Assembly: GCA_036630325.1 (NCBI GenBank)
Contig: CP142731.1
Span: forward strand, 806,001 to 870,000
Source: Vairimorpha necatrix
Taxonomy: Eukaryota
Direction of reading: 5' to 3'
Length of the DNA: 64,000 nt
Shown: positions 1-64,000 of the stretch, in pieces
Layout of the letters: each line of letters begins with the position of its first letter
Numbering within the stretch: position 1 is the stretch's first letter
Translations under genes and position numbers: made by a program
The notes under the pieces: model-generated
Databases searched by the model: none
Told to the model about the DNA's origin: nothing
Seen by the model: the letters and a program-made list of their open reading frames with translations, nothing else

Positions 1-1
1 C

Positions 2-520
2 ATGGAAATTTATAAATTTACCAAAAACCAGTCAGCAATAAACAGAAGAAAAACTCTCCCCAAATTCGGCTCTATTAGTAAAATATCAGTAGTAGAAAAT
101 ATTGACAATTTCTCTTTTATAAAATGCACTAATGATAAAATAGAAATTAAAGAAGAAGTTGAAGTTGAGCATGTCGCCTACACACCAAATATCTCTTATA
201 AGCCTAAAGAAGAGACAGTAATAAATACTGGTCAATATATCCCGCCTGTGAGTACTCGATCTTATGAGAATATAAGTGTCAAGATATCGAATTATGATTT
301 GAATATGAAAAGAGAAGAGCTTTATAGAATTCTGAGTCAGCACACTAAAGTGAAATTTGGGAGATTTCATATGGTCTTTGATAGGGAGACTGGGGTAAGC
401 AGGGGGTACTCATTTGTAAGTGTGGGTAATAAAGAAGAAGCGAGTGAATTGATAAATGATTTAAAAGTGGTAATTATAGATAATTTAAGACTATGTGTAG
501 AACTAGCCAAAAATAAATAA
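2..520 (+). CDS. TIF35: Translation initiation factor eIF3 subunit g-like (C-terminal RRM)
   Basis: N-terminal RRKTLPKFG, YIPP motif, and C-terminal RRM with RNP1-like DRETGVSRGYSFV. Confidence 0.75.
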   Translation: MEIYKFTKNQSAINRRKTLPKFGSISKISVVENIDNFSFIKCTNDKIEIKEEVEVEHVAYTPNISYKPKEETVINTGQYIPPVSTRSYENISVKISNYDLNMKREELYRILSQHTKVKFGRFHMVFDRETGVSRGYSFVSVGNKEEASELINDLKVVIIDNLRLCVELAKNK

Positions 521-687
521 TAATTTAGTTATATCAGATTTCGTAGCCGATCAAATATTGGCCAATCATATTCTTACAAATGGACAGGTTTGATTGGCTA
601 CAAAAAGTATTTAAAAACATTTTCAAAAGAAGGATGGAAAATAGAAATAAACTTAATGACACTACATTTGTATAATATAAATAATAC

Positions 688-1028
688 TGTGGTATAATAT
701 CTCATACCACATGTTTATGGTGACCAATAGACGATGAAACGCTAATGTGCTTTGATACACGTCAAGCATCTCTAATTGTTAGTGGACAGTTCTGAAACAC
801 TAATTTCTAATTGGTTACACACAAATATAAATAACGAAATTCATCACTTAAAAAGAATGAGGATGCCTAAGAACAACAACAGCCGCACTCCAGCTCAGGC
901 CCATGACGCCAATAACAATAAACACTATTCAAATACATTTACACCTACCTTGGGAATTCACGGTACACATAACCGTAGCATTATTGAATGCTTTCTTGCC
1001 ACTGGCACAATTCCAGGTAAATACGCCA
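688..1028 (+). repeat. 5' LTR (341 bp)
   Basis: Starts TGTGGTAT, ends TACGCCA; repeated at 3433-3773. Confidence 0.95.
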
Positions 1029-3442
1029 ATTTGAGCTCAAATGGCAATAAAGGTACAAAGTCATTTACAACTGGAGATAAACATCATTACGCGGAATTTA
1101 AAAGAACTGTTGAAGGTACAGACGTACCAATCCAAGACTATATACTTAAGATATTTAATATCAAATCAGATCTCACTACAGCAGGTCTCAAAGAGTTTGA
1201 AACTCTTTCTGAATATAACAAGTGGAATGACACACAAAGCGGTCATATTTACCATAGTCTAATCTATGATTCTACTTATAAGGATAAACTTACTAGGAAC
1301 AGTTACAAGGCACTGAGAAAAGAACTTCTAGACATACTGTATCCAAAGACCCAACACAGGATTCTCTCGCAAAAAATTGACAATATCAGGCAAACTGATC
1401 ATTTTTCCATTAACGAGTATATGGAAACAATTTCTAAAGGATTAGAAGGCTACATTCATGTCAACGATCTTTCAAGAAAGGAAGTGGATAGAAAACAAGA
1501 AGAAATATTTTTCAAAGGTTTGGGAAGATATACCACTATCAAGATTGCCGATCAAAGACTTAAAACGGCTCCATTTCAAGAAATTATTCAATTTTTAATA
1601 GAACTGGAAGAAAGCATATTATCCCAGTCCACAGAGACCAAACAAGGCTTAATAACCCAGACAACGGGTGCGAACAAGACTAAATACGCCTTTACTAATA
1701 AGAAGTGGTGTAAATACCATCACTCGAAGTTTCACAACACTATAGATTGTTCCCTTCATAAAACCTCACAATCAGAAGATGTCAAAAGCATGATTATCAC
1801 TGAACTTAAAGTCGACAATCATGAAGGGATAAAAATTCAAGGAGAATTAAATGGAACTAACCTACAGTTATTTGTTGACACGGGTGCATCTTGCAATTAT
1901 ATTCACGAAAAACTGTTAAAGTCCTTAAAGCTGAACACAATTGAAACTAAACCTCTAACTATGATATTTGGATGTGGTACTAAAGAAACCACTAGTCGAG
2001 CCGTCGAAACTAAAATACGTATTAAGGATAAAGACTATGATATCACATTTTATGTTTTACAGCGTATACCAGAAGATATTATCTTGGGATATGAATTTTT
2101 ATATGCTAACGAAGCAGTAGTAAACTTAAGAAAGAAAATTATTACCTTAGGAAATGGACATACTATCCCATTTATTGGGGTTGAAGTTACATCCGAGGAA
2201 ATTCTTGATGAAATATTAGCTGAAAGCACTTGCTTACCCATACTCATGGAAGATAAAAAACATTATAAGTTACCAGAAGCTACAAAAACAGAGATTAACA
2301 GATGGAAACTGATCATGAATAAATTTAATCATAAGATCTTCCATATCAAAGGAAAGGATAACACAGTAGCAGACACATTATCGCGTTGTCTACTTTTACA
2401 GATCATGCCTCTCAAGATACAATACGACAATGTCGTTAAAACTTCATGCACGTCAAACAACGGCGTATTACTCAGGAACGATAGAGGCCAACTGGTTATC
2501 AGGAATGACAAAATCAAATCTTTCCTAAAAAGCATACATGACATATCAGGTCACCGAGGAGTCACTACACTCTACAACAACATTAAAAAATACATTTACG
2601 TAAAAAACGCCCTACAAAGGATATCTTGGGTAGTAAAAAGTTGTTCTGTATGCAGAAAATTCAAGATAATTAACAATAGTCATCATAATACGGTGAAGAT
2701 GGATTCATCTAGATTATACGAGCGCATATCATCAGATATCTTCGGACCATTCAAGTATCATACTCCTTCCCCGAACTCTGAGGAGAAGATAGGATATATA
2801 CTTACGATATCAGATATATATTCTAGAGAAGTAATGTTAATATTCTTTAAGACGATTAAAACTCAAGAATTAATCGATTATATAGAAGCATGGATTAAAA
2901 CAAGAGACAGGCCTAAGCATTTAATATCGGATAACGGACGACAATACATCTCCGCAGGTTTCAAAGAGTATCTAGCTACTACAGGAATAAATCACATTCT
3001 AATACCGACATACACACCCAAATCAAATGGGATATCCGAACGCTTGAACCAAACTATTGCCTTCACGCTTTCCATAAACAAATTCCGAGACATCTACGAG
3101 ACTGTTAAAGAAGCAGAAAATATATTAAATATCAACTTTAATCGAGGGATTAAAGCCTCGCCTTATCTTATAGCATATGGCAGGGACTTCTACGATTTAG
3201 ACACCAAACAGCAAACAATAACGAAAAACCCAAACGCTGTAGCGTATACTTCTAAGTTCAACGTGGGAGACATTGTCTACAAAAGAAATTTAAAAGCAGG
3301 AAAACTCGATCGGAAATATGGAACAAGACAAATAGTTGAAGAAGTGGGAAGCAAAGGTAAATGGGTTCGCTTAAAAGATGACGAATCATGGACGCATGTC
3401 CGAAACTTGAAATTTTGTTGGAGTTGGCAGTATGTGGTATAA
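857..3442 (+). CDS. Gag-protease-(RNase H tail)-integrase polyprotein, ~861 aa from first ATG
   Basis: Zn knuckle WCKYHHSKFHNTIDC; protease LFVDTGASCNYI; RNase H tail RWKL..HIKGKDNTVADTLSR; integrase HHCC (HDISGH..CSVC) and D,D35E (SSDIFGP, ISDNGRQY, SNGISER); no YxDD. Confidence 0.88.
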   Translation: MRMPKNNNSRTPAQAHDANNNKHYSNTFTPTLGIHGTHNRSIIECFLATGTIPGKYANLSSNGNKGTKSFTTGDKHHYAEFKRTVEGTDVPIQDYILKIFNIKSDLTTAGLKEFETLSEYNKWNDTQSGHIYHSLIYDSTYKDKLTRNSYKALRKELLDILYPKTQHRILSQKIDNIRQTDHFSINEYMETISKGLEGYIHVNDLSRKEVDRKQEEIFFKGLGRYTTIKIADQRLKTAPFQEIIQFLIELEESILSQSTETKQGLITQTTGANKTKYAFTNKKWCKYHHSKFHNTIDCSLHKTSQSEDVKSMIITELKVDNHEGIKIQGELNGTNLQLFVDTGASCNYIHEKLLKSLKLNTIETKPLTMIFGCGTKETTSRAVETKIRIKDKDYDITFYVLQRIPEDIILGYEFLYANEAVVNLRKKIITLGNGHTIPFIGVEVTSEEILDEILAESTCLPILMEDKKHYKLPEATKTEINRWKLIMNKFNHKIFHIKGKDNTVADTLSRCLLLQIMPLKIQYDNVVKTSCTSNNGVLLRNDRGQLVIRNDKIKSFLKSIHDISGHRGVTTLYNNIKKYIYVKNALQRISWVVKSCSVCRKFKIINNSHHNTVKMDSSRLYERISSDIFGPFKYHTPSPNSEEKIGYILTISDIYSREVMLIFFKTIKTQELIDYIEAWIKTRDRPKHLISDNGRQYISAGFKEYLATTGINHILIPTYTPKSNGISERLNQTIAFTLSINKFRDIYETVKEAENILNINFNRGIKASPYLIAYGRDFYDLDTKQQTITKNPNAVAYTSKFNVGDIVYKRNLKAGKLDRKYGTRQIVEEVGSKGKWVRLKDDESWTHVRNLKFCWSWQYVV

Positions 3443-3773
3443 TATCTCATACCACATGTTTATGGTGACCAATAGACGATGAAACGCTAATGTGCTTTGA
3501 TACACGTCAAGCATCTCTAATTGTTAGTGGACAGTTCTGAAACACTAATTTCTAATTGGTTACACACAAATATAAATAACGAAATTCATCACTTAAAAAG
3601 AATGAGGATGCCTAAGAACAACAACAGCCGCACTCCAGCTCAGGCCCATGACGCCAATAACAATAAACACTATTCAAATACATTTACACCTACCTTGGGA
3701 ATTCACGGTACACATAACCGTAGCATTATTGAATGCTTTCTTGCCACTGGCACAATTCCAGGTAAATACGCCA
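3433..3773 (+). repeat. 3' LTR (341 bp)
   Basis: Copy of 688-1028, followed by TSD AATAC. Confidence 0.95.
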
Positions 3774-3881
3774 AATACTTAAATTAATTATAAGCTATTT
3801 ATATAATATAATTTATAAATTATATTAAATTTGTAAAATATAAACAAAATCAAAACAAATTATTATTAAATGAACACTCAT

Positions 3882-4532
3882 TTATTTAGCAATCTTGTTA
3901 GTAATGAAGAAATCTTTAACACTCTTATTAAAATAAAATATTGTAGCAAATAAAGTAATTATCTTCAAAAATGATATCTTATACACTAAACTAAATATAT
4001 AATTATACAACTTGACATATTTAGCCTCGTCTTCTTCGCCCATCTCTTCCATCTCGAAATTCTTTCTAGCGAAATCTAAGATTTCGCCCACTTTCTCAGT
4101 CAGCATCGTCAAATGGTAGTCAATCCCAGACACAATCTCTGTATTCTGAGGCCTGCCTTCATAAATCTCCAACTTGAGCCCGTAAAGATTGTCAACTTTA
4201 CTTTGGACATCAAAATCGAAAGAATAAAACCCTGCGCCTTCGTAAGAAGTAAAAAGGAAAACATTGTGGGGCTCGTATTTGTTGTCCATAAAAAGCTCGA
4301 CTTTCTCATTTGAAGAAAGGCCGCCTGTTTTGTAAATTCTTAAAGAAGTCATTAGAGGAATACTTGGATCTGCTTCGGACCAGATTAAATCATTTTGGTT
4401 TTTTACCATGATAGTGGATTTTACTAGGACTACTGTTTTGTCTTTTAGATTTTGGTAGATTTCTAGTGGTTCATTTAAATGAATAGGGAATATTTCGCAG
4501 AGAAATTTAGACAAAAAAATGAAGAACAGCAT
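3882..4532 (-). CDS. p24/emp24 (GOLD-domain) family cargo receptor
   Basis: Signal peptide, GOLD-like FLFTSYEGAGFYSFDF, coiled coil, C-terminal TM with KDFFITNKIAK tail; ATG at 4532 follows CCCC. Confidence 0.7.
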   Translation of the reverse strand: MLFFIFLSKFLCEIFPIHLNEPLEIYQNLKDKTVVLVKSTIMVKNQNDLIWSEADPSIPLMTSLRIYKTGGLSSNEKVELFMDNKYEPHNVFLFTSYEGAGFYSFDFDVQSKVDNLYGLKLEIYEGRPQNTEIVSGIDYHLTMLTEKVGEILDFARKNFEMEEMGEEDEAKYVKLYNYIFSLVYKISFLKIITLFATIFYFNKSVKDFFITNKIAK

Positions 4533-4599
4533 TTGGGGCAAAAAAAACAAAGCTGAAAAAAAAACACCACTAATCAGACAAGGACTAGTACAAATAAAA

Positions 4600-4697
4600 C
4601 ATATAATTATTAGAAAATAATAATTATTAGAAATATATAATTAATAATTATTAGAAAATAATAATTATTAGAATATATAATTATTAGAAAATAATAA
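4600..4697. repeat. Minisatellite, ~17-bp unit ATAATTATTAGAAAATA
   Basis: About five imperfect tandem copies. Confidence 0.75.
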
Positions 4698-4705
4698 TTT
4701 TTTTA

Positions 4706-6082
4706 TTACTTTTTTATATATTTCTCCCAATTCTCATCTAACATGTCTAAATTGTCCTCTGCCCACTTGAAACTCGTAAACTTATAAACATTCTCTTTAT
4801 TAAAATTATACCTCTTTTCTCTTTCCTCTGGGCTCATCTCTAGCGCCTCTTTAATTTTCTCGCTTATCTCATCAATATTCCACGGATTCACACCTAAACT
4901 TCCAGGCAAAGTCGAAGTCACTCCTGTAAATTCACTTAAAATTAATACGCCGTGTTTGTCATAAGAACAACTTACATATTCCATAGCCACTAAATTCATC
5001 CCGTCTCTGAGACTTGTAATCAACAAAATATCACTTATATAATACAAAGCGCACAATGTATTAAAATCTACAGAATCATTTTGTAAATAAATATTAGTAT
5101 TATCAATATCTCCTATCTTACTATTACTATCAGCTACCAATTTATTAACACATTCTGTGTATCCTTTGTACTCAACTACGCCTGTACGGCTTGGTACACC
5201 TATTTGTAAAAAAACTGTGTCTTCGATGTGCTCAGGAAACTTTTTAAGAAAATCTGTGTAACCTTGTACACGATTAGGAATTCCTTTTATATAATCAGAT
5301 CTATCAACTCCTAACAAAATCTTCTTGTTTTTGTATTTTTCTTTAAAAAAATTAATTTTTTCTATCGTTTTTTCTTCTTTCAAACAATTAGTAAATATCT
5401 CCGGATCTATGCCTATTGGTATAGAATCAACTTTACTATGACAAACTAGATTGTTTTTATCGCAACATTCTAAGAAATTCCCTACATATTCGTAACTATG
5501 AAAAGAAATTAAATTACAAGCCAAAACTCCTTCTAAAATTTCTTTTCTACAATATAACCTATTAAAACTTATAGAATTTGGAAATGGTGTATGTAAAAAA
5601 AACATAATTTTTATATCTTTTCGTATTTCTCTAATCATTTTTGGTAACAATAACAGGTGATAATCGTGTACCCACACTATATCGTCATCATCAACTTCTT
5701 TCAATATTTCATTTAAAAAGACTTTATTGTATTCAATATAAGCTTCATAATATTTTTCTGTGACTACCAAGTCATCAGAAAAATAATGTAACATTGGCCA
5801 TAAAATACCGTTACAAAAACCGTTATAAGAATTATCATTTAGTTCTGGGTCTACGAAAATTGGATATAAGTTGTATTTTGTAGTACAATCATTGTAAATG
5901 ACTTGTTTATCTTCGTCGCTTAAACCTTCGCTACTTAAGTTACCAAACCATTTGAAATTAATTCGTTTATTAATTGATTGTAGGCCTGTTACTAGACCAC
6001 CAGAACTGTGTTTATAATTGAAACCAGAGTCTGATCTTGATAATGTAATAGGAAGTCTATTACTTACGACTACTAACTTCAT
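4706..6082 (-). CDS. TPS1: Trehalose-6-phosphate synthase
   Basis: VVSNRLP, SSGGLV, WVHDYHL, FFLHTPFP, GVDRSDYIKG, RDGMNLV (GT20 motifs). Confidence 0.95.
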   Translation of the reverse strand: MKLVVVSNRLPITLSRSDSGFNYKHSSGGLVTGLQSINKRINFKWFGNLSSEGLSDEDKQVIYNDCTTKYNLYPIFVDPELNDNSYNGFCNGILWPMLHYFSDDLVVTEKYYEAYIEYNKVFLNEILKEVDDDDIVWVHDYHLLLLPKMIREIRKDIKIMFFLHTPFPNSISFNRLYCRKEILEGVLACNLISFHSYEYVGNFLECCDKNNLVCHSKVDSIPIGIDPEIFTNCLKEEKTIEKINFFKEKYKNKKILLGVDRSDYIKGIPNRVQGYTDFLKKFPEHIEDTVFLQIGVPSRTGVVEYKGYTECVNKLVADSNSKIGDIDNTNIYLQNDSVDFNTLCALYYISDILLITSLRDGMNLVAMEYVSCSYDKHGVLILSEFTGVTSTLPGSLGVNPWNIDEISEKIKEALEMSPEEREKRYNFNKENVYKFTSFKWAEDNLDMLDENWEKYIKK

Positions 6083-6731
6083 TTTAAAGAGGGGAATATG
6101 GTTTTTTATATATTAAAAAAGGAGAGACGTGTTTCATTTGATAACTGATTGACCAATAAGAAAATGAAAGCAACGGAATAAGTTAATGTATGTGACGAAT
6201 AAAGCTAATACTTCTAACGAACAAAGTTGTCTATATTAAAAATGTAGTTTATTGGTTTTTTAAATTAAGGAGTTGACAGTTAATACTCGAAAAAATTGAT
6301 TGAATCAAAATAATCTTATGAGAAACATTGTATCTAGTCATTTGCAAATTACATAGTCAAAATGTCATTTTTTTTTAAGAATTAAATTAAAAACCGACAA
6401 AATCTAATTTATATATTTTTTGTAGTTATTGGTTACTCGTGTTAACATATACAAAATAAAGGCTAATAAAAACTTTTCTTTTTAGTAAAGCATTGATGAT
6501 AGATTAGATTTAAAAATAATATTATATCAAGATATTAATTTTAAGGGTCTTATTTCATTTACACTAGATGAAACTGGTAAATATATCTATTATCAGCCTT
6601 GACATTTACATATCGCACTGTCTCATTTTAAATTTTCTGCATCAACTAGTTTTATAAAAATAATTTAATTTTTTCTTAAACACACCAGTTAGATTTACTT
6701 ATACAAATAAATATTTTTATATTGTAATTTT

Positions 6732-7274
6732 TTAATATAATTTATATCTTTTATATTGCAATATAGTCAAATCCAATACTTTACCAAATCCTTGCACATA
6801 AGTACACATAAAACTCAATATATTAGCCACTATGAAATTGCAATAAACCAACCCGCTTACATATTTAAGCTCCATTAAATATGTCAAATTATAAAATGCA
6901 CAGTTAAACATTCCTATCATTAACAAGTTTACTGTACGGGCACACAGCTTCTTGTAAATATAAAGACTCAAGAAGTTTGCAAATAATAAAAACGAGTTAT
7001 TATAATTACAAGTTTGTATGTAAACCACTTTGTCTTTAAGTTTATAATTCTTACCACTTAGATTTCTAATGATCTCGAGGATAGAGATAGATGAAATGAG
7101 GTAGGTAATAAAAAGAAATAAGAAGAGGCCTTTGTCATCTGAGACAGATAAGTAAGGACTAGAGTAGAGAGAAGTGCATAGAGAAGTGATGTATTGGGAA
7201 TCAATAGAAAGAAGAACGGTGAAGAGAGAAAGAAGAGTAGTGAATTGGGCTATGAGGATTTGACCAAGTTCCAT
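6732..7274 (-). CDS. Hypothetical multi-pass membrane protein
   Basis: 180-aa ORF with several hydrophobic segments; CCC motif before ATG. Confidence 0.7.
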   Translation of the reverse strand: MELGQILIAQFTTLLSLFTVLLSIDSQYITSLCTSLYSSPYLSVSDDKGLFLFLFITYLISSISILEIIRNLSGKNYKLKDKVVYIQTCNYNNSFLLFANFLSLYIYKKLCARTVNLLMIGMFNCAFYNLTYLMELKYVSGLVYCNFIVANILSFMCTYVQGFGKVLDLTILQYKRYKLY

Positions 7275-7292
7275 TTTAAGGGTAAAGAAAAA

Positions 7293-7505
7293 TAGCCAAA
7301 CTTATAAAAGAATCCAATATGTAGACTTGTAAGAAATATCTAATATGTTGACTTGTAAGAAAAATAGTCAAACTTATGAAAGAATCTAATACGTTGACTT
7401 GTAAAAGAATCTAATATGTAGACTTGTAAGAAATATCTAATATGTTGACTTGTAAGAAATATCTAATATATAGACTTATAAAGGTTATCTAATATGTTGA
7501 CATAT
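7293..7505. repeat. Minisatellite, ~26-bp unit ATCTAATATGTTGACTTGTAAGAAAT
   Basis: About 7-8 imperfect tandem copies directly upstream of the 7274 ATG. Confidence 0.8.
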
Positions 7506-7611
7506 AAAAAAATATACAAGAAAAAAAATTTTAAAAAATTATTCATAGAAAATCAAAAATGCACAAACAAAAATTGAGAAAATTTATATAAAACTTACAG
7601 TCAAAAATAAT

Positions 7612-8745
7612 TTATTGCTCATACAATTCCAAGGCTGTATCTCTGTTTGGAAGCCAACTAATTATCCGCTTTGAAAAGTTTACCCAGAAGATAACCAAAA
7701 AAATTAATATAATAGTAATGTAAGTATTAGTATTATTATTCTTTCTTGTTCTGTATGCTTTTTCAGTTTCATCCATGTCAGCATCAAATTCAATATAATT
7801 CTTTTCTTTTTCTTTTAACTCGTCTTTTTCGTCTGAGTCCGAATCAGATTCTGATTCTTTTTCTTCTTCAAAGACTGGCTCTTTCTTTATTATTTTACAA
7901 TCAGAAGGAATAAACAAAAGTTCATAAATATTTTTCGGCTTTATAGCCAAAAATATCCTTTTTCCTATATCTTCCCTCTCTAAAAATTCATCTCTTTGTC
8001 TTTTTTCTTTAAATGCTTCATATTTATCAAGATCAAAATGATATTTCGAATCAATAATATGTTCAACTTCCCAATTGCTTATAATGCTTGATCTTCCTTC
8101 TGTTACATATTTCGAGTTATCATTTAATATTTCATATTTTGCCAAAATGTCGTATCGATTTTTCTGGTAGCATTTTTCCAAGATGTCTTCGGCATCACTT
8201 CTCAAATTATATTGAAAATCAATAAAATCTTCTATTCTCTCATAAATAAATTGTATATTTTCCAATATTTTATCCATTTTTTCATTATTAATACCTGGTA
8301 AAACAATCTCATCACTAATTATCACTTCTTGATCTTCTATAGAATTACCCATATCTCTCATTAAATGTATTAATACGACTTTATCAATATTCAAATCTTG
8401 TTTTAAAGATTTAGAAATTTTTATAAAAAAATTTCTAAAATCTTCAACATTTTTTTTTATAAAATTTTTTAAATTCGAATTTTCAAATCGAGAAATTTTA
8501 GGTTGAATTTTTGTAGAAGACACGAATTCGGAAATCCAGACATCATAAATTTTATTAAATGTGATTTTTGGATCATTTTTTAATTTTGTTTCGATAGCAT
8601 TTCTAAAAAATTTATGGTTGATTGCATGCGAGAAATATTGGACTACTAGTTTGTCGAGGATTCTTTCGTATTGTTTATTGTAAATTCTTGTTTTTTTAGT
8701 AGTTGAGAAGATAAGTGAAATTAAAGAAAAAAATTGCAAATTCAT
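7612..8745 (-). CDS. Hypothetical type I membrane protein
   Basis: 377 aa; N-terminal signal peptide, acidic tract, C-terminal TM; CCCCC before ATG. Confidence 0.75.
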   Translation of the reverse strand: MNLQFFSLISLIFSTTKKTRIYNKQYERILDKLVVQYFSHAINHKFFRNAIETKLKNDPKITFNKIYDVWISEFVSSTKIQPKISRFENSNLKNFIKKNVEDFRNFFIKISKSLKQDLNIDKVVLIHLMRDMGNSIEDQEVIISDEIVLPGINNEKMDKILENIQFIYERIEDFIDFQYNLRSDAEDILEKCYQKNRYDILAKYEILNDNSKYVTEGRSSIISNWEVEHIIDSKYHFDLDKYEAFKEKRQRDEFLEREDIGKRIFLAIKPKNIYELLFIPSDCKIIKKEPVFEEEKESESDSDSDEKDELKEKEKNYIEFDADMDETEKAYRTRKNNNTNTYITIILIFLVIFWVNFSKRIISWLPNRDTALELYEQ

Positions 8746-9890
8746 AAGGGGGAAAATTTGTAGAGAATTTTGATAATATTAATATGCATTTTAAAATCAA
8801 GTAATGTGTTAATAAAGTCATAGTTTATTGATAATACATAAATTTATCGTAAAATATTTAAGTAGATTGATTTTTGATGTGAATAATGCAGGTTTTATCA
8901 TTCAGATTTAGACTTATGATAACCAAAATTTATTTCTCGATCTACAATAACATAATTAAGATAAATAAACATAAGATTATTTGAGATAAAGTCTAGATCT
9001 TATCATAATTTGCACTTTATTTATAATAAAAATATATTTCTTACAGTAAGAGCTTGGCACTTAAGCTGACGATATAAACCGACAGCACGGCCCCGTTTAA
9101 TAAAATCAAATAATTATATATTTAAAATATCTTAAACATAAGGAGACACTATTTGGTCTAAGAAATCTAATGTATAAATAAATTTACTTGATTTTATAAC
9201 TCGCGCCTTACAATGCTTTAAATTTCATATAGACATATAATTTGATAAACAGGAAGCCTAAAGTGATCGTATTACGACATTAATTAAATATCAACTAAAT
9301 GCTACTTAAAATTATTCAATGAATTATTTCGCTTTTTGATCCACTGAATCAATATGACACAAATCTACCGATCAAATCCTGATCGGTAGGCTTAAAGGTA
9401 AAAACATTAGCTTAATAAATTTATTGTAAGTTTACTAAGCTTTACGGGAGGGAACAATAGCCTTGAAGTTGAATAAATAAAAAGCAAACTAATTGATCAT
9501 ACAAATAAACTAGGACAAGTTGAAGGTATATTTGAAGCCTAGTATATAATTGAATGTTTTTATTCTATCTTTGTTCCATTCTGCTTAGAATCTAATCTAA
9601 AATCTAATTCTTTGCATGGCCATATAAAGACCAAGATACGTTGAAGATAATATTAAAAACTTGAGGCGATTTAGTTTTTTTAGAAGAGAAAGTTAAAGAA
9701 TAAGTGTGAAATGTTAATGCGCTCAAATCAAAGAAGCGAGTATTATGTGTTAAACTCATATTTTAGATGGTTATTATTTATAATTATTGTTCAAAAAAAA
9801 ATTTGATTTAATCTCTGTTTATAAACTTATAGTTCAAGTCTTTTAGTTGCAAGAGAAAGTTCTTATTCTCTTGCCCCATAAGGGCTAAAG

Positions 9891-10100
9891 ATTTTTTTAT
9901 GATTTTAGGCGGCGCAATATCTCCCGCCTAAAATCATAAAAATTTAAACTGCCCAAACATTCTTCTATAGTTTTAAGCGGCACAATATTTACGTTATAAA
10001 TTATAAAAATTCAAACCGCCCAAACATTCTTTTATAGTTTTAAGCGGCACAATATCTACGCCTAAAATTATAAAAAACAAAACTGCCAACATTCTTATGT
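9891..10100. repeat. Three ~67-bp tandem repeats; first copy is a long hairpin
   Basis: TTTTAGGCGGC..AATATCT..CGCCTAAAAT..AAAC(T/C)GCC(C)AACATTCTT three times. Confidence 0.7.
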
Positions 10101-10715
10101 TTCCGCGGCAATTTTGCGTCCACGAAGATTTGTCAGTTTTGTTCAGGCAATGTCTGAAAAAATCATTACATTATGACTTACCTTTTTTATACTAAATAAA
10201 TATTTTAAATATTATTTATACTAATAAAAAGCGAAAATGTTTTTACACTTTTTGTTGACATACAAATTCAACTAAAATACACTTTTCTTTGCATTATACA
10301 AAACCATATCAAGTTTAATGATTAAGATTAATTTTGTAATAAATTGCAATAAACAATATCATTATAGTATATAAACATTAAATAGCATATTTTGTATTAA
10401 CTTTATATATAAAAAAATTTATTTGTTTTTTTTTTATTTATATGAAAACATTTGTTTGTTTTATTTTAAATGTTTGTAACCAAAAGAAAAAAAAAAATAA
10501 TACACAAATCAGACATTATTTCTCAATTTTAAATAGTATATAGAAAAAAATCTACGCAATTTTTTTAGTATTAAATTTATTAAAAAAACAACCATTTATT
10601 ATACTTACATTATCCTTAGTTAATATGTCTATAAGATCAAGTTTATACAAATATGTTTGTTTATAAACAATAATTAAGTTTTTTTTGTTTAAATATCTGT
10701 AAAATCCTTATATAC

Positions 10716-11579
10716 ATGAAAAAAGGCGGGAATATTTTTAATTTAAACTCGTCTGATAATAATGTTAGTGTATACCAAGACATAAAAAATATTAAACCTT
10801 TTTTATGTGACTTAAAATCTTCTAAAGAATATTTTAATAATAAAAAAGTACAATTGTATAAAACAGAGATCTGTAGAAGTCATTCGGAGATCGGATATTG
10901 TAAATACGGCACTAAATGCCAATTTGCGCATGCTTTAAGCGAATTGCGCAGTGTAAATAGACACCCCAGGTATAAAACAGAAACTTGTAAAACTTTCTGG
11001 GAAGAAGGAAGTTGTCCGTATGGAAAGAGATGCTGTTTTATACATATTAAGAATAATAATATTGATATACGCGTATTAGAAGAAAATACCAATGATGAGA
11101 ATATAGTTGAAAATATTCAACAAGAAGAAATTTACAAACCCGATATAGAAAAAATTAACTTTAAAAAGATGAATGAAATAGAAAGCGGAATGTTTTCGTC
11201 TATTGATCGATACGAAGATAAAGATGAAACAAATAAAGATTTGGTTGTTAGTAAAGATGTAGATCGCCTACCTAATCTGAAAGCGGAGATTGAGATAGAT
11301 GTATCGCGATATGACACATATGACAATATTAGTGACTGTGAAGAGGCACAATTAGATATTTCAGAAATTAAGAGTTGTAGCTGTAAAGATTTTGAGATAT
11401 TTAATAAAGACAATACGCAAAATGAATGGAGTGATAAATTTTTAGAATTAAGCAAAGAAGATGCCTTGTTCTTTGAATCATTATTTGTTAGAGAACATAA
11501 ACCTTTTTGGGAGTCAAATAAAAATTTTATATGGACAAATAGTCCATTATTTTACAATAATAATTACAAATGGAAATAG
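10716..11579 (+). CDS. TIS11/ZFP36/Cth-family tandem CCCH zinc-finger ARE-binding protein
   Basis: YKTEIC-x8-C-x5-C-x3-H and RYKTETC-x8-C-x5-C-x3-H. Confidence 0.92.
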
Positions 11580-11825
11580 AAATAAAAAACTTGTATTTTT
11601 TTAATAATGATTTGGTTTATTTTTAGATTTAAAATTTAGTATTTACATTGTGATTTTGTTTATAAATTATAAATAAATACGGTAATTTGGCACTAAATAA
11701 AATTTTATGTAATTTTATAATTATTAACCTATACTGTAATTTGGAGCTAAAATTTTTTAAAAAAATTATTTTATTGCTTGAGACTCATAAATCGAATTTG
11801 CTATTGAACCTTCTTTAATTTTACA

Positions 11826-12065
11826 ATATTTGAATCAAAACTAAACTGTAATTTTACTACTAAAAAATTTTATTTGACTTTTTTATATTTGAAGATACAG
11901 ACCACATCATAATAATAAAACTTATTATTTTCAATCTTACACACCATATTTGAATCAAAACTAAACTGTAATTTTACTACTAAGAATTTTTATTTGACTT
12001 TTTTATATTTGAAGATACAGACCACATCATAATAATAAAACTTATTATTTTCAATCTTACACACC
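11826..12065. repeat. 120-bp tandem duplication of the 3' end of the adjacent gene
   Basis: 11826-11945 nearly identical to 11946-12065. Confidence 0.9.
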
Positions 12066-12583
12066 ATATAATCATTATTAGTAAACCTTATTCCTTCATA
12101 CAATTTTTCGCCTTTTTCATTTACCAAATATTTGTGTAAATTACTCTGTACAAAATCTTGTAAAGTAAAAATTTTACCATCAAGTTCTAAGTCGTCAGAT
12201 TGTAAAAGGCAATATTTCTCGTCGTTGCCTTTAAAGACATCGTACACATTTTTAATTTTTATATTTTTATCAATAGGGTGTTCATATTCATAAACAGATT
12301 CAAATGAATCTGAAATATAAGAATCAAAATCATATTCTTTTTCGTATATCTTTGTCTTTTTTGTGCCTTCGTCTTCTATGTTTCCACAGAAATCGTCTAA
12401 GACAATTTTCATAAAATCGACATCTAATAAATCAAGAGGGTCAGTGTAAATAGTTGGAGGCAGGAAATGTTCAAGAGAATCGTCGTGATTTTTGAAATCA
12501 ACATTTAAAGATGGTTCGATGTAACAGAGGCCGGGTAAAGGAAGAGGAATGTCATTTACCCATTTGTAATTATCTTCGCTCAT
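11990..12583 (-). CDS. Paf1-like protein (reduced)
   Basis: N-terminal YKWVNDIPLP...SLE...DPLDLLD resembles Paf1 N-terminus; CCC before ATG at 12583. Confidence 0.5.
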   Translation of the reverse strand: MSEDNYKWVNDIPLPLPGLCYIEPSLNVDFKNHDDSLEHFLPPTIYTDPLDLLDVDFMKIVLDDFCGNIEDEGTKKTKIYEKEYDFDSYISDSFESVYEYEHPIDKNIKIKNVYDVFKGNDEKYCLLQSDDLELDGKIFTLQDFVQSNLHKYLVNEKGEKLYEGIRFTNNDYMVCKIENNKFYYYDVVCIFKYKKVK

Positions 12584-12716
12584 GAAAAGGGTTAAAAAAA
12601 AACTAAACAAATGTTGAGATCTATTTGTTAATTAAACAAGTAATATTTTCATTGTGTCCACTGCAAATATGTAAAAAAAAATTTAAATTAATAAAACAAT
12701 GTATTATGAATTTTAA

Positions 12717-12850
12717 ATAAACATATTAATGCTAAATAATTTTTATTTTACTTATTTAAAATAAATATATTAATGTTAAATAACATTGATTTTACTTATT
12801 TTAAATAAACATATTAATGTTAAATAATATTTATTTTACTTATTTAAAAT
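12717..12850. repeat. ~44-bp tandem repeat, three copies
   Basis: ATAAACATATTAATG(C/T)TAAATAA..TTTTACTTATTT repeated. Confidence 0.7.
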
Positions 12851-12876
12851 GGCCCGTAGTTTGTTTTTACTTTTTA

Positions 12877-14136
12877 TCATTTTTTGTAATTTTTCAAATT
12901 TAATATTTTAAATCCAACAGGCTTAGTTTCTTTTCTTGTGTTCGTCGTATTTTCACTAATTTTTTTCTCAAACTTGGGAAATAATATTTGTTTCTCTAAA
13001 ATTTTATAATAATCTTTCATTTCATTCTGTGCCTCTTCAAAATTTAATTCCTTAAGTAATTTCAGCAAGACATTTTCATCCATAAGCAATTTTAAATCTG
13101 CGCATCCGTCAATAATAGACAATCTTTTATTAACTATTTTTTCTGCTATTTCTATAACTTCTTCTTGATTTTTCGTTATATTTCTTTTTATAAGTGACTT
13201 CCTTAATGACTGATTTCTTTTATTTTCTGTTATTTTAGTTCTATCTAAATACGTAGGAATTTCTTTAGCTTGCGTGTTGTGTTTAAAATCATTCATTTTT
13301 AAATTAATAACGGAATTATTTAATATATTAATTTTTATATTATTCTGTGTAGAAAGATAAAATGGATCAAAATATGGAATATTACAAGAAATAGTCGAAG
13401 AAATATCATTGAATTTGGAAATTTGTTTATGAAATTTCAATAAATGTTCAAGTAATTCTGTTTTATATGGAAAAACATAGGCTTTGATATTTTGACAATA
13501 TTTAAATGTGCAACAATAGTGCGCATTTTTAAAATGCGCTTCTAAATCTACAAAATTATTGTAAAATCTATTTTTTATACCAAGTAAATCGCAAACTGTG
13601 CAGCTTACATGTGATTGAATACAATGTTGTTTAGCACAAGATTCGTCATACAAAAAAATATTACAAAATGAACAATAAACATGTCCTCGAAATCCATCTT
13701 CATTCAGTTTACCATTTTTATGACATCTTAACGTACTGACAGAATACAAATTGTGTTCAAACCAAAACTGTTTTTTGTTGTCAATACATTCGTAGCACAA
13801 AAGTGACGCGTGGACTTCCCGGTAATGAGCACGGAGCTCATAAATGTCTTTTAAAATTACTTGGCATTTTTTACATTTGTGAATAAGAAGATTTAAAACT
13901 TTGTCTTTACATTCTTTGTTTTGATAAATGACATCATCGCTATTTATTTCCTCTTTTAGTTTTGATTTTTTGTTTTTTACTATAATTTTTTTTGATATTT
14001 GTTTACAAAGTGTGCACTCTTTTTTTTTATATAGCTTTACAAGTCTAATACCACATGTGATACACAAGGTGTGTTTACATTCGTATTCGACAATAAAATG
14101 GGATTTTGACATACAAATAGCGCAATCTGAATCCAT
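12877..14136 (-). CDS. HEL2: RING/C2H2 E3 ubiquitin ligase of Hel2/ZNF598 type
   Basis: N-terminal RING (CAIC..CKHTLCITC..CTLC) followed by several C2H2 fingers and GHVYCSFC motif. Confidence 0.8.
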   Translation of the reverse strand: MDSDCAICMSKSHFIVEYECKHTLCITCGIRLVKLYKKKECTLCKQISKKIIVKNKKSKLKEEINSDDVIYQNKECKDKVLNLLIHKCKKCQVILKDIYELRAHYREVHASLLCYECIDNKKQFWFEHNLYSVSTLRCHKNGKLNEDGFRGHVYCSFCNIFLYDESCAKQHCIQSHVSCTVCDLLGIKNRFYNNFVDLEAHFKNAHYCCTFKYCQNIKAYVFPYKTELLEHLLKFHKQISKFNDISSTISCNIPYFDPFYLSTQNNIKINILNNSVINLKMNDFKHNTQAKEIPTYLDRTKITENKRNQSLRKSLIKRNITKNQEEVIEIAEKIVNKRLSIIDGCADLKLLMDENVLLKLLKELNFEEAQNEMKDYYKILEKQILFPKFEKKISENTTNTRKETKPVGFKILNLKNYKK

Positions 14137-14174
14137 GGGGGTAAATTAAAAAATTTTATAAATAGAAAAAAAAA

Positions 14175-14440
14175 AAGATTTGTTTTTTTAAAATATTCAT
14201 TTTTCTCAGATTTTTATAAAATTTTCTCAAAAACATTATATAAAAGATTTGTTGCTTAAAAAAATATTCAAACTTCTCAGATTTTTATAAAAATTTACAG
14301 AAAAAAAATAAGATAAAGAAGATTTGTTTTTAAAAAAATATTCAAACTATTCAGGTTTTTATAAAATTTTATAGAAAAAATATTTTCTAAAAAATAAGAT
14401 TTGTTGTTTTAAAATATTCATTTTTTTCTGGATTCCAAAT
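14175..14440. repeat. ~65-75-bp degenerate tandem repeat, about four copies
   Basis: AAGATTTGTT..AAAATATTCA..TCAGATTTTTATAAAATTT repeated. Confidence 0.6.
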
Positions 14441-14537
14441 TTAGAAATTTTTATTTTAAATTTGTATACAATGTTCGTTTGATCACATTATTAAAAAAGT
14501 CAATATTGACACATTTCTGTATTTTTATAATCTTTTT

Positions 14538-15113
14538 TTACATGCCATCTTTACGGTAAGGACTTTGTCCGCATATTTTTCTCACTTTAATACGGCTTTT
14601 TAAATTCGAGTCTCTATTATATTTAGCAGAATAAACATGAACCCAAGTCTTCCCCATTTCTTCATACGCGATTCTGAAAATAATATTGCCATTACCAGTA
14701 TAGTTTTTAGTATAAGCAACTTTCTTGGCTGCCTCGAAAAGTAGTTTAGCTCTATAAATAACTTTCTCTCCCATTTTAGTTATTGGATTATTATTTTTGT
14801 CTACCTCCCAGAAATCTCTTCTGTTTTTAAATTTTGTACTAACTAATTGCAACATTATTTTAACTTTATCATTTAAATCTCTAAGTCTTCTTAATGGATG
14901 GAAATCTTCTTTGTAACTGTTCAGTATTTTCTTCCATTTTCCTTTACCATATTTTTCCAATCCTTCTTTTAATACTTTTATTTCTTCTGGTGTCCAAATT
15001 ATACCTTCTCTTTTGTCTGCATAGGCGTATAAATCAACCACTTCTTCATCTGCTAATATTTCATAGTTTTTTTCAAGTTCAAGATTTTTTTCCTGTTCTG
15101 TTAGTGCGGTCAT
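14538..15113 (-). CDS. Telobox-type Myb domain + MC1-like domain protein, paralog 1
   Basis: WTPEEIKVLKEGLEKYGKGKWKKIL..RRLRDLNDK; C-terminal IIFRIAYEEMGKTWVHVYSAKY. Confidence 0.85.
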   Translation of the reverse strand: MTALTEQEKNLELEKNYEILADEEVVDLYAYADKREGIIWTPEEIKVLKEGLEKYGKGKWKKILNSYKEDFHPLRRLRDLNDKVKIMLQLVSTKFKNRRDFWEVDKNNNPITKMGEKVIYRAKLLFEAAKKVAYTKNYTGNGNIIFRIAYEEMGKTWVHVYSAKYNRDSNLKSRIKVRKICGQSPYRKDGM

Positions 15114-15401
15114 AACGGGGTATTAAAATGAAGCTGAGATACTTACAAAATACGCAGAGATCTTTTCGATCAAAAAGAAATTAAAAAAAAGGAGAAACAA
15201 GAAGAGCACATAAATTACTAAGCATTATAGGTACTAAAAAACAAAATAAACGCATATATTTAATACTGAATTTATGAAACTATATGTGCTATTCCTATAA
15301 AGATAAAACAATTTAAAATGTAAAATATGTGTTTAATGTCCCATTCTAACCGAAATCGATTCTTTTATATTTATTTGAAATTATTTTGTTGAAAAAAATT
15401 T

Positions 15402-16242
15402 GGAGGCGAGGTACCACAGTACCCCACATTTGAGGGTGTTTACTTTATATTTTCGAACCCCAAAAACGAAGTGCAAAATAAAGGAGGAGCAGGAAGGGGA
15501 CAAAAATTACTAAGCACTTATGATATTAAAAATAACAAATAAATACATGCTTTTATTCAAAATTTAATTTTAAATTTAGTTATAATAATCATTTATTGTG
15601 TTGTATCTTTTTTGCCCTTCTTATTTTTTCCATTTTTTTTTAATTGTTGGTTTATTATAAAAGTAGATTTTCTTCAAAAATCTACTTTTATAATAAACCA
15701 ACAATTAAAATTATAAATATTATTTATATAAGAAAATTTAAATAAATGTTCAACGATCTATACAGATTGTTAAATCAAAAAATTTAATTTAAAATATGTT
15801 AAGTTATTTAAAATTATATAGTTTTATGGTTATATTCTTTTTTTAAATTAAATTTCGTATACAAATATATAATTATTTGGTATTTTTACTGTTTAAAGAT
15901 GCAAGTAATTTGAGTGCTAATGATTGCTTCTCCTTTATTTTGCACTTTGTTTTTGGGGTTCGAAAAAATAAAGTGAACACCCTTGGAGGGGGGCGTGTTG
16001 GTCCCCAATTCTAATAAATCAGAAGGGTAAAAAATGCTTGTAAATTAAAAAAAAAGTGTAAAAACTTGTATTAAAATATGATTCTGTACATAAATATGTA
16101 TTTATTTGTTATTTTTAATATCATAAGTGCTTAGTAATTTTTGTCCCCTTCCTGCTCCTCCTTTATTTTGCACTTCGTTTTTGGGGTTCGAAAATATAAA
16201 GTAAACACCCTCAAATGTGGGGTACTGTGGTATCTTTCACCC
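15402..16242. mobile_element. Mutator-type MITE (family A, copy 1)
   Basis: ~135-bp near-perfect TIRs; ends GGAGGCG...TTCACCC; imperfect 9-bp flanks AAAAAATTT/AAAATTTTT; homologous to 30264-31098. Confidence 0.85.
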
Positions 16243-16882
16243 AAAATTTTTATTTTTTTATTAATTTTTGTGCTTTGATTATTTCGAACTTTTAAGTAAA
16301 TTATGTCAAAAAAATAAGCAAATTTAAAGACTTTATATAAATTTAACTTTATAAAAGTAGCAATAAATCAAATCGAATTTGGTTTTAGCTTTTAGGTAAT
16401 ATGTAGATTAAATATTGCTTTAGTGCACCTTTTTAAAATTCATATTTATGTTAAAAAAAATTAATGACAAGCTTGGGAGGGACTAGTAGTTACGCAAAAA
16501 CTGTATCAACTTCATAATCCTTTGTTTTGAGAATTCCGATAGCATTTTGCAACTAAAATCGACAGTAGATCGCTTAATAAATGCTACCATCTCATATTGC
16601 TCTGCAGTAAAACTAAAAACCTTCTTGAAATCTTTTTTGAACATATTTAAAAAAAAAATGAAATTGAAATCGTATTTGTCCAGTTTTAAAAATAGATATA
16701 AATTCAAAAATGTTTTTTATATTTTTCATTTGATTAGATGTTAACATTTTAAAATTTAAATAGCTTAAACTTTTCTTGTAGATCACAAATTTTATTGCCA
16801 CAGTTTCATGCACATGTGTTATTCAGAGTTTTTCTGTATTTTTTTGATATTGCTAAGGACCATGGCGTTTTTTATGAAAAAT

Positions 16883-17464
16883 TCAGTTTTTTGACATACC
16901 ATGTTTACGATATGGACTTTCTCCGCAGATCTTCTTTACTCTGATACGTGTTTTTATTTTTGAATCTCTATTATATTTAGCCGAATAAACATGCACCCAA
17001 GTTTTTCCCATTTCCTCATAAGCAATCCTAAAGATAATGTTCCCTTTGCCCGTATAATTTTTAGTAAATGCAATTCTTTGAGCGGCATCGAAATGTTCTT
17101 TAGATCTAATAATAACCTTTTCTCCCATTACTAGGATTGGATTATTGTGTTTGTCGACTTCATAAAAATCTTTCACTGATAAATGTCTGTGTTTCAAATG
17201 CATCAATACCCTAAATTTCTCTCTTAAATCATCTTTTCTTCTTGACTTATTAAGACATTGCTTATAATTATCAAAGATTGTTTTCCAATTGCCCTGGCCA
17301 AATTTTTCTATTCCTTCTTTCAATAACTCAATTTCTTCTGGCGTCCAAATTATACCCTCTCTCTTGTCTGCATAAGCGTATAGATCAACTAAATCTTCAT
17401 CTGCTAAAATTTGGTAGTTTTTTTCGAGTTCAAGATTTTTTTCCTGTTCTGTTAGTGCGCCCAT
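16883..17464 (-). CDS. Myb + MC1-like protein, paralog 2
   Basis: High similarity to 14538-15113; CCCC before ATG. Confidence 0.85.
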   Translation of the reverse strand: MGALTEQEKNLELEKNYQILADEDLVDLYAYADKREGIIWTPEEIELLKEGIEKFGQGNWKTIFDNYKQCLNKSRRKDDLREKFRVLMHLKHRHLSVKDFYEVDKHNNPILVMGEKVIIRSKEHFDAAQRIAFTKNYTGKGNIIFRIAYEEMGKTWVHVYSAKYNRDSKIKTRIRVKKICGESPYRKHGMSKN

Positions 17465-18660
17465 TTACGGGGTATTAAAAATAAAGTAAACTTAAAATCT
17501 CATAAATGAAGTACACCTCGTGAAATTTATAATACAAATAATCAAAATATATTTTTGTCTAATGGCGAGTTTTGCAAATGTAGTTTTTTTCAAGAACTAT
17601 TTTTTCCAATTTAATATTAGCTTTAATTTGTTGTAAAATTATAATATTAAATTTTGAACGGGAGTGCTATATATTCATTGGAAATTTTGAGCTGTGTTTT
17701 TCTAAACTAAAAAAATGTATGTTAATGTACCTCTAGAATTAAACGCTGATAAAAAACAAAGAAAGGTAGAAAACCCAAACAGAATTATGTGTTAAATAAA
17801 TATGTTTTTTTACATCGTCCATTATGCCTTTCTATGTATTATTTGATTTTAAAGTAAAGCAGTTTCTTATTATTCATAATTGACATGTTTTCCTTACCTT
17901 TCAAATTTAATATTGCTAGTTTTAACTCACGTTGTATTTTACTATGTAATGAATGTAGTGTTCTATGTTCGAAAACATATTTTAAAAGTCTCCTTCAAAA
18001 TTTAGCATAGCACATGCCTCGATTTGGTTGGATAGTAGTATAAAAATATTTTTGCCAATTGTGTCTAGATCATTAGAACCGTTTTCAGTGCATAATTTAA
18101 TTTAATTTTTTAAATCTATAAAGTTTTACTTGTGTCTGCTTTTTATATCTTTACGCAACTTTTTTTGTTAATGTACTAATGTAAAATATTTAAAAAAAGT
18201 TAATATATGCTTTAAAATTATTGAAATTTAGTACCACGTTAGCTTCATAATTTATTGTTTTAATAATGTAATTTATTATTACATATCATGTAAAATAGAC
18301 AGTAGATCGTTAAAATTTAATACTTTATAACTTTGTTATATTACTAAATTTTCTTTGAAGAGACATCTGGTCAACGTTCTAATGATGAATATCATATAAT
18401 CTAAAAAGTGATAAATATAGCTAGAGTGTTGCGATGTCGCCTAAAATAAATAAAATACATGATTTTTATATAGACAAATACATTGGATCATATTAAAGGT
18501 TTTAAAATTACATCGGGGTTAAAATTAAAATTTTTAAATTTTTTTTGTATAAAAAAAATTTTATTGGCACAGTTACCTACACAAGTATATATCAAAATTA
18601 TTGTAACACCTGTGGGTCCTCCAGCGTTTGTTATGTTTTAAGAGCCTTACACAGATTATT

Positions 18661-19236
18661 TCACATATTTTCTTTGCGGCGAGGGCTTTCTCCGCAAATT
18701 TTCTTTACTCTGATACGTGTTTTAAATCTTGAATCTCTAATATATTTAGCCGAATAAACGTGTACCCAAATTTTCCCCATTTCCTCATTAGCAATCCTAA
18801 AAATAATATTCCCTTTGCCTGTATAATTTTTAGTAAACGCAACTCTTTTAGCGGCATCGAAATGTGCTTTATCTTTATAAATAACCTTTTCTCCCATTAT
18901 TAATATTGGATTATTGTATTTGTCAACTTCAAAAAAATCTCTTTTATATTGTTTTCTGTAACCACTTTCTTGAATTAATTTCCAAAATTTTTTTGCTAAA
19001 TCATCTGGTCTTCTTAATGGATGAAGATGCTGCTTATAATGTTCGTAAATTTTCGACCATTTTCCCTGGCCAAATGTTTCTGTTCCTTCTTTCAATAACT
19101 CAATTTCTTCTGGTGTCCAAATTATACCCTCTCTCTTGTCTGCATAAGCGTATAGATCAATTACATCTTCATCTGCTAAAATTTGATATTTTTTTTCGAG
19201 TTCAAGATTTTTATCCTGTTTTGTTAGTGTGCCCAT
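18661..19236 (-). CDS. Myb + MC1-like protein, paralog 3
   Basis: Paralog; ATG at 19236 follows CCC and aligns with the paralog starts. Confidence 0.85.
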   Translation of the reverse strand: MGTLTKQDKNLELEKKYQILADEDVIDLYAYADKREGIIWTPEEIELLKEGTETFGQGKWSKIYEHYKQHLHPLRRPDDLAKKFWKLIQESGYRKQYKRDFFEVDKYNNPILIMGEKVIYKDKAHFDAAKRVAFTKNYTGKGNIIFRIANEEMGKIWVHVYSAKYIRDSRFKTRIRVKKICGESPRRKENM

Positions 19237-19693
19237 TAACAGGGTAAAAAATACAGAAAAATGTAATATTAAATAGATGTTATTTATGTTATGATTTTTA
19301 TGAGACAAATAATTAATTTTGTCTTGTTTAAAGTTTATGTTTAAGCAATTGAAACTTTTTAAAGGATTTAGAATTTTTTACAAATATATAATATTGGTTT
19401 TTACTTAATATATTCATTTTTTTTTCTTTGCTTTAATGTTTTGATTTCTATTTAGTTGTATTACTATTGTTTCAAACACAATGTCAGTTACTTTTACTGC
19501 TTAATTTATAACTTTAGTAAAGAGAAAACAAAGAACGTCCAGAGATCTTCATAGAAATAGAAAAAAATTATTAAATATATTCATTCAACGCCTAACATAG
19601 AACTTTATAAAGTCGTGTTTTTGGATAGGATTTTGGCACTAGAAATGCCCTTTTATAATACAAGATGATTTTTCGACATTTTTGTTGTATATC

Positions 19694-20454
19694 GGTGCCC
19701 CCATCCAAGAGACATAAAGCAAGCATGCTATAAGATGACTGCATTCAAATCCTATGTACTAAAAACTTTTCAGTTGTTATAATGCAAATGTATTTACTCA
19801 GAGGATGCAAATGTCCACGATGATCATTAAGTTGATTCAATGAAACTTGTATACGTCCAGCCATAAGTTAATTAGCATCTAGTGTAGAAACGTACCTCAA
19901 GATTAAAAAACAGTATCCGCTTCGTGGTTATTTCTCGATCTTTTTAAAGTATTTGCTGAGTACAGCCTAGTCGGAGCACGTGGCTTGGTACTTTGTGGGG
20001 ATTTTAGATCTAACTAAGAGTCTAGACGAAGAAAAGCAATATAAGGTCCGTGTACCTATCCTACAGAGTCCTTTAGGACGGTGGCCGAAACAGAAGGGAG
20101 ACTAGTAGTCAACTTAGTCCAATAAAAATGCTCTACTGTGTTGTTAAATGCAAGCAAAGTGTTTGAGATGCAGATGATTGTAGAATTCTTCGGCTATTAT
20201 GATTATGTCTTTTTTCGGGCTAGTTAAACAAATCTGTTATTCCAGTTGTAAAGACCCTCTTGACGTGAAATTAGAAGTAGATGGAAAATATTCTTCCGGA
20301 GCCAAAGTATAATGAAGAGGCGGAGCTTGCTGCGCTAGCATTTAATATGGAGTGAGTTTTAGTAGCCAAGAATCATACAGTGACAGTTGGATAAAGATCA
20401 CACCTAAATCTCCCGATTCCTATTAAGGGGGTAGGCCCATCTTACTTGTAAAAA
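19694..20454 (+). mobile_element. Diverged full-length copy of the tRNA-headed SINE-like element
   Basis: Collinear similarity to reverse complement of 38254-39061 (e.g. ATCATTAAGTTGATTCAATGAAACTTGT, ATTAGCATCTAGTGTAGAAACG, GGTGGCCGAAAC, GGAGCCAAAGT, CTTACTTG-A tail); starts GGTGCCC; degenerate ~14-bp TSD. Confidence 0.8.
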
Positions 20455-22494
20455 TTTTGTTTAAATATCGCTTTAGCAAAATCAATAGTTTAAAGTCTGC
20501 AATTTTTTTATTGTTTTTTTCACACTCAAAAAATAATGATTCGTAAAGTAAACAGCACATCAAAAAAATATGGCTTTAATGATATTTCTTCGAGTAATTT
20601 AGTCTAATGTTAACTCCATATTTCGTCGTTTAGATATTTCTTGTAACTTAGTTCGATATTGCTGGTCATCTAAAATCGACGATAGATCCTTGAAAACAGA
20701 TATAACATCTTTTTTGAACTTGATTTTGCTTAATCTTTCGAAATACGACAAGCATTAGAAAGCCTTAGCACATTGTTGCAGATAGTTGGTATTAATAAAT
20801 GTCAAATAAAATATCTAAAAGAGAGGTTGATTAGTGTCAATTTCTATATATGGTTCAGTAATGGTCAATAATAATTAAGGTGGGGTCTGGGAGTTGTTCT
20901 TCATGTCTATATTTTTTTTCATTTTTTTAGTTAATATTAAAGTTCAATTCTAATTATAGTATTATTTGATTGCGATAAATAAACAAATTATTGTATAAAA
21001 AATTTGTTTCAACTTTATGACATACTACAATGTTTCTATCTACAAACACAAGTCAAAAATTCTTTTATTATGTCATATCTTTGTACCGTGTCTATTCTCA
21101 CTACACACTTAAAAGCTTCGATTAGAATCCTCAAGGAAGCATGTATAATATAAGAGCCTCAAAATTGCTTTTTGTCACAATACGACGTAGAAATCGGCCT
21201 GTACTGATCAGGAATGCTACTCAAAAACTCAATGAACGGATGTCTGAGGAAACTCTGAAGCTGTAGTTAGAAGAACTGAGTGGTTTCTGGGAAAAATAAA
21301 AGAATGATAAAGGTATTACGCCCGAATATTCAAACATGTTGATGACAAAATTGATACATGGTAATTCCAAAATTATGTTGTAAATGTTTATTCTAGAAAA
21401 AAATATATTTCAACATTTTTTATTTGTGTTGTCTAGTGTATAAATTTAGATAATTTTATGATACTTTATTAATATTTTAAAAATCTAATTTCAAATTTTT
21501 GCACTAAAATTTTTATCGGTTTATATTATTATTTTTCTTTATAAAAATTTTGCTAATTATATTAAAGCCAATTTTCCTTGCAAAAAACTTTAGACAAACT
21601 GTTTTAAAATTATCTTTATATTTATTGATGTTTTCCATATTTAAAACTAGACTTCTATATTAATTTAGCGTTTTTTTGGATTTTTTTATTCGAAAAGGAC
21701 TGATAAAAAAGGATGAATTATGATTTATTTTTTTTTATAACATTTAAGTGAAAAATATATTGAATTGGTAATGTTTAAAATCATATCTAAGTTTTGTGAG
21801 ATTTTTATTTCAAATTAAGAACATTTTTTTTATTTCACGTTCTTTCTAAGAGGTAAAAATTTAAAATGAATTTTTTTATAATGTTTTATATTTTTTTGTG
21901 AATTAAAAAATTCTAAGAATTAATTCTGAATATATTCTGGTATTGAGTTTTAGAAAAATAAACATTTTAACAAGAAATTAACATTATTGTTTACGCAACA
22001 TAATTATTAAAAATTACAAAATTTTATATTGTAACAACACGTTGAAAGACACACCATCCATATGGATGACGCAAATTTTCTTGTTCGGATCAACTTCGCG
22101 CACTTTACTTGATGCAATTTTCTTTGATTTTTGCCAAAAATCATAAGTAATTAATAGAACAATTAGGTTGTATGTTTAATGCTGCAAGTATAGCAATTGA
22201 TAGATTTGACGACTTTGCTTTGCAAAAAACTATAAAAGAATAAAATCAAAGGATTTAATTTGTTAAGAGTAAAATGTCTATTTGATTAATAAATTTTTTT
22301 TTAATATTTATCTTTTGGGTAAATTTAAAAAATGGGGAAGTGACTGAACGGGAAATTTTAAAATAGCCCTGACAGCCAACGTGTTAATAAAAAAGTTATT
22401 TTTAATATTAAAGCACAGAAAAGAAGATCAAAAAAAATTTTAAATTTTTTAATAAAAAATATATAAAGATGGAGATATTTACTGCAGGCTCTTT

Positions 22495-23070
22495 TCATCG
22501 GCCTTCTCTACGATTCGGACTTTCCCCCCAAATTTTATTTAGTTTTATAGATTTTGCGCAATTTGGATCGTTAACATATTTAGCCGAATAAACGTGTACC
22601 CATTTCTTCCCCAATTCCTCAAAAGCGATTCTAAAAATAATATTCCCTTCGCCCGTATAATTTTTATGTTTAGCAAATTTAGATGCCGCAACAAAAGGAA
22701 CTCTACATCTATAGATTACTTTCTCTCCTTTTACAAGTATTGGGTTATTGTCTGCGTCGACTTCATAAAAATCTCTAATTTCTTTTTTTTTACAATTAAC
22801 CCAATCATCCATTGATCGTGCTTTATCTTTTAAATCCACAGTTCTTCTCAACGGATTATAAGCATCTCTTTCATCATTTAAGATTTTAGTCCAATTTCCC
22901 ATACCAAATTTTTTTAACCCTCTTTTTAAAGCCTCTACTTCTCCCTGGGTCCATTTTACCGCTGTTCGTTTTTTTTTGTATGCGTATAAATCCACTATAT
23001 CTTCGTCTGCTAATATTTGGTAATTTTTCTCAAGTTCTTCATTATTTTCTTCTTTAGTTAGTCTGGCCAT
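22495..23070 (-). CDS. Myb + MC1-like protein, paralog 4
   Basis: KWTQGEVEALKRGLKKFGMGNWTKIL..RRTVDLKDK (telobox-like); ATG 23070 after CCC. Confidence 0.85.
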   Translation of the reverse strand: MARLTKEENNEELEKNYQILADEDIVDLYAYKKKRTAVKWTQGEVEALKRGLKKFGMGNWTKILNDERDAYNPLRRTVDLKDKARSMDDWVNCKKKEIRDFYEVDADNNPILVKGEKVIYRCRVPFVAASKFAKHKNYTGEGNIIFRIAFEELGKKWVHVYSAKYVNDPNCAKSIKLNKIWGESPNRREGR

Positions 23071-24486
23071 TAAAAGGGTTAAAAAAAATAAGAGGTTAAA
23101 CAAATGCACATGTATGACACATATGATGTGATTATCATTAAAAATATTTAATTTTTATTTTGAATAAAAATTTAACACACAAAAGCAAAAGTTTTAAATA
23201 AAAAAAGAGGTATTTTTTCCTCTAGAATATGTCAAAATTTAAATAAGAAATATACTTTAGTATTATGATTTGCAATGCAATGTGTATACAAATATAATAT
23301 TTGAGCTGTTTTGTTTATCTCTGTGTCAAATTGTAAATTAGATTAAATCGTTAATTAATAACTGACGCAAAAAAAGAAAAACAAACAAAATCTTAAGTAT
23401 TCATTTACATAAAATATAAGAATTTTATGAAAAAAGTGTTAATATATTTCGTTGAGTTATTATAATTATTGTCGCGCGCCCGGCGCGCGACCGCGCCCAG
23501 TGCGCGACCGGAAGAATTCGTGAAGAAATTTTACATAAACATATTGTATGTTCAATCTAACTTCAGAATTGAGGATTAAAAGTGTATTATTAACAAGGTT
23601 ATATACAAAAAGATCTTATTTTTGTAGTAACACTTTACTAACGCCCACTTACATCATGAACATAAACAAAATACAAGATTTTTTAAATTAAAGGTAGATT
23701 TTTGTCAAATTGGGTTAAGCTTTTTTTAATTTTATAAGCGCATTAAGATTATAACAAAGAGATCTAACGGATAACTCATTAAGCTATTTATTTATATGCA
23801 TATACATAAAAAAATTACAAATTTAAGGGTACATTGTATTCAATTATTTCTTTTCATAATGCTTAATTAGCTCTATTTTTATGGTTTGATTTTTATAGAT
23901 CAGCTTAGAAGATTCTTAGAATTTAATTAAACTTCAATTTATAAGAATTTTTATAAACAATAAAAATAAATTAAAAGAAACATTTATATATAAACTAAAG
24001 TAATTTTTTATTACATTAAAAACTCTTAACACAAGTTTTGATTATCTTGGAAAAATAAATTAAAAAAATAAAAATAAGATGTTGTGCTCAAATATAAAGT
24101 TTTAGAAAAAATACCTAAATTTGAGTTCACAAAAATTCATTTTAGTTAATTAGGTACCCATAGCTGTGTAAAGATTACATTTTAGACGCCCGTTCAATAA
24201 ATAGTCTACGAAGGTCATTTGAAAATTATATTTCTAGTACGTTGGTATTTGCATTTTTACACTTTATTCTTTAAAATAACGCACATCATATATATATTAT
24301 AAAATAAATTATATTTAAAAAAACGGGCTTAGTGATATCTTTTTAAACAGATAACTTTCTTAATTCAAAAACATACAATTTTCATGAATAAAACATTAAA
24401 TGTAGTTTTCAATGTATAAATTATATAAAAAGATCGTAAACAACTAAAATTTATAGTAAAACAAATAGTAAAATTTATCTCAAGGC

Positions 24487-25707
24487 TCATTTATTTAATT
24501 TTTTAACCAGATTCATTGATATAATTTCCTCCTTACCTTCGTATTTTAACCTTAATCGGTTATTCGATAAAATTTCTATTACTTCCCGTGGTTCACTATA
24601 AAAAGAACTCAATTTTAGTTTTTTTGTTTTCGTATTAGTGTCGAAATCTTTTTTTACAACCACTAAATCTCCAATAGAAAAATCGTTGATGGAATTATGA
24701 ACACATTTTCTGTCCAATCGAGCCAAATATTTTTCATTACATACTGCATCACTTCCTGTAATCGTGTTTACAGTTGTTTCATCCTCATCAGTGCAATCAT
24801 CATCATTCTCCCTTAGACATGTATTGTATCCAAGGCTTCCGTACCATAACTTATAGGGAGACTTCTTTGTAGCAGAATGTACAGCGGTATTATAGTCATA
24901 AACAACTGTATTAATGACCGCTAGCCAGTTCTTATTGTTAAAACCTTTTTCGCAAAGATGTTTTTGCAGGTAGCGAGTAAGGGTTTGATTAAACCTCTCG
25001 ACTTGTCCTTGACTCTGGGGATGACGAGGTCTGCCATGAATAAGCATTATTTTATTTTGTTTACAAAATTCAACTAATGTTTCATTTTTAAACTCTTTGC
25101 CGTTGTCGCATTGAAGTATAGCAGGAAAGCCTAACGTTTGAAATTTGTATTCTAACCGTGATACGACTTCAGCGGCGGTTTTAGTTTTCAAAGCAGAGAT
25201 AAAAGCATATTTAGAAAATACATCTATTGCTGTGAGTATCCAACTAAAACCATCATTTTCATCACTATAAGTCCTCATATCAACAAGATCAATAATAAAT
25301 CTTTCAAAGGGTCTTTTAGCGACGATGTGCTTGAACTTTTCTTTTGTTTTAAGAGGTTGTGCTGTCATGCATATATTGCATTCACTGCAAACCTCCCTTA
25401 CAATACACCTAGGTATACTGAAGTATTGTTCCTTACACTTATCATAGAGACGGTTCGCGCCATAATGATGCTGCCGATGAAGTCCTTGGACCTCTATTTT
25501 CATAGCTTGGACCATAGTACTTACAAATACTCTTTTGTGCCAGCCCCCCACATCCTTCAAGAAAAGAATGTTATCCACAAGAATAAAACTTTGGGATTTC
25601 TTCTTTAGCCTATATTTTAAATGTTTGTCACATTCTAGGCTAACCTCATCCCCTTTGAGTATTTGGACAAGCCGATCATACTCAACTTGGTCTTTTACTT
25701 CTTTCAT
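24487..25707 (-). CDS. Integrase-type (rve) DDE transposase
   Basis: HHCC (HRQHH..CNIC), IIDLVDM, LQCDNGKEF, PQSQGQVERFNQTL; uninterrupted. Confidence 0.92.
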   Translation of the reverse strand: MKEVKDQVEYDRLVQILKGDEVSLECDKHLKYRLKKKSQSFILVDNILFLKDVGGWHKRVFVSTMVQAMKIEVQGLHRQHHYGANRLYDKCKEQYFSIPRCIVREVCSECNICMTAQPLKTKEKFKHIVAKRPFERFIIDLVDMRTYSDENDGFSWILTAIDVFSKYAFISALKTKTAAEVVSRLEYKFQTLGFPAILQCDNGKEFKNETLVEFCKQNKIMLIHGRPRHPQSQGQVERFNQTLTRYLQKHLCEKGFNNKNWLAVINTVVYDYNTAVHSATKKSPYKLWYGSLGYNTCLRENDDDCTDEDETTVNTITGSDAVCNEKYLARLDRKCVHNSINDFSIGDLVVVKKDFDTNTKTKKLKLSSFYSEPREVIEILSNNRLRLKYEGKEEIISMNLVKKLNK

Positions 25708-25775
25708 AGAGGGTAAAGAAAAAATTTTTTTTAAAATGATGAATCTGTACTATAATTATTTGCAAAATATTTTAG

Positions 25776-25851
25776 TCAACCAGCTTGGCACAGTGGTTGT
25801 TATGGTCAATTGTTACTTTGAAGGTCGTAGGTTCGAATCCCACGTGTTGAA
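25776..25851 (+). ncRNA. tRNA-like (pseudo-tRNA) sequence with Pol III A and B boxes inside the transposon
   Basis: A box TGGCACAGTGG, B box GGTTCGAATCC, partial acceptor stem TCAAC/GTTGA; anticodon arm poorly paired (TTGTTAC loop, Asn-like). Confidence 0.6.
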
Positions 25852-27084
25852 AATTTATGTAGGGGTCATAAAAAGATAGTTGAATAATCATAAACAGTTA
25901 ACATACAGAATACATAACTTGTATAATTACAAATTTCAAATGTTAAAAATTCTGTTAGGTTAAAAAAATTAGGAAAAAATCCGGTCGCGCACTGGGCGCG
26001 GTCGCTCGTTGGGCGCGCGACAATTATTAATGATAGTTACCTATCTATCTACTTTCAAAATATAAGAGGTTAATTTAATCTTTAAGCTCTTTTTTGTAGG
26101 TTTCAATCTTAATTTTTGTAGGCTTATTTGACTATTTATATACTAAAAATGCACTTAATGAAAAGACTTGATAGTTATTATTGTGCGTACTTCTGGTAGA
26201 AAATTTTCTAATATTTTTTAAAAAATTTTATTCGATAAAACATACTTAAGAAAATTTTCAAAGTCGATTTTTCTAATTTCAACCTCTGTCTATAAAACTG
26301 AAAAAACATAAACACATAAATATTAAAGTCGAAAAAACAAAATGGCAACAAATATAGCTTGAAAGTGTTTTAAAATAATTTTTACCGCTTGATATTAGCA
26401 TAAGGGTATTTTTACATTCCACAAAACCTCTTTCTCTGATTTTTAAATTAGGTTAATTATAGGAGAAAATCAGAACTAAAATGAAAAATGTAGTAAAAAA
26501 TTATTTTTCGATTAGGACATTCTTTAGCTAGTAGCAATATATACGTTCACATTCATGAATATGGTTATATAATAATTAAACATTGACTTCAAGTGATATT
26601 TTTTTGTTTTTAAAAATGATATTGTTTGTATAACTAAGTTAAAGATCAATTGTACTTATTAAAAAACAAATGTCAAAAATCTTTTAGTCCTGAAATTTGA
26701 TCAAGTACGTTGGCTTTTTAAATCCCGACTGTAAAATTTTTTAATGATTTTTAAAATAAGTAAAATCTCTTGGGTATGAAAATCGACTATATTAAGTTTT
26801 ATTGATACAATCTATAAGTCAAAGGTTTATTTTATTAAGTAAAAAATTTTAAAAAGTTATGCTTTTAACTATTTAAAACGTTTACAAATATCACTAAACG
26901 TGAAAATTTTGATGTTTCAAGTTAATCAAACCAAATTCTCAACGACACCTTTTTTTACGATCGGAATTCGATGTTTCCCTTTTTATTTCGCGATTTTTGT
27001 AATTTTTTTACAATTTTGCTAAAAAATTTGCTAACAAAAAAAAGATGAAATGTTATATGGTTTATTAAATTAGTTTCTATTGAT

Positions 27085-27660
27085 CTACATACCATCTCTA
27101 CGGTATGGACTTTGCCCTGCTAATTTTCTTACGTTTATAGATTTACGCTTAGCTGACCCATTATTGTATCTGGCCACATAAATGTGTATCCATAACTTTT
27201 CGTTTTCTTCATAAGCGATTCTTATAATAATATTAACATTTTCCTTAAAACTTTTAGAAAAAGCGCAATATCTTGCTGCTTGATGGGGATGTTTACATTT
27301 ATATAGTACCTTTTCCCCATTTACACATATAGGATTACTTTCATTGTCAACCTCCCAAAAAAATTTATGTGGATGTTTGGCGCCTGTTGGTCCATTTTCT
27401 ACACATCTATATTTATCACACAAATCTTTCATTCTTCTTTCTGGTCTAAAGTCATCTTTGTAAAATTCTAGAATTTCTTTCCATTTTCCTTTACCAAATT
27501 TTTTTATTCCTTTTTTCAATGTTTCCAGTTCTTCCTGTGTCCAAGTAATTCTTTTTCTCTTGTCTGCATAAGCATATATACCTTCTAATTCTTCATCCGT
27601 CATTGTTTCTGGTTTTATATGTAATTCAATAATATTTTCATTTTCTTTAGGTGTGTCCAT
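27085..27660 (-). CDS. Myb + MC1-like protein, paralog 5 (most diverged)
   Basis: KRKRITWTQEELETLKKGIKKFGKGKWKEIL..DLCDKYR; C-terminal YKCKHPHQAARYCA..IIIRIAYEE..IHIY. Confidence 0.85.
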   Translation of the reverse strand: MDTPKENENIIELHIKPETMTDEELEGIYAYADKRKRITWTQEELETLKKGIKKFGKGKWKEILEFYKDDFRPERRMKDLCDKYRCVENGPTGAKHPHKFFWEVDNESNPICVNGEKVLYKCKHPHQAARYCAFSKSFKENVNIIIRIAYEENEKLWIHIYVARYNNGSAKRKSINVRKLAGQSPYRRDGM

Positions 27661-27715
27661 CAACAAGGGAAGAAAAAGTAGTTAACAATAAAAAAATATA
27701 TATATTCGAATTCAT

Positions 27716-29272
27716 TTATTTTTTGGAATAGTCAATTTCTGGGTGTTTACCTATTCCATCACATATATCATACACATGTTGCGCAATTTTAAGAGCCAAT
27801 ATATCAGCATCTTTTTGGTTTGCACATTCCGCGTAAACGCGTACCAAATCTTCAGTTCCAGATGGTCGAACAAATCCACGTCCTTGGGATTTTTCTACCT
27901 CTTCATTAATTTTTTCTTGTAAATTTCCTGGGGTAATAACTTTGTTTTGTTCATTAGTAGTGATCACATTTTTATTTTTTATTCTCACTGCTAGAAGCCT
28001 CGATCCATTTTCATTATAATTTTTTAAGTCTGTTGTATCATCTATAATAGACTTTAAAACCAGAAGATTAGCTAAAGCATCGCCAATATTTGGATCAAAT
28101 AGGTTGGACAATATCTGTAGAATTCTATGCTCAAACGTATTCCCGGAAGAAAAGGCCTTTATAGCCAAATTTGAAAATATTACGCTACCATGTCCATTGG
28201 GCTCGAAATAAATTCCTATGTCATATTTTTTTGCCGCTTTGACAAAATTTTTTACACCTGTTTGTACCATTTCAGTTTCAACTTTTTTTAAAGAACTTAA
28301 ACAACCTCCGTTACTATAAAAGGACAATATTACGCCCATTTTTAACTTTATTTCTGTCTTTTCTAAAAGTTTTGTGAAATATTTTGACAAGATAATGGCT
28401 TGCGCATCGCCGTCCAACATTTCAAACCCATTTTTTAAAGTAAAAAGTATTAGACGATCGGCGTCTCCGTCGAAACTAGCAAACAATTGATGATTTTTAG
28501 AAGATTTAAAATCATATTTTAAAATTGGCAATTTTTTTTGCGTGTTCACGAAATCCGCTCCACATTTTTCATTTAATATTCCACTTTCGTCATTAATAAT
28601 TTGAATATTAAAATCATCGAGAATATTTTGTTCTACAATTCCGTTCGCGGTATCTGCTAATATTGGTGTATCAATTTGTGTTAAATTTTTTAGTTGAGAA
28701 AGATTGTCTAAGAGATGGTTTAGGTAGGCGCTTTTATCAACTAATGAATTTGATTCATTTGACTTTCTAATTAGAAAATGCATTTGTGGTGTACTCACTT
28801 CTCCATAATCCTCTATAATACAGTCTACTTGTGCCAAAACTTCTTTTATTTTATCGGAAATAAAACCACCCGACACTCTAGTATCTCTGCCTATAACTAC
28901 ATGTCCTGTAATACCATCGTTAATATCGCAAAGATTGCTATTTTTTCTTAGAATTTTATTCAAATTATTGTGAAAATCTTTATCTTCACAATTTACCAAG
29001 TCATCGCTACACTTTTCCCATGATTTATCTAGCATATTTCCATTATGGTCTATAAATTTTACGCCGTTATAATCTATCGGGTTATGACTAGCAGTGATCA
29101 TAATTCCTATGCGCTTTCCTGCGAAAGATGCAGATCTAAGGTATGCGATAAATGATGACCTACATATAATATTTACAAGATCATCTGTGTTACTCCTATA
29201 ACCTGCTGTGCCATAGTAGGCCTTTTCACTTGGTTTTTTAAGTTGTTCAACAATTTTAATTTTCCTATTCAT
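27716..29272 (-). CDS. PCM1: Phosphoacetylglucosamine mutase
   Basis: YGTAGYR, MITASHNP, DGDADR, YFEPNGHG, FVRPSGTED. Confidence 0.95.
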   Translation of the reverse strand: MNRKIKIVEQLKKPSEKAYYGTAGYRSNTDDLVNIICRSSFIAYLRSASFAGKRIGIMITASHNPIDYNGVKFIDHNGNMLDKSWEKCSDDLVNCEDKDFHNNLNKILRKNSNLCDINDGITGHVVIGRDTRVSGGFISDKIKEVLAQVDCIIEDYGEVSTPQMHFLIRKSNESNSLVDKSAYLNHLLDNLSQLKNLTQIDTPILADTANGIVEQNILDDFNIQIINDESGILNEKCGADFVNTQKKLPILKYDFKSSKNHQLFASFDGDADRLILFTLKNGFEMLDGDAQAIILSKYFTKLLEKTEIKLKMGVILSFYSNGGCLSSLKKVETEMVQTGVKNFVKAAKKYDIGIYFEPNGHGSVIFSNLAIKAFSSGNTFEHRILQILSNLFDPNIGDALANLLVLKSIIDDTTDLKNYNENGSRLLAVRIKNKNVITTNEQNKVITPGNLQEKINEEVEKSQGRGFVRPSGTEDLVRVYAECANQKDADILALKIAQHVYDICDGIGKHPEIDYSKK

Positions 29273-29362
29273 TTTTAGGGTCGATTTTTTTGTGTAAACA
29301 AATGTTAAAAAATTATCAATTTATTTTTTATGAGAAATTTAAAGTTATATTATTTTTAAGGT

Positions 29363-31547
29363 TTATTTTGTCCATGGATTTTCTTCTTCAATTTTAACAA
29401 CAATATTTTTACTGATTTCCAGTGGGGCTGATATTTCTTCATTTTCAGTTATATTTGATTTTTCAGGTTCCAGATTTTTTTTCATACTAAAATATAATTC
29501 ATAACAACTAGACAAGGTAAATGACTTGATTTTAAGTTCATTTAGCCCAAATAAGCTTGAAATTCCATTTTGCTCTTTTTCATTTACCGTTATTAATTTC
29601 TTATCCTTTTCTAAATTAATTATTTTATCTTTTAGATTTATTGTTATAATAAGACTATTAATCAATTTATCAATATTGTCTCGGATTTCATCCCCAAGCA
29701 GAAGAAGATTTTTCTCATCAAATTCATTTAACAAATTCTTTTTACTATCAAAAATTGATACAATGGATTTGTTGTTAGAATTTTGTAATTTATTTAATAA
29801 ATTAGAATATTTTTGGCAAATTTTATTTAAATTAAAAATTTGAAAAAAGTGTATAAATTTGGATCTAGTCACAGATACAAAAACAATGCTCCATTCTCTT
29901 GTCAGACCTCTTTTAATTTTATACATGCCGTATTTTATAGGTTCAATATTTTTATAAATATTTATATCTTTTTTACTTAAATCAATATTCATATTTTGCA
30001 TTATTTCTTCATACGCGTTAATTATTTTTGACTCGTTTACCTCCTTACCATTTTCTGAAGAAACGTCATAGTACTTTTCAGTATTATGAGATATGCTAAA
30101 TTTCAAATGAGAAATTTCTGACAGGTCCGAGTACAAAACCTTTTGCTCCTTACAAAATTTATTTAGTAACTGCGTGTACAAGTCTTGAATATTTAGAAAT
30201 TTATCAGTGTACATCGATTTCATTCCACTTATCACAAAATCATTATTTTCTTTATAATTGTACGGAGGTGGGGTACTTTAGACCCCCCCCTTTGAAGCGC
30301 TTCAATTTTTTTTTCGAACCCCAAAATTGAAGTGCAAAAAAAAAGAGGAGCAAGAAAGGGACAAAAATTACTAAGCACTTATGACATTAAAAACAATAAA
30401 TAAATATATATTTATGTACACAATTATATTTTAATACAAGTTTTTACAATAATATAAACCAATAAGCATTTTTTGCCCTTCTGATTTTTTAGAATTGGGG
30501 ACAAAAACGCTCCCCTCTGAGAGTGTTCACTTTATAATTTTGAACCCCAAAAACGAAGTGCAAAATAAACGAGAAGCAATCATTAGTACTCAAATTACTT
30601 GCATCTTCAAACAGTAAAAACACCAAATAAATATATATTTGTATTCGAAATTTAATTTAAAAAAAGAATATAACCATAAAACTATATAATTCTAAATAAC
30701 TTAACATATTTAAATTAAATTTTTTGATTTAACAATCTGTATAGATCGTTGAACATTTATTTAAATTTTCTTATATAAATAATATTTATAATTTTAAGTG
30801 TTGGTTTATTATTAAAGTAGATTTTCTTCAAAAATCTACTTTCATAATAAACCAACACTTAAAAAAAATTGAAAAAATAAGAAGGGCAAAAAGACACAAT
30901 ACTTCAAATGGTTATTATAAATAAATCTAAAATTAATTTTTGTATAAGAGCATATGTTTATTTATTGTTTTTAATATCATAAGTACTAAGTAATTTTTGT
31001 CCCTTTCTTGCTCCTCTTTTTTTTTGCACTTCAATTTTGGGGTTCGAAAAAAAAATTGAAGCGCTTCAAAGGGGGGGGGTCTAAAGTATCCTTCACCCTA
31101 ATTGTACATATTTTTAATGGCTGTTTTGAGACAAATATCTGTAATCCAAGGATCTTTATTCATGATCCAACTTTCTAAATGTGCTATTTTTGCCTTTTCT
31201 AGTTCTTTATTTTTTTGCTCTTCCTGTTCAATAACTTTTGATAGGTTAGTTTCAATATGTAAAATTTCTTCATTTACTTGATTTTCTAGATCATTTAATT
31301 CTTTAAATAGCTCGATATAGGAATTTGAAGCATGGTCAAACATTTCCTTTTGCTTGGCGCTTAATTCTACTAAGTTTAATAAATTCGTGTCATTCCATTC
31401 AGTGTCCCTTGGAAGTTGAGTCGCGCGAGATAAAACATCTGAGGACTTCTTAAATACGACGTCGAGGCATTCAAAATAGTTTCTTATGAATTCAATTTTA
31501 GTTTTCAATGTTTGATAATAATGAATTAACCTTTTGACCTCATCCAT
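29363..31547 (-). pseudogene. Coiled-coil/BAR + PH-domain gene (Slm1-like architecture) interrupted by a MITE
   Basis: Removing 30264-31098 and one TSD joins ..IKNMYN to YKENNDFVISGMKS.. in frame (446 aa); PH-like YGMYKIKRGLTREWSIVFVSVTRSKFIHFF. Confidence 0.8.
30264..31098. mobile_element. Mutator-type MITE (family A, copy 2)
   Basis: Long TIRs; perfect 9-bp TSD TAATTGTAC at 30255-30263 and 31099-31107. Confidence 0.93.
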
Positions 31548-31745
31548 TTTTTTATTTACAATGAATTAATTATTATTGTTTTACATTAAAATGATGTGAC
31601 ACAATATGAAACGAGATACAATAAATAATAAATAAAATAATGTAATGACTTGGTACAAGTCATTACATTAGACTAATAAGATCCTAATATATTTTTTTTT
31701 TTCAATAGGTAAAAATTTTTAAGTTGTATTTTTTTTATTTTTACA

Positions 31746-33158
31746 TTATTTGCTCCCAAGACAGCTCTTGATAATTTCAATACATTCATCTTTGAGTTTT
31801 ACATCAAATGTTATTGGTTTATATTTCTTCAAACATTCAACAATTTCCCCATCACAAGCAATAATGATTCTTATTTCATTTGTAAAATCAAAAATTAATG
31901 TGCTGTCTGCCATAACAAACAACAGTCCATTTTTTATTTTTCTTATTTTCATAATAAATGATGGTTCACAGTCCAAATACTCAAAATCATGGACAAAAGT
32001 ATCTATAAAATATTTCAGGACACGATAACATGGCATTATGTCTTCGGGAATGTTTTCTATAAAATGTTCTTCTCTTAAAAAAGTTTTCTTACCGTCAATT
32101 ACTTCGGTCTGAATAAAAATTATACTACGTTTTTTTAACATTATATTTTTTTTATCATTAAAATAAAATCCACATAGTCCAGATTTTAACACATAACCTA
32201 TTCCTTTTAATTTATTAATTGGAATGCTATATAGCACATAATCTTTGGTGACATTAGTTTCTTTATATTTGTTTGTTATTATGTTTCTGTAAATTCTTAA
32301 CAAAAAATGTTCTCTTTTATTTAAAAATTTGTGCTGTAAAATTTCTTCTAAACCAGGTCTTTCCATTGGATCGAGTGTCAAAATTGAATTTATCAAATCA
32401 ATGGCTTCACTAGAAAGATCGCAATCTTCTGGATAAATATAGTTATTTCTTTTTATTTCTTTGTAAATTTCTTCTACATTTTTCTTTTGAAAAGGCGGAA
32501 CACCAATTAATAATGTGTAGATTATAACACCCAATGACCAAATGTCTACTTCATATGAATGTCCTCCTTCTTTACCAAATAAAACTTCTGGCGCAATATA
32601 ATTTGGAGTACCACACATTGTAATTTTACGCTCGCCTTCTTTGATTAAGGCGGATAGACCAAAATCGCCGATTTTTATATTCATTTTTGAATCTAAAAAA
32701 AGATTTCCTAGTTTCAAGTCTCTATGAACTACGTGAACATCGTTGTGCAAATATAAAAGACCATTAATGATTTGTTTTACGAAATTAATAACGTATCTTT
32801 CTTTAAGTTTACCATTTCGTTTTAAAAGAGAATCTAATCCACCTCGTTCGCACAATTCTAAGACCATAAAAATGTAGTCTTCATTCTTAAAATGTCTATA
32901 CATTTTCACCACATTTTCATGATTTAATTTCATGTGTATTTCAATCTCAGATTTGAGTTTTTCGTGCACTTTTTTGCTTTTAATTTCCTTCAATTTAACT
33001 ATTTTCATAGCAAAAGTTTCTCCATCATCTTGTTCTATAAGATAACATTGAGCATATGCCCCTCTACCCAGTAATTTTTTTATAATATAGTTTGTATGGT
33101 ATTCTGGGTCTACTATCGTTGTACCAACTTGAAAATACAATTCGACTTTAGAAGCCAT
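31746..33158 (-). CDS. CDC5: Polo-like kinase
   Basis: LGRGAYAQC, HRDLKLGN, GDFGL, CGTPNYIAPE; C-terminal polo-box-like region. Confidence 0.92.
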   Translation of the reverse strand: MASKVELYFQVGTTIVDPEYHTNYIIKKLLGRGAYAQCYLIEQDDGETFAMKIVKLKEIKSKKVHEKLKSEIEIHMKLNHENVVKMYRHFKNEDYIFMVLELCERGGLDSLLKRNGKLKERYVINFVKQIINGLLYLHNDVHVVHRDLKLGNLFLDSKMNIKIGDFGLSALIKEGERKITMCGTPNYIAPEVLFGKEGGHSYEVDIWSLGVIIYTLLIGVPPFQKKNVEEIYKEIKRNNYIYPEDCDLSSEAIDLINSILTLDPMERPGLEEILQHKFLNKREHFLLRIYRNIITNKYKETNVTKDYVLYSIPINKLKGIGYVLKSGLCGFYFNDKKNIMLKKRSIIFIQTEVIDGKKTFLREEHFIENIPEDIMPCYRVLKYFIDTFVHDFEYLDCEPSFIMKIRKIKNGLLFVMADSTLIFDFTNEIRIIIACDGEIVECLKKYKPITFDVKLKDECIEIIKSCLGSK

Positions 33159-33297
33159 CTAAGGGATATTTTTTTTCATAAAAAAATTAGAAATAATCTT
33201 AAATTTTTTATTGGTTTTTTTTTTGATTAATTGATTGAAACATTTGATCTTTATATTTGTTTGGTGCATCATTTTATTATTATTTCACTAGCCCCTT

Positions 33298-33804
33298 ATG
33301 TATTTGTTTTCTAAAGATTATTTTTTAAAATCGTTAAAACAATTAACGGTAACGGAAGAACAAATTAGATCCTTGGGCACGTACATAAAGATATTTAAAA
33401 AGGAATATAAAAATATATTAGAAGTGTTTTCTTATGTTTATAAGGAGTCTAGTCTTCATCATAAGCTTGTATTGATGTATCTTGTAAATGAGATTTTACA
33501 AACAGATAAAAATTATGATGAAGATTCAATGAATTTAAAAAGTGGATTTAGACAATTTATTATTGAAAATTTTGCGAAATCTAAAGTAGAAGCTGTCAAA
33601 TATCCAATGATACTCAAGAAATTTCAAGATCTTGAAAAGGTCTGGGAACAAAGAAATGTGATTGTTTTAGATCAAGTTTTCAATATTGAAGAATTCTTTA
33701 GTAAAATTGACACTTGTAACGGAGATCGAAAAAAAATAATAGAAATTCTCGAAGATTATTTGACTAAATTAAAAACAGAAGAAAATAATAAAAAAGATTA
33801 TTAA
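33298..33804 (+). CDS. CTD-interacting domain (CID/RPR) protein, Rtt103-like
   Basis: EEQIRSLG, KLVLMYLVNEILQ, VWEQRNV motifs. Confidence 0.75.
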   Translation: MYLFSKDYFLKSLKQLTVTEEQIRSLGTYIKIFKKEYKNILEVFSYVYKESSLHHKLVLMYLVNEILQTDKNYDEDSMNLKSGFRQFIIENFAKSKVEAVKYPMILKKFQDLEKVWEQRNVIVLDQVFNIEEFFSKIDTCNGDRKKIIEILEDYLTKLKTEENNKKDY

Positions 33805-34067
33805 TTTAACACGACTTAATTTGCCCCCTTTGACAAATTTACAAAATTATTTTATTGTTTACAATAAAAATCTTTTATGTCCGTTGTGTTATTTTTTTTA
33901 AACTTAAATGTCAGTTAGAATATTTTAAAGTTGTACTATAAAATTCCGTTATAAATCTTAATTGTCAGTTATAATATTTTTTAGTCCCTATAAATATTTC
34001 ATTTTTTTTCGTATAAAGAATTGAAACATACGTTAAAAATTTACATTTTTCTACCCGTTATTTGTAA

Positions 34068-34949
34068 ATGTCAAAATTCTATAAGCTCGAACATGAGACA
34101 CTAGTGGATATTCACCAATCACAAACTCAAACATATAAAGAAATGCTAGACAATATCAAAGTAGAAATAATTAAAAAAGAGAAATTATTTCTAGAATTTG
34201 ATTTAATAGGAGTTGACTGTTCAGTAGCGAATGCAATAAGACGAATTCTAATAAATGAAATCCCTACATTCGCTATTGATAAAGTTTCTATTATAAATAA
34301 TACAAGTGTACTTCCTGATGAATTTTTAGCTCATCGACTTGGTCTAATTCCCTTAGACGTCAGTCCCGAACTGGAGATCGAAGAGCTTCAGTTTGAATTG
34401 AAAAAAATTAATGACACAACTGAAGTTCTTAATATAACGTCTAATGATATAATTTATATACAAAAAGAAGGAGATCCCCATGTAGAGATAATTAAGGACA
34501 TACCCATAGCGAAATTAGCACCAAGACAGGCCATAGAATTAGAAATGGTGGCTTGTAAGAATGTCGGCAGTGTACATGCCAAATGGAGTCCCGTTTGTCC
34601 TGCGACTTACAGGCTTATGCCCATTATTGAGATAAAAGACATTTATGACGAAGAAGCCGAAAAATTACAAAAGTGTTTTAGTCCAGGCGTAATTAATTTG
34701 GTAAAAGAAGAAGATAGAATTAAAGCAGTCGTGTCAGAACCAAGAAAAGATTCTGTAAGTAGAGAAGTGTTTAGACATAAAGAATTTGAAGATAAAGTTT
34801 TCTTAGGTAGAAAAAGTAATCATTTTATTTTCACTGTAGAAAGTCTAGTGCTTGACCCACTTTATCTTGTTAAAAAGGCTTTGATGATCATGAATGAAAA
34901 TCTTGAGAGATTGAGAAATGATTTATTAGAGACGAAAAATAAAAATTAA
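34068..34949 (+). CDS. RPC40: RNA polymerase I/III subunit AC40
   Basis: EFDLIGVDCSVANAIRRILINEIP, NNTSVLPDEFLAHRLGLIP, HAKWSPV. Confidence 0.93.
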   Translation: MSKFYKLEHETLVDIHQSQTQTYKEMLDNIKVEIIKKEKLFLEFDLIGVDCSVANAIRRILINEIPTFAIDKVSIINNTSVLPDEFLAHRLGLIPLDVSPELEIEELQFELKKINDTTEVLNITSNDIIYIQKEGDPHVEIIKDIPIAKLAPRQAIELEMVACKNVGSVHAKWSPVCPATYRLMPIIEIKDIYDEEAEKLQKCFSPGVINLVKEEDRIKAVVSEPRKDSVSREVFRHKEFEDKVFLGRKSNHFIFTVESLVLDPLYLVKKALMIMNENLERLRNDLLETKNKN

Positions 34950-36456
34950 ATTAGAAGTAACTAATATTTTATGTGTAGAAAATTAATTTCAATACTTTAA
35001 ATAGGTTAAATGCGTACTCGCTTATTGAATATCTTCTTTGGCAAACGATGAATTTGATTTTAATGAAGCAAATATTAAGAATAAAAATTTTAAGCAATTT
35101 CATTTTATTTACTTTTTTCAATTGACAAATTTGCAAGACTAAAAAAGATCTTTGTATAAAAAAAATAAAAGTCTAAATGAAATTGAATCGAAAATGGCAT
35201 GTAAAGCAGAAAGATATGTATACAATTAGCATAATACGAATAAAATGTTCAATACTGACTCTTATATTTACCTCTAATATTGAAATGACAAGATATTAAT
35301 TGCTGTTTTTAATCTGTAATGTATAGAGAAATTTAGAACAAGTTCGTAAAATTAAATTATGATGTTCGTGTGGCAAGATTCAGTACAATTATAAAATATT
35401 GATGGATATTATACGGCGACTATAAATCTGCTAAGATTCATTATCATTCGAACGGCATCTATTAAATATAAAATATACATAATAACAAAATACAAGCCTT
35501 TCGTAGTCTTAAAGTGAGATATAACTCACCAAATCTTGACCTATAAAGATCACTTGATTATTCGTAAAAACAATCCCAATAGTAGTATTTCATGCATATT
35601 TTTAAGATATATTTATATCTAATAAGAATATATAAAAGAATAACTTGCTACTTGTCAATTGACAAATATCGAGATGATAAATAAAAATATTAAAATTATT
35701 TATTTATAACATTAAAAATGTATCTTTGACGAGTATGCATGAGGCAATTTACCTAAAAATAATATAATAGCTCGTATTCAGAGAATTATTGATGCATAGA
35801 AGTCCCAGAATAATTACCTATATATAACCTCTGGCACATAATTTATAAAAATTAAACAGAGAACAAGTTGATCTCCGCTTGTTGTTTTGATTTTAAACCA
35901 TTATTATGTGGAGTTTATAGGTTAACTAGGTAATTTTCAAAATTTTGAATAAACCCTGATAGTACCATGCGAAAACAAAAGTAGTGCAAGAAAATAATAT
36001 ATATATGTCTTGATAAAATGATGTACCTTCACTGTTGTGACCTACATGTTCTCTTGCGTATGCTTATATAGTCTCCTTCGAAAATTTTAAAAAATATTAG
36101 GCTAAATAAAAACTTAATATTGTCTAACAAAATTAAAGTTTATAAACATACAATAAAATTTTAACCTAAATTTATAAAAAAATTTGTCCTTAAATTTTTT
36201 CTTATATTCATTCACAATACTTTTGTAAGTTCTTTCAGATCATTTATGATCTTTCTGCGTTTGGACTAATATAACAAATTAGCCGTCAAATTAGTCAGAT
36301 CAAATTCATCCATTAAAAATTTATAATTTGTATTTAAGAAAACAAAATTAATTTATATATTTCCAGCCCAGTAGTATTGTCATTCTAATTTAAATATATT
36401 ATAAAGAAGGATTTTTTATTTATATGTACAATTTTTTTTTCGTACAACATTTAGTA

Positions 36457-37305
36457 TTACAAAAATACATTAAATACTTCTGAATCTACATATGGTTTTT
36501 TTTGGTTGTCACGATTCTTAATTCTATTTATCAACTTGATTCTTATCAGATAAAACGCTACTAGTAAAGTGTAACAACATTCCAATATTAATAATAAACT
36601 TAAATTAATAATTTCATGAAAAAATGACAAAATTATTATAGTAGTCACACCAAGTGCCCACATTGTTCCTATAAAAATATAAGAAAAGTGGTAGATTTTT
36701 TCCTTTTCTATTTTAGTACTGCACAATATAAAATCAACAGCTAAAGCTACAAATTTTACGAGATGAAATGCGTAAAATTGATTCCGCTCATTTGAGAATA
36801 AATCTTGCATAACTACGACCCAGATTCCTATCAAAGAAGCTTTTTTACATGTATCTATCATTTCTTCTATAATGTAAAGATTTATTTCTAAAAAATCTAG
36901 ACCTGCTCTTTGATTATACAAATGGTAAACTTTGTCACTGCTTTGATTTATAGTACAAACAAGAAATATTAAAGTAATACAATGTACAACAATAGATAAT
37001 TTTACTTCTGTGGTGTATTCACATGTAAAACCTATAAAAATAACAAATATTAAAGAAAAAATTCTTACAAGTTGTATTTGTGTGCGGTATCCTAAACTTT
37101 TTATATAATAAAAACCAGAATAAAAAGCAATTTCCATTATAAACAAGATTTTAGAAAAGGTTAATAGATATTTAGAAATTGTATTGACACACTTACTTGA
37201 ATCAAATGAGTTTACATTACTTAATGTTGATTTGGTTATTAGAACATCTAAAATTAGACTAGTGAAATATAATATAGTGTATGTAATGTACTTTAAATGT
37301 TTCAT
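36457..37305 (-). CDS. Multi-pass membrane protein, paralog of 57047-57897
   Basis: About 7-8 hydrophobic segments; shares YHLYNxRAGLDFL and KYLLTFSKIL. Confidence 0.8.
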   Translation of the reverse strand: MKHLKYITYTILYFTSLILDVLITKSTLSNVNSFDSSKCVNTISKYLLTFSKILFIMEIAFYSGFYYIKSLGYRTQIQLVRIFSLIFVIFIGFTCEYTTEVKLSIVVHCITLIFLVCTINQSSDKVYHLYNQRAGLDFLEINLYIIEEMIDTCKKASLIGIWVVVMQDLFSNERNQFYAFHLVKFVALAVDFILCSTKIEKEKIYHFSYIFIGTMWALGVTTIIILSFFHEIINLSLLLILECCYTLLVAFYLIRIKLINRIKNRDNQKKPYVDSEVFNVFL

Positions 37306-38199
37306 TTGGGGATAAATTGAAAAAAAAAGTTTGTTTGATCATTTTTTATTATAAAAAATTTAGGATACTAATAAATTTTTAAAAAGACAAAAATATGTAA
37401 AAATTTTTATATAAAAGTATAAAGCATATTAAATTTGAGAATTAAGTTTTTCAAGGCAATTTTAGAACATGACATAATATTTATATATCTAGTTTTAGAA
37501 GAGTTTATTTGTTTACTATAGACGTCAAACTTTCCTATAAACACGTCGATTAAAGAGAGCTGTCAACGATCTAATTGCATCAAATTAGACAATCTCTTAA
37601 AAGATTGAAAATAGAGAAAAACTTTCTACATATTATTTATTGTTACATAAAATTCTTACTATTTTTATAAACATTTTTTTATAGGACTTACTATTTCAAC
37701 AAATAGGAATAAATTTAGAAACAAATTAGGGCTTGATTAAATATTACGGGGTCTGTTCCATTATTTTACCTTCCCCAACATTATAAGAATACTTTTTAGA
37801 TATTTTTTTGATTTAATGTGCTCTCTAAGCGGCTTAAAATATATTTTTGTATTTTTTTTAAATGTACAAATATGTAATTCTTACATCTATTAATTTTTAT
37901 CATGGAGATCGATAAACCTTTGATCATAGACATAGTGATAGGCACATATTTATTTTTTTACTACGTTGTAAAAGACTAAATCTTTTCTTATTCATTTTTC
38001 TATTAACAAAGCCACCATTTACCACAAATGACTTCATTTGTTTGGAAAAATAAGCTAAAAATTTCAAGAATATTACATTATAAGTCTGACAACTTGGTAT
38101 ACGAATGAAATTAGGTTGCATTCGGATTTTTGTTTAACATTAAGTCTTTGTTTATCTTCACCATAAACATAAAGTGTCAAAGCCTTCCTCTTAAGTAAT

Positions 38200-39770
38200 T
38201 GTTAAAAACAATTGTAAGTTAAGGGTTAAATTTATTAAATCTATATTCTTAACTTTTTTTTTTTTTTTTTTTTTTTTCTTTGCAAGTAAGAGGTAGGGAG
38301 AAACCTTACATAGGGACCAGAGGGATTTGGGTGTGATCCTTTTCCAACTGGTACTGTGAGATTCTTACTCACTAAAACTCCCTCCGTATAACTTGCCGGT
38401 GCAGCAAGCTCCGCCGTATCCATTGGACTTTGGCTCCAGGAGAACACTTTCCATTTATACCTCAAATCGCGTCCAGAGTGACCTCACAGCGGATATACTT
38501 AACGGGCATGGTTATCTATAACCCGAGGAGAGACATCATCGTACTGACTCAAAGGTCCCTACAATCATCTGTATCGCACACACGGCTCCTTACACGACCA
38601 CATCCCCAGCCCGGCATTTTTATTGGACTGCGTTGACCACCAGTCTCCCACTAGTTTCGGCCACCGTGTTACAGAATCATGTAGGATAGGGTCCACGAGA
38701 CCTTCTATTGCCCTACTTCGTCTAGTCTCTTAGTTAGCTCTAGGATCCCACTCTAGAGTGCACCAGCCATGGGCTCCAACTAGGCCGTACCCATTAGATA
38801 CTTTTATGTATCATTAAGTCACCAAAGGGCGATACTGCTTTTTGGCCTTGAGGTGCGTTTCTACACTAGATGCTAATCCCCTTGTGGCTGGACACACACA
38901 AGTTTCATTGAATCAACTTAATGATTACCGTGGACATTTTCATCATCTGAGTTGTTCCAACTGCATCATAGAAAGTAGAAACAATTTGGTGCCCCTGGGA
39001 CTCGAACCCAGCCCATTGGTCAATGAGAACATCCCTTCGACCACTCGGCCAAGGGCACCTCTCTATATTCTTAACATCCCCGCGCTAAATTTAGAATTGG
39101 GCGATGAAATTATCTACATATTTCTACGCCTACTACTTGGCTCTAAAAATAAAAGTGCATTTTTATGTTAACTAACCATGGGCTGCGCTTTACTCCATCG
39201 CGTCTTACAATCCCTTCTAGTACTGGTCTTCGAGGTACTTTCTTTCCCTGTTTTAATACATAAAGTCTATGGGCATGTGATCATTCGTAACCCATGTCTT
39301 CCCAACAATGAAATCGGATTTTTTCCGTCTATCTCATTCTTCGACTATAACACAGTTTCTTTTTGATTTTCTTCTCTTTTTAAATCTCTCTGTATTTTTG
39401 AACACTACTGGTTCAGCTATCTTGCCACGATAGCTTAAATGTGAATAGTGGGATTACCACTACACTCAATCTCGACAACTCTTATGCCAGATCTTATTAC
39501 AGTCAATACTGTTTCTCCATAGCTCTTCATGGCTACTTTACGTCTTCACCAATCCGGGTCCCTCGACTGATGCAAGCCACCACCTTCTCTTCTGTTAGAC
39601 AACCAACCATCCCCATTCTAACCTAGACTGCATTTTTTTTACGTCTCATGCTTCGACGGAACTTACGACCTCTTCTTTTGTTTTTGTTTGAGTTCAATAA
39701 TTTTATTCTCCACCATGTTAAAGACAATTATAAGTTAAGGGTTAAATTTATTAAATCTATATTCTTAACA
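38200..39770 (-). mobile_element. Non-autonomous short-LTR (TRIM-like) retroelement, 55-bp LTRs
   Basis: LTRs 39716-39770 and 38200-38253 (+39076), TG..CA, 2 mismatches; 5-bp TSD GTAAT; PBS TGGTGGAG and PPT GCGCGGGGA on minus strand; decayed interior. Confidence 0.85.
38254..39061 (-). mobile_element. tRNA-derived SINE-like element (~808 bp) inserted in the TRIM 3' LTR
   Basis: tRNA head 39059-38987 (GGTGCCC/GGGCACC acceptor stem, TGGCCGAGTGG, GGTTCGAGTCC); A24 tail at 38254-38277; 14-bp TSD TCTATATTCTTAAC at 38240-38253 and 39062-39075. Confidence 0.9.
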
Positions 39771-41536
39771 GTAATAAAGGTTTTTTTCATTTTAAGAATA
39801 TAATCTGAAAGCACCAAATATTTCTATAGTTACAAAACCATAGTTTAACTCAAATAGCTTAACTAAAAGCATTGGAGATTTATGAATGATTAACAACACA
39901 GATCATAAGCCAATATCTTGAGCAAATTGGGGCGTTAATTTAGGGCTTTTTTCATTGGACGAAGGGACTTCGATAACCCGTGAGCTTTTGTGGCGCACAA
40001 CAAGGCAACTTTGAATCCTATAAGTTTACTTTTTATAAGATCTATTAATATATATTATCGACTTTTCAATAACGAGGCAAGTGCAATTTATAAAGTTATT
40101 AAATGAACGTTTCAATGACACTAAAATATTATCACCTGTAATTTTTACGCTTCTATGGTCGCAGTCATTTTTCTTTTACGTTTTTAATCATTAACAATCT
40201 TTTTTTATACTATTTTCTGATCAAATAAATTTTTTAAATGATATCTTTTCGATTACAATTTTTAAATGATTTCAATAGATTAAATAAACCTACTACTTTT
40301 GGCAGTAGACTAAAATTTTCGCTGCATGTTAGATCTTAATTGTGGTTAATCTATAAACAAATAGAATTATAGTTATTTATTTTTTACAACTAAAACTTGC
40401 ATGTAGTAGTTCAGACATACTCTTTAATTCAAATTTAGAATTTAGTGATATACTTAAATGTTTTATGTAGGCAGCTGCTTTATGAAAACTTTTCGATATT
40501 ATATTACAAGCAAAAAGCTAAAGGTCTTGTGTTTTTAGCCATTAAATGTCCGAGCAGAGATTATTTAATACCATAGCTCATAATTTGCTATGTGGTTTTA
40601 TAGATTTTCTAGATCGGTGATTATATAAGATCTTTCGATTTATGTAAATAAAATAAAAAGCGGTTCTTATTGTTTCAAATTTAACTTTTTTTGTAAAAGT
40701 AAATGTAAAAAAGGTGTGTATCATGTATAAGTTAAAATTTAGTATCGAAAAAAGGTTTACATACTTAAATTTAGACTCAAAAAATTCATATAGAGTCTTT
40801 TACTAAATAATTTTTTAGAAGAGAATAAACCATATTTTCTCAATCGGATTAAATCATTTTAGTTTAAAAATTTTCAGCTTAAAAGATTCCTGCAAGTTTT
40901 TATGCTTTTTTATAAAAGATGCGTCATTTCATCCAACATCATTTAAAAGTACAGAAATTTATCGTTTTACACGCCAAAAAATTGATTTGGATACACTAAA
41001 TATAGTCAAATAGATTATTTGACAATAAAATCCTTGATTATGTAATAAACTACATATTAAAAAAGTAAAATAATTAGTCAGGTATACAACTTTTTGCTTC
41101 TAATATTATATCTTTAATTTTTTTATTTTTTCTATTAAGATAGGAAATTTTGTAAAAATTATAAGGAAAGTTTTGCAGTGAAGATAAAAAATAAATCGTA
41201 TTAGATCATAAAAAAAGATAGTTTTTATAGCTACAAGCTCAAGATTAAATTGATCGACATAAAAGCAAACTTCATACAGAAGTTTGGCCTTAGGGAAGTT
41301 AGATATTTCGTACAGGATAATAACTTGTCATGAATAAAACATGAAAACACACTTTTTGTCTATATGTTTTGCCCCGATTTTTTATGAATATAACGCTAGA
41401 ATCGTATAATATAATCATTATTGAAAATTTAAAAACAAACAATAAAAAATATATAGATTTGTATATACTTGAAGTATTAAAAAAAAAATCGAAAATGCTG
41501 TTAGAAATGATATAAATTCTTGAAAATTAAAGTTTA

Positions 41537-41821
41537 TTAGAACTCCGCATATACTTCAGATTTCCTACCATTGTAATGTTTCTCATCAATAGTTGCACTA
41601 TCTTCATTTGCTAATAATAAATCCGAAATATTTTCCGTGTAGATTCCTTGAAAATTAATAAAAAATAGTTCATTTTCGTTATGTATGCCTCTAATATATT
41701 TAAAAAATATGTAGGCAAAACATAGTAAGAAAAAACATATTACGACATGTTCACCAGTTATACTTATAGGAATAAATTGGTTTATGAGGCCTTTAAAATC
41801 TATATCATATGTATTCAGCAT
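41537..41821 (-). CDS. Small single-TM hypothetical protein
   Basis: 94 aa, one TM; GGG motif before ATG; architecture like 54199-54465. Confidence 0.55.
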   Translation of the reverse strand: MLNTYDIDFKGLINQFIPISITGEHVVICFFLLCFAYIFFKYIRGIHNENELFFINFQGIYTENISDLLLANEDSATIDEKHYNGRKSEVYAEF

Positions 41822-43180
41822 ACCCTTAAAAATATTTCTTATTGTAAAATAACATATAAATTAAGTAATGAGTTGTAAAAACGAGGTGTAGGTGATTCAT
41901 AAAGAAAATTTAGAGCGTTAGACAATTTTGTTTTTTTTGCATATCAAATAAAAATCCAAGTTTTTTATACTATCCCATAACATCATTTACAATTAGATGT
42001 ATCATTAAAATATTAGAATCTTATTAAATGTATTAACAATAAAAAAATTAGTGGTATAATAAAAAAAAATAATAGGAAAAATTGTTGTAAGAATGTCGTT
42101 TGTAAATTAAACTGAACATCATATCCGCTAATTATGACTAATGGTAACAACATTACGAGAGATAAACGTTAAAAAGCTAATATATATTAAAATTAGCTGC
42201 GTAAATAATATAAAAATGTTATGAAACTATATATAAATAACCTATAACAAATTATCAAATTTTTGCATAATTTAATAAGTACATTAATATATAAAAATCA
42301 AACTAATAATGTTTGCAGTATTTATAAGTACAATATGTTCAAACACTTTAAAAACATGTAAACATAAAAAGTATTGTTTTTACGAATTATAATATTTTTT
42401 AGTATAGATAGTATAATTGAAAAAGTTTGAGGGTGTAAAATGAATTTATGTTATATTTATGCTTTATATGGTGGTTTCATTCAATTAAAATGTTATTCGG
42501 AGTCTATCCTTCATGGCTTTAAAAATTACCTTTTAGTAGATCAGATGATCTTTTGTATCAGCATTAAAATCTTGCAAAAACATCCCAATATTTAAATTCT
42601 TGGATATAAGCAAATTTATACTTTTAATAACTGTAGTTAACTTTGACTGATTAATTGCTTAAATTCATTTTTGTGGTACATGTTTTTTTTCTTGTCAAAT
42701 CAATTTATTAACTAAACAACATAGCATTAAATACAATATTTTCAATTTTAATAAATGAATTATAAACACATGAAAATTTTTTTGTATGAAAAAATTTATA
42801 AAATCTTATGCATACACGAAATTTCGAATATACTTGTTTAGTGGAAGATTTAAGCAATTTTCAGTTGACGTAATTATTATCTCTATTATATAATTTGTTA
42901 CTAAATAATAAATTTACATATTACATACTTATCAGTAAAAGGATAAATTAAAAATAGAATAAATTTAGTATGATCTTGTGTAAAGATATTATACATTATT
43001 TTGTATTACTAAATGTAAGAAGAAAATAAATATAATATCCATGAAAAGCATGTTATTTATTTGCATTTAACCATGAGTTGTTTTTAATCTGACTTGTAAA
43101 AACCATTTGTAAATTATAATTCATTTCAAACTATCTTAGTACATTAATTTAAATAATACAGAACATTTGTAAATAAATAA

Positions 43181-43263
43181 CTCTCAGTAGCTCAGTGGCA
43201 GAGCGTTCGACTGTAGAATTTGTAGATATCGAATGGTCACAGGTTCGACTCCTGTCTGGGAGA
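43181..43263 (+). tRNA. tRNA-Tyr(GTA) with 11-nt intron (43217-43227)
   Basis: Acceptor CTCTCAG/CTGGGAG, anticodon stem TTCGA/TCGAA, CT-GTA-G, T-loop GGTTCGACTCC, downstream T-run. Confidence 0.93.
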
Positions 43264-46191
43264 TTTTTTATTTACTTTTAGAAATAGATTTTAATTTGAC
43301 AATAAATATAAGTGCTTAACATAATTTGGGATTAATATTATTACTGAATATAACAATAAATATTTTTTTACGTTATTTGAATTTATTTAAACATTGGGGC
43401 TATCTTTCTCAATGATATTACACACCTTTATCTTTTGTAAGGGAAAATTACTAAATTTTTTTATATTTTAAATTTAAAAGAAGTGACACCAAATAAACAG
43501 AATTTGGGATAATAAAAAGAAAACGCCTTACAGTAAATAATTTAAGAAATAAAAATTCCACAATTTAAACAAATCATTGCTATAACCAGATTGACTGATG
43601 CTTTAGGATTTGACACATCATAAGAGGGTACAACCAAAATAATTTCTGTTTATTTTGTTATACAATGTCATACAAGAAAAGTTATTATGTCGTCTAATAG
43701 GTTGTGGCGCATGTTTTATTATTTTAGCGAGTTTTTACGTAAAAAGACTATAAATGTTTTTATTTTAAAGAGGCAGAGTTTTTGTCTGGAGAATGCATGC
43801 ATAAACATTTCCTATAGTGACAACAATTGTAAATAGCATAATATTAAGAAAAATACCACCTTTTTGTCTATAAGAGCGATTTCAGAATCGTTAATATTCT
43901 TTAATACTATCAAAATGTAGATTTATATAAAACACCGAGTTACTAAGCCGGTACTTAAAATACAACCCCTGTCTACTTCCATAACCCCGATTTTCAGATA
44001 TTAATTAAAAATAAAGCTTAATGATTTTTTTTTTTTCTAAAGACGATTACTCTGCAAACAGTCATTACGATTTATGTATTGTTTTTGGATATGTTTGGTA
44101 AACTTTTTAAATATTCAAATCAAATTTGTTTATTAGAGAATTAAAAGAAAAAAATCACATAAAATAAATATGCATAAAGATATGCAATTTTTTATGTAAA
44201 CCTTCAAGTTTTGATGCCAAGAACTTTACATTGTTTTGCAATATATATTAAAATATATAAAAACTTAAGTATATAATCTTGGGCATTTTTAAGGTCGTTA
44301 GGCCATTAATAAGTATTTTTTTTATTACCATTATGAGACCTAGCATAAATAAATCTGGTATTTATGTAAATTTTTACTAGGATCTGAACTACATGTGCTT
44401 TAATTTTTTATGAAATTTAATATAAAAATAACAATAAAATTGTTTAATGTACAAAAGCCTTCTTTTACGATATATTTGGAACATTTTATATAATGCACAT
44501 AACAATTAAATCCTTTAATGTAGTATCTTACAAAAAATATGTGTTATTAAATATCCAAATTTATACATTTTTTCTTGTTCTAGATTTATAACTATTGTTA
44601 TAGATGTTATCAGATATTTTTAATATATTATAGACTATGTAATTTGTATTTAATAAAATATTCAATAATTAACTCTTTAATTTAGTCTTTTTTGCAAGAA
44701 CAAAGAACAAGAAAAATCTAAAATGCACTAGGTTAACATTTTTAAAAAAATAATGATTGTTATTATTTGCTTTATGAGAAATTACATTTATAACACAGTT
44801 TATTTTTTACAATTATCTCCATAATTGAGATATATAAACATCTACGTCATATTTTTCATCGTTATTTATTTTTATAATTTTTGAAGAAATCATTTATCAT
44901 AATTGTTTGAGATTAGTATAAAGCTCTTATAAAGAAAAATATGTAGTAAAATTTGAAATTATGTTAAGATAAAATAAATATTTTTGTCGTATATGTCAGA
45001 AGGCAATTTATTTAAGTTAATTTTTCTAAAAACGTTTTTAGCAATAGAATTTACTATAAAGAGTATAAATATCATGTATCTATATGCCGAGAAGACTATA
45101 TTGAGTATGTACAATGTCAATTTTATATAATATTACGAACAATATCATTTAACAAGCTTAATTTGGTTGGTGGAAAAGTCCGCCAAAATATAAAAGAAAA
45201 TTTGAAAAAAATAGCCTAAAAAAAATGAATGTCGAAACGGACAAACAGCATCAGGAAGAAACACCATAAACTAAAATCACAAATTTAAAATAATATAATA
45301 CTAAATAAATAATTATTTGCCATATAACAAATGTATTAACCCTTCATATACAATTTTTAGACATTAAATTATTATTTGGATTTTTATAAAATTATGTTCA
45401 TCCAATAATTTTTCGATACCCTCTTAATATGGAAAATGAAAGAAGATTACAAGAACAGAAAGAAAGACCTGTTGATATAAAAAGCATAAAAAATAAACAT
45501 ATGAAATTATACAAAGGATACAAATACTATATGAAATACACTGGGGCTTCTTTTATAAAATGGTCTTGTTTTTTAAAAAATTGTAATGGAAGTATACGCA
45601 TGAACATTATAACAAATGAAGTATGTAATTATAAAGATCATAATCATGAGGAATTAAGTAATTCACAAATTAAAATCTTATTTGTAAATGAAGATATAAA
45701 AAGAGATAGCCTCACAAGCAGAAAAACTAAGAATGAAATTGTATGTGCGACAACATCAATGCTTGATGATTCAGAAAGACAGTTACTTCCAAGTATACGT
45801 AACATAAAGAGAAGAATTAGAAATATTCAATATTTAACTCAAAATTTTAGCTATTCTAATAATCATGATATTCCAAATGAGTTACTAATGACACGATCTG
45901 GACTTAAATTTATACAGTATGATAATTATATTAGTACCAAAGAGAGAATAATAGCATGCCGGTCTGATGAAAATTTAAACAACGCCATGAATAAGAAAGT
46001 CTTTGCAGTTGATGGGACATTTTACTCGTCCCCTCTAGCCTTTTTTCAACTTTTTGTAGTATTTTTTGTAGATGAATATACTTACATTCCTTTTGCTTAT
46101 TTTCTAATACCAAATGAAAAATATGAATCGTATGTGGAAGCTTTTAAAATGCTATTTATTTTAGCAAATGTGAGAAAAATGGAAAATATGA

Positions 46192-49100
46192 TGTAGGGTT
46201 TAGAACCCTTAATAAATAAATGGTTAACATGGCGAACACAAGGATGAACAGGGAAACAAGAGAGTCCCGTAGTCAAGAGGCTAGAACATTAGAGAAAGAG
46301 GCAATTAGGATAGATAAGAGACTAAAGTTAATATTGAAAGTTGAGAAAGTTGAGTGGAAAGATGTTATGGATTTGGCATCTGCGAACTTGCAGGATTATA
46401 TTTTTGAAAATTTTTGTGACGGAAGGAGCAGTTGGGAGGAAATTTATAAAGGCTTACAAAAAGGAGCAGAATTTGAGAGAGAGTCAGAAGAAAGACAAGA
46501 AATGATTAAAGAGATTATGGATAAAGTGTTGAAAGAGTTTAGGGAAGAAAGAAAAGAAAATCTTAGGATGTATAGGAAAAGAAGAGAAATCAGAGAAACT
46601 ACAAAATGTTTTATATGTAAGAAAGAAGGGCATTACGCTAGAGAATGTCATGAAAGTGTAGCTGGTAGGGAAAAATATAAAATTAAAAAGGAACATGTTT
46701 TACAGAAAGAACCAATTATCAACAATGAAGGGAAAAGATGTAAAACAGTAAATAAGTTAGAAAATTTAATTGAAAAGTATCCGGAAGTTTTTAAAGAATC
46801 AGAAGAAAAGATAAAATATCTCACAGGAGAGAAGTGTCCAATAAATACTAAGCAAGGTGAAAAGGTTGTGAAAAGAGGGCAGAATGTGCCATACTACCTT
46901 AGGGTGAAATTTGAGGAGTACTTGAATAAGTTGAAAATAGAGGGGTTATAAGACGTTCCAAAAGTGAGTGGAGGAGTCCAATAAGAGCACTTGAAAAACC
47001 AAATGGGGACGTAAGATTGGTAAGCAATTTGATGGCGTTAAACGATTTGGTTGACAAGGACCCGTACTCACTACAGTTAATTAAGGATATTATGAGAGCC
47101 ACACAGGGGTCAAAAGTATTTACGGTTATCGACTTAAAAGAAGGGTTTTATCATATTGAGATTGAGGAGCACCATAAGCACAAAACAGCATTTGAAGTGA
47201 ATGGTCGAGTATACGAATGGAATAGTATGGTTATGGGGTTTAAGAATTCGCCTCATATAATGCAGAGAGTAATGAACAGAGTTTTAGATGAATTCAGAGG
47301 TAAAGGCGTGGAAGTATATATGGATGATATAGTTATTCATGGTAAAGACGTAAGAGTGCATGACGAGTTACTAGAGAGGGTAATTAAAAAGTTTAAAGAG
47401 TGTGGGTTGAGAATAAACCAAACAAAGATACAATACAAAAAAGATGAGGTGATGTTGCTGGGAGTAACAATTAATGGGGAGGTCATGGGACCGAATGAGA
47501 TTAAAAAGCAGGAGGCATTGGAATATAGAAAACCTGAGAATGTTAGAGAGTTAAGAAGATTTTTAGGACTAACTGGTTGGTTTAGAGACTTTATTCCCAA
47601 CTATGCGTATAGAACAGTAAGGCTTACTGAGGCTTTAAAGAAAGATGTTAAGTGGAATTGGACGGAGGATATGGAAAGAGCCTTTGAGGATATGAAGCAA
47701 GGCTTGAGAGATATGAAAAAGTTGAAGATTCCGGACGGAAAAAAGCTATTTAGAGTAAGAACTGATGCGTGTGATACGGGGATCGGAGCAATTCTATTAC
47801 AAGAAAATAAAGAGGGTGAGTGGATTCCGATACAATGGGCATCGAAAATGTTGACTCCTACCGAGCGAAGATATACGATAAGTGAGAAGGAGATGTTGGC
47901 GGTGTTTTTTGGAATAAAGAAGTTTGAAAGTGATTTGAGAGGAAGGAAATTTCATTTGATGACGGATCATAAAGCATTAGCAGAGATCAGAAATAAGCCA
48001 TACTTCAATAATAACAGAATAAACAGATGGGTAGAACAGATACAAGAGTTTGACTTTACAATAGAGTATGTGAAAGGGGAGTTGATGACAGATGCAGATG
48101 CGTTAAGTAGGCAGTATGATCAGGTAGAAGTTTCGGATGAACAAAAAGAAAAGGACAACAAGAGAAAAGAAGTGATCGAAAAACAAATTTTGGGAAAAAA
48201 GCAGAAACATATTAAAGAAAAGGACGGTAAACAGTATTGGGAATTTTCCACAGGTGAGGTGAAAGAGATATTGAGCCTAGATAGTAGAGAACATGAAATA
48301 ACAAGAGTACATGAGGAGTTAAACCATAGAGGTGTCAAAGGCACTTATTATAACATTAAACAAAGATGGTATTGGCCTGGTATGAAAGATCATATTAATA
48401 ATGTAATTAAGAATTGTGAAATATGTGGGATTAACAATAGGAAAAACACAGGAGGATGTGATTTCGTAGTAACTAGAAAGAAATTGGAGAAAGTGGCGTT
48501 GGATTTAATGGACATAGGTGGAGAGAATAGGTATGTGTTACTGGGTATTGATTACTTTACTAGAAGGTTGTGGGGTTCGAATTTGAGATGTAAAGAGAGT
48601 AGTGAAGTTATAGAGGTATTACAAAAGTGGATAAGGGAAGATGGATTTCCAGAGGAATATGTGACAGACAACGGAAAAGAGTTTGTAAGTAATAGATTTA
48701 AAGAATGGTGTAGTATTAATGATATTAAACATAGGAAAGTGGGCTTAGAAGCTCATAGGAGTAATGGTAGAATCGAGAGATGCATCAGAACTATAAGAGA
48801 GACATTGATAAAGCAAAATGATGGGAATATTTCTGAAAAGATAGAAAGAGCAATCAAAGGATATAATAATACACTACATACAGCAATAAAATGTACGCCG
48901 ATGGAAGCGTGGAGAGATCAAACTGCTGAAGTTATAATTGAAAATGATGAAAATGGAAAATATGCTGGTCGGTTCAAGAGAAGACACAGAGAGACATTTA
49001 CAGTAGGCCAAGAGGTAAGAATCGCTAGAAGAGAAAATTTAGGTACACGTGCGAAAACAGACAAGGGAAGATTCACGGGTCGCGGAAGGATCGTAGCTAT

Positions 49101-49265
49101 AAGTGAAAATGATTCATATATTGTGAGACTACTGGATGGTAAAATTGTTAAAAAGAGGCATTATGATTTGAAAGAGATAAGGAAGAGTTGTTTAGAAGAT
49201 GGAGAGACTACCCGTCTGGAGGGGGGATGTAGGGTTTAGAACCCTTAATAAATAAATGGTTAACA
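46192..49265 (+). mobile_element. Ty3/gypsy LTR retrotransposon with identical 38-bp LTRs
   Basis: TGTAGGGTTTAGAACCCTTAATAAATAAATGGTTAACA at 46192-46229 and 49228-49265; TSD TATGA; PBS TGGCGAACAC; PPT GGAGGGGGGA. Confidence 0.95.
46229..49239 (+). CDS. Gag-RT-RNase H-integrase polyprotein, one frameshift near 46935, no protease
   Basis: CFICKKEGHYAREC; GVIRRSKSEWRSP; YMDD; TDACDTGIGAIL; HHCC; TDNGKEF; SNGRIER. Confidence 0.85.
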
Positions 49266-50306
49266 TATGATAATAAATGGTGAGTTGACCATACATAAGG
49301 CATTGCATAGTGTATATCCAGGCACCAGAATAAGACTTTGTGTCTTTCATTATTCACAGGCGGATTTTAAAAAATTTAAATCATTGGGATTTTCTAAATT
49401 GTACAAGAATGATAAGATTTTTAGATTTTATATCAAATGTTTGCTTTGTTCAATATTCATTATTGAAGAAAAAATATATATTACATTTAAATATTTAGTT
49501 AGGTTAATATGTCGCGATTATAGTGGACATGCAATTAAAAAATTTCTTAACTATTATATAACGAATTGGTTAAATAAAGACTTTTTCCATTATAACGATA
49601 TGAAAGAAAGAATAGAATATTATATACCATTTACAAATAATGGAGCGGAAGGTTTTAATTCTTCATTAAAAAAAGAATTGAGATCACCACATCCAAGTTT
49701 AACTGAGCTTTTAATGTGTTTGAGAAATTGTGATTTTTTAAATGAAATATACAAACATAATATTAAAAGCAAGAAAAACAATTCTATAACAAAGACCAGA
49801 AATTCAAAAATAATAATAAAAATAGAAGATTTAAAAGACAATGATTGTTTGGAAGTTTTAAAAGAAATTACATCTCTATATAACTTTAAAGATGATATTT
49901 TACAATAAATTTGATCATTTTGATTTCTCCTTTTAAGGGCTATTTTTTTTCAAATTTTCTTTTATAATTTGGCGGACTTTTCCCCTTACGGCCGAGAAGA
50001 CTATATTAAGTATGTATAATGTCAATTTTATATATTATTACGAACAATATCATTTAACAAGCTTAATTTATATTATAATCGTTGATGATGTTACTGCAAA
50101 ACAAAACAAAAGCTTAACTAATGCATCTAAGTAACTTCTTCATAATTTAAAAATATTAAATAACATATTTTGACTCGTTATACAAATCGTCCCGAAATAT
50201 TCAACGATTTATTTATTTAATTTCTTGCAATTATAATATTAATTTGGATACATATTTATCATAAAGATTTTACTTTATTATGAAATAAATTGAAAAAAAC
50301 AAAATT

Positions 50307-50572
50307 TTATTCCGATAATTCATTAATTTCAGGATAATAATTTTCAACTCTATAATTGATGACGTTTCTTAAGTAATTATTCGGATATCTTCTGTTATTT
50401 TGTAAATCTAAGTTAGTTAAAGGATGATAATAAAAATTCCTAAATAAAATGAAATCAAGACCATACTGATCATAATAGCCTGTACAATGAGTATATATTT
50501 ATGAAAATCAGAAAGTACTTTCCCATATGATAGCTCTGCATTATTTACTATTTCTCCAAATATATTTGACAT
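50307..50572 (-). pseudogene. Frameshifted paralog of the 54199-54465 small TM protein
   Basis: MSNIFGE..KYILIVQAIMI then other frame FILFRNFYYH..TNL..PEINELSE*; 1-nt deletion near 50453. Confidence 0.75.
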
Positions 50573-52443
50573 ACCCCTTAAATATATTTTTTTTAACCTT
50601 ATTTTAGATTAAAAGTCAAATGCCTATATACTTGTTGATTTTGTTATAGAAAAGTAGCAAGTATTTAAAACTAATTTTTTTAGGCTTAGAAATTTGCAAA
50701 ATTCCCTTATACTATTATCAAGCTTTTGCTTGGATAAGAAAAAATATAAAGAAAGTATTTTTAATGTAAGCTTCGGAGGATCATCCCATCGAAATTCAAT
50801 CTCCTTAGGAGCAAACCCCTATTAAAAGATTAAGAATTTGACATTTATAATAAAATACTGTAATATAGAGACATTAAAAAACGGTAATCATTATTAGGCC
50901 GTGGCAGTCTCAACACAAATTTATTAGTCCTGCGGCTATAACCCTAAGGGTTATAAAGTCATTTGAATAGACTAAATCTACTATAGATAATGAAATTAAA
51001 AGCTTGACAAATGTACTTAAACAAAATTATTGAATGAATGAATAATAAGAAATTTTTTTTAAGAATCATTTTTTTATGCTTAAAAATTATGAAAAACAAT
51101 TCCGATTTAACGGCCACATAAACTCGATGTAAAAATATTTCTATTTAATTGATTTTAATTTTAAAGCAATTTTTAATGTGTTTTTTAATTATCTAATATT
51201 AGTGTTGAGCCCATTTTATTCATATTTTCTATATTTTAAATTTTAGGAAAATCTATTTACAAATTATTAACATCTATCTAGTCATAATTAAAAATTTTAC
51301 AAATGAGAAATTTATATTTGTAATGATAACGAGACCTTAGTAATAGACAAATCAAAGCTAAATCTATGCATCTATAGTGTAGGTGGGCATGATGAAAGTA
51401 TAGAGAAAGTAGTGTCAAATGCGTAGTCAAGCATCATAATATTATTCGATACAATAAAATTTAAATTTCGACAGAATTTTCGAGAGTGTCTTTATGGCAT
51501 ATTTTTATTCATATTGGTTATGTTACACTAAGCTACAACAACTTGGTCATTAATATAAAACTGTAGATTTATGAAAAATTAATATAGTAGTAAAAATTTT
51601 ACAGAAATACAATAAACAACATTTCTTCGAAATCAAATCCTTTTTAAGAGAACATTAAACTAATATCTTTCCAAGAGGGCAAATGCTTATTGATAGTTTT
51701 AATATACTTATATTATTTATGTTGTAAATTGAGATTAATTTTTTTTATAAAAATAAAAATTTTGTTTATTTTTTCGTTTTTTTGAATTTATAGTCTTAAT
51801 TTTTTTGGCAAAAGTATTTAGCTAAATAGGTTTTACCTTTTAAAAGCGTCTTAATAAATAAGATTTAAAAGTATTGAAAAAGCTATTAAACATTAAAAAA
51901 AAGACAAGTATTTACTGATGGATGTGTCAAGTTGGATAGGATGCGTTTAGAACATTATTGAAAGACCCGAATTCAATAAAAATTATGTCGATAAAGAAAA
52001 TTTTGAAAAATCTTTACTAATAACTAAGATCTAGAAATGAATATAAAGACCTTAGAGCAAATTCATTTGAAGAACATATTCGTAGTAAAATAAAATTTAA
52101 ATGAAAATTTTGAAGATATAATTTTAACAGATTGTATCAATATTGTTCAGTGAATGAAATCCATTAATATATGTAAGGTAAATGTATATGCACCCTAATA
52201 TCAAAACATATGAACAAATACTAAAATAAATAATAAAAGGATATTTTGATAGAGTCTGTTATGTTCAACCAGAAATTTAATCTACTTGCACAAAACAAAC
52301 CTACTTTACACATTATAATCTACTTTATTTACGGAAAAGCACGCTTTAACATCAAAATTGAAGTAAAATTTAATAAATAAATTTATAGCATTTATTTCAA
52401 AATTAACATTTATTTATAATAGCTATTATTAAGTGTATTTTCT

Positions 52444-53380
52444 TCAATTTACTTCCACTGACGCGCACTCTATATGGTCACATATTCTTCTAGCTACCTC
52501 TACTATGTTCTTGGTTCCAAATCCTCCTATGCCAATCCTCTGCTGGTGTTCAAAGGAGATGCTCTCTAGTGTCTTGTTTATAATTCTTATTTGGAAGTGA
52601 GTTTCGATACTAGTCGATAGGCCGATGGCATTAACATAATTGCTGTGATATTTTGTCACAATTCCGCCCAATCCATGACGTATATTATTATTAGAACTTT
52701 GCACTTGTACATTATGCCCAATTCATTTGCTAAGATATCGTACTTTCTGTAATTTTTTTTGGATATTATTCCTATTTCGATTAGCGTTATTTTTTTTATT
52801 TTTCTTGTTTAGTACAAATATATCAGGCTTTATAAATTGTACCTTTACATCAATGTTGATCCTTGTGTCTACTCGAATTTCTGCATTATCATTAGCTATA
52901 ATATCTTGCACGAGTGCTTCGTATTTTCTTAGACTATTTTAGTCCATACTTTAGGCAAAGTTGGAGGTGGGTGCATCTAACTGCTTCATTGTACCTCTGG
53001 TATAATTAAACGATAGAATAATATGTCATCTTGTTGCTAAGAGGTCTACTGTCTTTCTTTATTCTTTCAGTGTAGGCAATTCACTGATTCTCCAAGAAAA
53101 ATACTTCTAATTTGCACTAAGCTTAAAGCCCCCTCTTCTGTTGCTCTAGTATTTCCGCCTCTTAACCACAAAAAACCTTCCCTTATAGAAACATTGGGAT
53201 TTATAGACTGTCCATATAACTTTTTATAATATATTTTGTTTTTGATATCGTTATTCAGTCTGCTTTTTTGCTTGTTGTTTAACATTTTCGCATTGATTAC
53301 TTGGTCTTTCTTTTCGCACTTTTCTTTAAGATAGGGTATAATGAGCGCTAAATGTGGCTTGTTTTTAGTATATACCTTGG
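52444..53380 (-). mobile_element. Decayed 3' fragment of RLE-type non-LTR retrotransposon (R4/NeSL-like)
   Basis: Fragments LWLRGGN..EEG..Q.R, Cys-region remnant, IRVDTRI..KPDIFVL (restriction-like endonuclease); many stops and frameshifts. Confidence 0.7.
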
Positions 53381-54198
53381 CGTTTATTTTATTAATATAT
53401 AGAATCTAATATAATTAAAATAAAAAATATACTTAATACATACACATTTGGGTCGTATTTTTTTAAATTTAATCATACAAAGAAGGAGGAAGAACAATAA
53501 AACAATAACCATTATTTCTCACATTATAAATAAATATTGTCTTTTTAAAATTAAATTGTAGCCGGTTATTACATTTTAATCGCCAACCAAATAACCTCCG
53601 TTTAGGGCGTGTAAACCTTTAAAGATATTTATAAAAATCATCTTTGTAAATGTTATTTCGTTAGAAAATGATTACAAGCCAGATATAGCACAATATAGCT
53701 TTCCAGAGCTCATTTTTAAATGTTTATATAATGTATAAAAGATTTATAAAATTAAGTCAAATAAGTTATTATAAGTGATTAAGTAGCGATAACACGCTTC
53801 GAAATCTAATTTTATAATTTAATGTCAATTTCATTTTTTTATTCAATTCAGGCAGTAATTTCGCCTTTTCTGAATATCGTCTTTGGTCAAAAATCAAAAA
53901 TTTACGACCTCAATATGTGTAATTTGTAAATATTCGAACTTCACCTAGTTTAAACGACGACTTTTCTATTCTTTAAGAAAGTAAAATTTATAATATAAAT
54001 GAATAATAGGTTATATTTCTCTCAGTTTTAGATTATAAATCTAAAATAATTAAATGATTTTTTATAATTGGTCATAAAATGATCAAAACATTATTTTTAT
54101 GATTCAAATCTTCAAAATAAAAATATTAGAAAAAATATTATTTTTAATTTTTTATTAAACAATTTATAAAATAAATGTTTTATTAAATAAATATTTTA

Positions 54199-54465
54199 TT
54201 ATCCTAATTCATTAATTTCTGGCCGATAATCGCCAACGAAATTATCATCATAGTTTCTTTGACCATTATTCGCATTCCTTCTAGTTGAACGTAAAAATAA
54301 ATTAGTCATGATATGTAGATAATAATCTCTAAAAAAAATGAAAATTAAAAGAATACAAACCATTATCAACTCTACAAGTATCGTATATTTATTCAAATCT
54401 TTAATTACTTTAGGTTTGTATAGTTTTGCATTGATATTTATTTTTTCTCCATAGATATCTGACAT
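54199..54465 (-). CDS. Small single-TM hypothetical protein
   Basis: 88 aa, one TM, GGG before ATG, paralog at 50307-50572. Confidence 0.7.
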   Translation of the reverse strand: MSDIYGEKININAKLYKPKVIKDLNKYTILVELIMVCILLIFIFFRDYYLHIMTNLFLRSTRRNANNGQRNYDDNFVGDYRPEINELG

Positions 54466-57046
54466 AACCCTTTAATTTCACGTTTTTTTAATTAGTTAAA
54501 TGATTTTTGAAAAATAAACATACGTTTTATTATATACTATTGTCATATTTAACAAATTTTAAAGGACAAAAAAACTTTCAAATAATATTTTTATTGTAAA
54601 ATAAATTTTGTATATAATTATCGTAAAATTACAAACTGAAACCTTAAATTTTATGTTTATAGCTAGTATTAATGTTTTTTATTTTATACATTGAACATTT
54701 TATAACTTTAAAAGTTATATAAAATATCAATAATGATGCATTGCGCAGAAAGTTTTAGTCTGCAATATTATACAATTCTAGTGATGGTTTGTTGTGAATA
54801 CATCTCAATAAAACGCCAGAAGTATATATGATAAGAACAAAACGTATGGATGTGTATATAAAATAAAATCCCATTAAAATAATTAATGAAAAATATTTCT
54901 AATTGTATATTGAATTTATTTTTGCAGTTATTTGTTGTAGTTTGATTAATTTACTTGAATGGTTATTACACACATTTTTTCTAAATACGTTCTTATTGAT
55001 ATTCTTACTAAATATTGCATCATTTAGATTGTCAACATTATATTTTATATTATTATGTACATAAATGCACAGAAAAAATATTATATTTAGGTCAAGACAA
55101 AAGTAAATTTTAAAATATGTTTACTTCGCAACAAAATCTATCTATTAATCGACATTCAGATTATTAAATTTGTTTTATATAACAAAAGCATCATCTTACT
55201 TGACTTTGTATAATTGTTTTGGATCCATAATCTTTGTTTGTAGTAAAATGCCTCATCTTTGTATATTTAACATTTATTTTTTTAACTTTTTTTATTATTA
55301 TCCACTTAAAGATTCTATCGTCAACATAAACACTATTTATAGAACAATTTAGTTATTAATAAAGAACAATAAAGCCTATTTTATGTATTATGCCCCGTCT
55401 AAAACACAATATACCTACTTTTATGAGTATTAAAAATAAAAATCTAAAATTTAAGTTAAAATGATAAAAGTTTATTAAAATAATAAACTTAAATTAATAC
55501 TATTGATAGATTTTGCAAAAAACATCCACCAAATGTTATCTCAGTATCTGGCAGATCTTATTTTTATTCAGTTTAATTTCTTTCCTTTAAATAACTCTTA
55601 CACTTTATCACAACAATTGCGCATTGTCAAAAAACCTAATATTCTCGCTCGGTAATTTAAACGGATATGACACAAAGATATATGTAATTGATATTAACTA
55701 GCTATCTATTTTTCAAAGATTAACTAGAGCGTGAGGTTATATAGTTTTTTATTTTGCGTAACAGACTTTAACATCATGTATCTGAAATGTTAGACAATTA
55801 ACCTGTCAAAAACCTCACATGCGGCAAATAGTTGTAATTTCAATAAAATTCAACAAAAACATAGTAATACTTTATAGCTATAGACATTTTCATTTTGAGC
55901 TAGAGCTACAATGCCAATTTGCAGCAATGGCCCAAAAACTATCAATTTGGGCCACTAAACTTTATAGACATTTATTAATTATTTTTTATAATTTGTCGTC
56001 ACAGCATCTAACTAATTAAAAAAAGCATTTTTGTTGAATCATTTTAAGTATAAACGAAAAACTTGCAAACCCCTCACGATTTTTATAAAAACTCTCCTTT
56101 TTCGTAGTAAAAGTTGAAAATTTCCTTTCATTTGTCATTCCTCTTTCTTGCGATTTTTATTTTTTACCTGAAGGTAAACTTGTAGAAACAATTTTAACTA
56201 TAAAAACTAAATATAAGTCATGATATTATTGCACTAAAAACCACCTTATTTACATTTGTAAAATATAAAGATCATCCATTAGATGTTAAAATTATAAATA
56301 AAACACAATTAAAAATCGTATTTGCCATTTATCGTTTTACGAGTTAAAAATTATCATGGAATCTCCAATTTACATTATATGCACATTACAACATTTTTTT
56401 TGTAAAACACTATGTAAAATATTTTTTGTTCGTTTTCCTCGGGGCTTATGTAGCCGATTTGTATTGATTTTAATATTTTTGTGACATGAAACTAAAGAAA
56501 TATACATAAATCCATCAAGTCATTAAATATTAAATATAATAACGCATACCAGAATAAAATTTGTAATAAAAATTCTTTAAAATATAAGCGACTCTGGTTC
56601 CGTTGACTTAGTATTACCCTTTTGATATATTCTACATATTGTAGATGTTATGCAATTTATAAGTTGTAAATGAGTATATTTTGCTTCTATTGTTAATTTT
56701 TATATTTATATTGCAAAACATATTAGTTTTTTAAATGCTTATCAAAAATTTTTCCAAAGGAGTGATAAAGATCTTTAGCTTAAAGCGCCTCTTAAAACAA
56801 TTTCGCGTAAATCTATTTATTATTTTATATATAGAACTTTTTTAATAGTAAATTTCGTATTATTTTATATGAAGCATGCTCTATCAATACATGTTTGCAA
56901 GTATAATTTCCCGATAACAACAAATTTTATAACTTAACAGGTAGATACATTTTTTCACTAAAAAAATATCAAATATTGTAGTTTGTAAACAGATGTAATA
57001 AATATTCAATTCAAGATGAATGCAATTTATTGGACAAAAAGCAGTT

Positions 57047-57897
57047 TTAATCAAAAAATACATTAAGTCTTTCTGTATCTACGTGTGATGCATCAAATTT
57101 ATCGCGATTTTTAATTTTTTTTATTATTTTAGCTCTAATTACATAAAATAGTATTAATAAAGTGTAGCAAGCTTCAAGTATAAACAACAGACTAGCAAAA
57201 ATAAAACTATAAATGAGTGAAAATACTATTATGGCAGCTACCCCTAAGCACCACAAAACAATTAATACAATAAAAGAGATAAAATCATATTTCCCTTTAA
57301 AATGTGCCATACTAGAAAAAATATGATCTAAAAATAAGACTATAAAATTTATAAGATTAAAAATGCTAACATATTTCTTATTTTTGGCAAATAAATCTTT
57401 TATAATTAAAAAACCTAACCATACCAATGTGCCCTTTTTACCCGAACTTATCATTTCATCAAAGACATAACGATTAATAAATAAAAAATCGAGACCAGCT
57501 CTTTTATTGTACAAATGATACAATACATCGTTATTTTGATTGGTTGTAATTAACAAAAAAACTAAAGTTGTACAATGTATTATAATGGAAATTATAACTT
57601 TAGTATTAAACTTAGCTATGATACCTATGTAGATTATGAAAACTAACGAAAAAATTTTTACGATTCTGAGAGTAGTCCTGTAACCCAAGCCTTTTATATA
57701 GTAAAATCCAGTATAAAATCCTATTTCCATAATAAGTAAAATTTTCGAAAATGTCAACAAATATTTTGCCATTAATAATTTATAGTCTGTTCGTTCAAAT
57801 GCTTTAAATTGATCGAGTACAGATCTTGTAACAAGAATATTATTATTAAACTTGAGAAATACAGTACCATATAAATAAAATGTTGTAAATTTTTCAT
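57047..57897 (-). CDS. Multi-pass membrane protein, paralog of 36457-37305; apparent frameshift near 57843
   Basis: ATG 57897 after CCC gives MKNLQHFIYMVLYFSSL (matches MKHLKYITYTILYFTSL); continues in another frame NILVTRS..MAKYLLTFSK. Confidence 0.75.
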
Positions 57898-60800
57898 TTT
57901 AGGGATAATAAAAAGTAAGGTTTATTTTCAAAACATTGATTCATATAACCAACATATGAGTCAATCACGACAATTTATTGATTTTTACTATTTTAAACTT
58001 TTTTATTTTTTTATTATTTTTTATATGCCATGAAATTTGCATTTTTGTCACACAATATTACTTATTGTTTACATTGTTATTTTGTAAATTTTTAAACAAA
58101 TCTACGTAAAGAATAAAACTAACATTTAACTTTATTTTAAAACCAATAATTTTTATTTAATTCAAATTTTATGACATATATTCTGACAGAAATGATTCGG
58201 AATATATAATCAAAATAAGAAGTCAAGAAGGTATACAAATAATTATATAAATAGAAAAAATAAAGTTAAGTTTTCAATGATACTTATTTCTGCATAAGTA
58301 ATAGATAATATGATACATAATAAAAATGGGCTGTATTTGGCTCTAACAAATTTTTATAAAAATCCCTACATTTTATTAATTTCATTTGCCAAGTTACTGA
58401 TCTTAGTCGTATTAAGATTACTCGAGACCAAATACTGCTCTATTTAATTCTCATCATTTCCGATTTGTGTTTTGAAGCGAATTTACAATTATTTTTCAGC
58501 TACAAACATAAAAGAAAATCATACCTATAGGGGTAAAAAATAGGTAAATATATATAGTTACAAAAACAATTCATACGCCGTTAATCATCACTGTCACAAT
58601 AGTGATAGATATGTGAACATTATGAAATTTTTTTAAAGATGTATTTAAAATATCTAGTTTCAAAGAAAAAATAATATGGCAGAAAGCAAAGAAAGGATTA
58701 AGCTTATATTTTTACGAGAATAAAATATAGCACAGAAATTAATATTATCATAGTAGTTCCTAAATAAGACATTTATCGTCTAATTGTTGCGTTAAATGAT
58801 TAAAAAACGATTAACATCATTAACTTTTATATTTTTTTAACCTTAAGCTATATAAAAATAGAAATTTTTTATAGTGATGGCGTTGGTCTTAATCTTGTGT
58901 CACTTTATTTTTTCAAAAATTTCAAAATTGAACTACACCATAGCTACTCAAATAAATTTTGATTTCAGACAAATTCTTTAACAGTACTTAAAGGTTTCAA
59001 AAATTATCTATGTTTTTTTTCTAATTTTGGATGCAATCTCGGCCAAATGATAAGACCATAAATTTATATGGCAAAAAAAACATAGAGGATGTTCAAAATT
59101 ATATATTTTTTTTATTTTATGGATTACTTAAGCCAAAAGTGCTATTATTAATATCTTTTAATTAAATAAAATTTGTACGATCGGAAGTCTGAAAACGAGC
59201 CTGTAGAATTTGAGAAAACTAAGAATATTATGTTATTTTTATTTATCTACTGTACATTACACTGGTACACAAAAATTTTATTTTAAGCCTTAATTTTTTT
59301 TACAATCGATAAATTTTGTTTTATTATTTATAATTTTGCTCATTCTAGACGAGGCCACTAAACACAGTAAGATAGTATGATTGTATTATTACAGAAAGAC
59401 CAATAATACACATTAGTTTTCCAATTTGTTCCCTAAAAATAAGCTGACTGGCCATAACATTTTAAAATTATAGTAAATTATCACAAAACTATATTTTTTT
59501 ATGAGACCCACACCGACAAAACATAAAAATAGCAATTTACAGTGTAAAAACAGAATTTTCTGAAATTTTCATAAGTAATATAAACCATGGATTAAATGGT
59601 ATTTTTGATTATCTTCATACTATCATCCCTTTTAGAACTATTTATATATGAGTTATAGAAAATAATTAAAGCAATCGATAATTATTAGAAAAAATATGTC
59701 AGTTTTAACTTCTTATATTATTGACAGACTATTAATATTCTTCCCAATTGCAAATATCTTTAAAATATCAACAAACTTTTTTTTCATTTTTATGTATAGA
59801 TTATGAAAAGTGTTTGCAGGGGTTTAATTTATAAATGCGCGATTTAAAATAATAACACGTTATCATCAATTATTTGTATATGTTGAAGATATGAAGCTAT
59901 AAAAAAATAAAATTCTTCCAAAACTTATAAATAATATGTCAACATATTGCTTTCGATTTTTAATTTGTAATTCTTTGTACCTCTAAATTGTATCACTTGA
60001 TTTATGTTATTTGAAACTTTAGAATTATGTACTCTTTTATTAATATCGCATTTTCAGGTTAAGAGATCCCCTCATAGAAAAGATCACGGATCTATTCTAT
60101 AGGCGGATCTTTTCTATTGATATAAAATATTTGAAATTTCTTTTAAATTTTTTTTGCTAATTTACACTCCATGAAAAAAATCTTACATGCTAAAAGAAAA
60201 ATTAGAAGGATTACATGCATTGCGTGCAACCAACGGCACCATAAGTGTCAGAGGACAAGCTATGTGCATACTGAGACTTGCCCCGCACAGGGAATGACGT
60301 GTGTTTTAACGGGCCTTTGGATAAACTAACATCATAGTTGTGATGACGGCGAAATACGTCAAACTCTAATTATATTATAAAGCCTAAAATACTATGTTTG
60401 GGCAACTACACAATTGTTGCTAAACATGTAGAAATTATCATTCTCAAATATTTAAGCAAATGCACTTCTGATGGGATGAAACTAAGGAAAGAAAAAGAGT
60501 TGGAAAACTCCACAACACCAAACAAGAATAAAACCTTTTTAAATAAAAAGTCATTAAAGCAGGCAGGCAGAAGTCGGCCTCACATTGTAAATCTGTACTT
60601 TTTTGATTCATTGATTTATTTGTATTACATGTCTTTAACTTGAATATTTGAGCATTAGTCAGTTTAAATTTAAAAAGCCGATATTGTGATTTTAATGATA
60701 TAGGAAAGTTCAACAGATGAAAATCGCCAAAGTTTAAGTATGTAAACAAAATTATGAAGGCGCACTCTTAAACTTCCCCATATATACGTCTTTCAAAAAT

Positions 60801-61287
60801 TCAATAATTTTTGAAAAGAAATATAAAAGAGGGGCAATAACCCCCCCCCCACTTTTCCAACTTCTTTTAACATTATAATACCAAGTAAATAGGCTATATC
60901 ACAAATCAATGCTGTTTTTTTTGATACTTTTCATTAGTTTAGACTAAGTTAGGGGGATTAATGCTAATTTTTGGCTAGATGAAACAATTTTATTGTGTGT
61001 AATATGTGTTTAGACACTCTATATCTTGATAATATTTCAATTTTAACACTTTAGCCATCATATGAAAAACATTTTTAGTTTTTTTGTCAAGTTTTTCACT
61101 CAGTTTAATTACTTAATTTCATTATTTGAAGTGTTTAATTTATTTGTAGATTATTTTTAAAAAAAACGTTCTAAAATGAATGATGCATGCCAAATTTTAC
61201 AACATCATAAGATTAAGTACATAGATTATGTTAATAATACGATAAAAATAGAGTTTAAATTATAATTTGTATTCGAATTTATATATA

Positions 61288-61873
61288 GGCTAAAGAGAAC
61301 TAACAGAACCGCCTTTGGGGTATTCATTTTATTTCCGAACCCCAAAAACGAAGTGCAAAAAAAGGAGGAGCAAAAAAGAGACAAAAACTATAAGCACTTA
61401 TAAAATTAAAAACAATAAATAAAGAAATAATTAGATACAAAAATGATTATAAATAAATTTTTGCAATTATCTTAATTTGATGCGTTTTTTACACTTCCGA
61501 TTTTTTAATTTTTTTAATTGTTGGTCTATTTAAAAAGAAACATTTATAGAAAATCTCCATTTATAATAAACAAACAATAAAAAAAATAATTACTACAGAG
61601 AAATAGAAAATTAAAATACACATTTTTTAATCTAAACTGTTTTTCTTAAAAAATTACATATTAAACGTGTTAAATTAATATGAAATACATAATTTAATGG
61701 AGACGTCCTTTTTTGAATATAATACTATATATAAATATTATTAAATTGGTTTTTTATATATAAGAATGCTTGTAATTGTGAGCCAATGTTTACAACTCAT
61801 TTTTTTGCACTTCATTTTTCGATTTCGAAAACAAATTGTACACCCGAAATGCGGGGCTGTAAGTGTCCCTGCT

Positions 61874-61875
<2 letters not shown>
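61288..61875. mobile_element. Mutator-type MITE (family A, diverged short copy 3)
   Basis: CGAACCCCAAAAACGAAGTGCAAAA..GGAGGAGCA TIR motif; 9-bp TSD TTATATATA on both sides. Confidence 0.75.

Positions 61876-61876
<1 letters not shown>

Positions 61877-61912
<36 letters not shown>
61877..61912. repeat. (TA)18 microsatellite
   Basis: Direct reading. Confidence 0.95.
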
Positions 61913-61915
<3 letters not shown>

Positions 61916-64000
61916 TTCATTTACCATTCTAAATTGAATAGTTCTGTATCTCATGGTCTTTACTATTTTGTGACTGCTTTTTATATATTTTTTCCGCACT
62001 CTTTAATGTTGCTAGGACTTTAATAAGATGCCATGCTTCGTAGCGCCTTTTAGTAAACTACTTTTAAATTTTATATTAAATTTAGCAGTGTTTGCAAAAA
62101 TTACAAACATTGGTGTGCCTCCAAATAAAATATCAACAATACAACTTATGTTTGTTTATATGACCCGATTGACAGACTTTAGGATGAGTCTGACAGACAT
62201 TTAAAAAAAATGAAAGATAATACTTACGAAATATGGCAGTGTGCAAAAGCACTACCATTACAGTAAGAATTTTTATTATTGTATGCTTTTTTTGTAACTT
62301 CATAAGAATCAATTTTAAAGCAAAATTTTTTTTAATGACTATGGAAAAGTATATGTACTCTCCAGCCAAAAAATTATTAAATTTAACTTTTAGCATGAAT
62401 GTCAAGTTTTAACAATTTTATAGAAAGCTGCTTTTTGTTATTTTGTGAAAAATTTTTACTTGTACATGAAGTTTTTTTGAATTTTACAATAAAGTAGAAA
62501 TTGTGCTTTTTTTTTAAAGCTGTCAAAATATGTTATTTTTTATTATTGTTTTAGAATCATTGTATGCCTTTAAGTTTTACAAATGTTTATAGATACATCA
62601 TTAATCAACAAATCCATCATTCATTTCTTTACTTTATCATATGACTATATAATTTAACCTTCAAAATTTAATAAAATTAAAAAATAATTATAAATTAAAA
62701 AAAAATATTTTTTGACCCTATGAAAATTATATTATTTTACGTTATTTTTGTTGTAAAGGACTGCAACTAGTATTAAACCAACATTATGATAAAATTTTTA
62801 ATGACATACATCAAATAAATTACTGTGTAATTGACAGTGGAAAGCAATACTTGATAGTAAATGTGTCTATTGATATTGAATCGCATATTTAGTTTTATAT
62901 GAAATATAGACATGAAACCAACAGAGTATCTTGTAAAAAATTTATACCTTTCACGTTTGAACTGCAATTATATAAAAAGAAGACATAATATATAGTCTGA
63001 TATTTTGAAAACGGTAATTTAGTAGGAACATAAAAGGTAGCAAAACTTTCATAATTTTAATTTATGATCAAAAAATAATATAACTGCAATCCATTATATG
63101 AAATGATATTCAATTCCATGAAAGATTCGAATGAGGAAATAAAAATAATTTGAACGTGCATCGCATTTGTATTATGAAAAATTTATTTAAAAAGGAGAAA
63201 TATGGGGCAGAATTTATTCAGCAATTGCCTTCGATAGTCATGATTGCAATGATGCTAGCATTACCCCAATGTTTCCTATATCATTCGTAAAAAATAACGA
63301 TATAAGAGCTATTATTTTTTCTATAAAATTAGATAACTTATATTTTTTCTTTGAAGTAAATATAAATTAACTTGACTTGAGTAATGTTATGTTTTATATC
63401 GAGATAAGGACACTACATGGTGCCGCAGTCGACAGAAAACTTAGTTTACATTACCATAAATTGTTTAAAAACTTTTTATTAATGACCTCAATATAGAATT
63501 TAAACAACCTAATATAAGTTTTTTTAGAATTAATGCTATTACTTTTTTGAAGTTTTCTAATTTAAAATTGAGTTAAAAAATAACAAAATAATTTTTACGT
63601 AACTCATGAAGAATATTTTTATAAATTTGTGACAAATGATAGTACAAATTTCAATGAACCCTTTATTAATAAGTCTTGTTTTCCGAATTTAAAATTTTTG
63701 TGGAAGTTTATCTCATAGGAAAAAGAGAAAGAGTATATATAATATATAAACTGCTTTATATGATATTTGACAGAGAAAAAAATAGATTTTTTATTAGAAA
63801 ACATTATTCTTAATCAAAAAACGCCATTAAACATTTTTGTGCTCACTTTTTATGCAGACAAATAATACATAAATTTGAGTTGAATAAAAATATAGGAAAA
63901 GATGAACTAGACGATCAAGAAAGAAATAACCAAAAAAAATAATGGGACACGTACCGACGTCTTATACACTTAAGTTTTGCATATTATTAAGGCTGAAAAG

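Follow-up and report, generated by a model that had tools for sequence, protein, structure and literature searches.

MC1 is, in published accounts, found only in Euryarchaeota and giant viruses. One survey stresses the absence of the MC1 fold superfamily from eukaryotic proteomes (PMC5671483), and the preprint on Mimivirus gp275, a giant-virus MC1-like protein, reports that no algal homologue was found. A second group of relevant proteins is that of the plant Single Myb Histones (SMH/TRB; TRB1-5), described in PMC10167121 as a small paralogous family with an N-terminal telobox Myb followed by a chromatin-architectural domain, here a linker-histone H1/5 winged helix and then a coiled coil. Proteins of the TRF1/TRF2, Taz1, Tbf1 and Teb1 type are far larger, and their Myb is C-terminal, preceded by a TRFH domain or another domain for dimerisation. 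Single-Myb telomeric proteins such as TRF1/TRF2 generally pair through a second domain.

The family described here is from Vairimorpha necatrix, a microsporidian parasite of Nosematidae affinity. The window, i.e. the whole 64-kb stretch of DNA that was analysed, holds five intact, co-oriented minus-strand genes of 191-193 aa at 14538-27660 according to the ORF listing. They align end to end with 61 invariant columns, in agreement with the original prediction of five co-oriented genes of ~191 aa. The features are the following.

14538-15113, minus strand: paralog 1, ORF of 191 aa; acidic N-terminus at aa 1-35
~14838-15008, minus strand: Myb of paralog 1 (~aa 36-92; PF00249, 29.7 bits)
14541-14825, minus strand: MC1-like basic domain of paralog 1 (aa 97-191; pI 10.0)
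16883-17464, minus strand: paralog 2, ORF of 193 aa
~17192-17359, minus strand: Myb of paralog 2 (PF00249, 33.4 bits)
16886-17182, minus strand: MC1-like domain of paralog 2
18661-19236, minus strand: paralog 3, 191 aa from ATG; the TTG ORF extends to 19308
~18961-19131, minus strand: Myb of paralog 3 (PF00249, 27.8 bits)
18664-18948, minus strand: MC1-like domain of paralog 3
22495-23070, minus strand: paralog 4, 191 aa from ATG; the GTG ORF extends to 23109
~22795-22965, minus strand: Myb of paralog 4 (PF00249, 27.7 bits)
22498-22782, minus strand: MC1-like domain of paralog 4
27085-27660, minus strand: paralog 5 (protein P0005), 191 aa from ATG; the TTG ORF extends to 27666
~27385-27555, minus strand: Myb of paralog 5 (PF00249, 30.7 bits)
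27088-27372, minus strand: MC1-like domain of paralog 5
24487-25707: rve retroelement ORF, within the array
776-3442 and 47017-49239: Ty3-type retroelement pieces, around the array

A tblastn search with all five proteins returned exactly five copies in the window and zero fragments. The other four paralogs are 68, 67, 58 and 49% identical to paralog 1. Likeness at the DNA level is restricted to the coding parts; the spacers of 1.2-4.0 kb are mutually unrelated and one of them contains an integrase-like ORF, so that the array is dispersed rather than a tight tandem. A CCC motif typical of this genome lies 4-8 nt upstream of the ATG in all five (ACCCC in paralog 1), and the base composition agrees with that of the host. 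Paralog 5 starts ~55 nt past the stop of a phosphoacetylglucosamine mutase gene. All five have an acidic N-terminal stretch of ~35 residues, then a TRF-type Myb repeat and a basic, MC1-like domain, and we regard it as fairly probable that they arose by expansion, within this lineage, of one small, putatively nuclear DNA-binding protein of these three parts.

Each paralog has one Myb repeat, and all five exceed the curated cut-off of PF00249 (Myb_DNA-binding; 24.4 bits) with 27.7-33.4 bits; the match is also present in the five outside relatives that were scanned (P0006, P0009, P0010, P0011 and P0012). When PDB sequences were searched with a profile of the repeat, TRF1 came out best (E 2.7e-6), followed by TRF2 (~3e-5; up to 4e-5 among TRF1/TRF2) and plant TBP1 (3e-4 to 2e-3), and c-Myb was far weaker (E 0.06). 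Foldseek with the model also placed the Myb domains of TRF1/TRF2 in its top rows (probability 1.00, TM by target 0.69-0.88), so that the assignment to the telobox type is supported by sequence and by fold. The class is thus that of TRF1/TRF2, Taz1, Tbf1 and Teb1-type proteins, from which the paralogs differ by their N-terminal Myb in a protein of 191 aa. Helix 3 has D79, L80 and K83 invariant in the five paralogs and reads VDLKDKARSM in paralog 4, where the telobox consensus is approximately VDLKDKWRN. At the position of the telobox Trp, which is the third aromatic of helix 3 and Trp in TRF1, the five paralogs have V, F, F, A and Y, and the position aligned with a Lys that we take to be a TRF1 contact residue is N, R, A, K and C. 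In fact, the Myb repeat, recognition helix included, is where the paralogs differ most, suggesting that they probably read different sites.

This bears on a narrower version of our reading, in which Nosematidae use the family to bind their duplex telomere repeats, so that it replaces TRF/Taz1/Tay1 functionally on TTAGG and its MC1-like domain shapes telomeric chromatin. The kinship of the Myb with TRF1/TRF2 and other telomeric Mybs speaks for it, as do the TTAGG telomeres of V. necatrix documented in PMC12449221. Yet, telobox Mybs also work at promoters, plant TRBs for example at telo-boxes (PMC10167121), and recognition helices that vary among five paralogs are more in keeping with diversified targets than with one shared repeat. 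The 64-kb window contains no telomeric arrays. We see this version as rather unlikely.

The C-terminal domain (~95 aa) is close in size to archaeal MC1 and giant-virus MC1-like proteins (~90-95 aa) and, like methanogen and viral MC1, strongly basic (pI 9.6-10.0). The residue pattern on which the original prediction was built is present in our alignment, and the Methanosarcina sequence given there agrees with real Methanosarcina-type MC1 genes. Among the nine family members scanned, Pfam MC1 (PF05854) matched paralog 4 only, at E 0.081 and 13.6 bits against a curated cut-off of 23 bits, and gave zero matches in the other eight. The alignment covers domain residues 20-73 and profile positions 14-69 of 96, and no other family matched this domain of paralog 4. 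The same model fails to match two of five giant-virus MC1-like proteins and scores another two below its cut-off, i.e. it is blind to divergent members. We built an HMM from 56 archaeal MC1 sequences, which scored all nine members at 5.2-13.0 bits (paralogs 1-5: 9.3, 7.7, 6.3, 13.0 and 6.9). All nine, which are mutual relatives whose scores are not independent, lie above the 99th percentile of 1,800 composition shuffles (4.0 bits) and three exceed the shuffle maximum (8.1 bits). When the 254 ORFs from all six frames of the window were scored with this HMM, the paralogs took ranks 1-5 and the next ORF had 1.4 bits. Paralog 5 had been put forward as the best match; this was mistaken, since paralog 4 is the best both with Pfam and with the archaeal HMM (a combined MC1 HMM gave paralog 5 8.6 bits).

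Profile-profile comparisons point the same way. With hhalign the family reached a score of 22.05 against archaeal MC1 (P 0.0022), a value attained by none of 200 column shuffles, and P 1.6e-4 with a probability of 50% over 63 columns against archaeal plus viral MC1; two further runs gave P 0.0043 and 0.0086. Overall P ranged from 1.6e-4 to 9e-3 and the register was identical every time, while the probabilities (4.7, 8, 13, 28-34 and 50%) varied with the alignment used. Comparison with the seven viral MC1-like sequences alone gave nothing above noise (score 14, probability 0.6%), and in the positive control viral and archaeal MC1 matched each other with 96.8%. Searches with the domain profile retrieved no MC1 from the PDB sequences (E limit 10) or from 1.84 billion representatives (E limit 0.001).

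The AlphaFold model of this domain, made for paralog 1, has a pLDDT of 84.7 and the order beta-beta-alpha-beta-beta-beta, which is that of the MC1 pseudo-barrel (beta1-beta2-alpha-beta3-beta4-beta5). In an alignment from sequence only, 56 of 61 columns agree in secondary-structure state with MC1 as defined by NMR, and ungapped slides give at most 69%. The BFVD structure search had giant-virus proteins in its top rows, and 6 of the top 50 bear the name MC1 or that of a non-histone chromosomal protein, with Foldseek probabilities reaching 0.98. In the ESM Atlas, residues 96-190 of the V. bombi orthologue have an archaeal MC1-family cluster as their best structural match (TM 0.66/0.69 over 77 residues; remaining rows at or below 0.53) and MC1-bearing clusters as their three best feature matches (0.88, 0.86 and 0.85); feature matches of paralog 4 also go to MC1-bearing clusters. 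The nearest neighbours in feature space are giant-virus clusters. A wide structural alignment on the PDB likewise names MC1. Foldseek of the domain model against the PDB found nothing.

The likenesses are in register. The domain shares with MC1 the motif R-[DN]-F in beta1, P-x-x-A-A-x-K-x-A in the helix and E-x-G-x-x-x-V-H-V-[YF]-x-A in the beta3-beta4 hairpin. Invariant residues pair with invariant ones: the helix contributes Ala-Ala to these pairs, and the hairpin Glu, Gly and His. Element lengths are similar. The positions of Lys22 and Lys30 of MC1 are Lys/Arg in nine and eight of the nine members, respectively, and the basic V-[RKN]-K of the family would correspond to the basic beta5 of MC1, a weak pairing that comes from the global alignment only. 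There are also clear differences. The Arg25 of MC1, at the start of the helix, is Phe in eight members and His in paralog 5, whereas R25A or R25Q lowers the affinity of MC1 more than 100-fold according to PMC3928310, and this residue, essential for binding and bending, corresponds to Lys126 in gp275 according to the preprint. The LP5 arm of MC1 (Pro72, Trp74, Met75), which enters the minor groove, has no counterpart: the beta4-beta5 loop of the family has 9 polar and basic residues (model 70-78) and is devoid of Trp, Met and Pro. The beta1-beta2 loop is ~6-9 residues longer than in MC1, and MC1 lacks the fusion behind a Myb repeat.

It is in this light that one must weigh the alternative that the domain is a small alpha+beta fold peculiar to this lineage, merely convergent, serving in dimerisation or partner binding within ordinary single-Myb transcription factors devoid of MC1 ancestry. 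Every MC1 sequence score lies under the usual thresholds, the key DNA-contact residues are missing, and the best fold match in the PDB is, at low Z, not MC1 but the phage anti-CRISPR protein AcrIF9. A pairing role would suit the general need of single-Myb telomeric proteins for a second domain, and plant TRBs self-interact according to PMC10167121. But unbiased scans by five different methods (Pfam, features and structure in ESM, BFVD, and the wide alignment on the PDB) name MC1 and no other family. AcrIF9 has 8-12% identity, no sequence signal and unrelated biology, its likeness probably reflecting a common small fold. The agreement of secondary structure and the pairing of invariant residues also argue against mere convergence, and so high a pI would be more usual in a nucleic-acid binder than at a dimer interface. 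We thus find this alternative unlikely. The domain most probably has the MC1 fold and is a very divergent relative of the archaeal and giant-virus DNA-bending protein. This reading is probably right as the sum of many weak lines sharing one register, no single one of which proves it or reaches a conventional significance level; the scores stay below the Pfam cut-off and below an HHpred-grade probability.

Between paralogs, dN/dS lies at 0.16-0.52 over the entire genes and at 0.075-0.63 when only the C-terminal domain is taken, i.e. purifying selection in all ten pairs with dS near saturation (~1 for every pair except 2-3, the youngest, with dS 0.34). Paralogs 2 and 3 are sisters in the tree (support 97/99), and paralog 5, the most divergent copy, is nearest to a V. 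bombi-like group. Outside this genome the same architecture is seen in P3W45_000863 of V. bombi and in four further proteins of other assemblies, and the tiny family is confined to this genome and the V. bombi-like group; the predicted amplification within this lineage is supported by the tree. That the genes are mere passengers of mobile or viral DNA in a transposon-rich region, with no function for the host, is highly improbable: retroelement ORFs do lie around and inside the array and giant-virus clusters are nearest in feature space, but the genes are under purifying selection, have relatives of the same architecture in another Nosematidae species, resemble the host in start-site motif and composition, and show no repeat or TE boundary around the copies. 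Scanning viral contigs with the domain gave no match.

How might such a three-part DNA-binding protein work? The Myb repeat would read a short duplex motif and anchor the protein at specific sites, candidates being TTAGG-type repeats of telomeres or subtelomeres, or promoter motifs that resemble the telobox. The basic MC1-like domain may add non-specific DNA contact, perhaps bending, beside this anchor. The comparable design is that of plant SMH/TRB, and we regard the union of Myb and MC1-like domain as a novel architecture with a parallel in the plant Myb-H1. This is analogy of design and not homology outside the Myb repeat: the paralogs have no linker-histone match in Pfam at E up to 10, and the modelled paralog has a beta-rich domain with no long helix and no coiled coil. 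Contact with DNA and bending by the C-terminal domain, the targets and the domain's origin are matters that we infer. A bolder scenario, which we hold only tentatively, would make these the first proteins with an MC1 domain in a cellular eukaryote. A Nosematidae ancestor would have acquired MC1 from a giant virus or archaeon and joined it to the end of a telobox Myb, and the lineage of this genome would then have amplified the fusion fivefold. The products would be targeted DNA benders organising TTAGG telomeres or subtelomeres, or promoter sets, in a parasite that has lost a large part of the usual chromatin machinery, and they would fill the eukaryotic gap in the puzzling spread of MC1 across archaea and giant viruses.

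If the MC1 link were wrong, an ordinary small lineage-restricted Myb family would remain. If it is true, a eukaryotic relative of MC1 joined to a sequence-specific Myb would represent a new route to a targeted architectural factor and would bear on the origin of giant-virus MC1. It would also provide a handle on chromatin at microsporidian telomeres or promoters, a field with almost no knowledge.

The basic C-terminal domain of about 95 residues that follows the acidic N-terminus and the Myb repeat in paralogs 1-5 quite probably has the fold of MC1 (Methanogen Chromosomal protein 1, Pfam PF05854) and shares common ancestry with it. Six kinds of scan singled out MC1 and no other family: a Pfam HMM, an archaeal HMM controlled with real sequences and shuffles, alignment of profile to profile, structure prediction by two independent methods, and features from a language model. 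Each single test falls short of the usual significance, and we do not file the domain as a member of PF05854, because it stays below the Pfam criterion and lacks two of MC1's functional hallmarks.

We scanned nine members of the family, the five paralogs among them. MC1, the family named in the original prediction, was the sole Pfam match of the C-terminal domain in these nine, yet the best score (13.6 bits in paralog 4, E 0.081) lies below the 23-bit cut-off. When the same model was calibrated on five giant-virus MC1-like proteins, two were unmatched and two more fell below the cut-off. Real MC1 sequences were collected by finding archaeal loci with an archaeal 16S probe and then searching for PF05854 (3 of 5, 41 of 41 and 41 of 41 genomes), and giant-virus MC1-like sequences were taken from IMG/VR and the protein collection. 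An HMM built on 56 archaeal sequences gives the nine microsporidian domains 5.2-13.0 bits. For 1,800 composition shuffles the 99th percentile is 4.0 bits and the maximum 8.1; every one of the nine lies above the former, and three also lie above the latter. When this HMM was run over the window's 254 six-frame ORFs, the paralogs took ranks 1 to 5 (11.0-4.9 bits) and the next ORF scored 1.4 bits.

Profile-profile alignment of the domain with archaeal MC1 (hhalign) gave a score of 22.05 (P 0.0022, probability 13%), which none of 200 column shuffles reached (mean 11.0, maximum 18.5). Archaeal and viral MC1 together gave P 1.6e-4 and a probability of 50% over 63 columns, another master sequence gave P 4.4e-4 (28-34%), and two further runs gave P 0.0043 (8%) and P 0.0086 (4.7%). 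Against seven viral MC1-like sequences alone the domain stayed at noise level (score 14, probability 0.6%); these seven sequences aligned with archaeal MC1 at a probability of 96.8%. The register is identical in every alignment of the domain with MC1. It pairs R-D-F with R-N-F, a conserved Lys/Arg with Lys22 of MC1, P-F-E-A-A with P-R-Q-A-A, and E-x-G-x-x-W-V-H-V-Y-x-A with E-x-G-x-x-K-V-H-V-F-x-A. Identity among archaeal, viral and microsporidian sequences is about 20% over 90 columns, and the domain profile retrieved three chance rows and nothing else from PDB sequences. One viral protein, from giant-virus bin G086 (L190:1243-2001, plus strand), carries its MC1-like domain between Lys/Ala/Pro-rich tails on both sides that recall linker-histone tails. 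It is unmatched by Pfam MC1, though it belongs to the group aligning at 96.8%.

The model of the domain from nine sequences (pLDDT 84.7) has the order beta-beta-alpha-beta-beta-beta. This is the element order of MC1, given in the available text of PMC3928310 as beta1 4-9, beta2 15-21, helix 25-34, beta3 43-49, beta4 54-66 and beta5 78-90. Predicted secondary structure confirms the sequence alignment of domain and MC1, the state being equal in 56 of 61 columns of the sequence-only hhalign alignment (ungapped slides reach at most 69%). A Foldseek search of the model against the PDB found nothing at E up to 0.001. A second-look alignment of Foldseek's 318 rows contained no MC1 entry, because Foldseek had ranked none. 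In BFVD the best rows are nearly all giant-virus proteins, and six of the best 50 are annotated by name as MC1-domain or non-histone chromosomal proteins (E 0.03-1.3, Foldseek probability reaching 0.98-1.00). By ESM Atlas features, MC1-bearing giant-virus clusters rank first and third for the paralog 4 domain (scores 0.81 and 0.80), a lead only, and MC1-bearing clusters take ranks 1-3 for the orthologue from Vairimorpha bombi, searched with its residues 96-190 (0.88, 0.86 and 0.85, with 177-180 shared features). Atlas structure search with the same residues puts first an archaeal 'Chromosomal protein MC1 family' cluster (TM 0.66/0.69 over 77 residues), the remaining rows having TM of at most 0.53. 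Two copies of the domain modelled as a complex scored 0.02, which speaks neither for nor against pairing.

The domain departs from MC1 at several points. Arg25 of MC1 is essential, since R25A and R25Q cost more than 100-fold in affinity and abolish bending (accessible part of PMC3928310), and its equivalent in Mimivirus gp275, Lys126, matters as well (accessible part of preprint 10.1101/2024.02.22.580433). Here eight members have Phe at this position and paralog 5 has His. MC1 inserts Pro72, Trp74 and Met75 of its LP5 arm into the minor groove; in place of that arm the microsporidian proteins have a polar loop of 9 residues, and the beta1-beta2 loop is shorter in MC1 than in the microsporidian domain. 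Basic character is common to both: the domain has a pI of 9.6-10.0, keeps Lys/Arg at the Lys22 position in 9/9 members and at the Lys30 position in 8/9, and has a basic beta5. If the domain contacts DNA, it probably does so in a way that is not exactly that of MC1.

The telobox type proposed for the Myb repeat is supported. PF00249 scores above its cut-off in all five paralogs. In a search with a full-protein profile, c-Myb (E 0.06) comes after TRF1 (E 2.7e-6), TRF2, zebrafish Terfa, plant TBP1 and fungal telomeric Mybs, and the full-length model superposes on the Myb domains of TRF1 and TRF2 (TM by target 0.69-0.88). Helix 3 retains D-L-x-x-K. Across the five paralogs, the position of TRF1's Lys in this helix is occupied by N, R, A, K and C, and the Trp position by V, F, F, A and Y. 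In most pairs the Myb repeat also has the most non-synonymous divergence of the three protein parts. We take this variation as a hint that the paralogs may read different sites. In the literature retrieved on microsporidia, telomere-binding and Myb, no title or abstract dealt with such a protein.

The window is AT-rich (GC 0.22-0.39), and the five minus-strand ORFs, of 191-193 aa, lie between 14538 and 27666. Relative to paralog 1, paralogs 2-5 are 68, 67, 58 and 49% identical in a full-length alignment with 61 invariant columns. Five co-oriented genes had been predicted, and tblastn with all five proteins found exactly five copies in the window and zero fragments, with reading frames intact in every one. 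DNA likeness ends at the limits of the coding parts, the spacers (1.8, 1.2, 3.3 and 4.0 kb) are mutually unrelated and the last one contains an integrase-like ORF; the layout is therefore a dispersed co-oriented array. Pairwise dN/dS is 0.16-0.52 for whole genes and 0.075-0.63 for the C-terminal domain, with dS around 1 in all pairs but paralogs 2-3 (0.34). The paralogs are old duplicates retained by purifying selection. Their upstream regions have little in common except ACCC[CT], placed 4-8 nt 5' of the ATG in all five, within these stretches:

15114-15128, upstream of paralog 1 (14538-15113, minus strand)
17465-17479, upstream of paralog 2 (16883-17464, minus strand)
19237-19251, upstream of paralog 3 (18661-19236, minus strand)
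23071-23085, upstream of paralog 4 (22495-23070, minus strand)
27661-27675, upstream of paralog 5 (27085-27660, minus strand)

A CCC-like signal close to start codons is typical of microsporidia, and the shared motif supports ATG starts over longer TTG/GTG ORFs.

The genomic setting includes genes for a RING-finger protein, a phosphoacetylglucosamine mutase (ending about 55 nt before the start of paralog 5), a DUF5098 protein and a polo-like kinase, together with pieces of Ty3-type retroelements:

776-3442 and 45429-49908, plus strand, Ty3-type protease/integrase and RT/RNase H/integrase ORFs
14185-14394, a unit of about 70 nt in three tandem copies, between the RING gene and paralog 1
15925-16211, a 59-nt repeat pair, 93% identical, in the first spacer
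19309-22494, 3.2-kb spacer with no ORF above 50 aa
24487-25707, minus strand, solo integrase-like ORF (rve), between paralogs 4 and 5
29363-30235, minus strand, ORF matching Pfam DUF5098 (E 2e-43), profile positions 159-462 only
38987-39059, minus strand, tRNA-Met
43181-43263, plus strand, tRNA-Leu, at Rfam gathering level

The DUF5098 ORF, of what is presumably a microsporidian family, may lack its N-terminal part or have a miscalled start. Both tRNAs lie within 37306-45428, some 8 kb with no ORF of at least 120 aa, where tRNA-Leu alone reaches the Rfam gathering level. GC rises to 0.39 at 38-40 kb, and GC skew is strong (+0.37 to +0.43) in the 46-50 kb block. TTAGG occurs 78 times in the window on both strands, fewer than the 125 +/- 11 expected from 100 first-order Markov resamples, a shortfall for which composition or codon bias alone may account; the 64 kb contain no (TTAGG)2-3 or TTAGGG array.

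The family combining Myb and MC1-like domains is very small. Searched against 1.84 billion representatives, the C-terminal domain profile retrieved only the paralogs of the window, a relative of 251 aa, and P0007 and P0008, two repetitive proteins that we judged spurious. A word-based search from the 251-aa relative added four proteins of the same architecture. A hypothetical protein of V. bombi (microsporidian, Nosematidae) is 40-50% identical to the paralogs. Domain scans of viral contigs, metagenome contigs and one giant-virus bin found no relatives. The tree of ten proteins unites paralogs 1-4 in one clade (support 94/92), makes paralog 2 the sister of paralog 3 (97/99) and places paralog 5 nearest the V. 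bombi-like group, a topology that fits the predicted amplification within the lineage of the window. Two same-architecture relatives, P0006 and P0009, have, in front of the core shared by the family, an Asn/Glu/Lys-rich N-terminal extension of 60-85 aa with repeated K-I-[VL]-E-S units.

MC1 is known from Euryarchaeota, Mimiviridae, Phycodnaviridae and Marseillevirus bins (available text of preprint 10.1101/2024.02.22.580433), and a fold survey describes it as present in eukaryotic viruses 'but not in eukaryotic proteomes' (available text of PMC5671483). Our literature search, with supplements and most subscription journals outside its reach, found no publication joining MC1 with microsporidia. 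As to the donor of the domain, feature space leans toward giant viruses; the results of hhalign and of the structure search in the Atlas tend toward archaea. We judged that a phylogeny would say little at an identity of about 20%, and with three separate clades in an unrooted tree, the donor cannot be named that way. In design, the family comes closest to plant SMH/TRB proteins, in which, according to the accessible text of PMC10167121, a telobox Myb at the N-terminus is followed by a central H1/5 domain and a coiled coil. What is new here is the combination of two known modules in an unexpected host. In the whole mechanism, to which we give an even chance, the Myb repeat would serve as anchor and the MC1-like module would contact DNA.

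Follow-up and report, generated by a model that had tools for sequence, protein, structure and literature searches.

What is the A-tailed unit that interrupts a short LTR in this DNA, and by what route did it arrive there? An earlier note on the sequence had described a long SINE-like element with a tRNA-like head at 38254-39061, and we found that element, with its parts as they had been placed, on the minus strand (positions are those of the window, by which we mean the whole 64-kb stretch of DNA analyzed). The feature is most probably a poly(A)-tailed SINE of tRNA origin in the genome of a microsporidian, where the enzymes of a LINE would have copied it via target-primed reverse transcription. 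It combines a tRNA-like head with boxes, a lack of coding capacity, an A tail with duplications (TSDs) on either side, and multi-copy dispersal; at 808 bp it exceeds the usual length of a SINE (<~600 bp).

The element at this site, copy 1, consists of two extra bases, GA (39060-39061), a 73-nt tRNA-like head with 61.6% GC (38987-39059), a 709-nt non-coding body (38278-38986), and an uninterrupted poly(A) tail of 24 A (38254-38277), all on the minus strand. A 14-bp TSD, TCTATATTCTTAAC on the plus strand, occupies 39062-39075 on the 5' side and 38240-38253 on the 3' side. In the sense direction the order from 5' to 3' is therefore GTTAAGAATATAGA (39075-39062), GA, head, body, A24, and GTTAAGAATATAGA again (38253-38240). 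The head was delimited by ARAGORN and by A-box- and B-box-like motifs, and the body by ORF, Rfam, fold, and repeat checks, whereas the GA, the TSD, and the tail were read directly from the sequence. The direct reading upheld the A24 tail and the TSD, perfect over 14 bp, that had been noted before. At the local base composition, the chance of matching a specified 14-base sequence is ~5e-8. The 14-mer has three occurrences in the window (38240, 39062, and 39756), the third of which is at the equivalent position in the partner LTR. The extra GA represents either a short leader that is transcribed with the element or an addition made at the 5' junction; it is missing in the second copy described below, where the TSD abuts the first G of the head.

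The site of insertion is itself informative. Excising the element together with one 14-mer rebuilds a 55-bp LTR that runs from TG to CA and is identical at 53 of 55 positions to its partner at 39716-39770. Since the partner carries the 14-mer once, the element plus one 14-mer is an exact addition. Copy 1 is a true insertion, one base inside a 55-bp 3' LTR, so that the earlier placement "1 bp from the LTR edge" was right, for an LTR that is only 55 bp long. The larger part of the interrupted 3' LTR lies at 38200-38253 on the minus strand and forms a direct repeat (D15) with 39716-39769. The rest of the target (39076-39770, minus strand) comprises base 1 of the same LTR (39076), a 639-bp internal region with 39.1% GC and no ORF (39077-39715), and the 55-bp 5' LTR (39716-39770, TG..CA).

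Taken without the SINE-like element, this target is 749 bp long, has no ORF, and lies on the same strand as the element that interrupts it. A purine-rich GCGCGGGGA adjoins the 3' LTR and a PBS-like TGGTGGAGAA adjoins the 5' LTR (both on the minus strand), and a 5-bp duplication, GTAAT, surrounds the whole (38195-38199 and 39771-39775). In its short direct terminal repeats (TG..CA), PBS-like TGG..., purine tract, 5-bp duplication, absence of an ORF, and length of 749 bp, the target resembles TRIMs. Its 55-bp LTRs, however, are shorter than those of plant TRIMs, which measure ~100-250 bp. A literature search for TRIMs in microsporidia returned only an unrelated review. In a public sequencing run (X2), we observed a contig with a depth of 2.1 that joins 38175 to 39782 via 27 letters, which consist of the two flanks around a single GTAAT; it represents an empty site for the LTR element in a related lineage.

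A second copy of the SINE-like element was found on the plus strand at 19694-20454, ~18 kb from copy 1, bringing the number in the window to 2. Copy 2 is 761 bp long and ~70-74% identical to copy 1, as judged from inverted-repeat pairs I7, I9, and I10, blastn (73.7% over 672 columns), and a MAFFT alignment (531 of 758 columns identical) that spans the first head base to the last bases before the tail. Its TSD is decayed: TTTTGTTGTATATC on the 5' side (19680-19693) and TTTTGTTTAAATATC on the 3' side (20455-20469) match at 12 of 15 positions with one gap, counted by eye. The head is decayed as well, with its boxes lost and no ARAGORN call, the tail is reduced to A5, and the GC content is 38-41%. 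Copy 1 has G/C where copy 2 has A/T in 126 of the 227 mismatched columns, and the opposite pattern occurs in 54, which marks copy 2 as an old insertion that has drifted toward the A+T bias of the genome. Copy 1 appears to be full-length and, given its pure tail and perfect duplication, young.

Both copies (n = 2) start at the same head base, copy 1 with GA in addition. That two independent insertions share one 5' end points to a defined start of the RNA and argues against random 5' truncation. The possibility raised earlier that copies might lack TSDs was not borne out, as both of the copies that were inspected base by base have a TSD together with an A tail or its remnant.

ARAGORN called the head of copy 1 as a 73-nt tRNA-Met(cat). 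The acceptor stem has 7 bp and the T stem 5 bp; in the D stem there are 3 pairs, including a weak one, and the anticodon stem is paired at 3 of 5 positions, with a T as the base after the anticodon. The head also fits the A-box and B-box consensus motifs exactly and at normal spacing. The call and the pattern match agree with the 7-bp acceptor stem and intact A and B boxes that the earlier note had reported. We observed the combined A/B-box pattern at three places in the 64 kb, namely the head, a true tRNA at 43181, and a tRNA-like stretch at 25786. The Rfam tRNA model RF00005 did not match the head, either at E<=1 or at the gathering score, while the true tRNA at 43181-43263 received 59 bits from the same model. 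The head folded more stably than shuffled sequences (z = -3.56). "TRNA-like" is thus a fair description of the head, which is nevertheless not a good tRNA and falls below the Rfam threshold; we interpret it as tRNA-derived and not as a working tRNA. RNase P and RNase Z cleave at tRNA-like arms in established tRNA biology, and with the acceptor and T arms intact, either enzyme might sever the head from the body.

Could the head instead be a working tRNA-Met gene that happens to stand beside an unrelated repeat, or a by-product of LTR reverse transcription in which a tRNA primer was read through? ARAGORN did call a tRNA-Met, and the head adjoins the edge of an LTR, where primer-binding sites occur. 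We regard this explanation as extremely improbable, however, because the TSD encloses head, body, and tail as a single unit, because copy 2 has the same head-to-body junction as copy 1 away from any LTR, and because the head, with two mismatches in its anticodon stem and a T after the anticodon, misses the Rfam tRNA threshold. In the retroviral replication scheme, primer read-through leaves an antisense tRNA after the 5' LTR. The head is in sense on the strand of the LTR element and is located at the 3' LTR, and we rejected primer read-through as its origin.

The other two places with the A/B-box pattern have features of their own. The tRNA-like stretch at 25777-25848 (plus strand) has exact A-box and B-box patterns and no ARAGORN or Rfam tRNA call. 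It lies inside an element at 23463-26029 that is bounded by 50-nt GC-rich inverted repeats (23463-23512 and 25980-26029) and whose minus-strand ORF at 24487-25707 encodes an integrase-core (rve) domain. The one true tRNA of the window, at 43181-43263 on the plus strand, has T6 immediately after it. ARAGORN called it as an 83-nt tRNA-Leu(tag); visual inspection suggests a tRNA-Tyr(GTA) that carries a short intron.

The body had been described as ~710 bp, richer in GC than its surroundings, and devoid of a credible ORF, and our analysis agrees on all three points. It is 709 nt long and has 46.7% GC versus 23.9% and 25.0% in the two flanks of copy 1, and no stop-to-stop frame of the element is longer than 86 aa (antisense), the longest in sense having 80 aa and extending into the tail. 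A Pfam scan of the six element frames gave nothing above noise, with one noise-level match in the frame that reaches the tail, and a protein search with the 86-aa antisense frame returned no match. The element is non-autonomous and has no coding capacity. The suggestion that the body might be a structured RNA found no support: against 20 shuffles per strand it folded no better than the shuffles (sense z = -0.11, antisense z = -1.56). Nor did a housekeeping non-coding RNA emerge from Rfam, which has no family matching the body in a search of 37000-40500. Within the body, a search for an internal repeat or dimer found just one 19-nt pair with 74% identity, and a scan of the element for bacterial-type promoters and terminators gave nothing useful. 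On the sense strand of the element no run of T is longer than four, and the single TTTT, at element positions 685-688, precedes the tail by ~100 nt. Should four T be enough for termination in this organism, polymerase III could stop there.

To gauge the size of the family we used contigs from four public runs (X1-X4 out of X1-X24), taking summed contig depth as a proxy for copy number, to which it is not equal. In run X1, the single-copy flank at 37702-38194 is represented by one 514-nt contig with 0 differences and a depth of 78, which ends at the edge of the repeat. Ten 74-base bins over 38292-39031 had summed depths of 14,488-248,395 in the same run, giving an element-to-flank ratio of about 185-3,200 (the upper figure being 3,176). 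X1 yielded 828 pieces over the whole 2.2-kb stretch, which holds both the SINE-like and the LTR element; 272 of them are >=99% alike, 223 are 95-99%, 162 are 90-95%, and 171 are <90%. Counted over the same stretch, X2 gave 397 pieces, hundreds of them diverged, with an element depth of 404-844 versus ~2 for the flank contig. The TRIM-like element is also high-copy in both runs, and the X1 bins over it had a summed depth of 40,264-154,399. Of two further runs, X3, which is labelled with a different source, gave 22 pieces, among them some that differ at 0-5 positions over 100-300 nt, and X4 gave 7 short pieces; in both, the pieces cover the repeat stretch only and leave the flanks without cover, which proves nothing. 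Two RNA-seq runs contained 0.04 of the query's sequence words. The element belongs to a high-copy dispersed family, which, as a rough inference from these depths, would number hundreds or more copies. A 25-mer that is identical in both window copies had 0 matches in metagenome contigs and viral contigs, and a 22-mer chosen in the same way had 0 matches in metagenome, viral, and genome contigs.

In X1, the depth rises ~tenfold toward the 3' end of the element, as would be seen if copies were truncated at the 5' end or shared their tail with a LINE; X2 has no such gradient. A rise of this kind is expected for LINE tails, and it raises the question of whether we see the 3' portion of something longer, either an autonomous non-LTR element or another polymerase II transcript, with a 5' end made by RNase P or by recurrent truncation. 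The TSD of copy 2 reaches exactly up to the RNase P site, namely base 1 of the tRNA-like head, and the TTTT inside the body would also sit well with this explanation. We nevertheless consider it unlikely. Neither copy extends beyond the head, host duplications being found immediately upstream of it, and the X1 bin over the head (~25,700) is no lower than the neighboring body bins (14,488-49,435). Among the best 24 of 434 loose ends, none had a common sequence upstream of the head. Furthermore, the body holds no coding remnants. The window has 46 ORFs of >=90 aa, and a scan of 30 of them revealed neither a reverse transcriptase nor an endonuclease of the non-LTR type; the other 16 are four paralogues of a Myb ORF that was scanned, frames that overlap genes already covered, and the ORFs at 38818-39168 and 61745-62020. 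The only reverse transcriptase of the window belongs to a Ty3-type element at 47032-49239, in which RNase H and integrase are also present.

The copies might also have arisen as processed pseudogenes, retrocopies that LINE enzymes made in passing from a single cellular gene for a non-coding RNA with a tRNA-like 5' end, in which case the sequence would not be a SINE that propagates itself. Such retrocopies would leave identical hallmarks of retroposition, and the sole Rfam match in 37000-40500 at E<=1 was a weak one of the head to the mascRNA/MEN-beta tRNA-like family RF01684 (28.6 bits, E = 0.006). The match is below the gathering score of 42.5 bits, however, and in our unit it is the 5' end, not the 3' end, that is tRNA-like. 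The body has no Rfam family and a fold no more stable than that of shuffles, and the hundreds of pieces, many >=99% and many <90% alike, are better explained by successive waves from several sources. We therefore think it very unlikely that a single cellular gene gave rise to these copies.

We return to the SINE reading and to how such an element would move. A discrete, A-tailed, RNA-like unit has inserted with a staggered break of 14-15 bp, twice in the window and many times in the genome. The view expressed earlier, that this is target-primed insertion of a non-autonomous retroposon, gains support from the LTR restored at 53 of 55 positions, from a second copy with its own TSD, from the high-copy contigs, and from the microsporidian identity of the host. 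Judging from the motifs, the element would be transcribed by polymerase III, which would start at or just before the head under the direction of the internal A and B boxes, continue across the body (709 nt) and the encoded A tract, and terminate where the flank has a run of T. Downstream of copy 1, a T5 at 44-48 nt past the tail is the first such run; the true tRNA of the window ends in T6. The reverse transcriptase and endonuclease of an autonomous LINE elsewhere, a partner whose existence we infer, would then take the A-tailed RNA, nick the target, and prime on the tail. A nick of the second strand 14 bp away would produce the 14-bp TSD, and this last step is the one that has left its footprint. 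On the sense strand the nick sites read T|GTTAAG and A|TTTTGT. These two target sites are unlike the T-rich sites of L1-type endonucleases, and the partner LINE may thus be of another clade.

The microsporidian origin of the DNA, as assumed earlier, is supported by a gene for trehalose-phosphate synthase at 4706-6082, whose product shares 57% identity with the enzymes of Nosema granulosis and N. bombycis, 54% with those of Encephalitozoon and Ordospora, and 75-78% with those of other relatives. The genes of the window are uninterrupted, and its GC content is ~25%. By protein similarity, the host is a microsporidian of the wider Nosema/Encephalitozoon/Ordospora clade.

Elsewhere in the window, a DUF5098 gene is seemingly split at 29363-31565 on the minus strand, with profile positions 1-140 in the ORF at 31101-31565 and 160-462 in the ORF at 29363-30223; between the halves is a foldback repeat of ~800 bp (30283-31078, pair I3), which has a sister foldback at 15393-16251. 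An LTR element at 688-3732 on the plus strand has 300-bp LTRs that are 100% identical (D3) and an 861-aa ORF with protease and integrase domains and no reverse transcriptase match; it is possibly a young, non-autonomous element from which the reverse transcriptase has been deleted. Five paralogous minus-strand ORFs of 191-193 aa were observed at 14533-15128, 16887-17479, 18656-19251, 22490-23085, and 27080-27675. They are 61-86% alike in DNA, and the one that was scanned has a Myb DNA-binding domain.

How does the element compare with known SINEs? The mammalian Alu, B1, and B2 elements have an internal polymerase III promoter, an encoded A tail on which LINE enzymes act, TSDs of 7-20 bp, and no ORF. 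Foxy, a fungal SINE of ~0.7 kb, contains A and B boxes, ends in an A tail, and is accompanied by duplications. Our element is like Alu, B1, and B2 in its 5' internal polymerase III promoter (present here as motifs only), A tail, TSDs, and absence of an ORF. Unlike these L1-mobilized elements, it is 3-5 times longer, and its target sites are not T-rich at the nick.

Among fungi, the available text of one report gives SINE lengths of 472-900 bp for Foxy (Fusarium oxysporum), MgSINE and mgsr1 (Magnaporthe), and Egr1 and EGH24 (Blumeria/Erysiphe graminis), with copy numbers of tens to a few hundred, 40-160 being reported (PMC5063351). The earlier remark that ~800 bp is "long for a SINE" therefore holds for animals and does not hold for fungi, where 808 bp is within the published range (PMC5063351). 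As described in the same text, the fungal elements are non-coding retroposons like ours, and the 5' ends of Foxy and MgSINE derive from tRNA (PMC5063351). Their hosts are filamentous ascomycetes, whereas ours is a microsporidian, and the comparison is one of descriptions, not of sequences. The X1 depth ratios, which are rough, also suggest more copies here than the 40-160 reported for those elements.

For microsporidia, SINEs appear in the available texts mainly as entries in repeat tallies. In the Nosema bombycis repeat table, "SINE" accounts for 28,669 bp, or 0.18% of the genome, and "unknown repeat" for 14% (PMC3614468, Table 2). A 2026 paper on Glugea lists SINE as a repeat-masker category (PMC13702014), and the SINE total given for an assembly of Microsporidia sp. 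MB is zero (PMC11585130). The term "SINE" is absent from the available text of the telomere-to-telomere MB paper, which describes R4 and L1 LINEs as abundant and also reports GC-rich repeat regions (PMC13174016), and from the main texts, supplements aside, of two surveys of microsporidian mobile elements (PMC4202319, PMC7313128). The 2014 survey employed protein-based searches (PMC4202319), by which non-coding elements are undetectable. The same survey reports 4-15 LINE families per Nosema species (PMC4202319, Table 1), and the LINEs of related genera are possible partners for our element. The "SINE" tallies, as far as the available texts go, are class totals without a family, structure, or duplication described. 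In titles and abstracts, with supplements and subscription journals outside the coverage, we found no described microsporidian SINE family. The element is ordinary in kind, and no such family seems to have been described in microsporidia.

Taken together, the observations can be combined into a bolder proposal, to which we would give less than an even chance as a whole: that this is the first characterized SINE family of Microsporidia, 0.8 kb long, tRNA-derived, driven by polymerase III, recently or still active, and present in hundreds to thousands of copies, and, in its bolder part, that it entered or spread horizontally. The idea of horizontal transfer comes from the 47% GC of the element in a genome of 24-25% GC and from the near-identical pieces in X3 (0-5 differences per 100-300 nt).

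Microsporidia are the textbook case of genome reduction in eukaryotes, yet some of their lineages are swollen by mobile elements. Protein similarity has been the basis of surveys of those elements (PMC4202319), and non-coding retroposons such as the SINE-like element and the element with 55-bp LTRs would then fall into the "unknown repeat" share of repeat tables. The finding leaves the known workings of SINEs unchanged. A SINE with clean footprints shows recent activity of LINE machinery, and its insertions offer presence/absence markers for strain typing and phylogeny. It is also a compact test case for the rules of polymerase III promoters and terminators in these parasites. If the joint reading is true, such elements would make up a measurable share of a reduced parasite genome.

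Follow-up and report, generated by a model that had tools for sequence, protein, structure and literature searches.

A Ty3/gypsy-type LTR retrotransposon (Metaviridae) with genuine long terminal repeats (LTRs) of only 38 bp was found in a 64,000-nucleotide stretch of contig CP142731.1 of Vairimorpha necatrix (hereafter the window), in which the whole element occupies 3074 bp (~3.07 kb, positions 46192-49265). The account that best explains the data, to which we assign a probability of about three in four, is that this is a recent and nearly intact copy of an ultra-compact Ty3/gypsy element of a Nosema/Vairimorpha-like microsporidian, which was inserted into a MULE-like gene and whose 38-mer would serve as a minimal U3-R-U5.

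The repeat, TGTAGGGTTTAGAACCCTTAATAAATAAATGGTTAACA, begins with TG and ends with CA, and its two exact copies, the 5' LTR at 46192-46229 and the 3' LTR at 49228-49265 (both on the plus strand), are bracketed by perfect copies of a TATGA target-site duplication at 46187-46191 and 49266-49270. An earlier reading of this DNA, made from the sequence only, had proposed a Ty3/gypsy element with identical 38-bp TG..CA repeats and this duplication, and each of these points was reproduced exactly. Two matches to the repeat were obtained in none of 100 shuffles, and neither a third copy nor a solo LTR was detected in the window when up to three mismatches were allowed. The same reading had placed a primer-binding site (PBS) and a polypurine tract (PPT) next to the LTRs, and both lie directly inside the repeats: TGGCGAACAC, which starts with TGG, adjoins the 5' LTR without a gap, the primer-binding-like site TGGCGAACACAAGG (46230-46243, plus strand), which can also be read as the codons (M)ANTR, adjoins the same LTR, and the polypurine tract GGAGGGGGGA (49218-49227, plus strand), likewise readable as codons, adjoins the 3' LTR. 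The PBS-like site shared at most five complementary bases with the two tRNA genes of the window. Self-priming of the type used by Tf1 was also considered and set aside, a complement of the PBS in the LTR not being seen in an inspection by eye only.

Further evidence was obtained from public sequencing runs (X1, X2, X3 and X4), which were read as assembled contigs (Logan); X1 may be the window's own source sample and is not independent, and contig depth was not taken as copy number. In one X2 contig, position 46185 is followed directly by 49265, a jump of 3079 bases with seven ambiguous letters. As these 3079 bases correspond to the 3074-bp element plus one TATGA, the exact ends are confirmed independently. 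An X1 contig reaches 46192 and then continues with letters matching 49272 onward with one difference, representing a paralogous empty site, while the X1 contigs tiling the element differ from the window by six letters and one gap over 3045 bases. Unrelated DNA precedes 46191 in three contigs of X2 and one of X3, which represent other insertion sites and meet the element at the first base of the 5' LTR. The boundaries had been called unambiguous beforehand, and the empty-site joint together with these foreign flanks bears this out. The element is, or recently was, mobile and occupies multiple sites. Its target in the window is a MULE-like transposase frame, into which it was inserted in the sense direction. 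Of this target, the 5' half (45429-46191, plus strand) belongs to an ORF at 45429-46196 with a weak MULE match (profile positions 2-51, E 0.0036), and the 3' half (49271-49908, plus strand) to an ORF at 49267-49908 with a similarly weak one (profile positions 69-98, E 0.0077); after removal of the element and one TATGA, the frame resumes at 49271.

The coding fraction of the element is 98%, and the frame spans from the 5' LTR into the 3' LTR, with the PBS-like site and the PPT both lying within coding sequence. It starts at an in-frame ATG inside the 5' LTR (46220, LTR base 29) and stops at a TAG inside the 3' LTR (49237-49239, LTR bases 10-12). The junction ATG noticed previously, which is formed by the terminal A of the LTR and the TG of the PBS, is present and in frame with gag. 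In the window copy, the coding sequence is divided between two plus-strand frames. Frame 1 (46220-46951) contains a helical gag, a CCHC zinc knuckle and the beginning of the reverse transcriptase (RT) region, and ends at a stop caused by a frame break. Frame 2 (46930-49239) contains RT, RNase H and integrase, the last with an H2C2 finger and a DDE core, in the order RT, RNase H, integrase, as supported by matches to RVT_1 (residues 23-181, 1.7e-30), RT_RNaseH (271-374, 2e-30), Integrase_H2C2 (453-504, 2.2e-14) and rve (529-602, 1.8e-10). In an alignment (A1), residues D132 and D133 of the YMDD motif are invariant, as are D525, D580 and E616 of frame 2, which may be read as the catalytic D, D and E of the integrase.

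The frame break lies at 46932-46933, where the window has one base fewer than the public contigs: an extra G behind 46932 was found in three runs (depth 60.6 of 60.6 in X1, 88 of 88 in X2 and 2 of 4.1 in X4). Were it not for the missing base, the window copy would be a single frame of about 1000 residues, for which a polyprotein of roughly 115 kDa can be estimated, and in the relatives gag and pol share one frame of 985-1052 residues. A programmed frameshift at 46930-46951 was rejected, given that no X XXY YYZ heptamer is present, that the relatives have one frame and that three runs carry one more base. Because its frame is broken, the window copy is probably not autonomous.

The element is also without a recognisable protease. 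A zf-CCHC match was found at residues 129-143 of frame 1, the gap between this knuckle and RT is only ~60 residues long and lacks a D[ST]G motif, and no such motif precedes RT in 31 of 33 relatives. No retropepsin family was detected in the window frames at E ≤0.01, or in the six full-length relatives (6/6) at E ≤1. A lone below-threshold match to a Pao peptidase (E 0.068) was observed in P0003, within its RNase H region. The model of the frame 1 fold had a pLDDT of 79.6, with a helical N-terminal part of 125 residues (pLDDT >90); a Foldseek search of the gag fold against the PDB returned nothing at E ≤0.001, and structure comparison gave a best Z of 6.2 to generic helical proteins, the Arc C-lobe (Z 5.2-5.5) being tied with unrelated helical chains. 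Lacking a protease, the family as a whole may not be autonomous. The frame break, the missing protease, the ATG within the 5' LTR, the stop within the 3' LTR and the MULE-like nature of the target were not part of the earlier reading.

Judging from the relatives whose ends could be read, short LTRs are a family trait. The only complete independent example with a target duplication is L003 (51% identity), which has 39-bp LTRs at both ends that differ by one mismatch, is flanked by a TTATA duplication and shows the TGG and purine junctions. A 38-base 3' LTR that can be aligned with that of the window was found in L033 (71% identity), and a search for this LTR in two bins found it only in its own contig. 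L036 (5' LTR, 47 bases) and L057 (3' LTR, 46 bases) represent one family, and L040 (43% identity) has perfect LTRs of 58 bp. The more distant, protease-bearing L050 and L048 have LTRs of 75 bp and at least 124 bp, respectively. No target duplication was found in L040 and L050, possibly owing to assemblers joining the flanks of different copies in metagenomes. No LTR pair could be read in L001 and L002, which are 5'-truncated or chimeric and cut at the contig end, or in the 5'-truncated L004. Logan-derived contigs of relatives, 27-100 bases longer than their frames, were discarded as a bound on LTR length, since a de Bruijn contig of the internal region looks alike whatever the LTR length. The junction of PPT and 3' LTR recurs in L003, L004, L033 and L057, with purine runs of varying length.

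Normally, the single frame of the family begins in the 5' LTR, passes through PBS and PPT and ends in the 3' LTR; by the reading of the protein termini of the relatives, the in-frame junction ATG is family-wide. The N-terminus MANT is common to P0003, P0004, P0005, P0009 and P0010; [HNDY]M[AGVED], which is the codon reading of a ..NAC-A|TG-G.. junction of LTR and PBS, occurs within the first 14 residues of 17 of 33 relatives, and ten more start with M[AGVED]. C-termini that read through a GGGGA|TGT junction were found in 11/33. Named matches among the relatives belong to Nosema granulosis, Vairimorpha, Pseudoloma, Enteropsectra and Nematocida. In databases, relatives are called 'endonuclease', 'reverse transcriptase' or 'krab-a domain-containing protein', or carry the labels of bacterial MAGs; one distant match among viral contigs was not used.

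With regard to signals, the 38-mer was proposed earlier to hold a CCC motif like the start-proximal signal of host genes, overlapping AATAAA signals and a hairpin. CCC is located at LTR base 15 (46206-46208), 11 bases before the in-frame ATG, and the likeness to host genes held up: CCC occurs within 15 bases before the ATG in nine of the 13 host frames of at least 250 residues in the window, versus 4.3% of random 15-base windows. The two AATAAA signals do overlap, starting at bases 20 and 24 (46211-46216 and 46215-46220). An AGGGTT/AACCCT hairpin exists as well (-5.9 kcal/mol), but it is not significant (z -0.24), and as a functional feature it was rejected, considering that an equally good fold was reached by 78 of 200 shuffles and that the hairpin is missing from L003 and L040. 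In microsporidia, a CCC motif, 5' UTRs shorter than 7 nt and AAUAAA near stop codons have been described (PMC2803860, PMC2685015), and the ATG inside the LTR, nine bases upstream of the junction ATG, fits this host grammar better than the latter. Across six families with 36-71% protein identity, the LTRs retain at least one AATAAA and one CCC run; of the 11 LTR copies read, 10 have both, the exception being the degenerate 5' copy of L036, which has CCG. Where the LTR does not exceed 58 bp, as is the case in five families, the distance from CCC to the LTR end is 16-21 bases. AACCCTTAA is common to the LTRs of the window element, L003 and L040; the layout of signals is not uniform, as AATAAA stands upstream of CCC in L003 and L040.

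The motifs tested fit the view that the 38-bp LTR may be a U3-R-U5 compressed to the promoter and poly(A) grammar of the host, which suggests the following life cycle. The LTR would be a full U3-R-U5 at minimal size, in which host RNA polymerase II would start just behind CCC (LTR bases 15-17), as at host genes. Ribosomes would use as start codon either the ATG at LTR base 29 or the one at the junction, and would meet the stop at bases 10-12 of the 3' LTR, whose AATAAA signals (bases 20-29) would direct cleavage near or just past the LTR end. With the start predicted behind CCC and cleavage near the LTR end, R and U5 would together comprise at most ~21 bases, which would have to serve minus-strand transfer. 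Synthesis would be primed by a tRNA whose 3' end pairs with TGGCGAACAC, integrase would act on the TG..CA ends, and the polyprotein would either work uncleaved or be cut by a host protease. A bolder proposal can be advanced only tentatively: the family may be an autonomous, protease-free Ty3/gypsy lineage of ~3.05-3.1 kb at a natural lower limit, in which an LTR of 38-39 bp would be a complete U3-R-U5 with an R plus U5 of at most ~16-21 bases, a single 38-mer would accommodate overlapping promoter, start, stop, poly(A) signal and integrase ends, and the coding sequence would include PBS and PPT. The series of LTR lengths (at least 124, 75, 58, 47, 39 and 38 bp) and the loss of the protease and of a capsid-like gag would then represent a stepwise miniaturisation paralleling the reduction of the host genome.

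Several other explanations have to be weighed against this account. It is very improbable that the short repeats arose through misassembly or are what is left of truncated longer LTRs: nothing specific speaks for this, considering that the empty-site joint corresponds to exactly the element plus its duplication, that foreign flanks meet LTR base 1 in both X2 and X3, that PBS and PPT adjoin the 38-mer, and that relatives from other assemblies have LTRs of 38-58 bp; long LTRs were looked for in other copies of the element, and none was seen. A less improbable, though still unlikely, explanation is that the boundaries are right but the 38-mer has no promoter, the RNA arising by read-through from upstream promoters of host genes or transposons (here, the MULE-like gene), with CCC and AATAAA being no more than AT-rich microsporidian sequence. 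The element does lie in sense inside a frame whose own start carries the CCC motif, and transcription overrun and multi-gene transcripts are widespread in microsporidia (PMC2803860). However, a transcript started upstream would yield strong-stop DNA with a non-matching tail and no clean regeneration of U3, other copies lie in unrelated flanks, and the spacing of CCC from the LTR end is retained in five families of 43-71% identity, even though CCC occurs in only 4.3% of random 15-base windows.

It is also conceivable, with a probability slightly below that of read-through, that the family is non-autonomous and has to be helped in trans by LTR elements of its genome that do carry a protease. One such element lies at 688-3773 of the window and has matches to Asp_protease_2 (1.1e-11) and rve and no RVT match. 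The lack of a retropepsin signal in the window copy and in all six full-length relatives would be expected under such dependence, but nothing links the two elements, whose integrases share only 24% identity. Moreover, dozens of relatives from many sources (44-71% identity) keep open protease-free frames of ~1000 residues, which speaks for selection having maintained a design without protease over a long time.

The well-known elements Ty3 of Saccharomyces and Tf1 of Schizosaccharomyces are ~5 kb long, encode a protease and have LTRs of roughly 340-360 bp; they share TG..CA LTRs, a 5-bp duplication, a PBS and PPT abutting the LTRs and the order RT-RNase H-integrase, and Tf1 has a single frame and self-primes. 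The present element resembles them in its TG..CA ends, 5-bp duplication, positions of PBS and PPT and pol order, and differs in its size of 3.07 kb, its 38-bp LTRs and the absence of a detectable protease. Among other small LTRs, that of Bombyx mag is ~77 bp, and TRIM/SMART elements, which have small LTRs, are non-autonomous; 38 bp is about half of the LTR length of mag, the shortest autonomous case among the elements named here. LTRs of 194 bp in the tomato element TARE1 were called very short (PMC3701649), and the present ones are five times shorter. The authors of that paper tie short LTRs to a low number of solo LTRs, and the lack of solo copies in the window agrees with this. Microsporidia-specific Ty3/gypsy groups with a single polyprotein were described by Parisot et al. 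2014 (PMC4202319). They resemble the present family in their microsporidian hosts, the order RT-RNase H-integrase and a gag-pol in one frame, but the text consulted gives neither LTR lengths nor a statement on a protease; the present element has 38-bp LTRs, a frame running over both LTRs, PBS and PPT, and no detectable protease. Similarly, a polyprotein is encoded by the Ty3/gypsy elements named Nbr in Nosema bombycis, a microsporidian of the Nosema clade (Xu et al. 2006, as summarised in PMC2474625); nearly all Nbr polyproteins are reported there to have five domains including a protease, whereas the present family has four recognisable parts and no protease. Closer to hand, L050 and L048, contigs of a metagenome bin, share 36-37% identity with the element in RT-RNase H-integrase, an in-frame junction ATG and a start in the 5' LTR; unlike it, they have a protease and frames of 1154-1227 residues, a pattern search detected no CCHC knuckle in them, and a capsid-like gag was matched in L048. 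No report of short LTRs in microsporidian elements was found in a literature search with subscription papers and Repbase outside its scope.

Standard LTR finders use a minimum LTR length of ~100 bp. If this holds, they would miss the whole family, and the part of microsporidian genomes that it makes up would end up annotated as orphan pol genes, an impression that several of the database names of relatives already give. Solo LTRs should hardly ever arise by recombination between such short repeats, so the usual route of element loss would be gone; their shortness also makes dating by LTR divergence useless for the family. If the 38-mer is a working U3-R-U5, it would set a bound on the minimal sequence needed for a promoter, a strand-transfer repeat and two integrase ends, as well as on how short R can be. 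The proposed design, if true, would also bear on whether Ty3/gypsy elements can replicate without a protease of their own, and the family should offer a small natural system in which the transcription signals of microsporidia can be tested.

The Ty3/gypsy-type element at 46192-49265 of the window (3074 bp) is bounded by a 38-base string, with TG at its start and CA at its end, that occurs in two exact copies (46192-46229 and 49228-49265); no third copy was found in the window with up to 3 mismatches allowed, and two matches were obtained in 0 of 100 shuffles. TATGA flanks the element outside both repeats (46187-46191 and 49266-49270), and GC content and purine skew are both markedly higher within 46001-50000 than in the flanks. 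The primer-binding-like site (PBS), TGGCGAACAC, lies directly 3' of the left repeat and the purine tract, GGAGGGGGGA, directly 5' of the right one, both with a spacer of 0. Among contigs of public sequencing runs aligned to the region (X1, possibly the source sample of the window, and X2, X3 and X4 from other studies, X3 being a bat gut and X4 a freshwater metagenome), one X2 contig passes directly from 46185 to 49265, with seven letters that fit either side, and the 3079 bases skipped equal exactly the element plus one TATGA. The identical terminal repeats, target-site duplication and adjoining PBS and purine tract described in the sequence-only reading are upheld, and the element anatomy is considered confirmed, at a probability of about 0.95.

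The element has inserted into a frame whose two halves each match MULE transposase weakly, and an unoccupied paralogue of that target is represented by an X1 contig that follows the left flank up to 46192 and then continues with the letters from 49272 onward, with one difference. Position 46191 is reached from unrelated sequence in four contigs (three from X2, one from X3), which therefore represent other insertion sites. Two tiling X1 contigs cover 3045 bases of the element with 6 letter differences and 1 gap. Another X2 contig agrees with the element over the LTR end and the next 13 bases, and from 46242-46243 on it diverges for 255 bases; this seems to be a sister subfamily with a common LTR end and PBS. 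X1 and X2 contigs that skip internal parts within 46826-49103 (e.g., 47908 to 48734, and 48758 to 49102/49103) may derive from copies with internal deletions or from related subfamilies.

Two plus-strand frames, offset by one base, overlap at 46930-46951: frame 1 (46220-46951, 243 residues) contains a CCHC zinc knuckle, and frame 2, which is open across 46930-49239, matches RVT_1 (1.7e-30), RT_RNaseH (2e-30), Integrase_H2C2 (2.2e-14) and rve (1.8e-10). Programmed frameshifting at the overlap was rejected, since in a comparison with contigs of the four public runs an extra G was found behind 46932 in X1 (depth 60.6/60.6), X2 (88/88) and half of X4 (2/4.1), and all close relatives have a single frame of 985-1052 residues. 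As the residues also agree with those of relatives once the G is restored, the break is read as a one-base loss in the window copy or its sub-lineage, or as a sequencing error. The start ATG of the frame lies inside the 5' LTR at base 29, and a second in-frame ATG is formed, as had been noted, by the last LTR base and the TG of the PBS. The frame runs on through the purine tract to a TAG stop at bases 10-12 of the 3' LTR, so that the span from ATG to stop covers 3020 of 3074 bases (98%). Because the LTR ends in ACA and the PBS starts with TGG, the junction codons are NAC-ATG-G; the corresponding pattern [HNDY]M[AGVED] occurs within the first 14 residues of 17 of 33 relatives, another 10 begin with M[AGVED], and the purine-tract/TGT junction, in one of three reading frames, is recognizable at the C-terminus of 11 of the 33. 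These pattern counts, which are not proofs, indicate that a frame across both LTR junctions is general in the family.

No protease family was matched in the element's frames at E up to 0.01, or in any of six full-length relatives at E up to 1, where the lone peptidase row was a Pao-peptidase model that fell, at E 0.068, on the RNase H region of a single relative. A D[ST]G motif upstream of RT is absent in 31 of 33 relatives, and the interval between the knuckle and the beginning of the RT region is only about 60 residues long. In contrast, PMC2474625 describes Nosema bombycis elements with five domains including protease in nearly all. For gag, a model of the first 234 residues (34-row alignment, pLDDT 79.6) predicts helices at 11-35, 43-49, 52-62 and 69-124, upstream of the knuckle; Foldseek gave no match at E up to 0.001, and the best hits of a wide VIA search were generic helical chains (Z 6.2), with the Arc C-lobe among ties at Z 5.2-5.5.

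To our knowledge, the shortest LTRs of any autonomous element are about 77 bp. The default minimum LTR length in common LTR finders is 100 bp. The best protein matches of the pol frame were from Nosema granulosis (81-86% identity over parts), with further microsporidian matches in Vairimorpha necatrix, V. apis, Pseudoloma, Enteropsectra and Nematocida; the pol frame also matched numerous unnamed frames some 1000 residues long. Several contigs carrying relatives (identities are protein-level) also have short LTRs. The degenerate copy in L003 (51%) has 39-bp TG..CA LTRs (540-578 and 3664-3702, 1 mismatch) with a TTATA duplication, a TGG start after the 5' LTR and a purine junction before the 3' LTR. 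L033 (71%, 3' end only) passes from a purine tract into a 38-base string aligning with the window LTR and then into unrelated DNA, and L036 (5') and L057 (3'), of one family (51%), have repeats of 47 and 46 bases, with ends set by PBS, purine tract and flanks. Among more distant relatives, LTRs are 58 bp and perfect in L040 (43%; protease matches weak and partial), 75 bp in L050 (36%; protease present) and at least 124 bp in L048 (37%; protease and a capsid-like gag match), and the junction ATG is in frame in all three. No target duplication was seen in L040 or L050, which weakens both; they come from metagenome assemblies, in which the flanks of separate copies may have been joined. L040, L050 and L048 belong to one metagenome bin labelled as bacterium; bins labelled Clostridium and Turicibacter gave 51 and 14 matches, respectively, and contain numerous contigs with eukaryotic retroelements. 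Microsporidia-specific Ty3/gypsy groups with a single polyprotein have been published (PMC4202319, repeated in PMC13174016). Published LTR lengths for microsporidia were not found in the literature searched, although Xu et al. 2006, Repbase and the PMC4202319 supplements may contain them; LTRs of 194 bp are termed very short in PMC3701649.

Short LTRs are not imposed by the host, because a conventional LTR element at 683-3778 of the same window has identical 341-bp LTRs (688-1028 and 3433-3773) and an AATAC duplication. Its 888-residue frame (776-3442) starts inside the 5' LTR and has aspartic protease and integrase matches; no RT or RNase H match was found in it, and it therefore looks like a non-autonomous deletion derivative. 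A minus-strand rve-type integrase frame (24487-25707) lies between GC-rich palindromic repeats (23471-23508 and 25984-26021), and 23471-26021 possibly represents a DNA transposon bounded by terminal repeats.

The 38-mer is rather likely to be a compressed U3-R-U5. Its CCC occupies bases 15-17 and is followed by the overlapping AATAAA signals noted earlier (20-25 and 24-29) and the ATG (29-31). A single CCC run, accompanied by one or more AATAAA, occurs in each LTR family read; the exception is the degenerate copy in L036, where CCG stands instead. The distance from CCC to the LTR end is 21, 20, 16, 19 and 18 bases in the five families whose LTRs do not exceed 58 bp, and 31 bases in the 75-bp family; AACCCTTAA is common to the window element, L003 and L040. 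The proposed AGGGTT/AACCCT hairpin does fold (-5.9 kcal/mol), but its energy is equalled in 78 of 200 shuffles and it is absent from L003 and L040. In the proposed mechanism, polymerase II would start just behind the CCC of the 5' LTR and the AATAAA signals would direct RNA cleavage near or past the 3' LTR end, leaving at most 16-21 bases for R and U5. A tRNA would prime at the TGG site, the short strong-stop DNA would move to the 3' repeat, and integrase would act on the TG..CA ends, giving 5-bp duplications. The protease-free polyprotein might function uncleaved or be cut by a host enzyme. Neither of the two tRNA genes within the window (38987-39059, minus strand; 43181-43263, plus strand) fits the PBS. 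One has a CAT anticodon; the other, with an intron-like insert, was called Leu(TAG) by ARAGORN, although its sequence looks like a GTA anticodon with an intron.

The likeness of the LTR's CCC to a start-proximal signal of the host is borne out by the window's own genes, in which CCC lies within 15 bases before the ATG in 9 of 13 frames of at least 250 residues (2-11 bases upstream, usually behind an A/T run), compared with 4.3% of random 15-base windows. This CCC motif has been described in microsporidia, together with 5' UTRs shorter than 7 nt and with AAUAAA close to stop codons (PMC2685015, PMC2803860). A CCC behind an A/T run is thus a usable check of start codons when annotating this genome.
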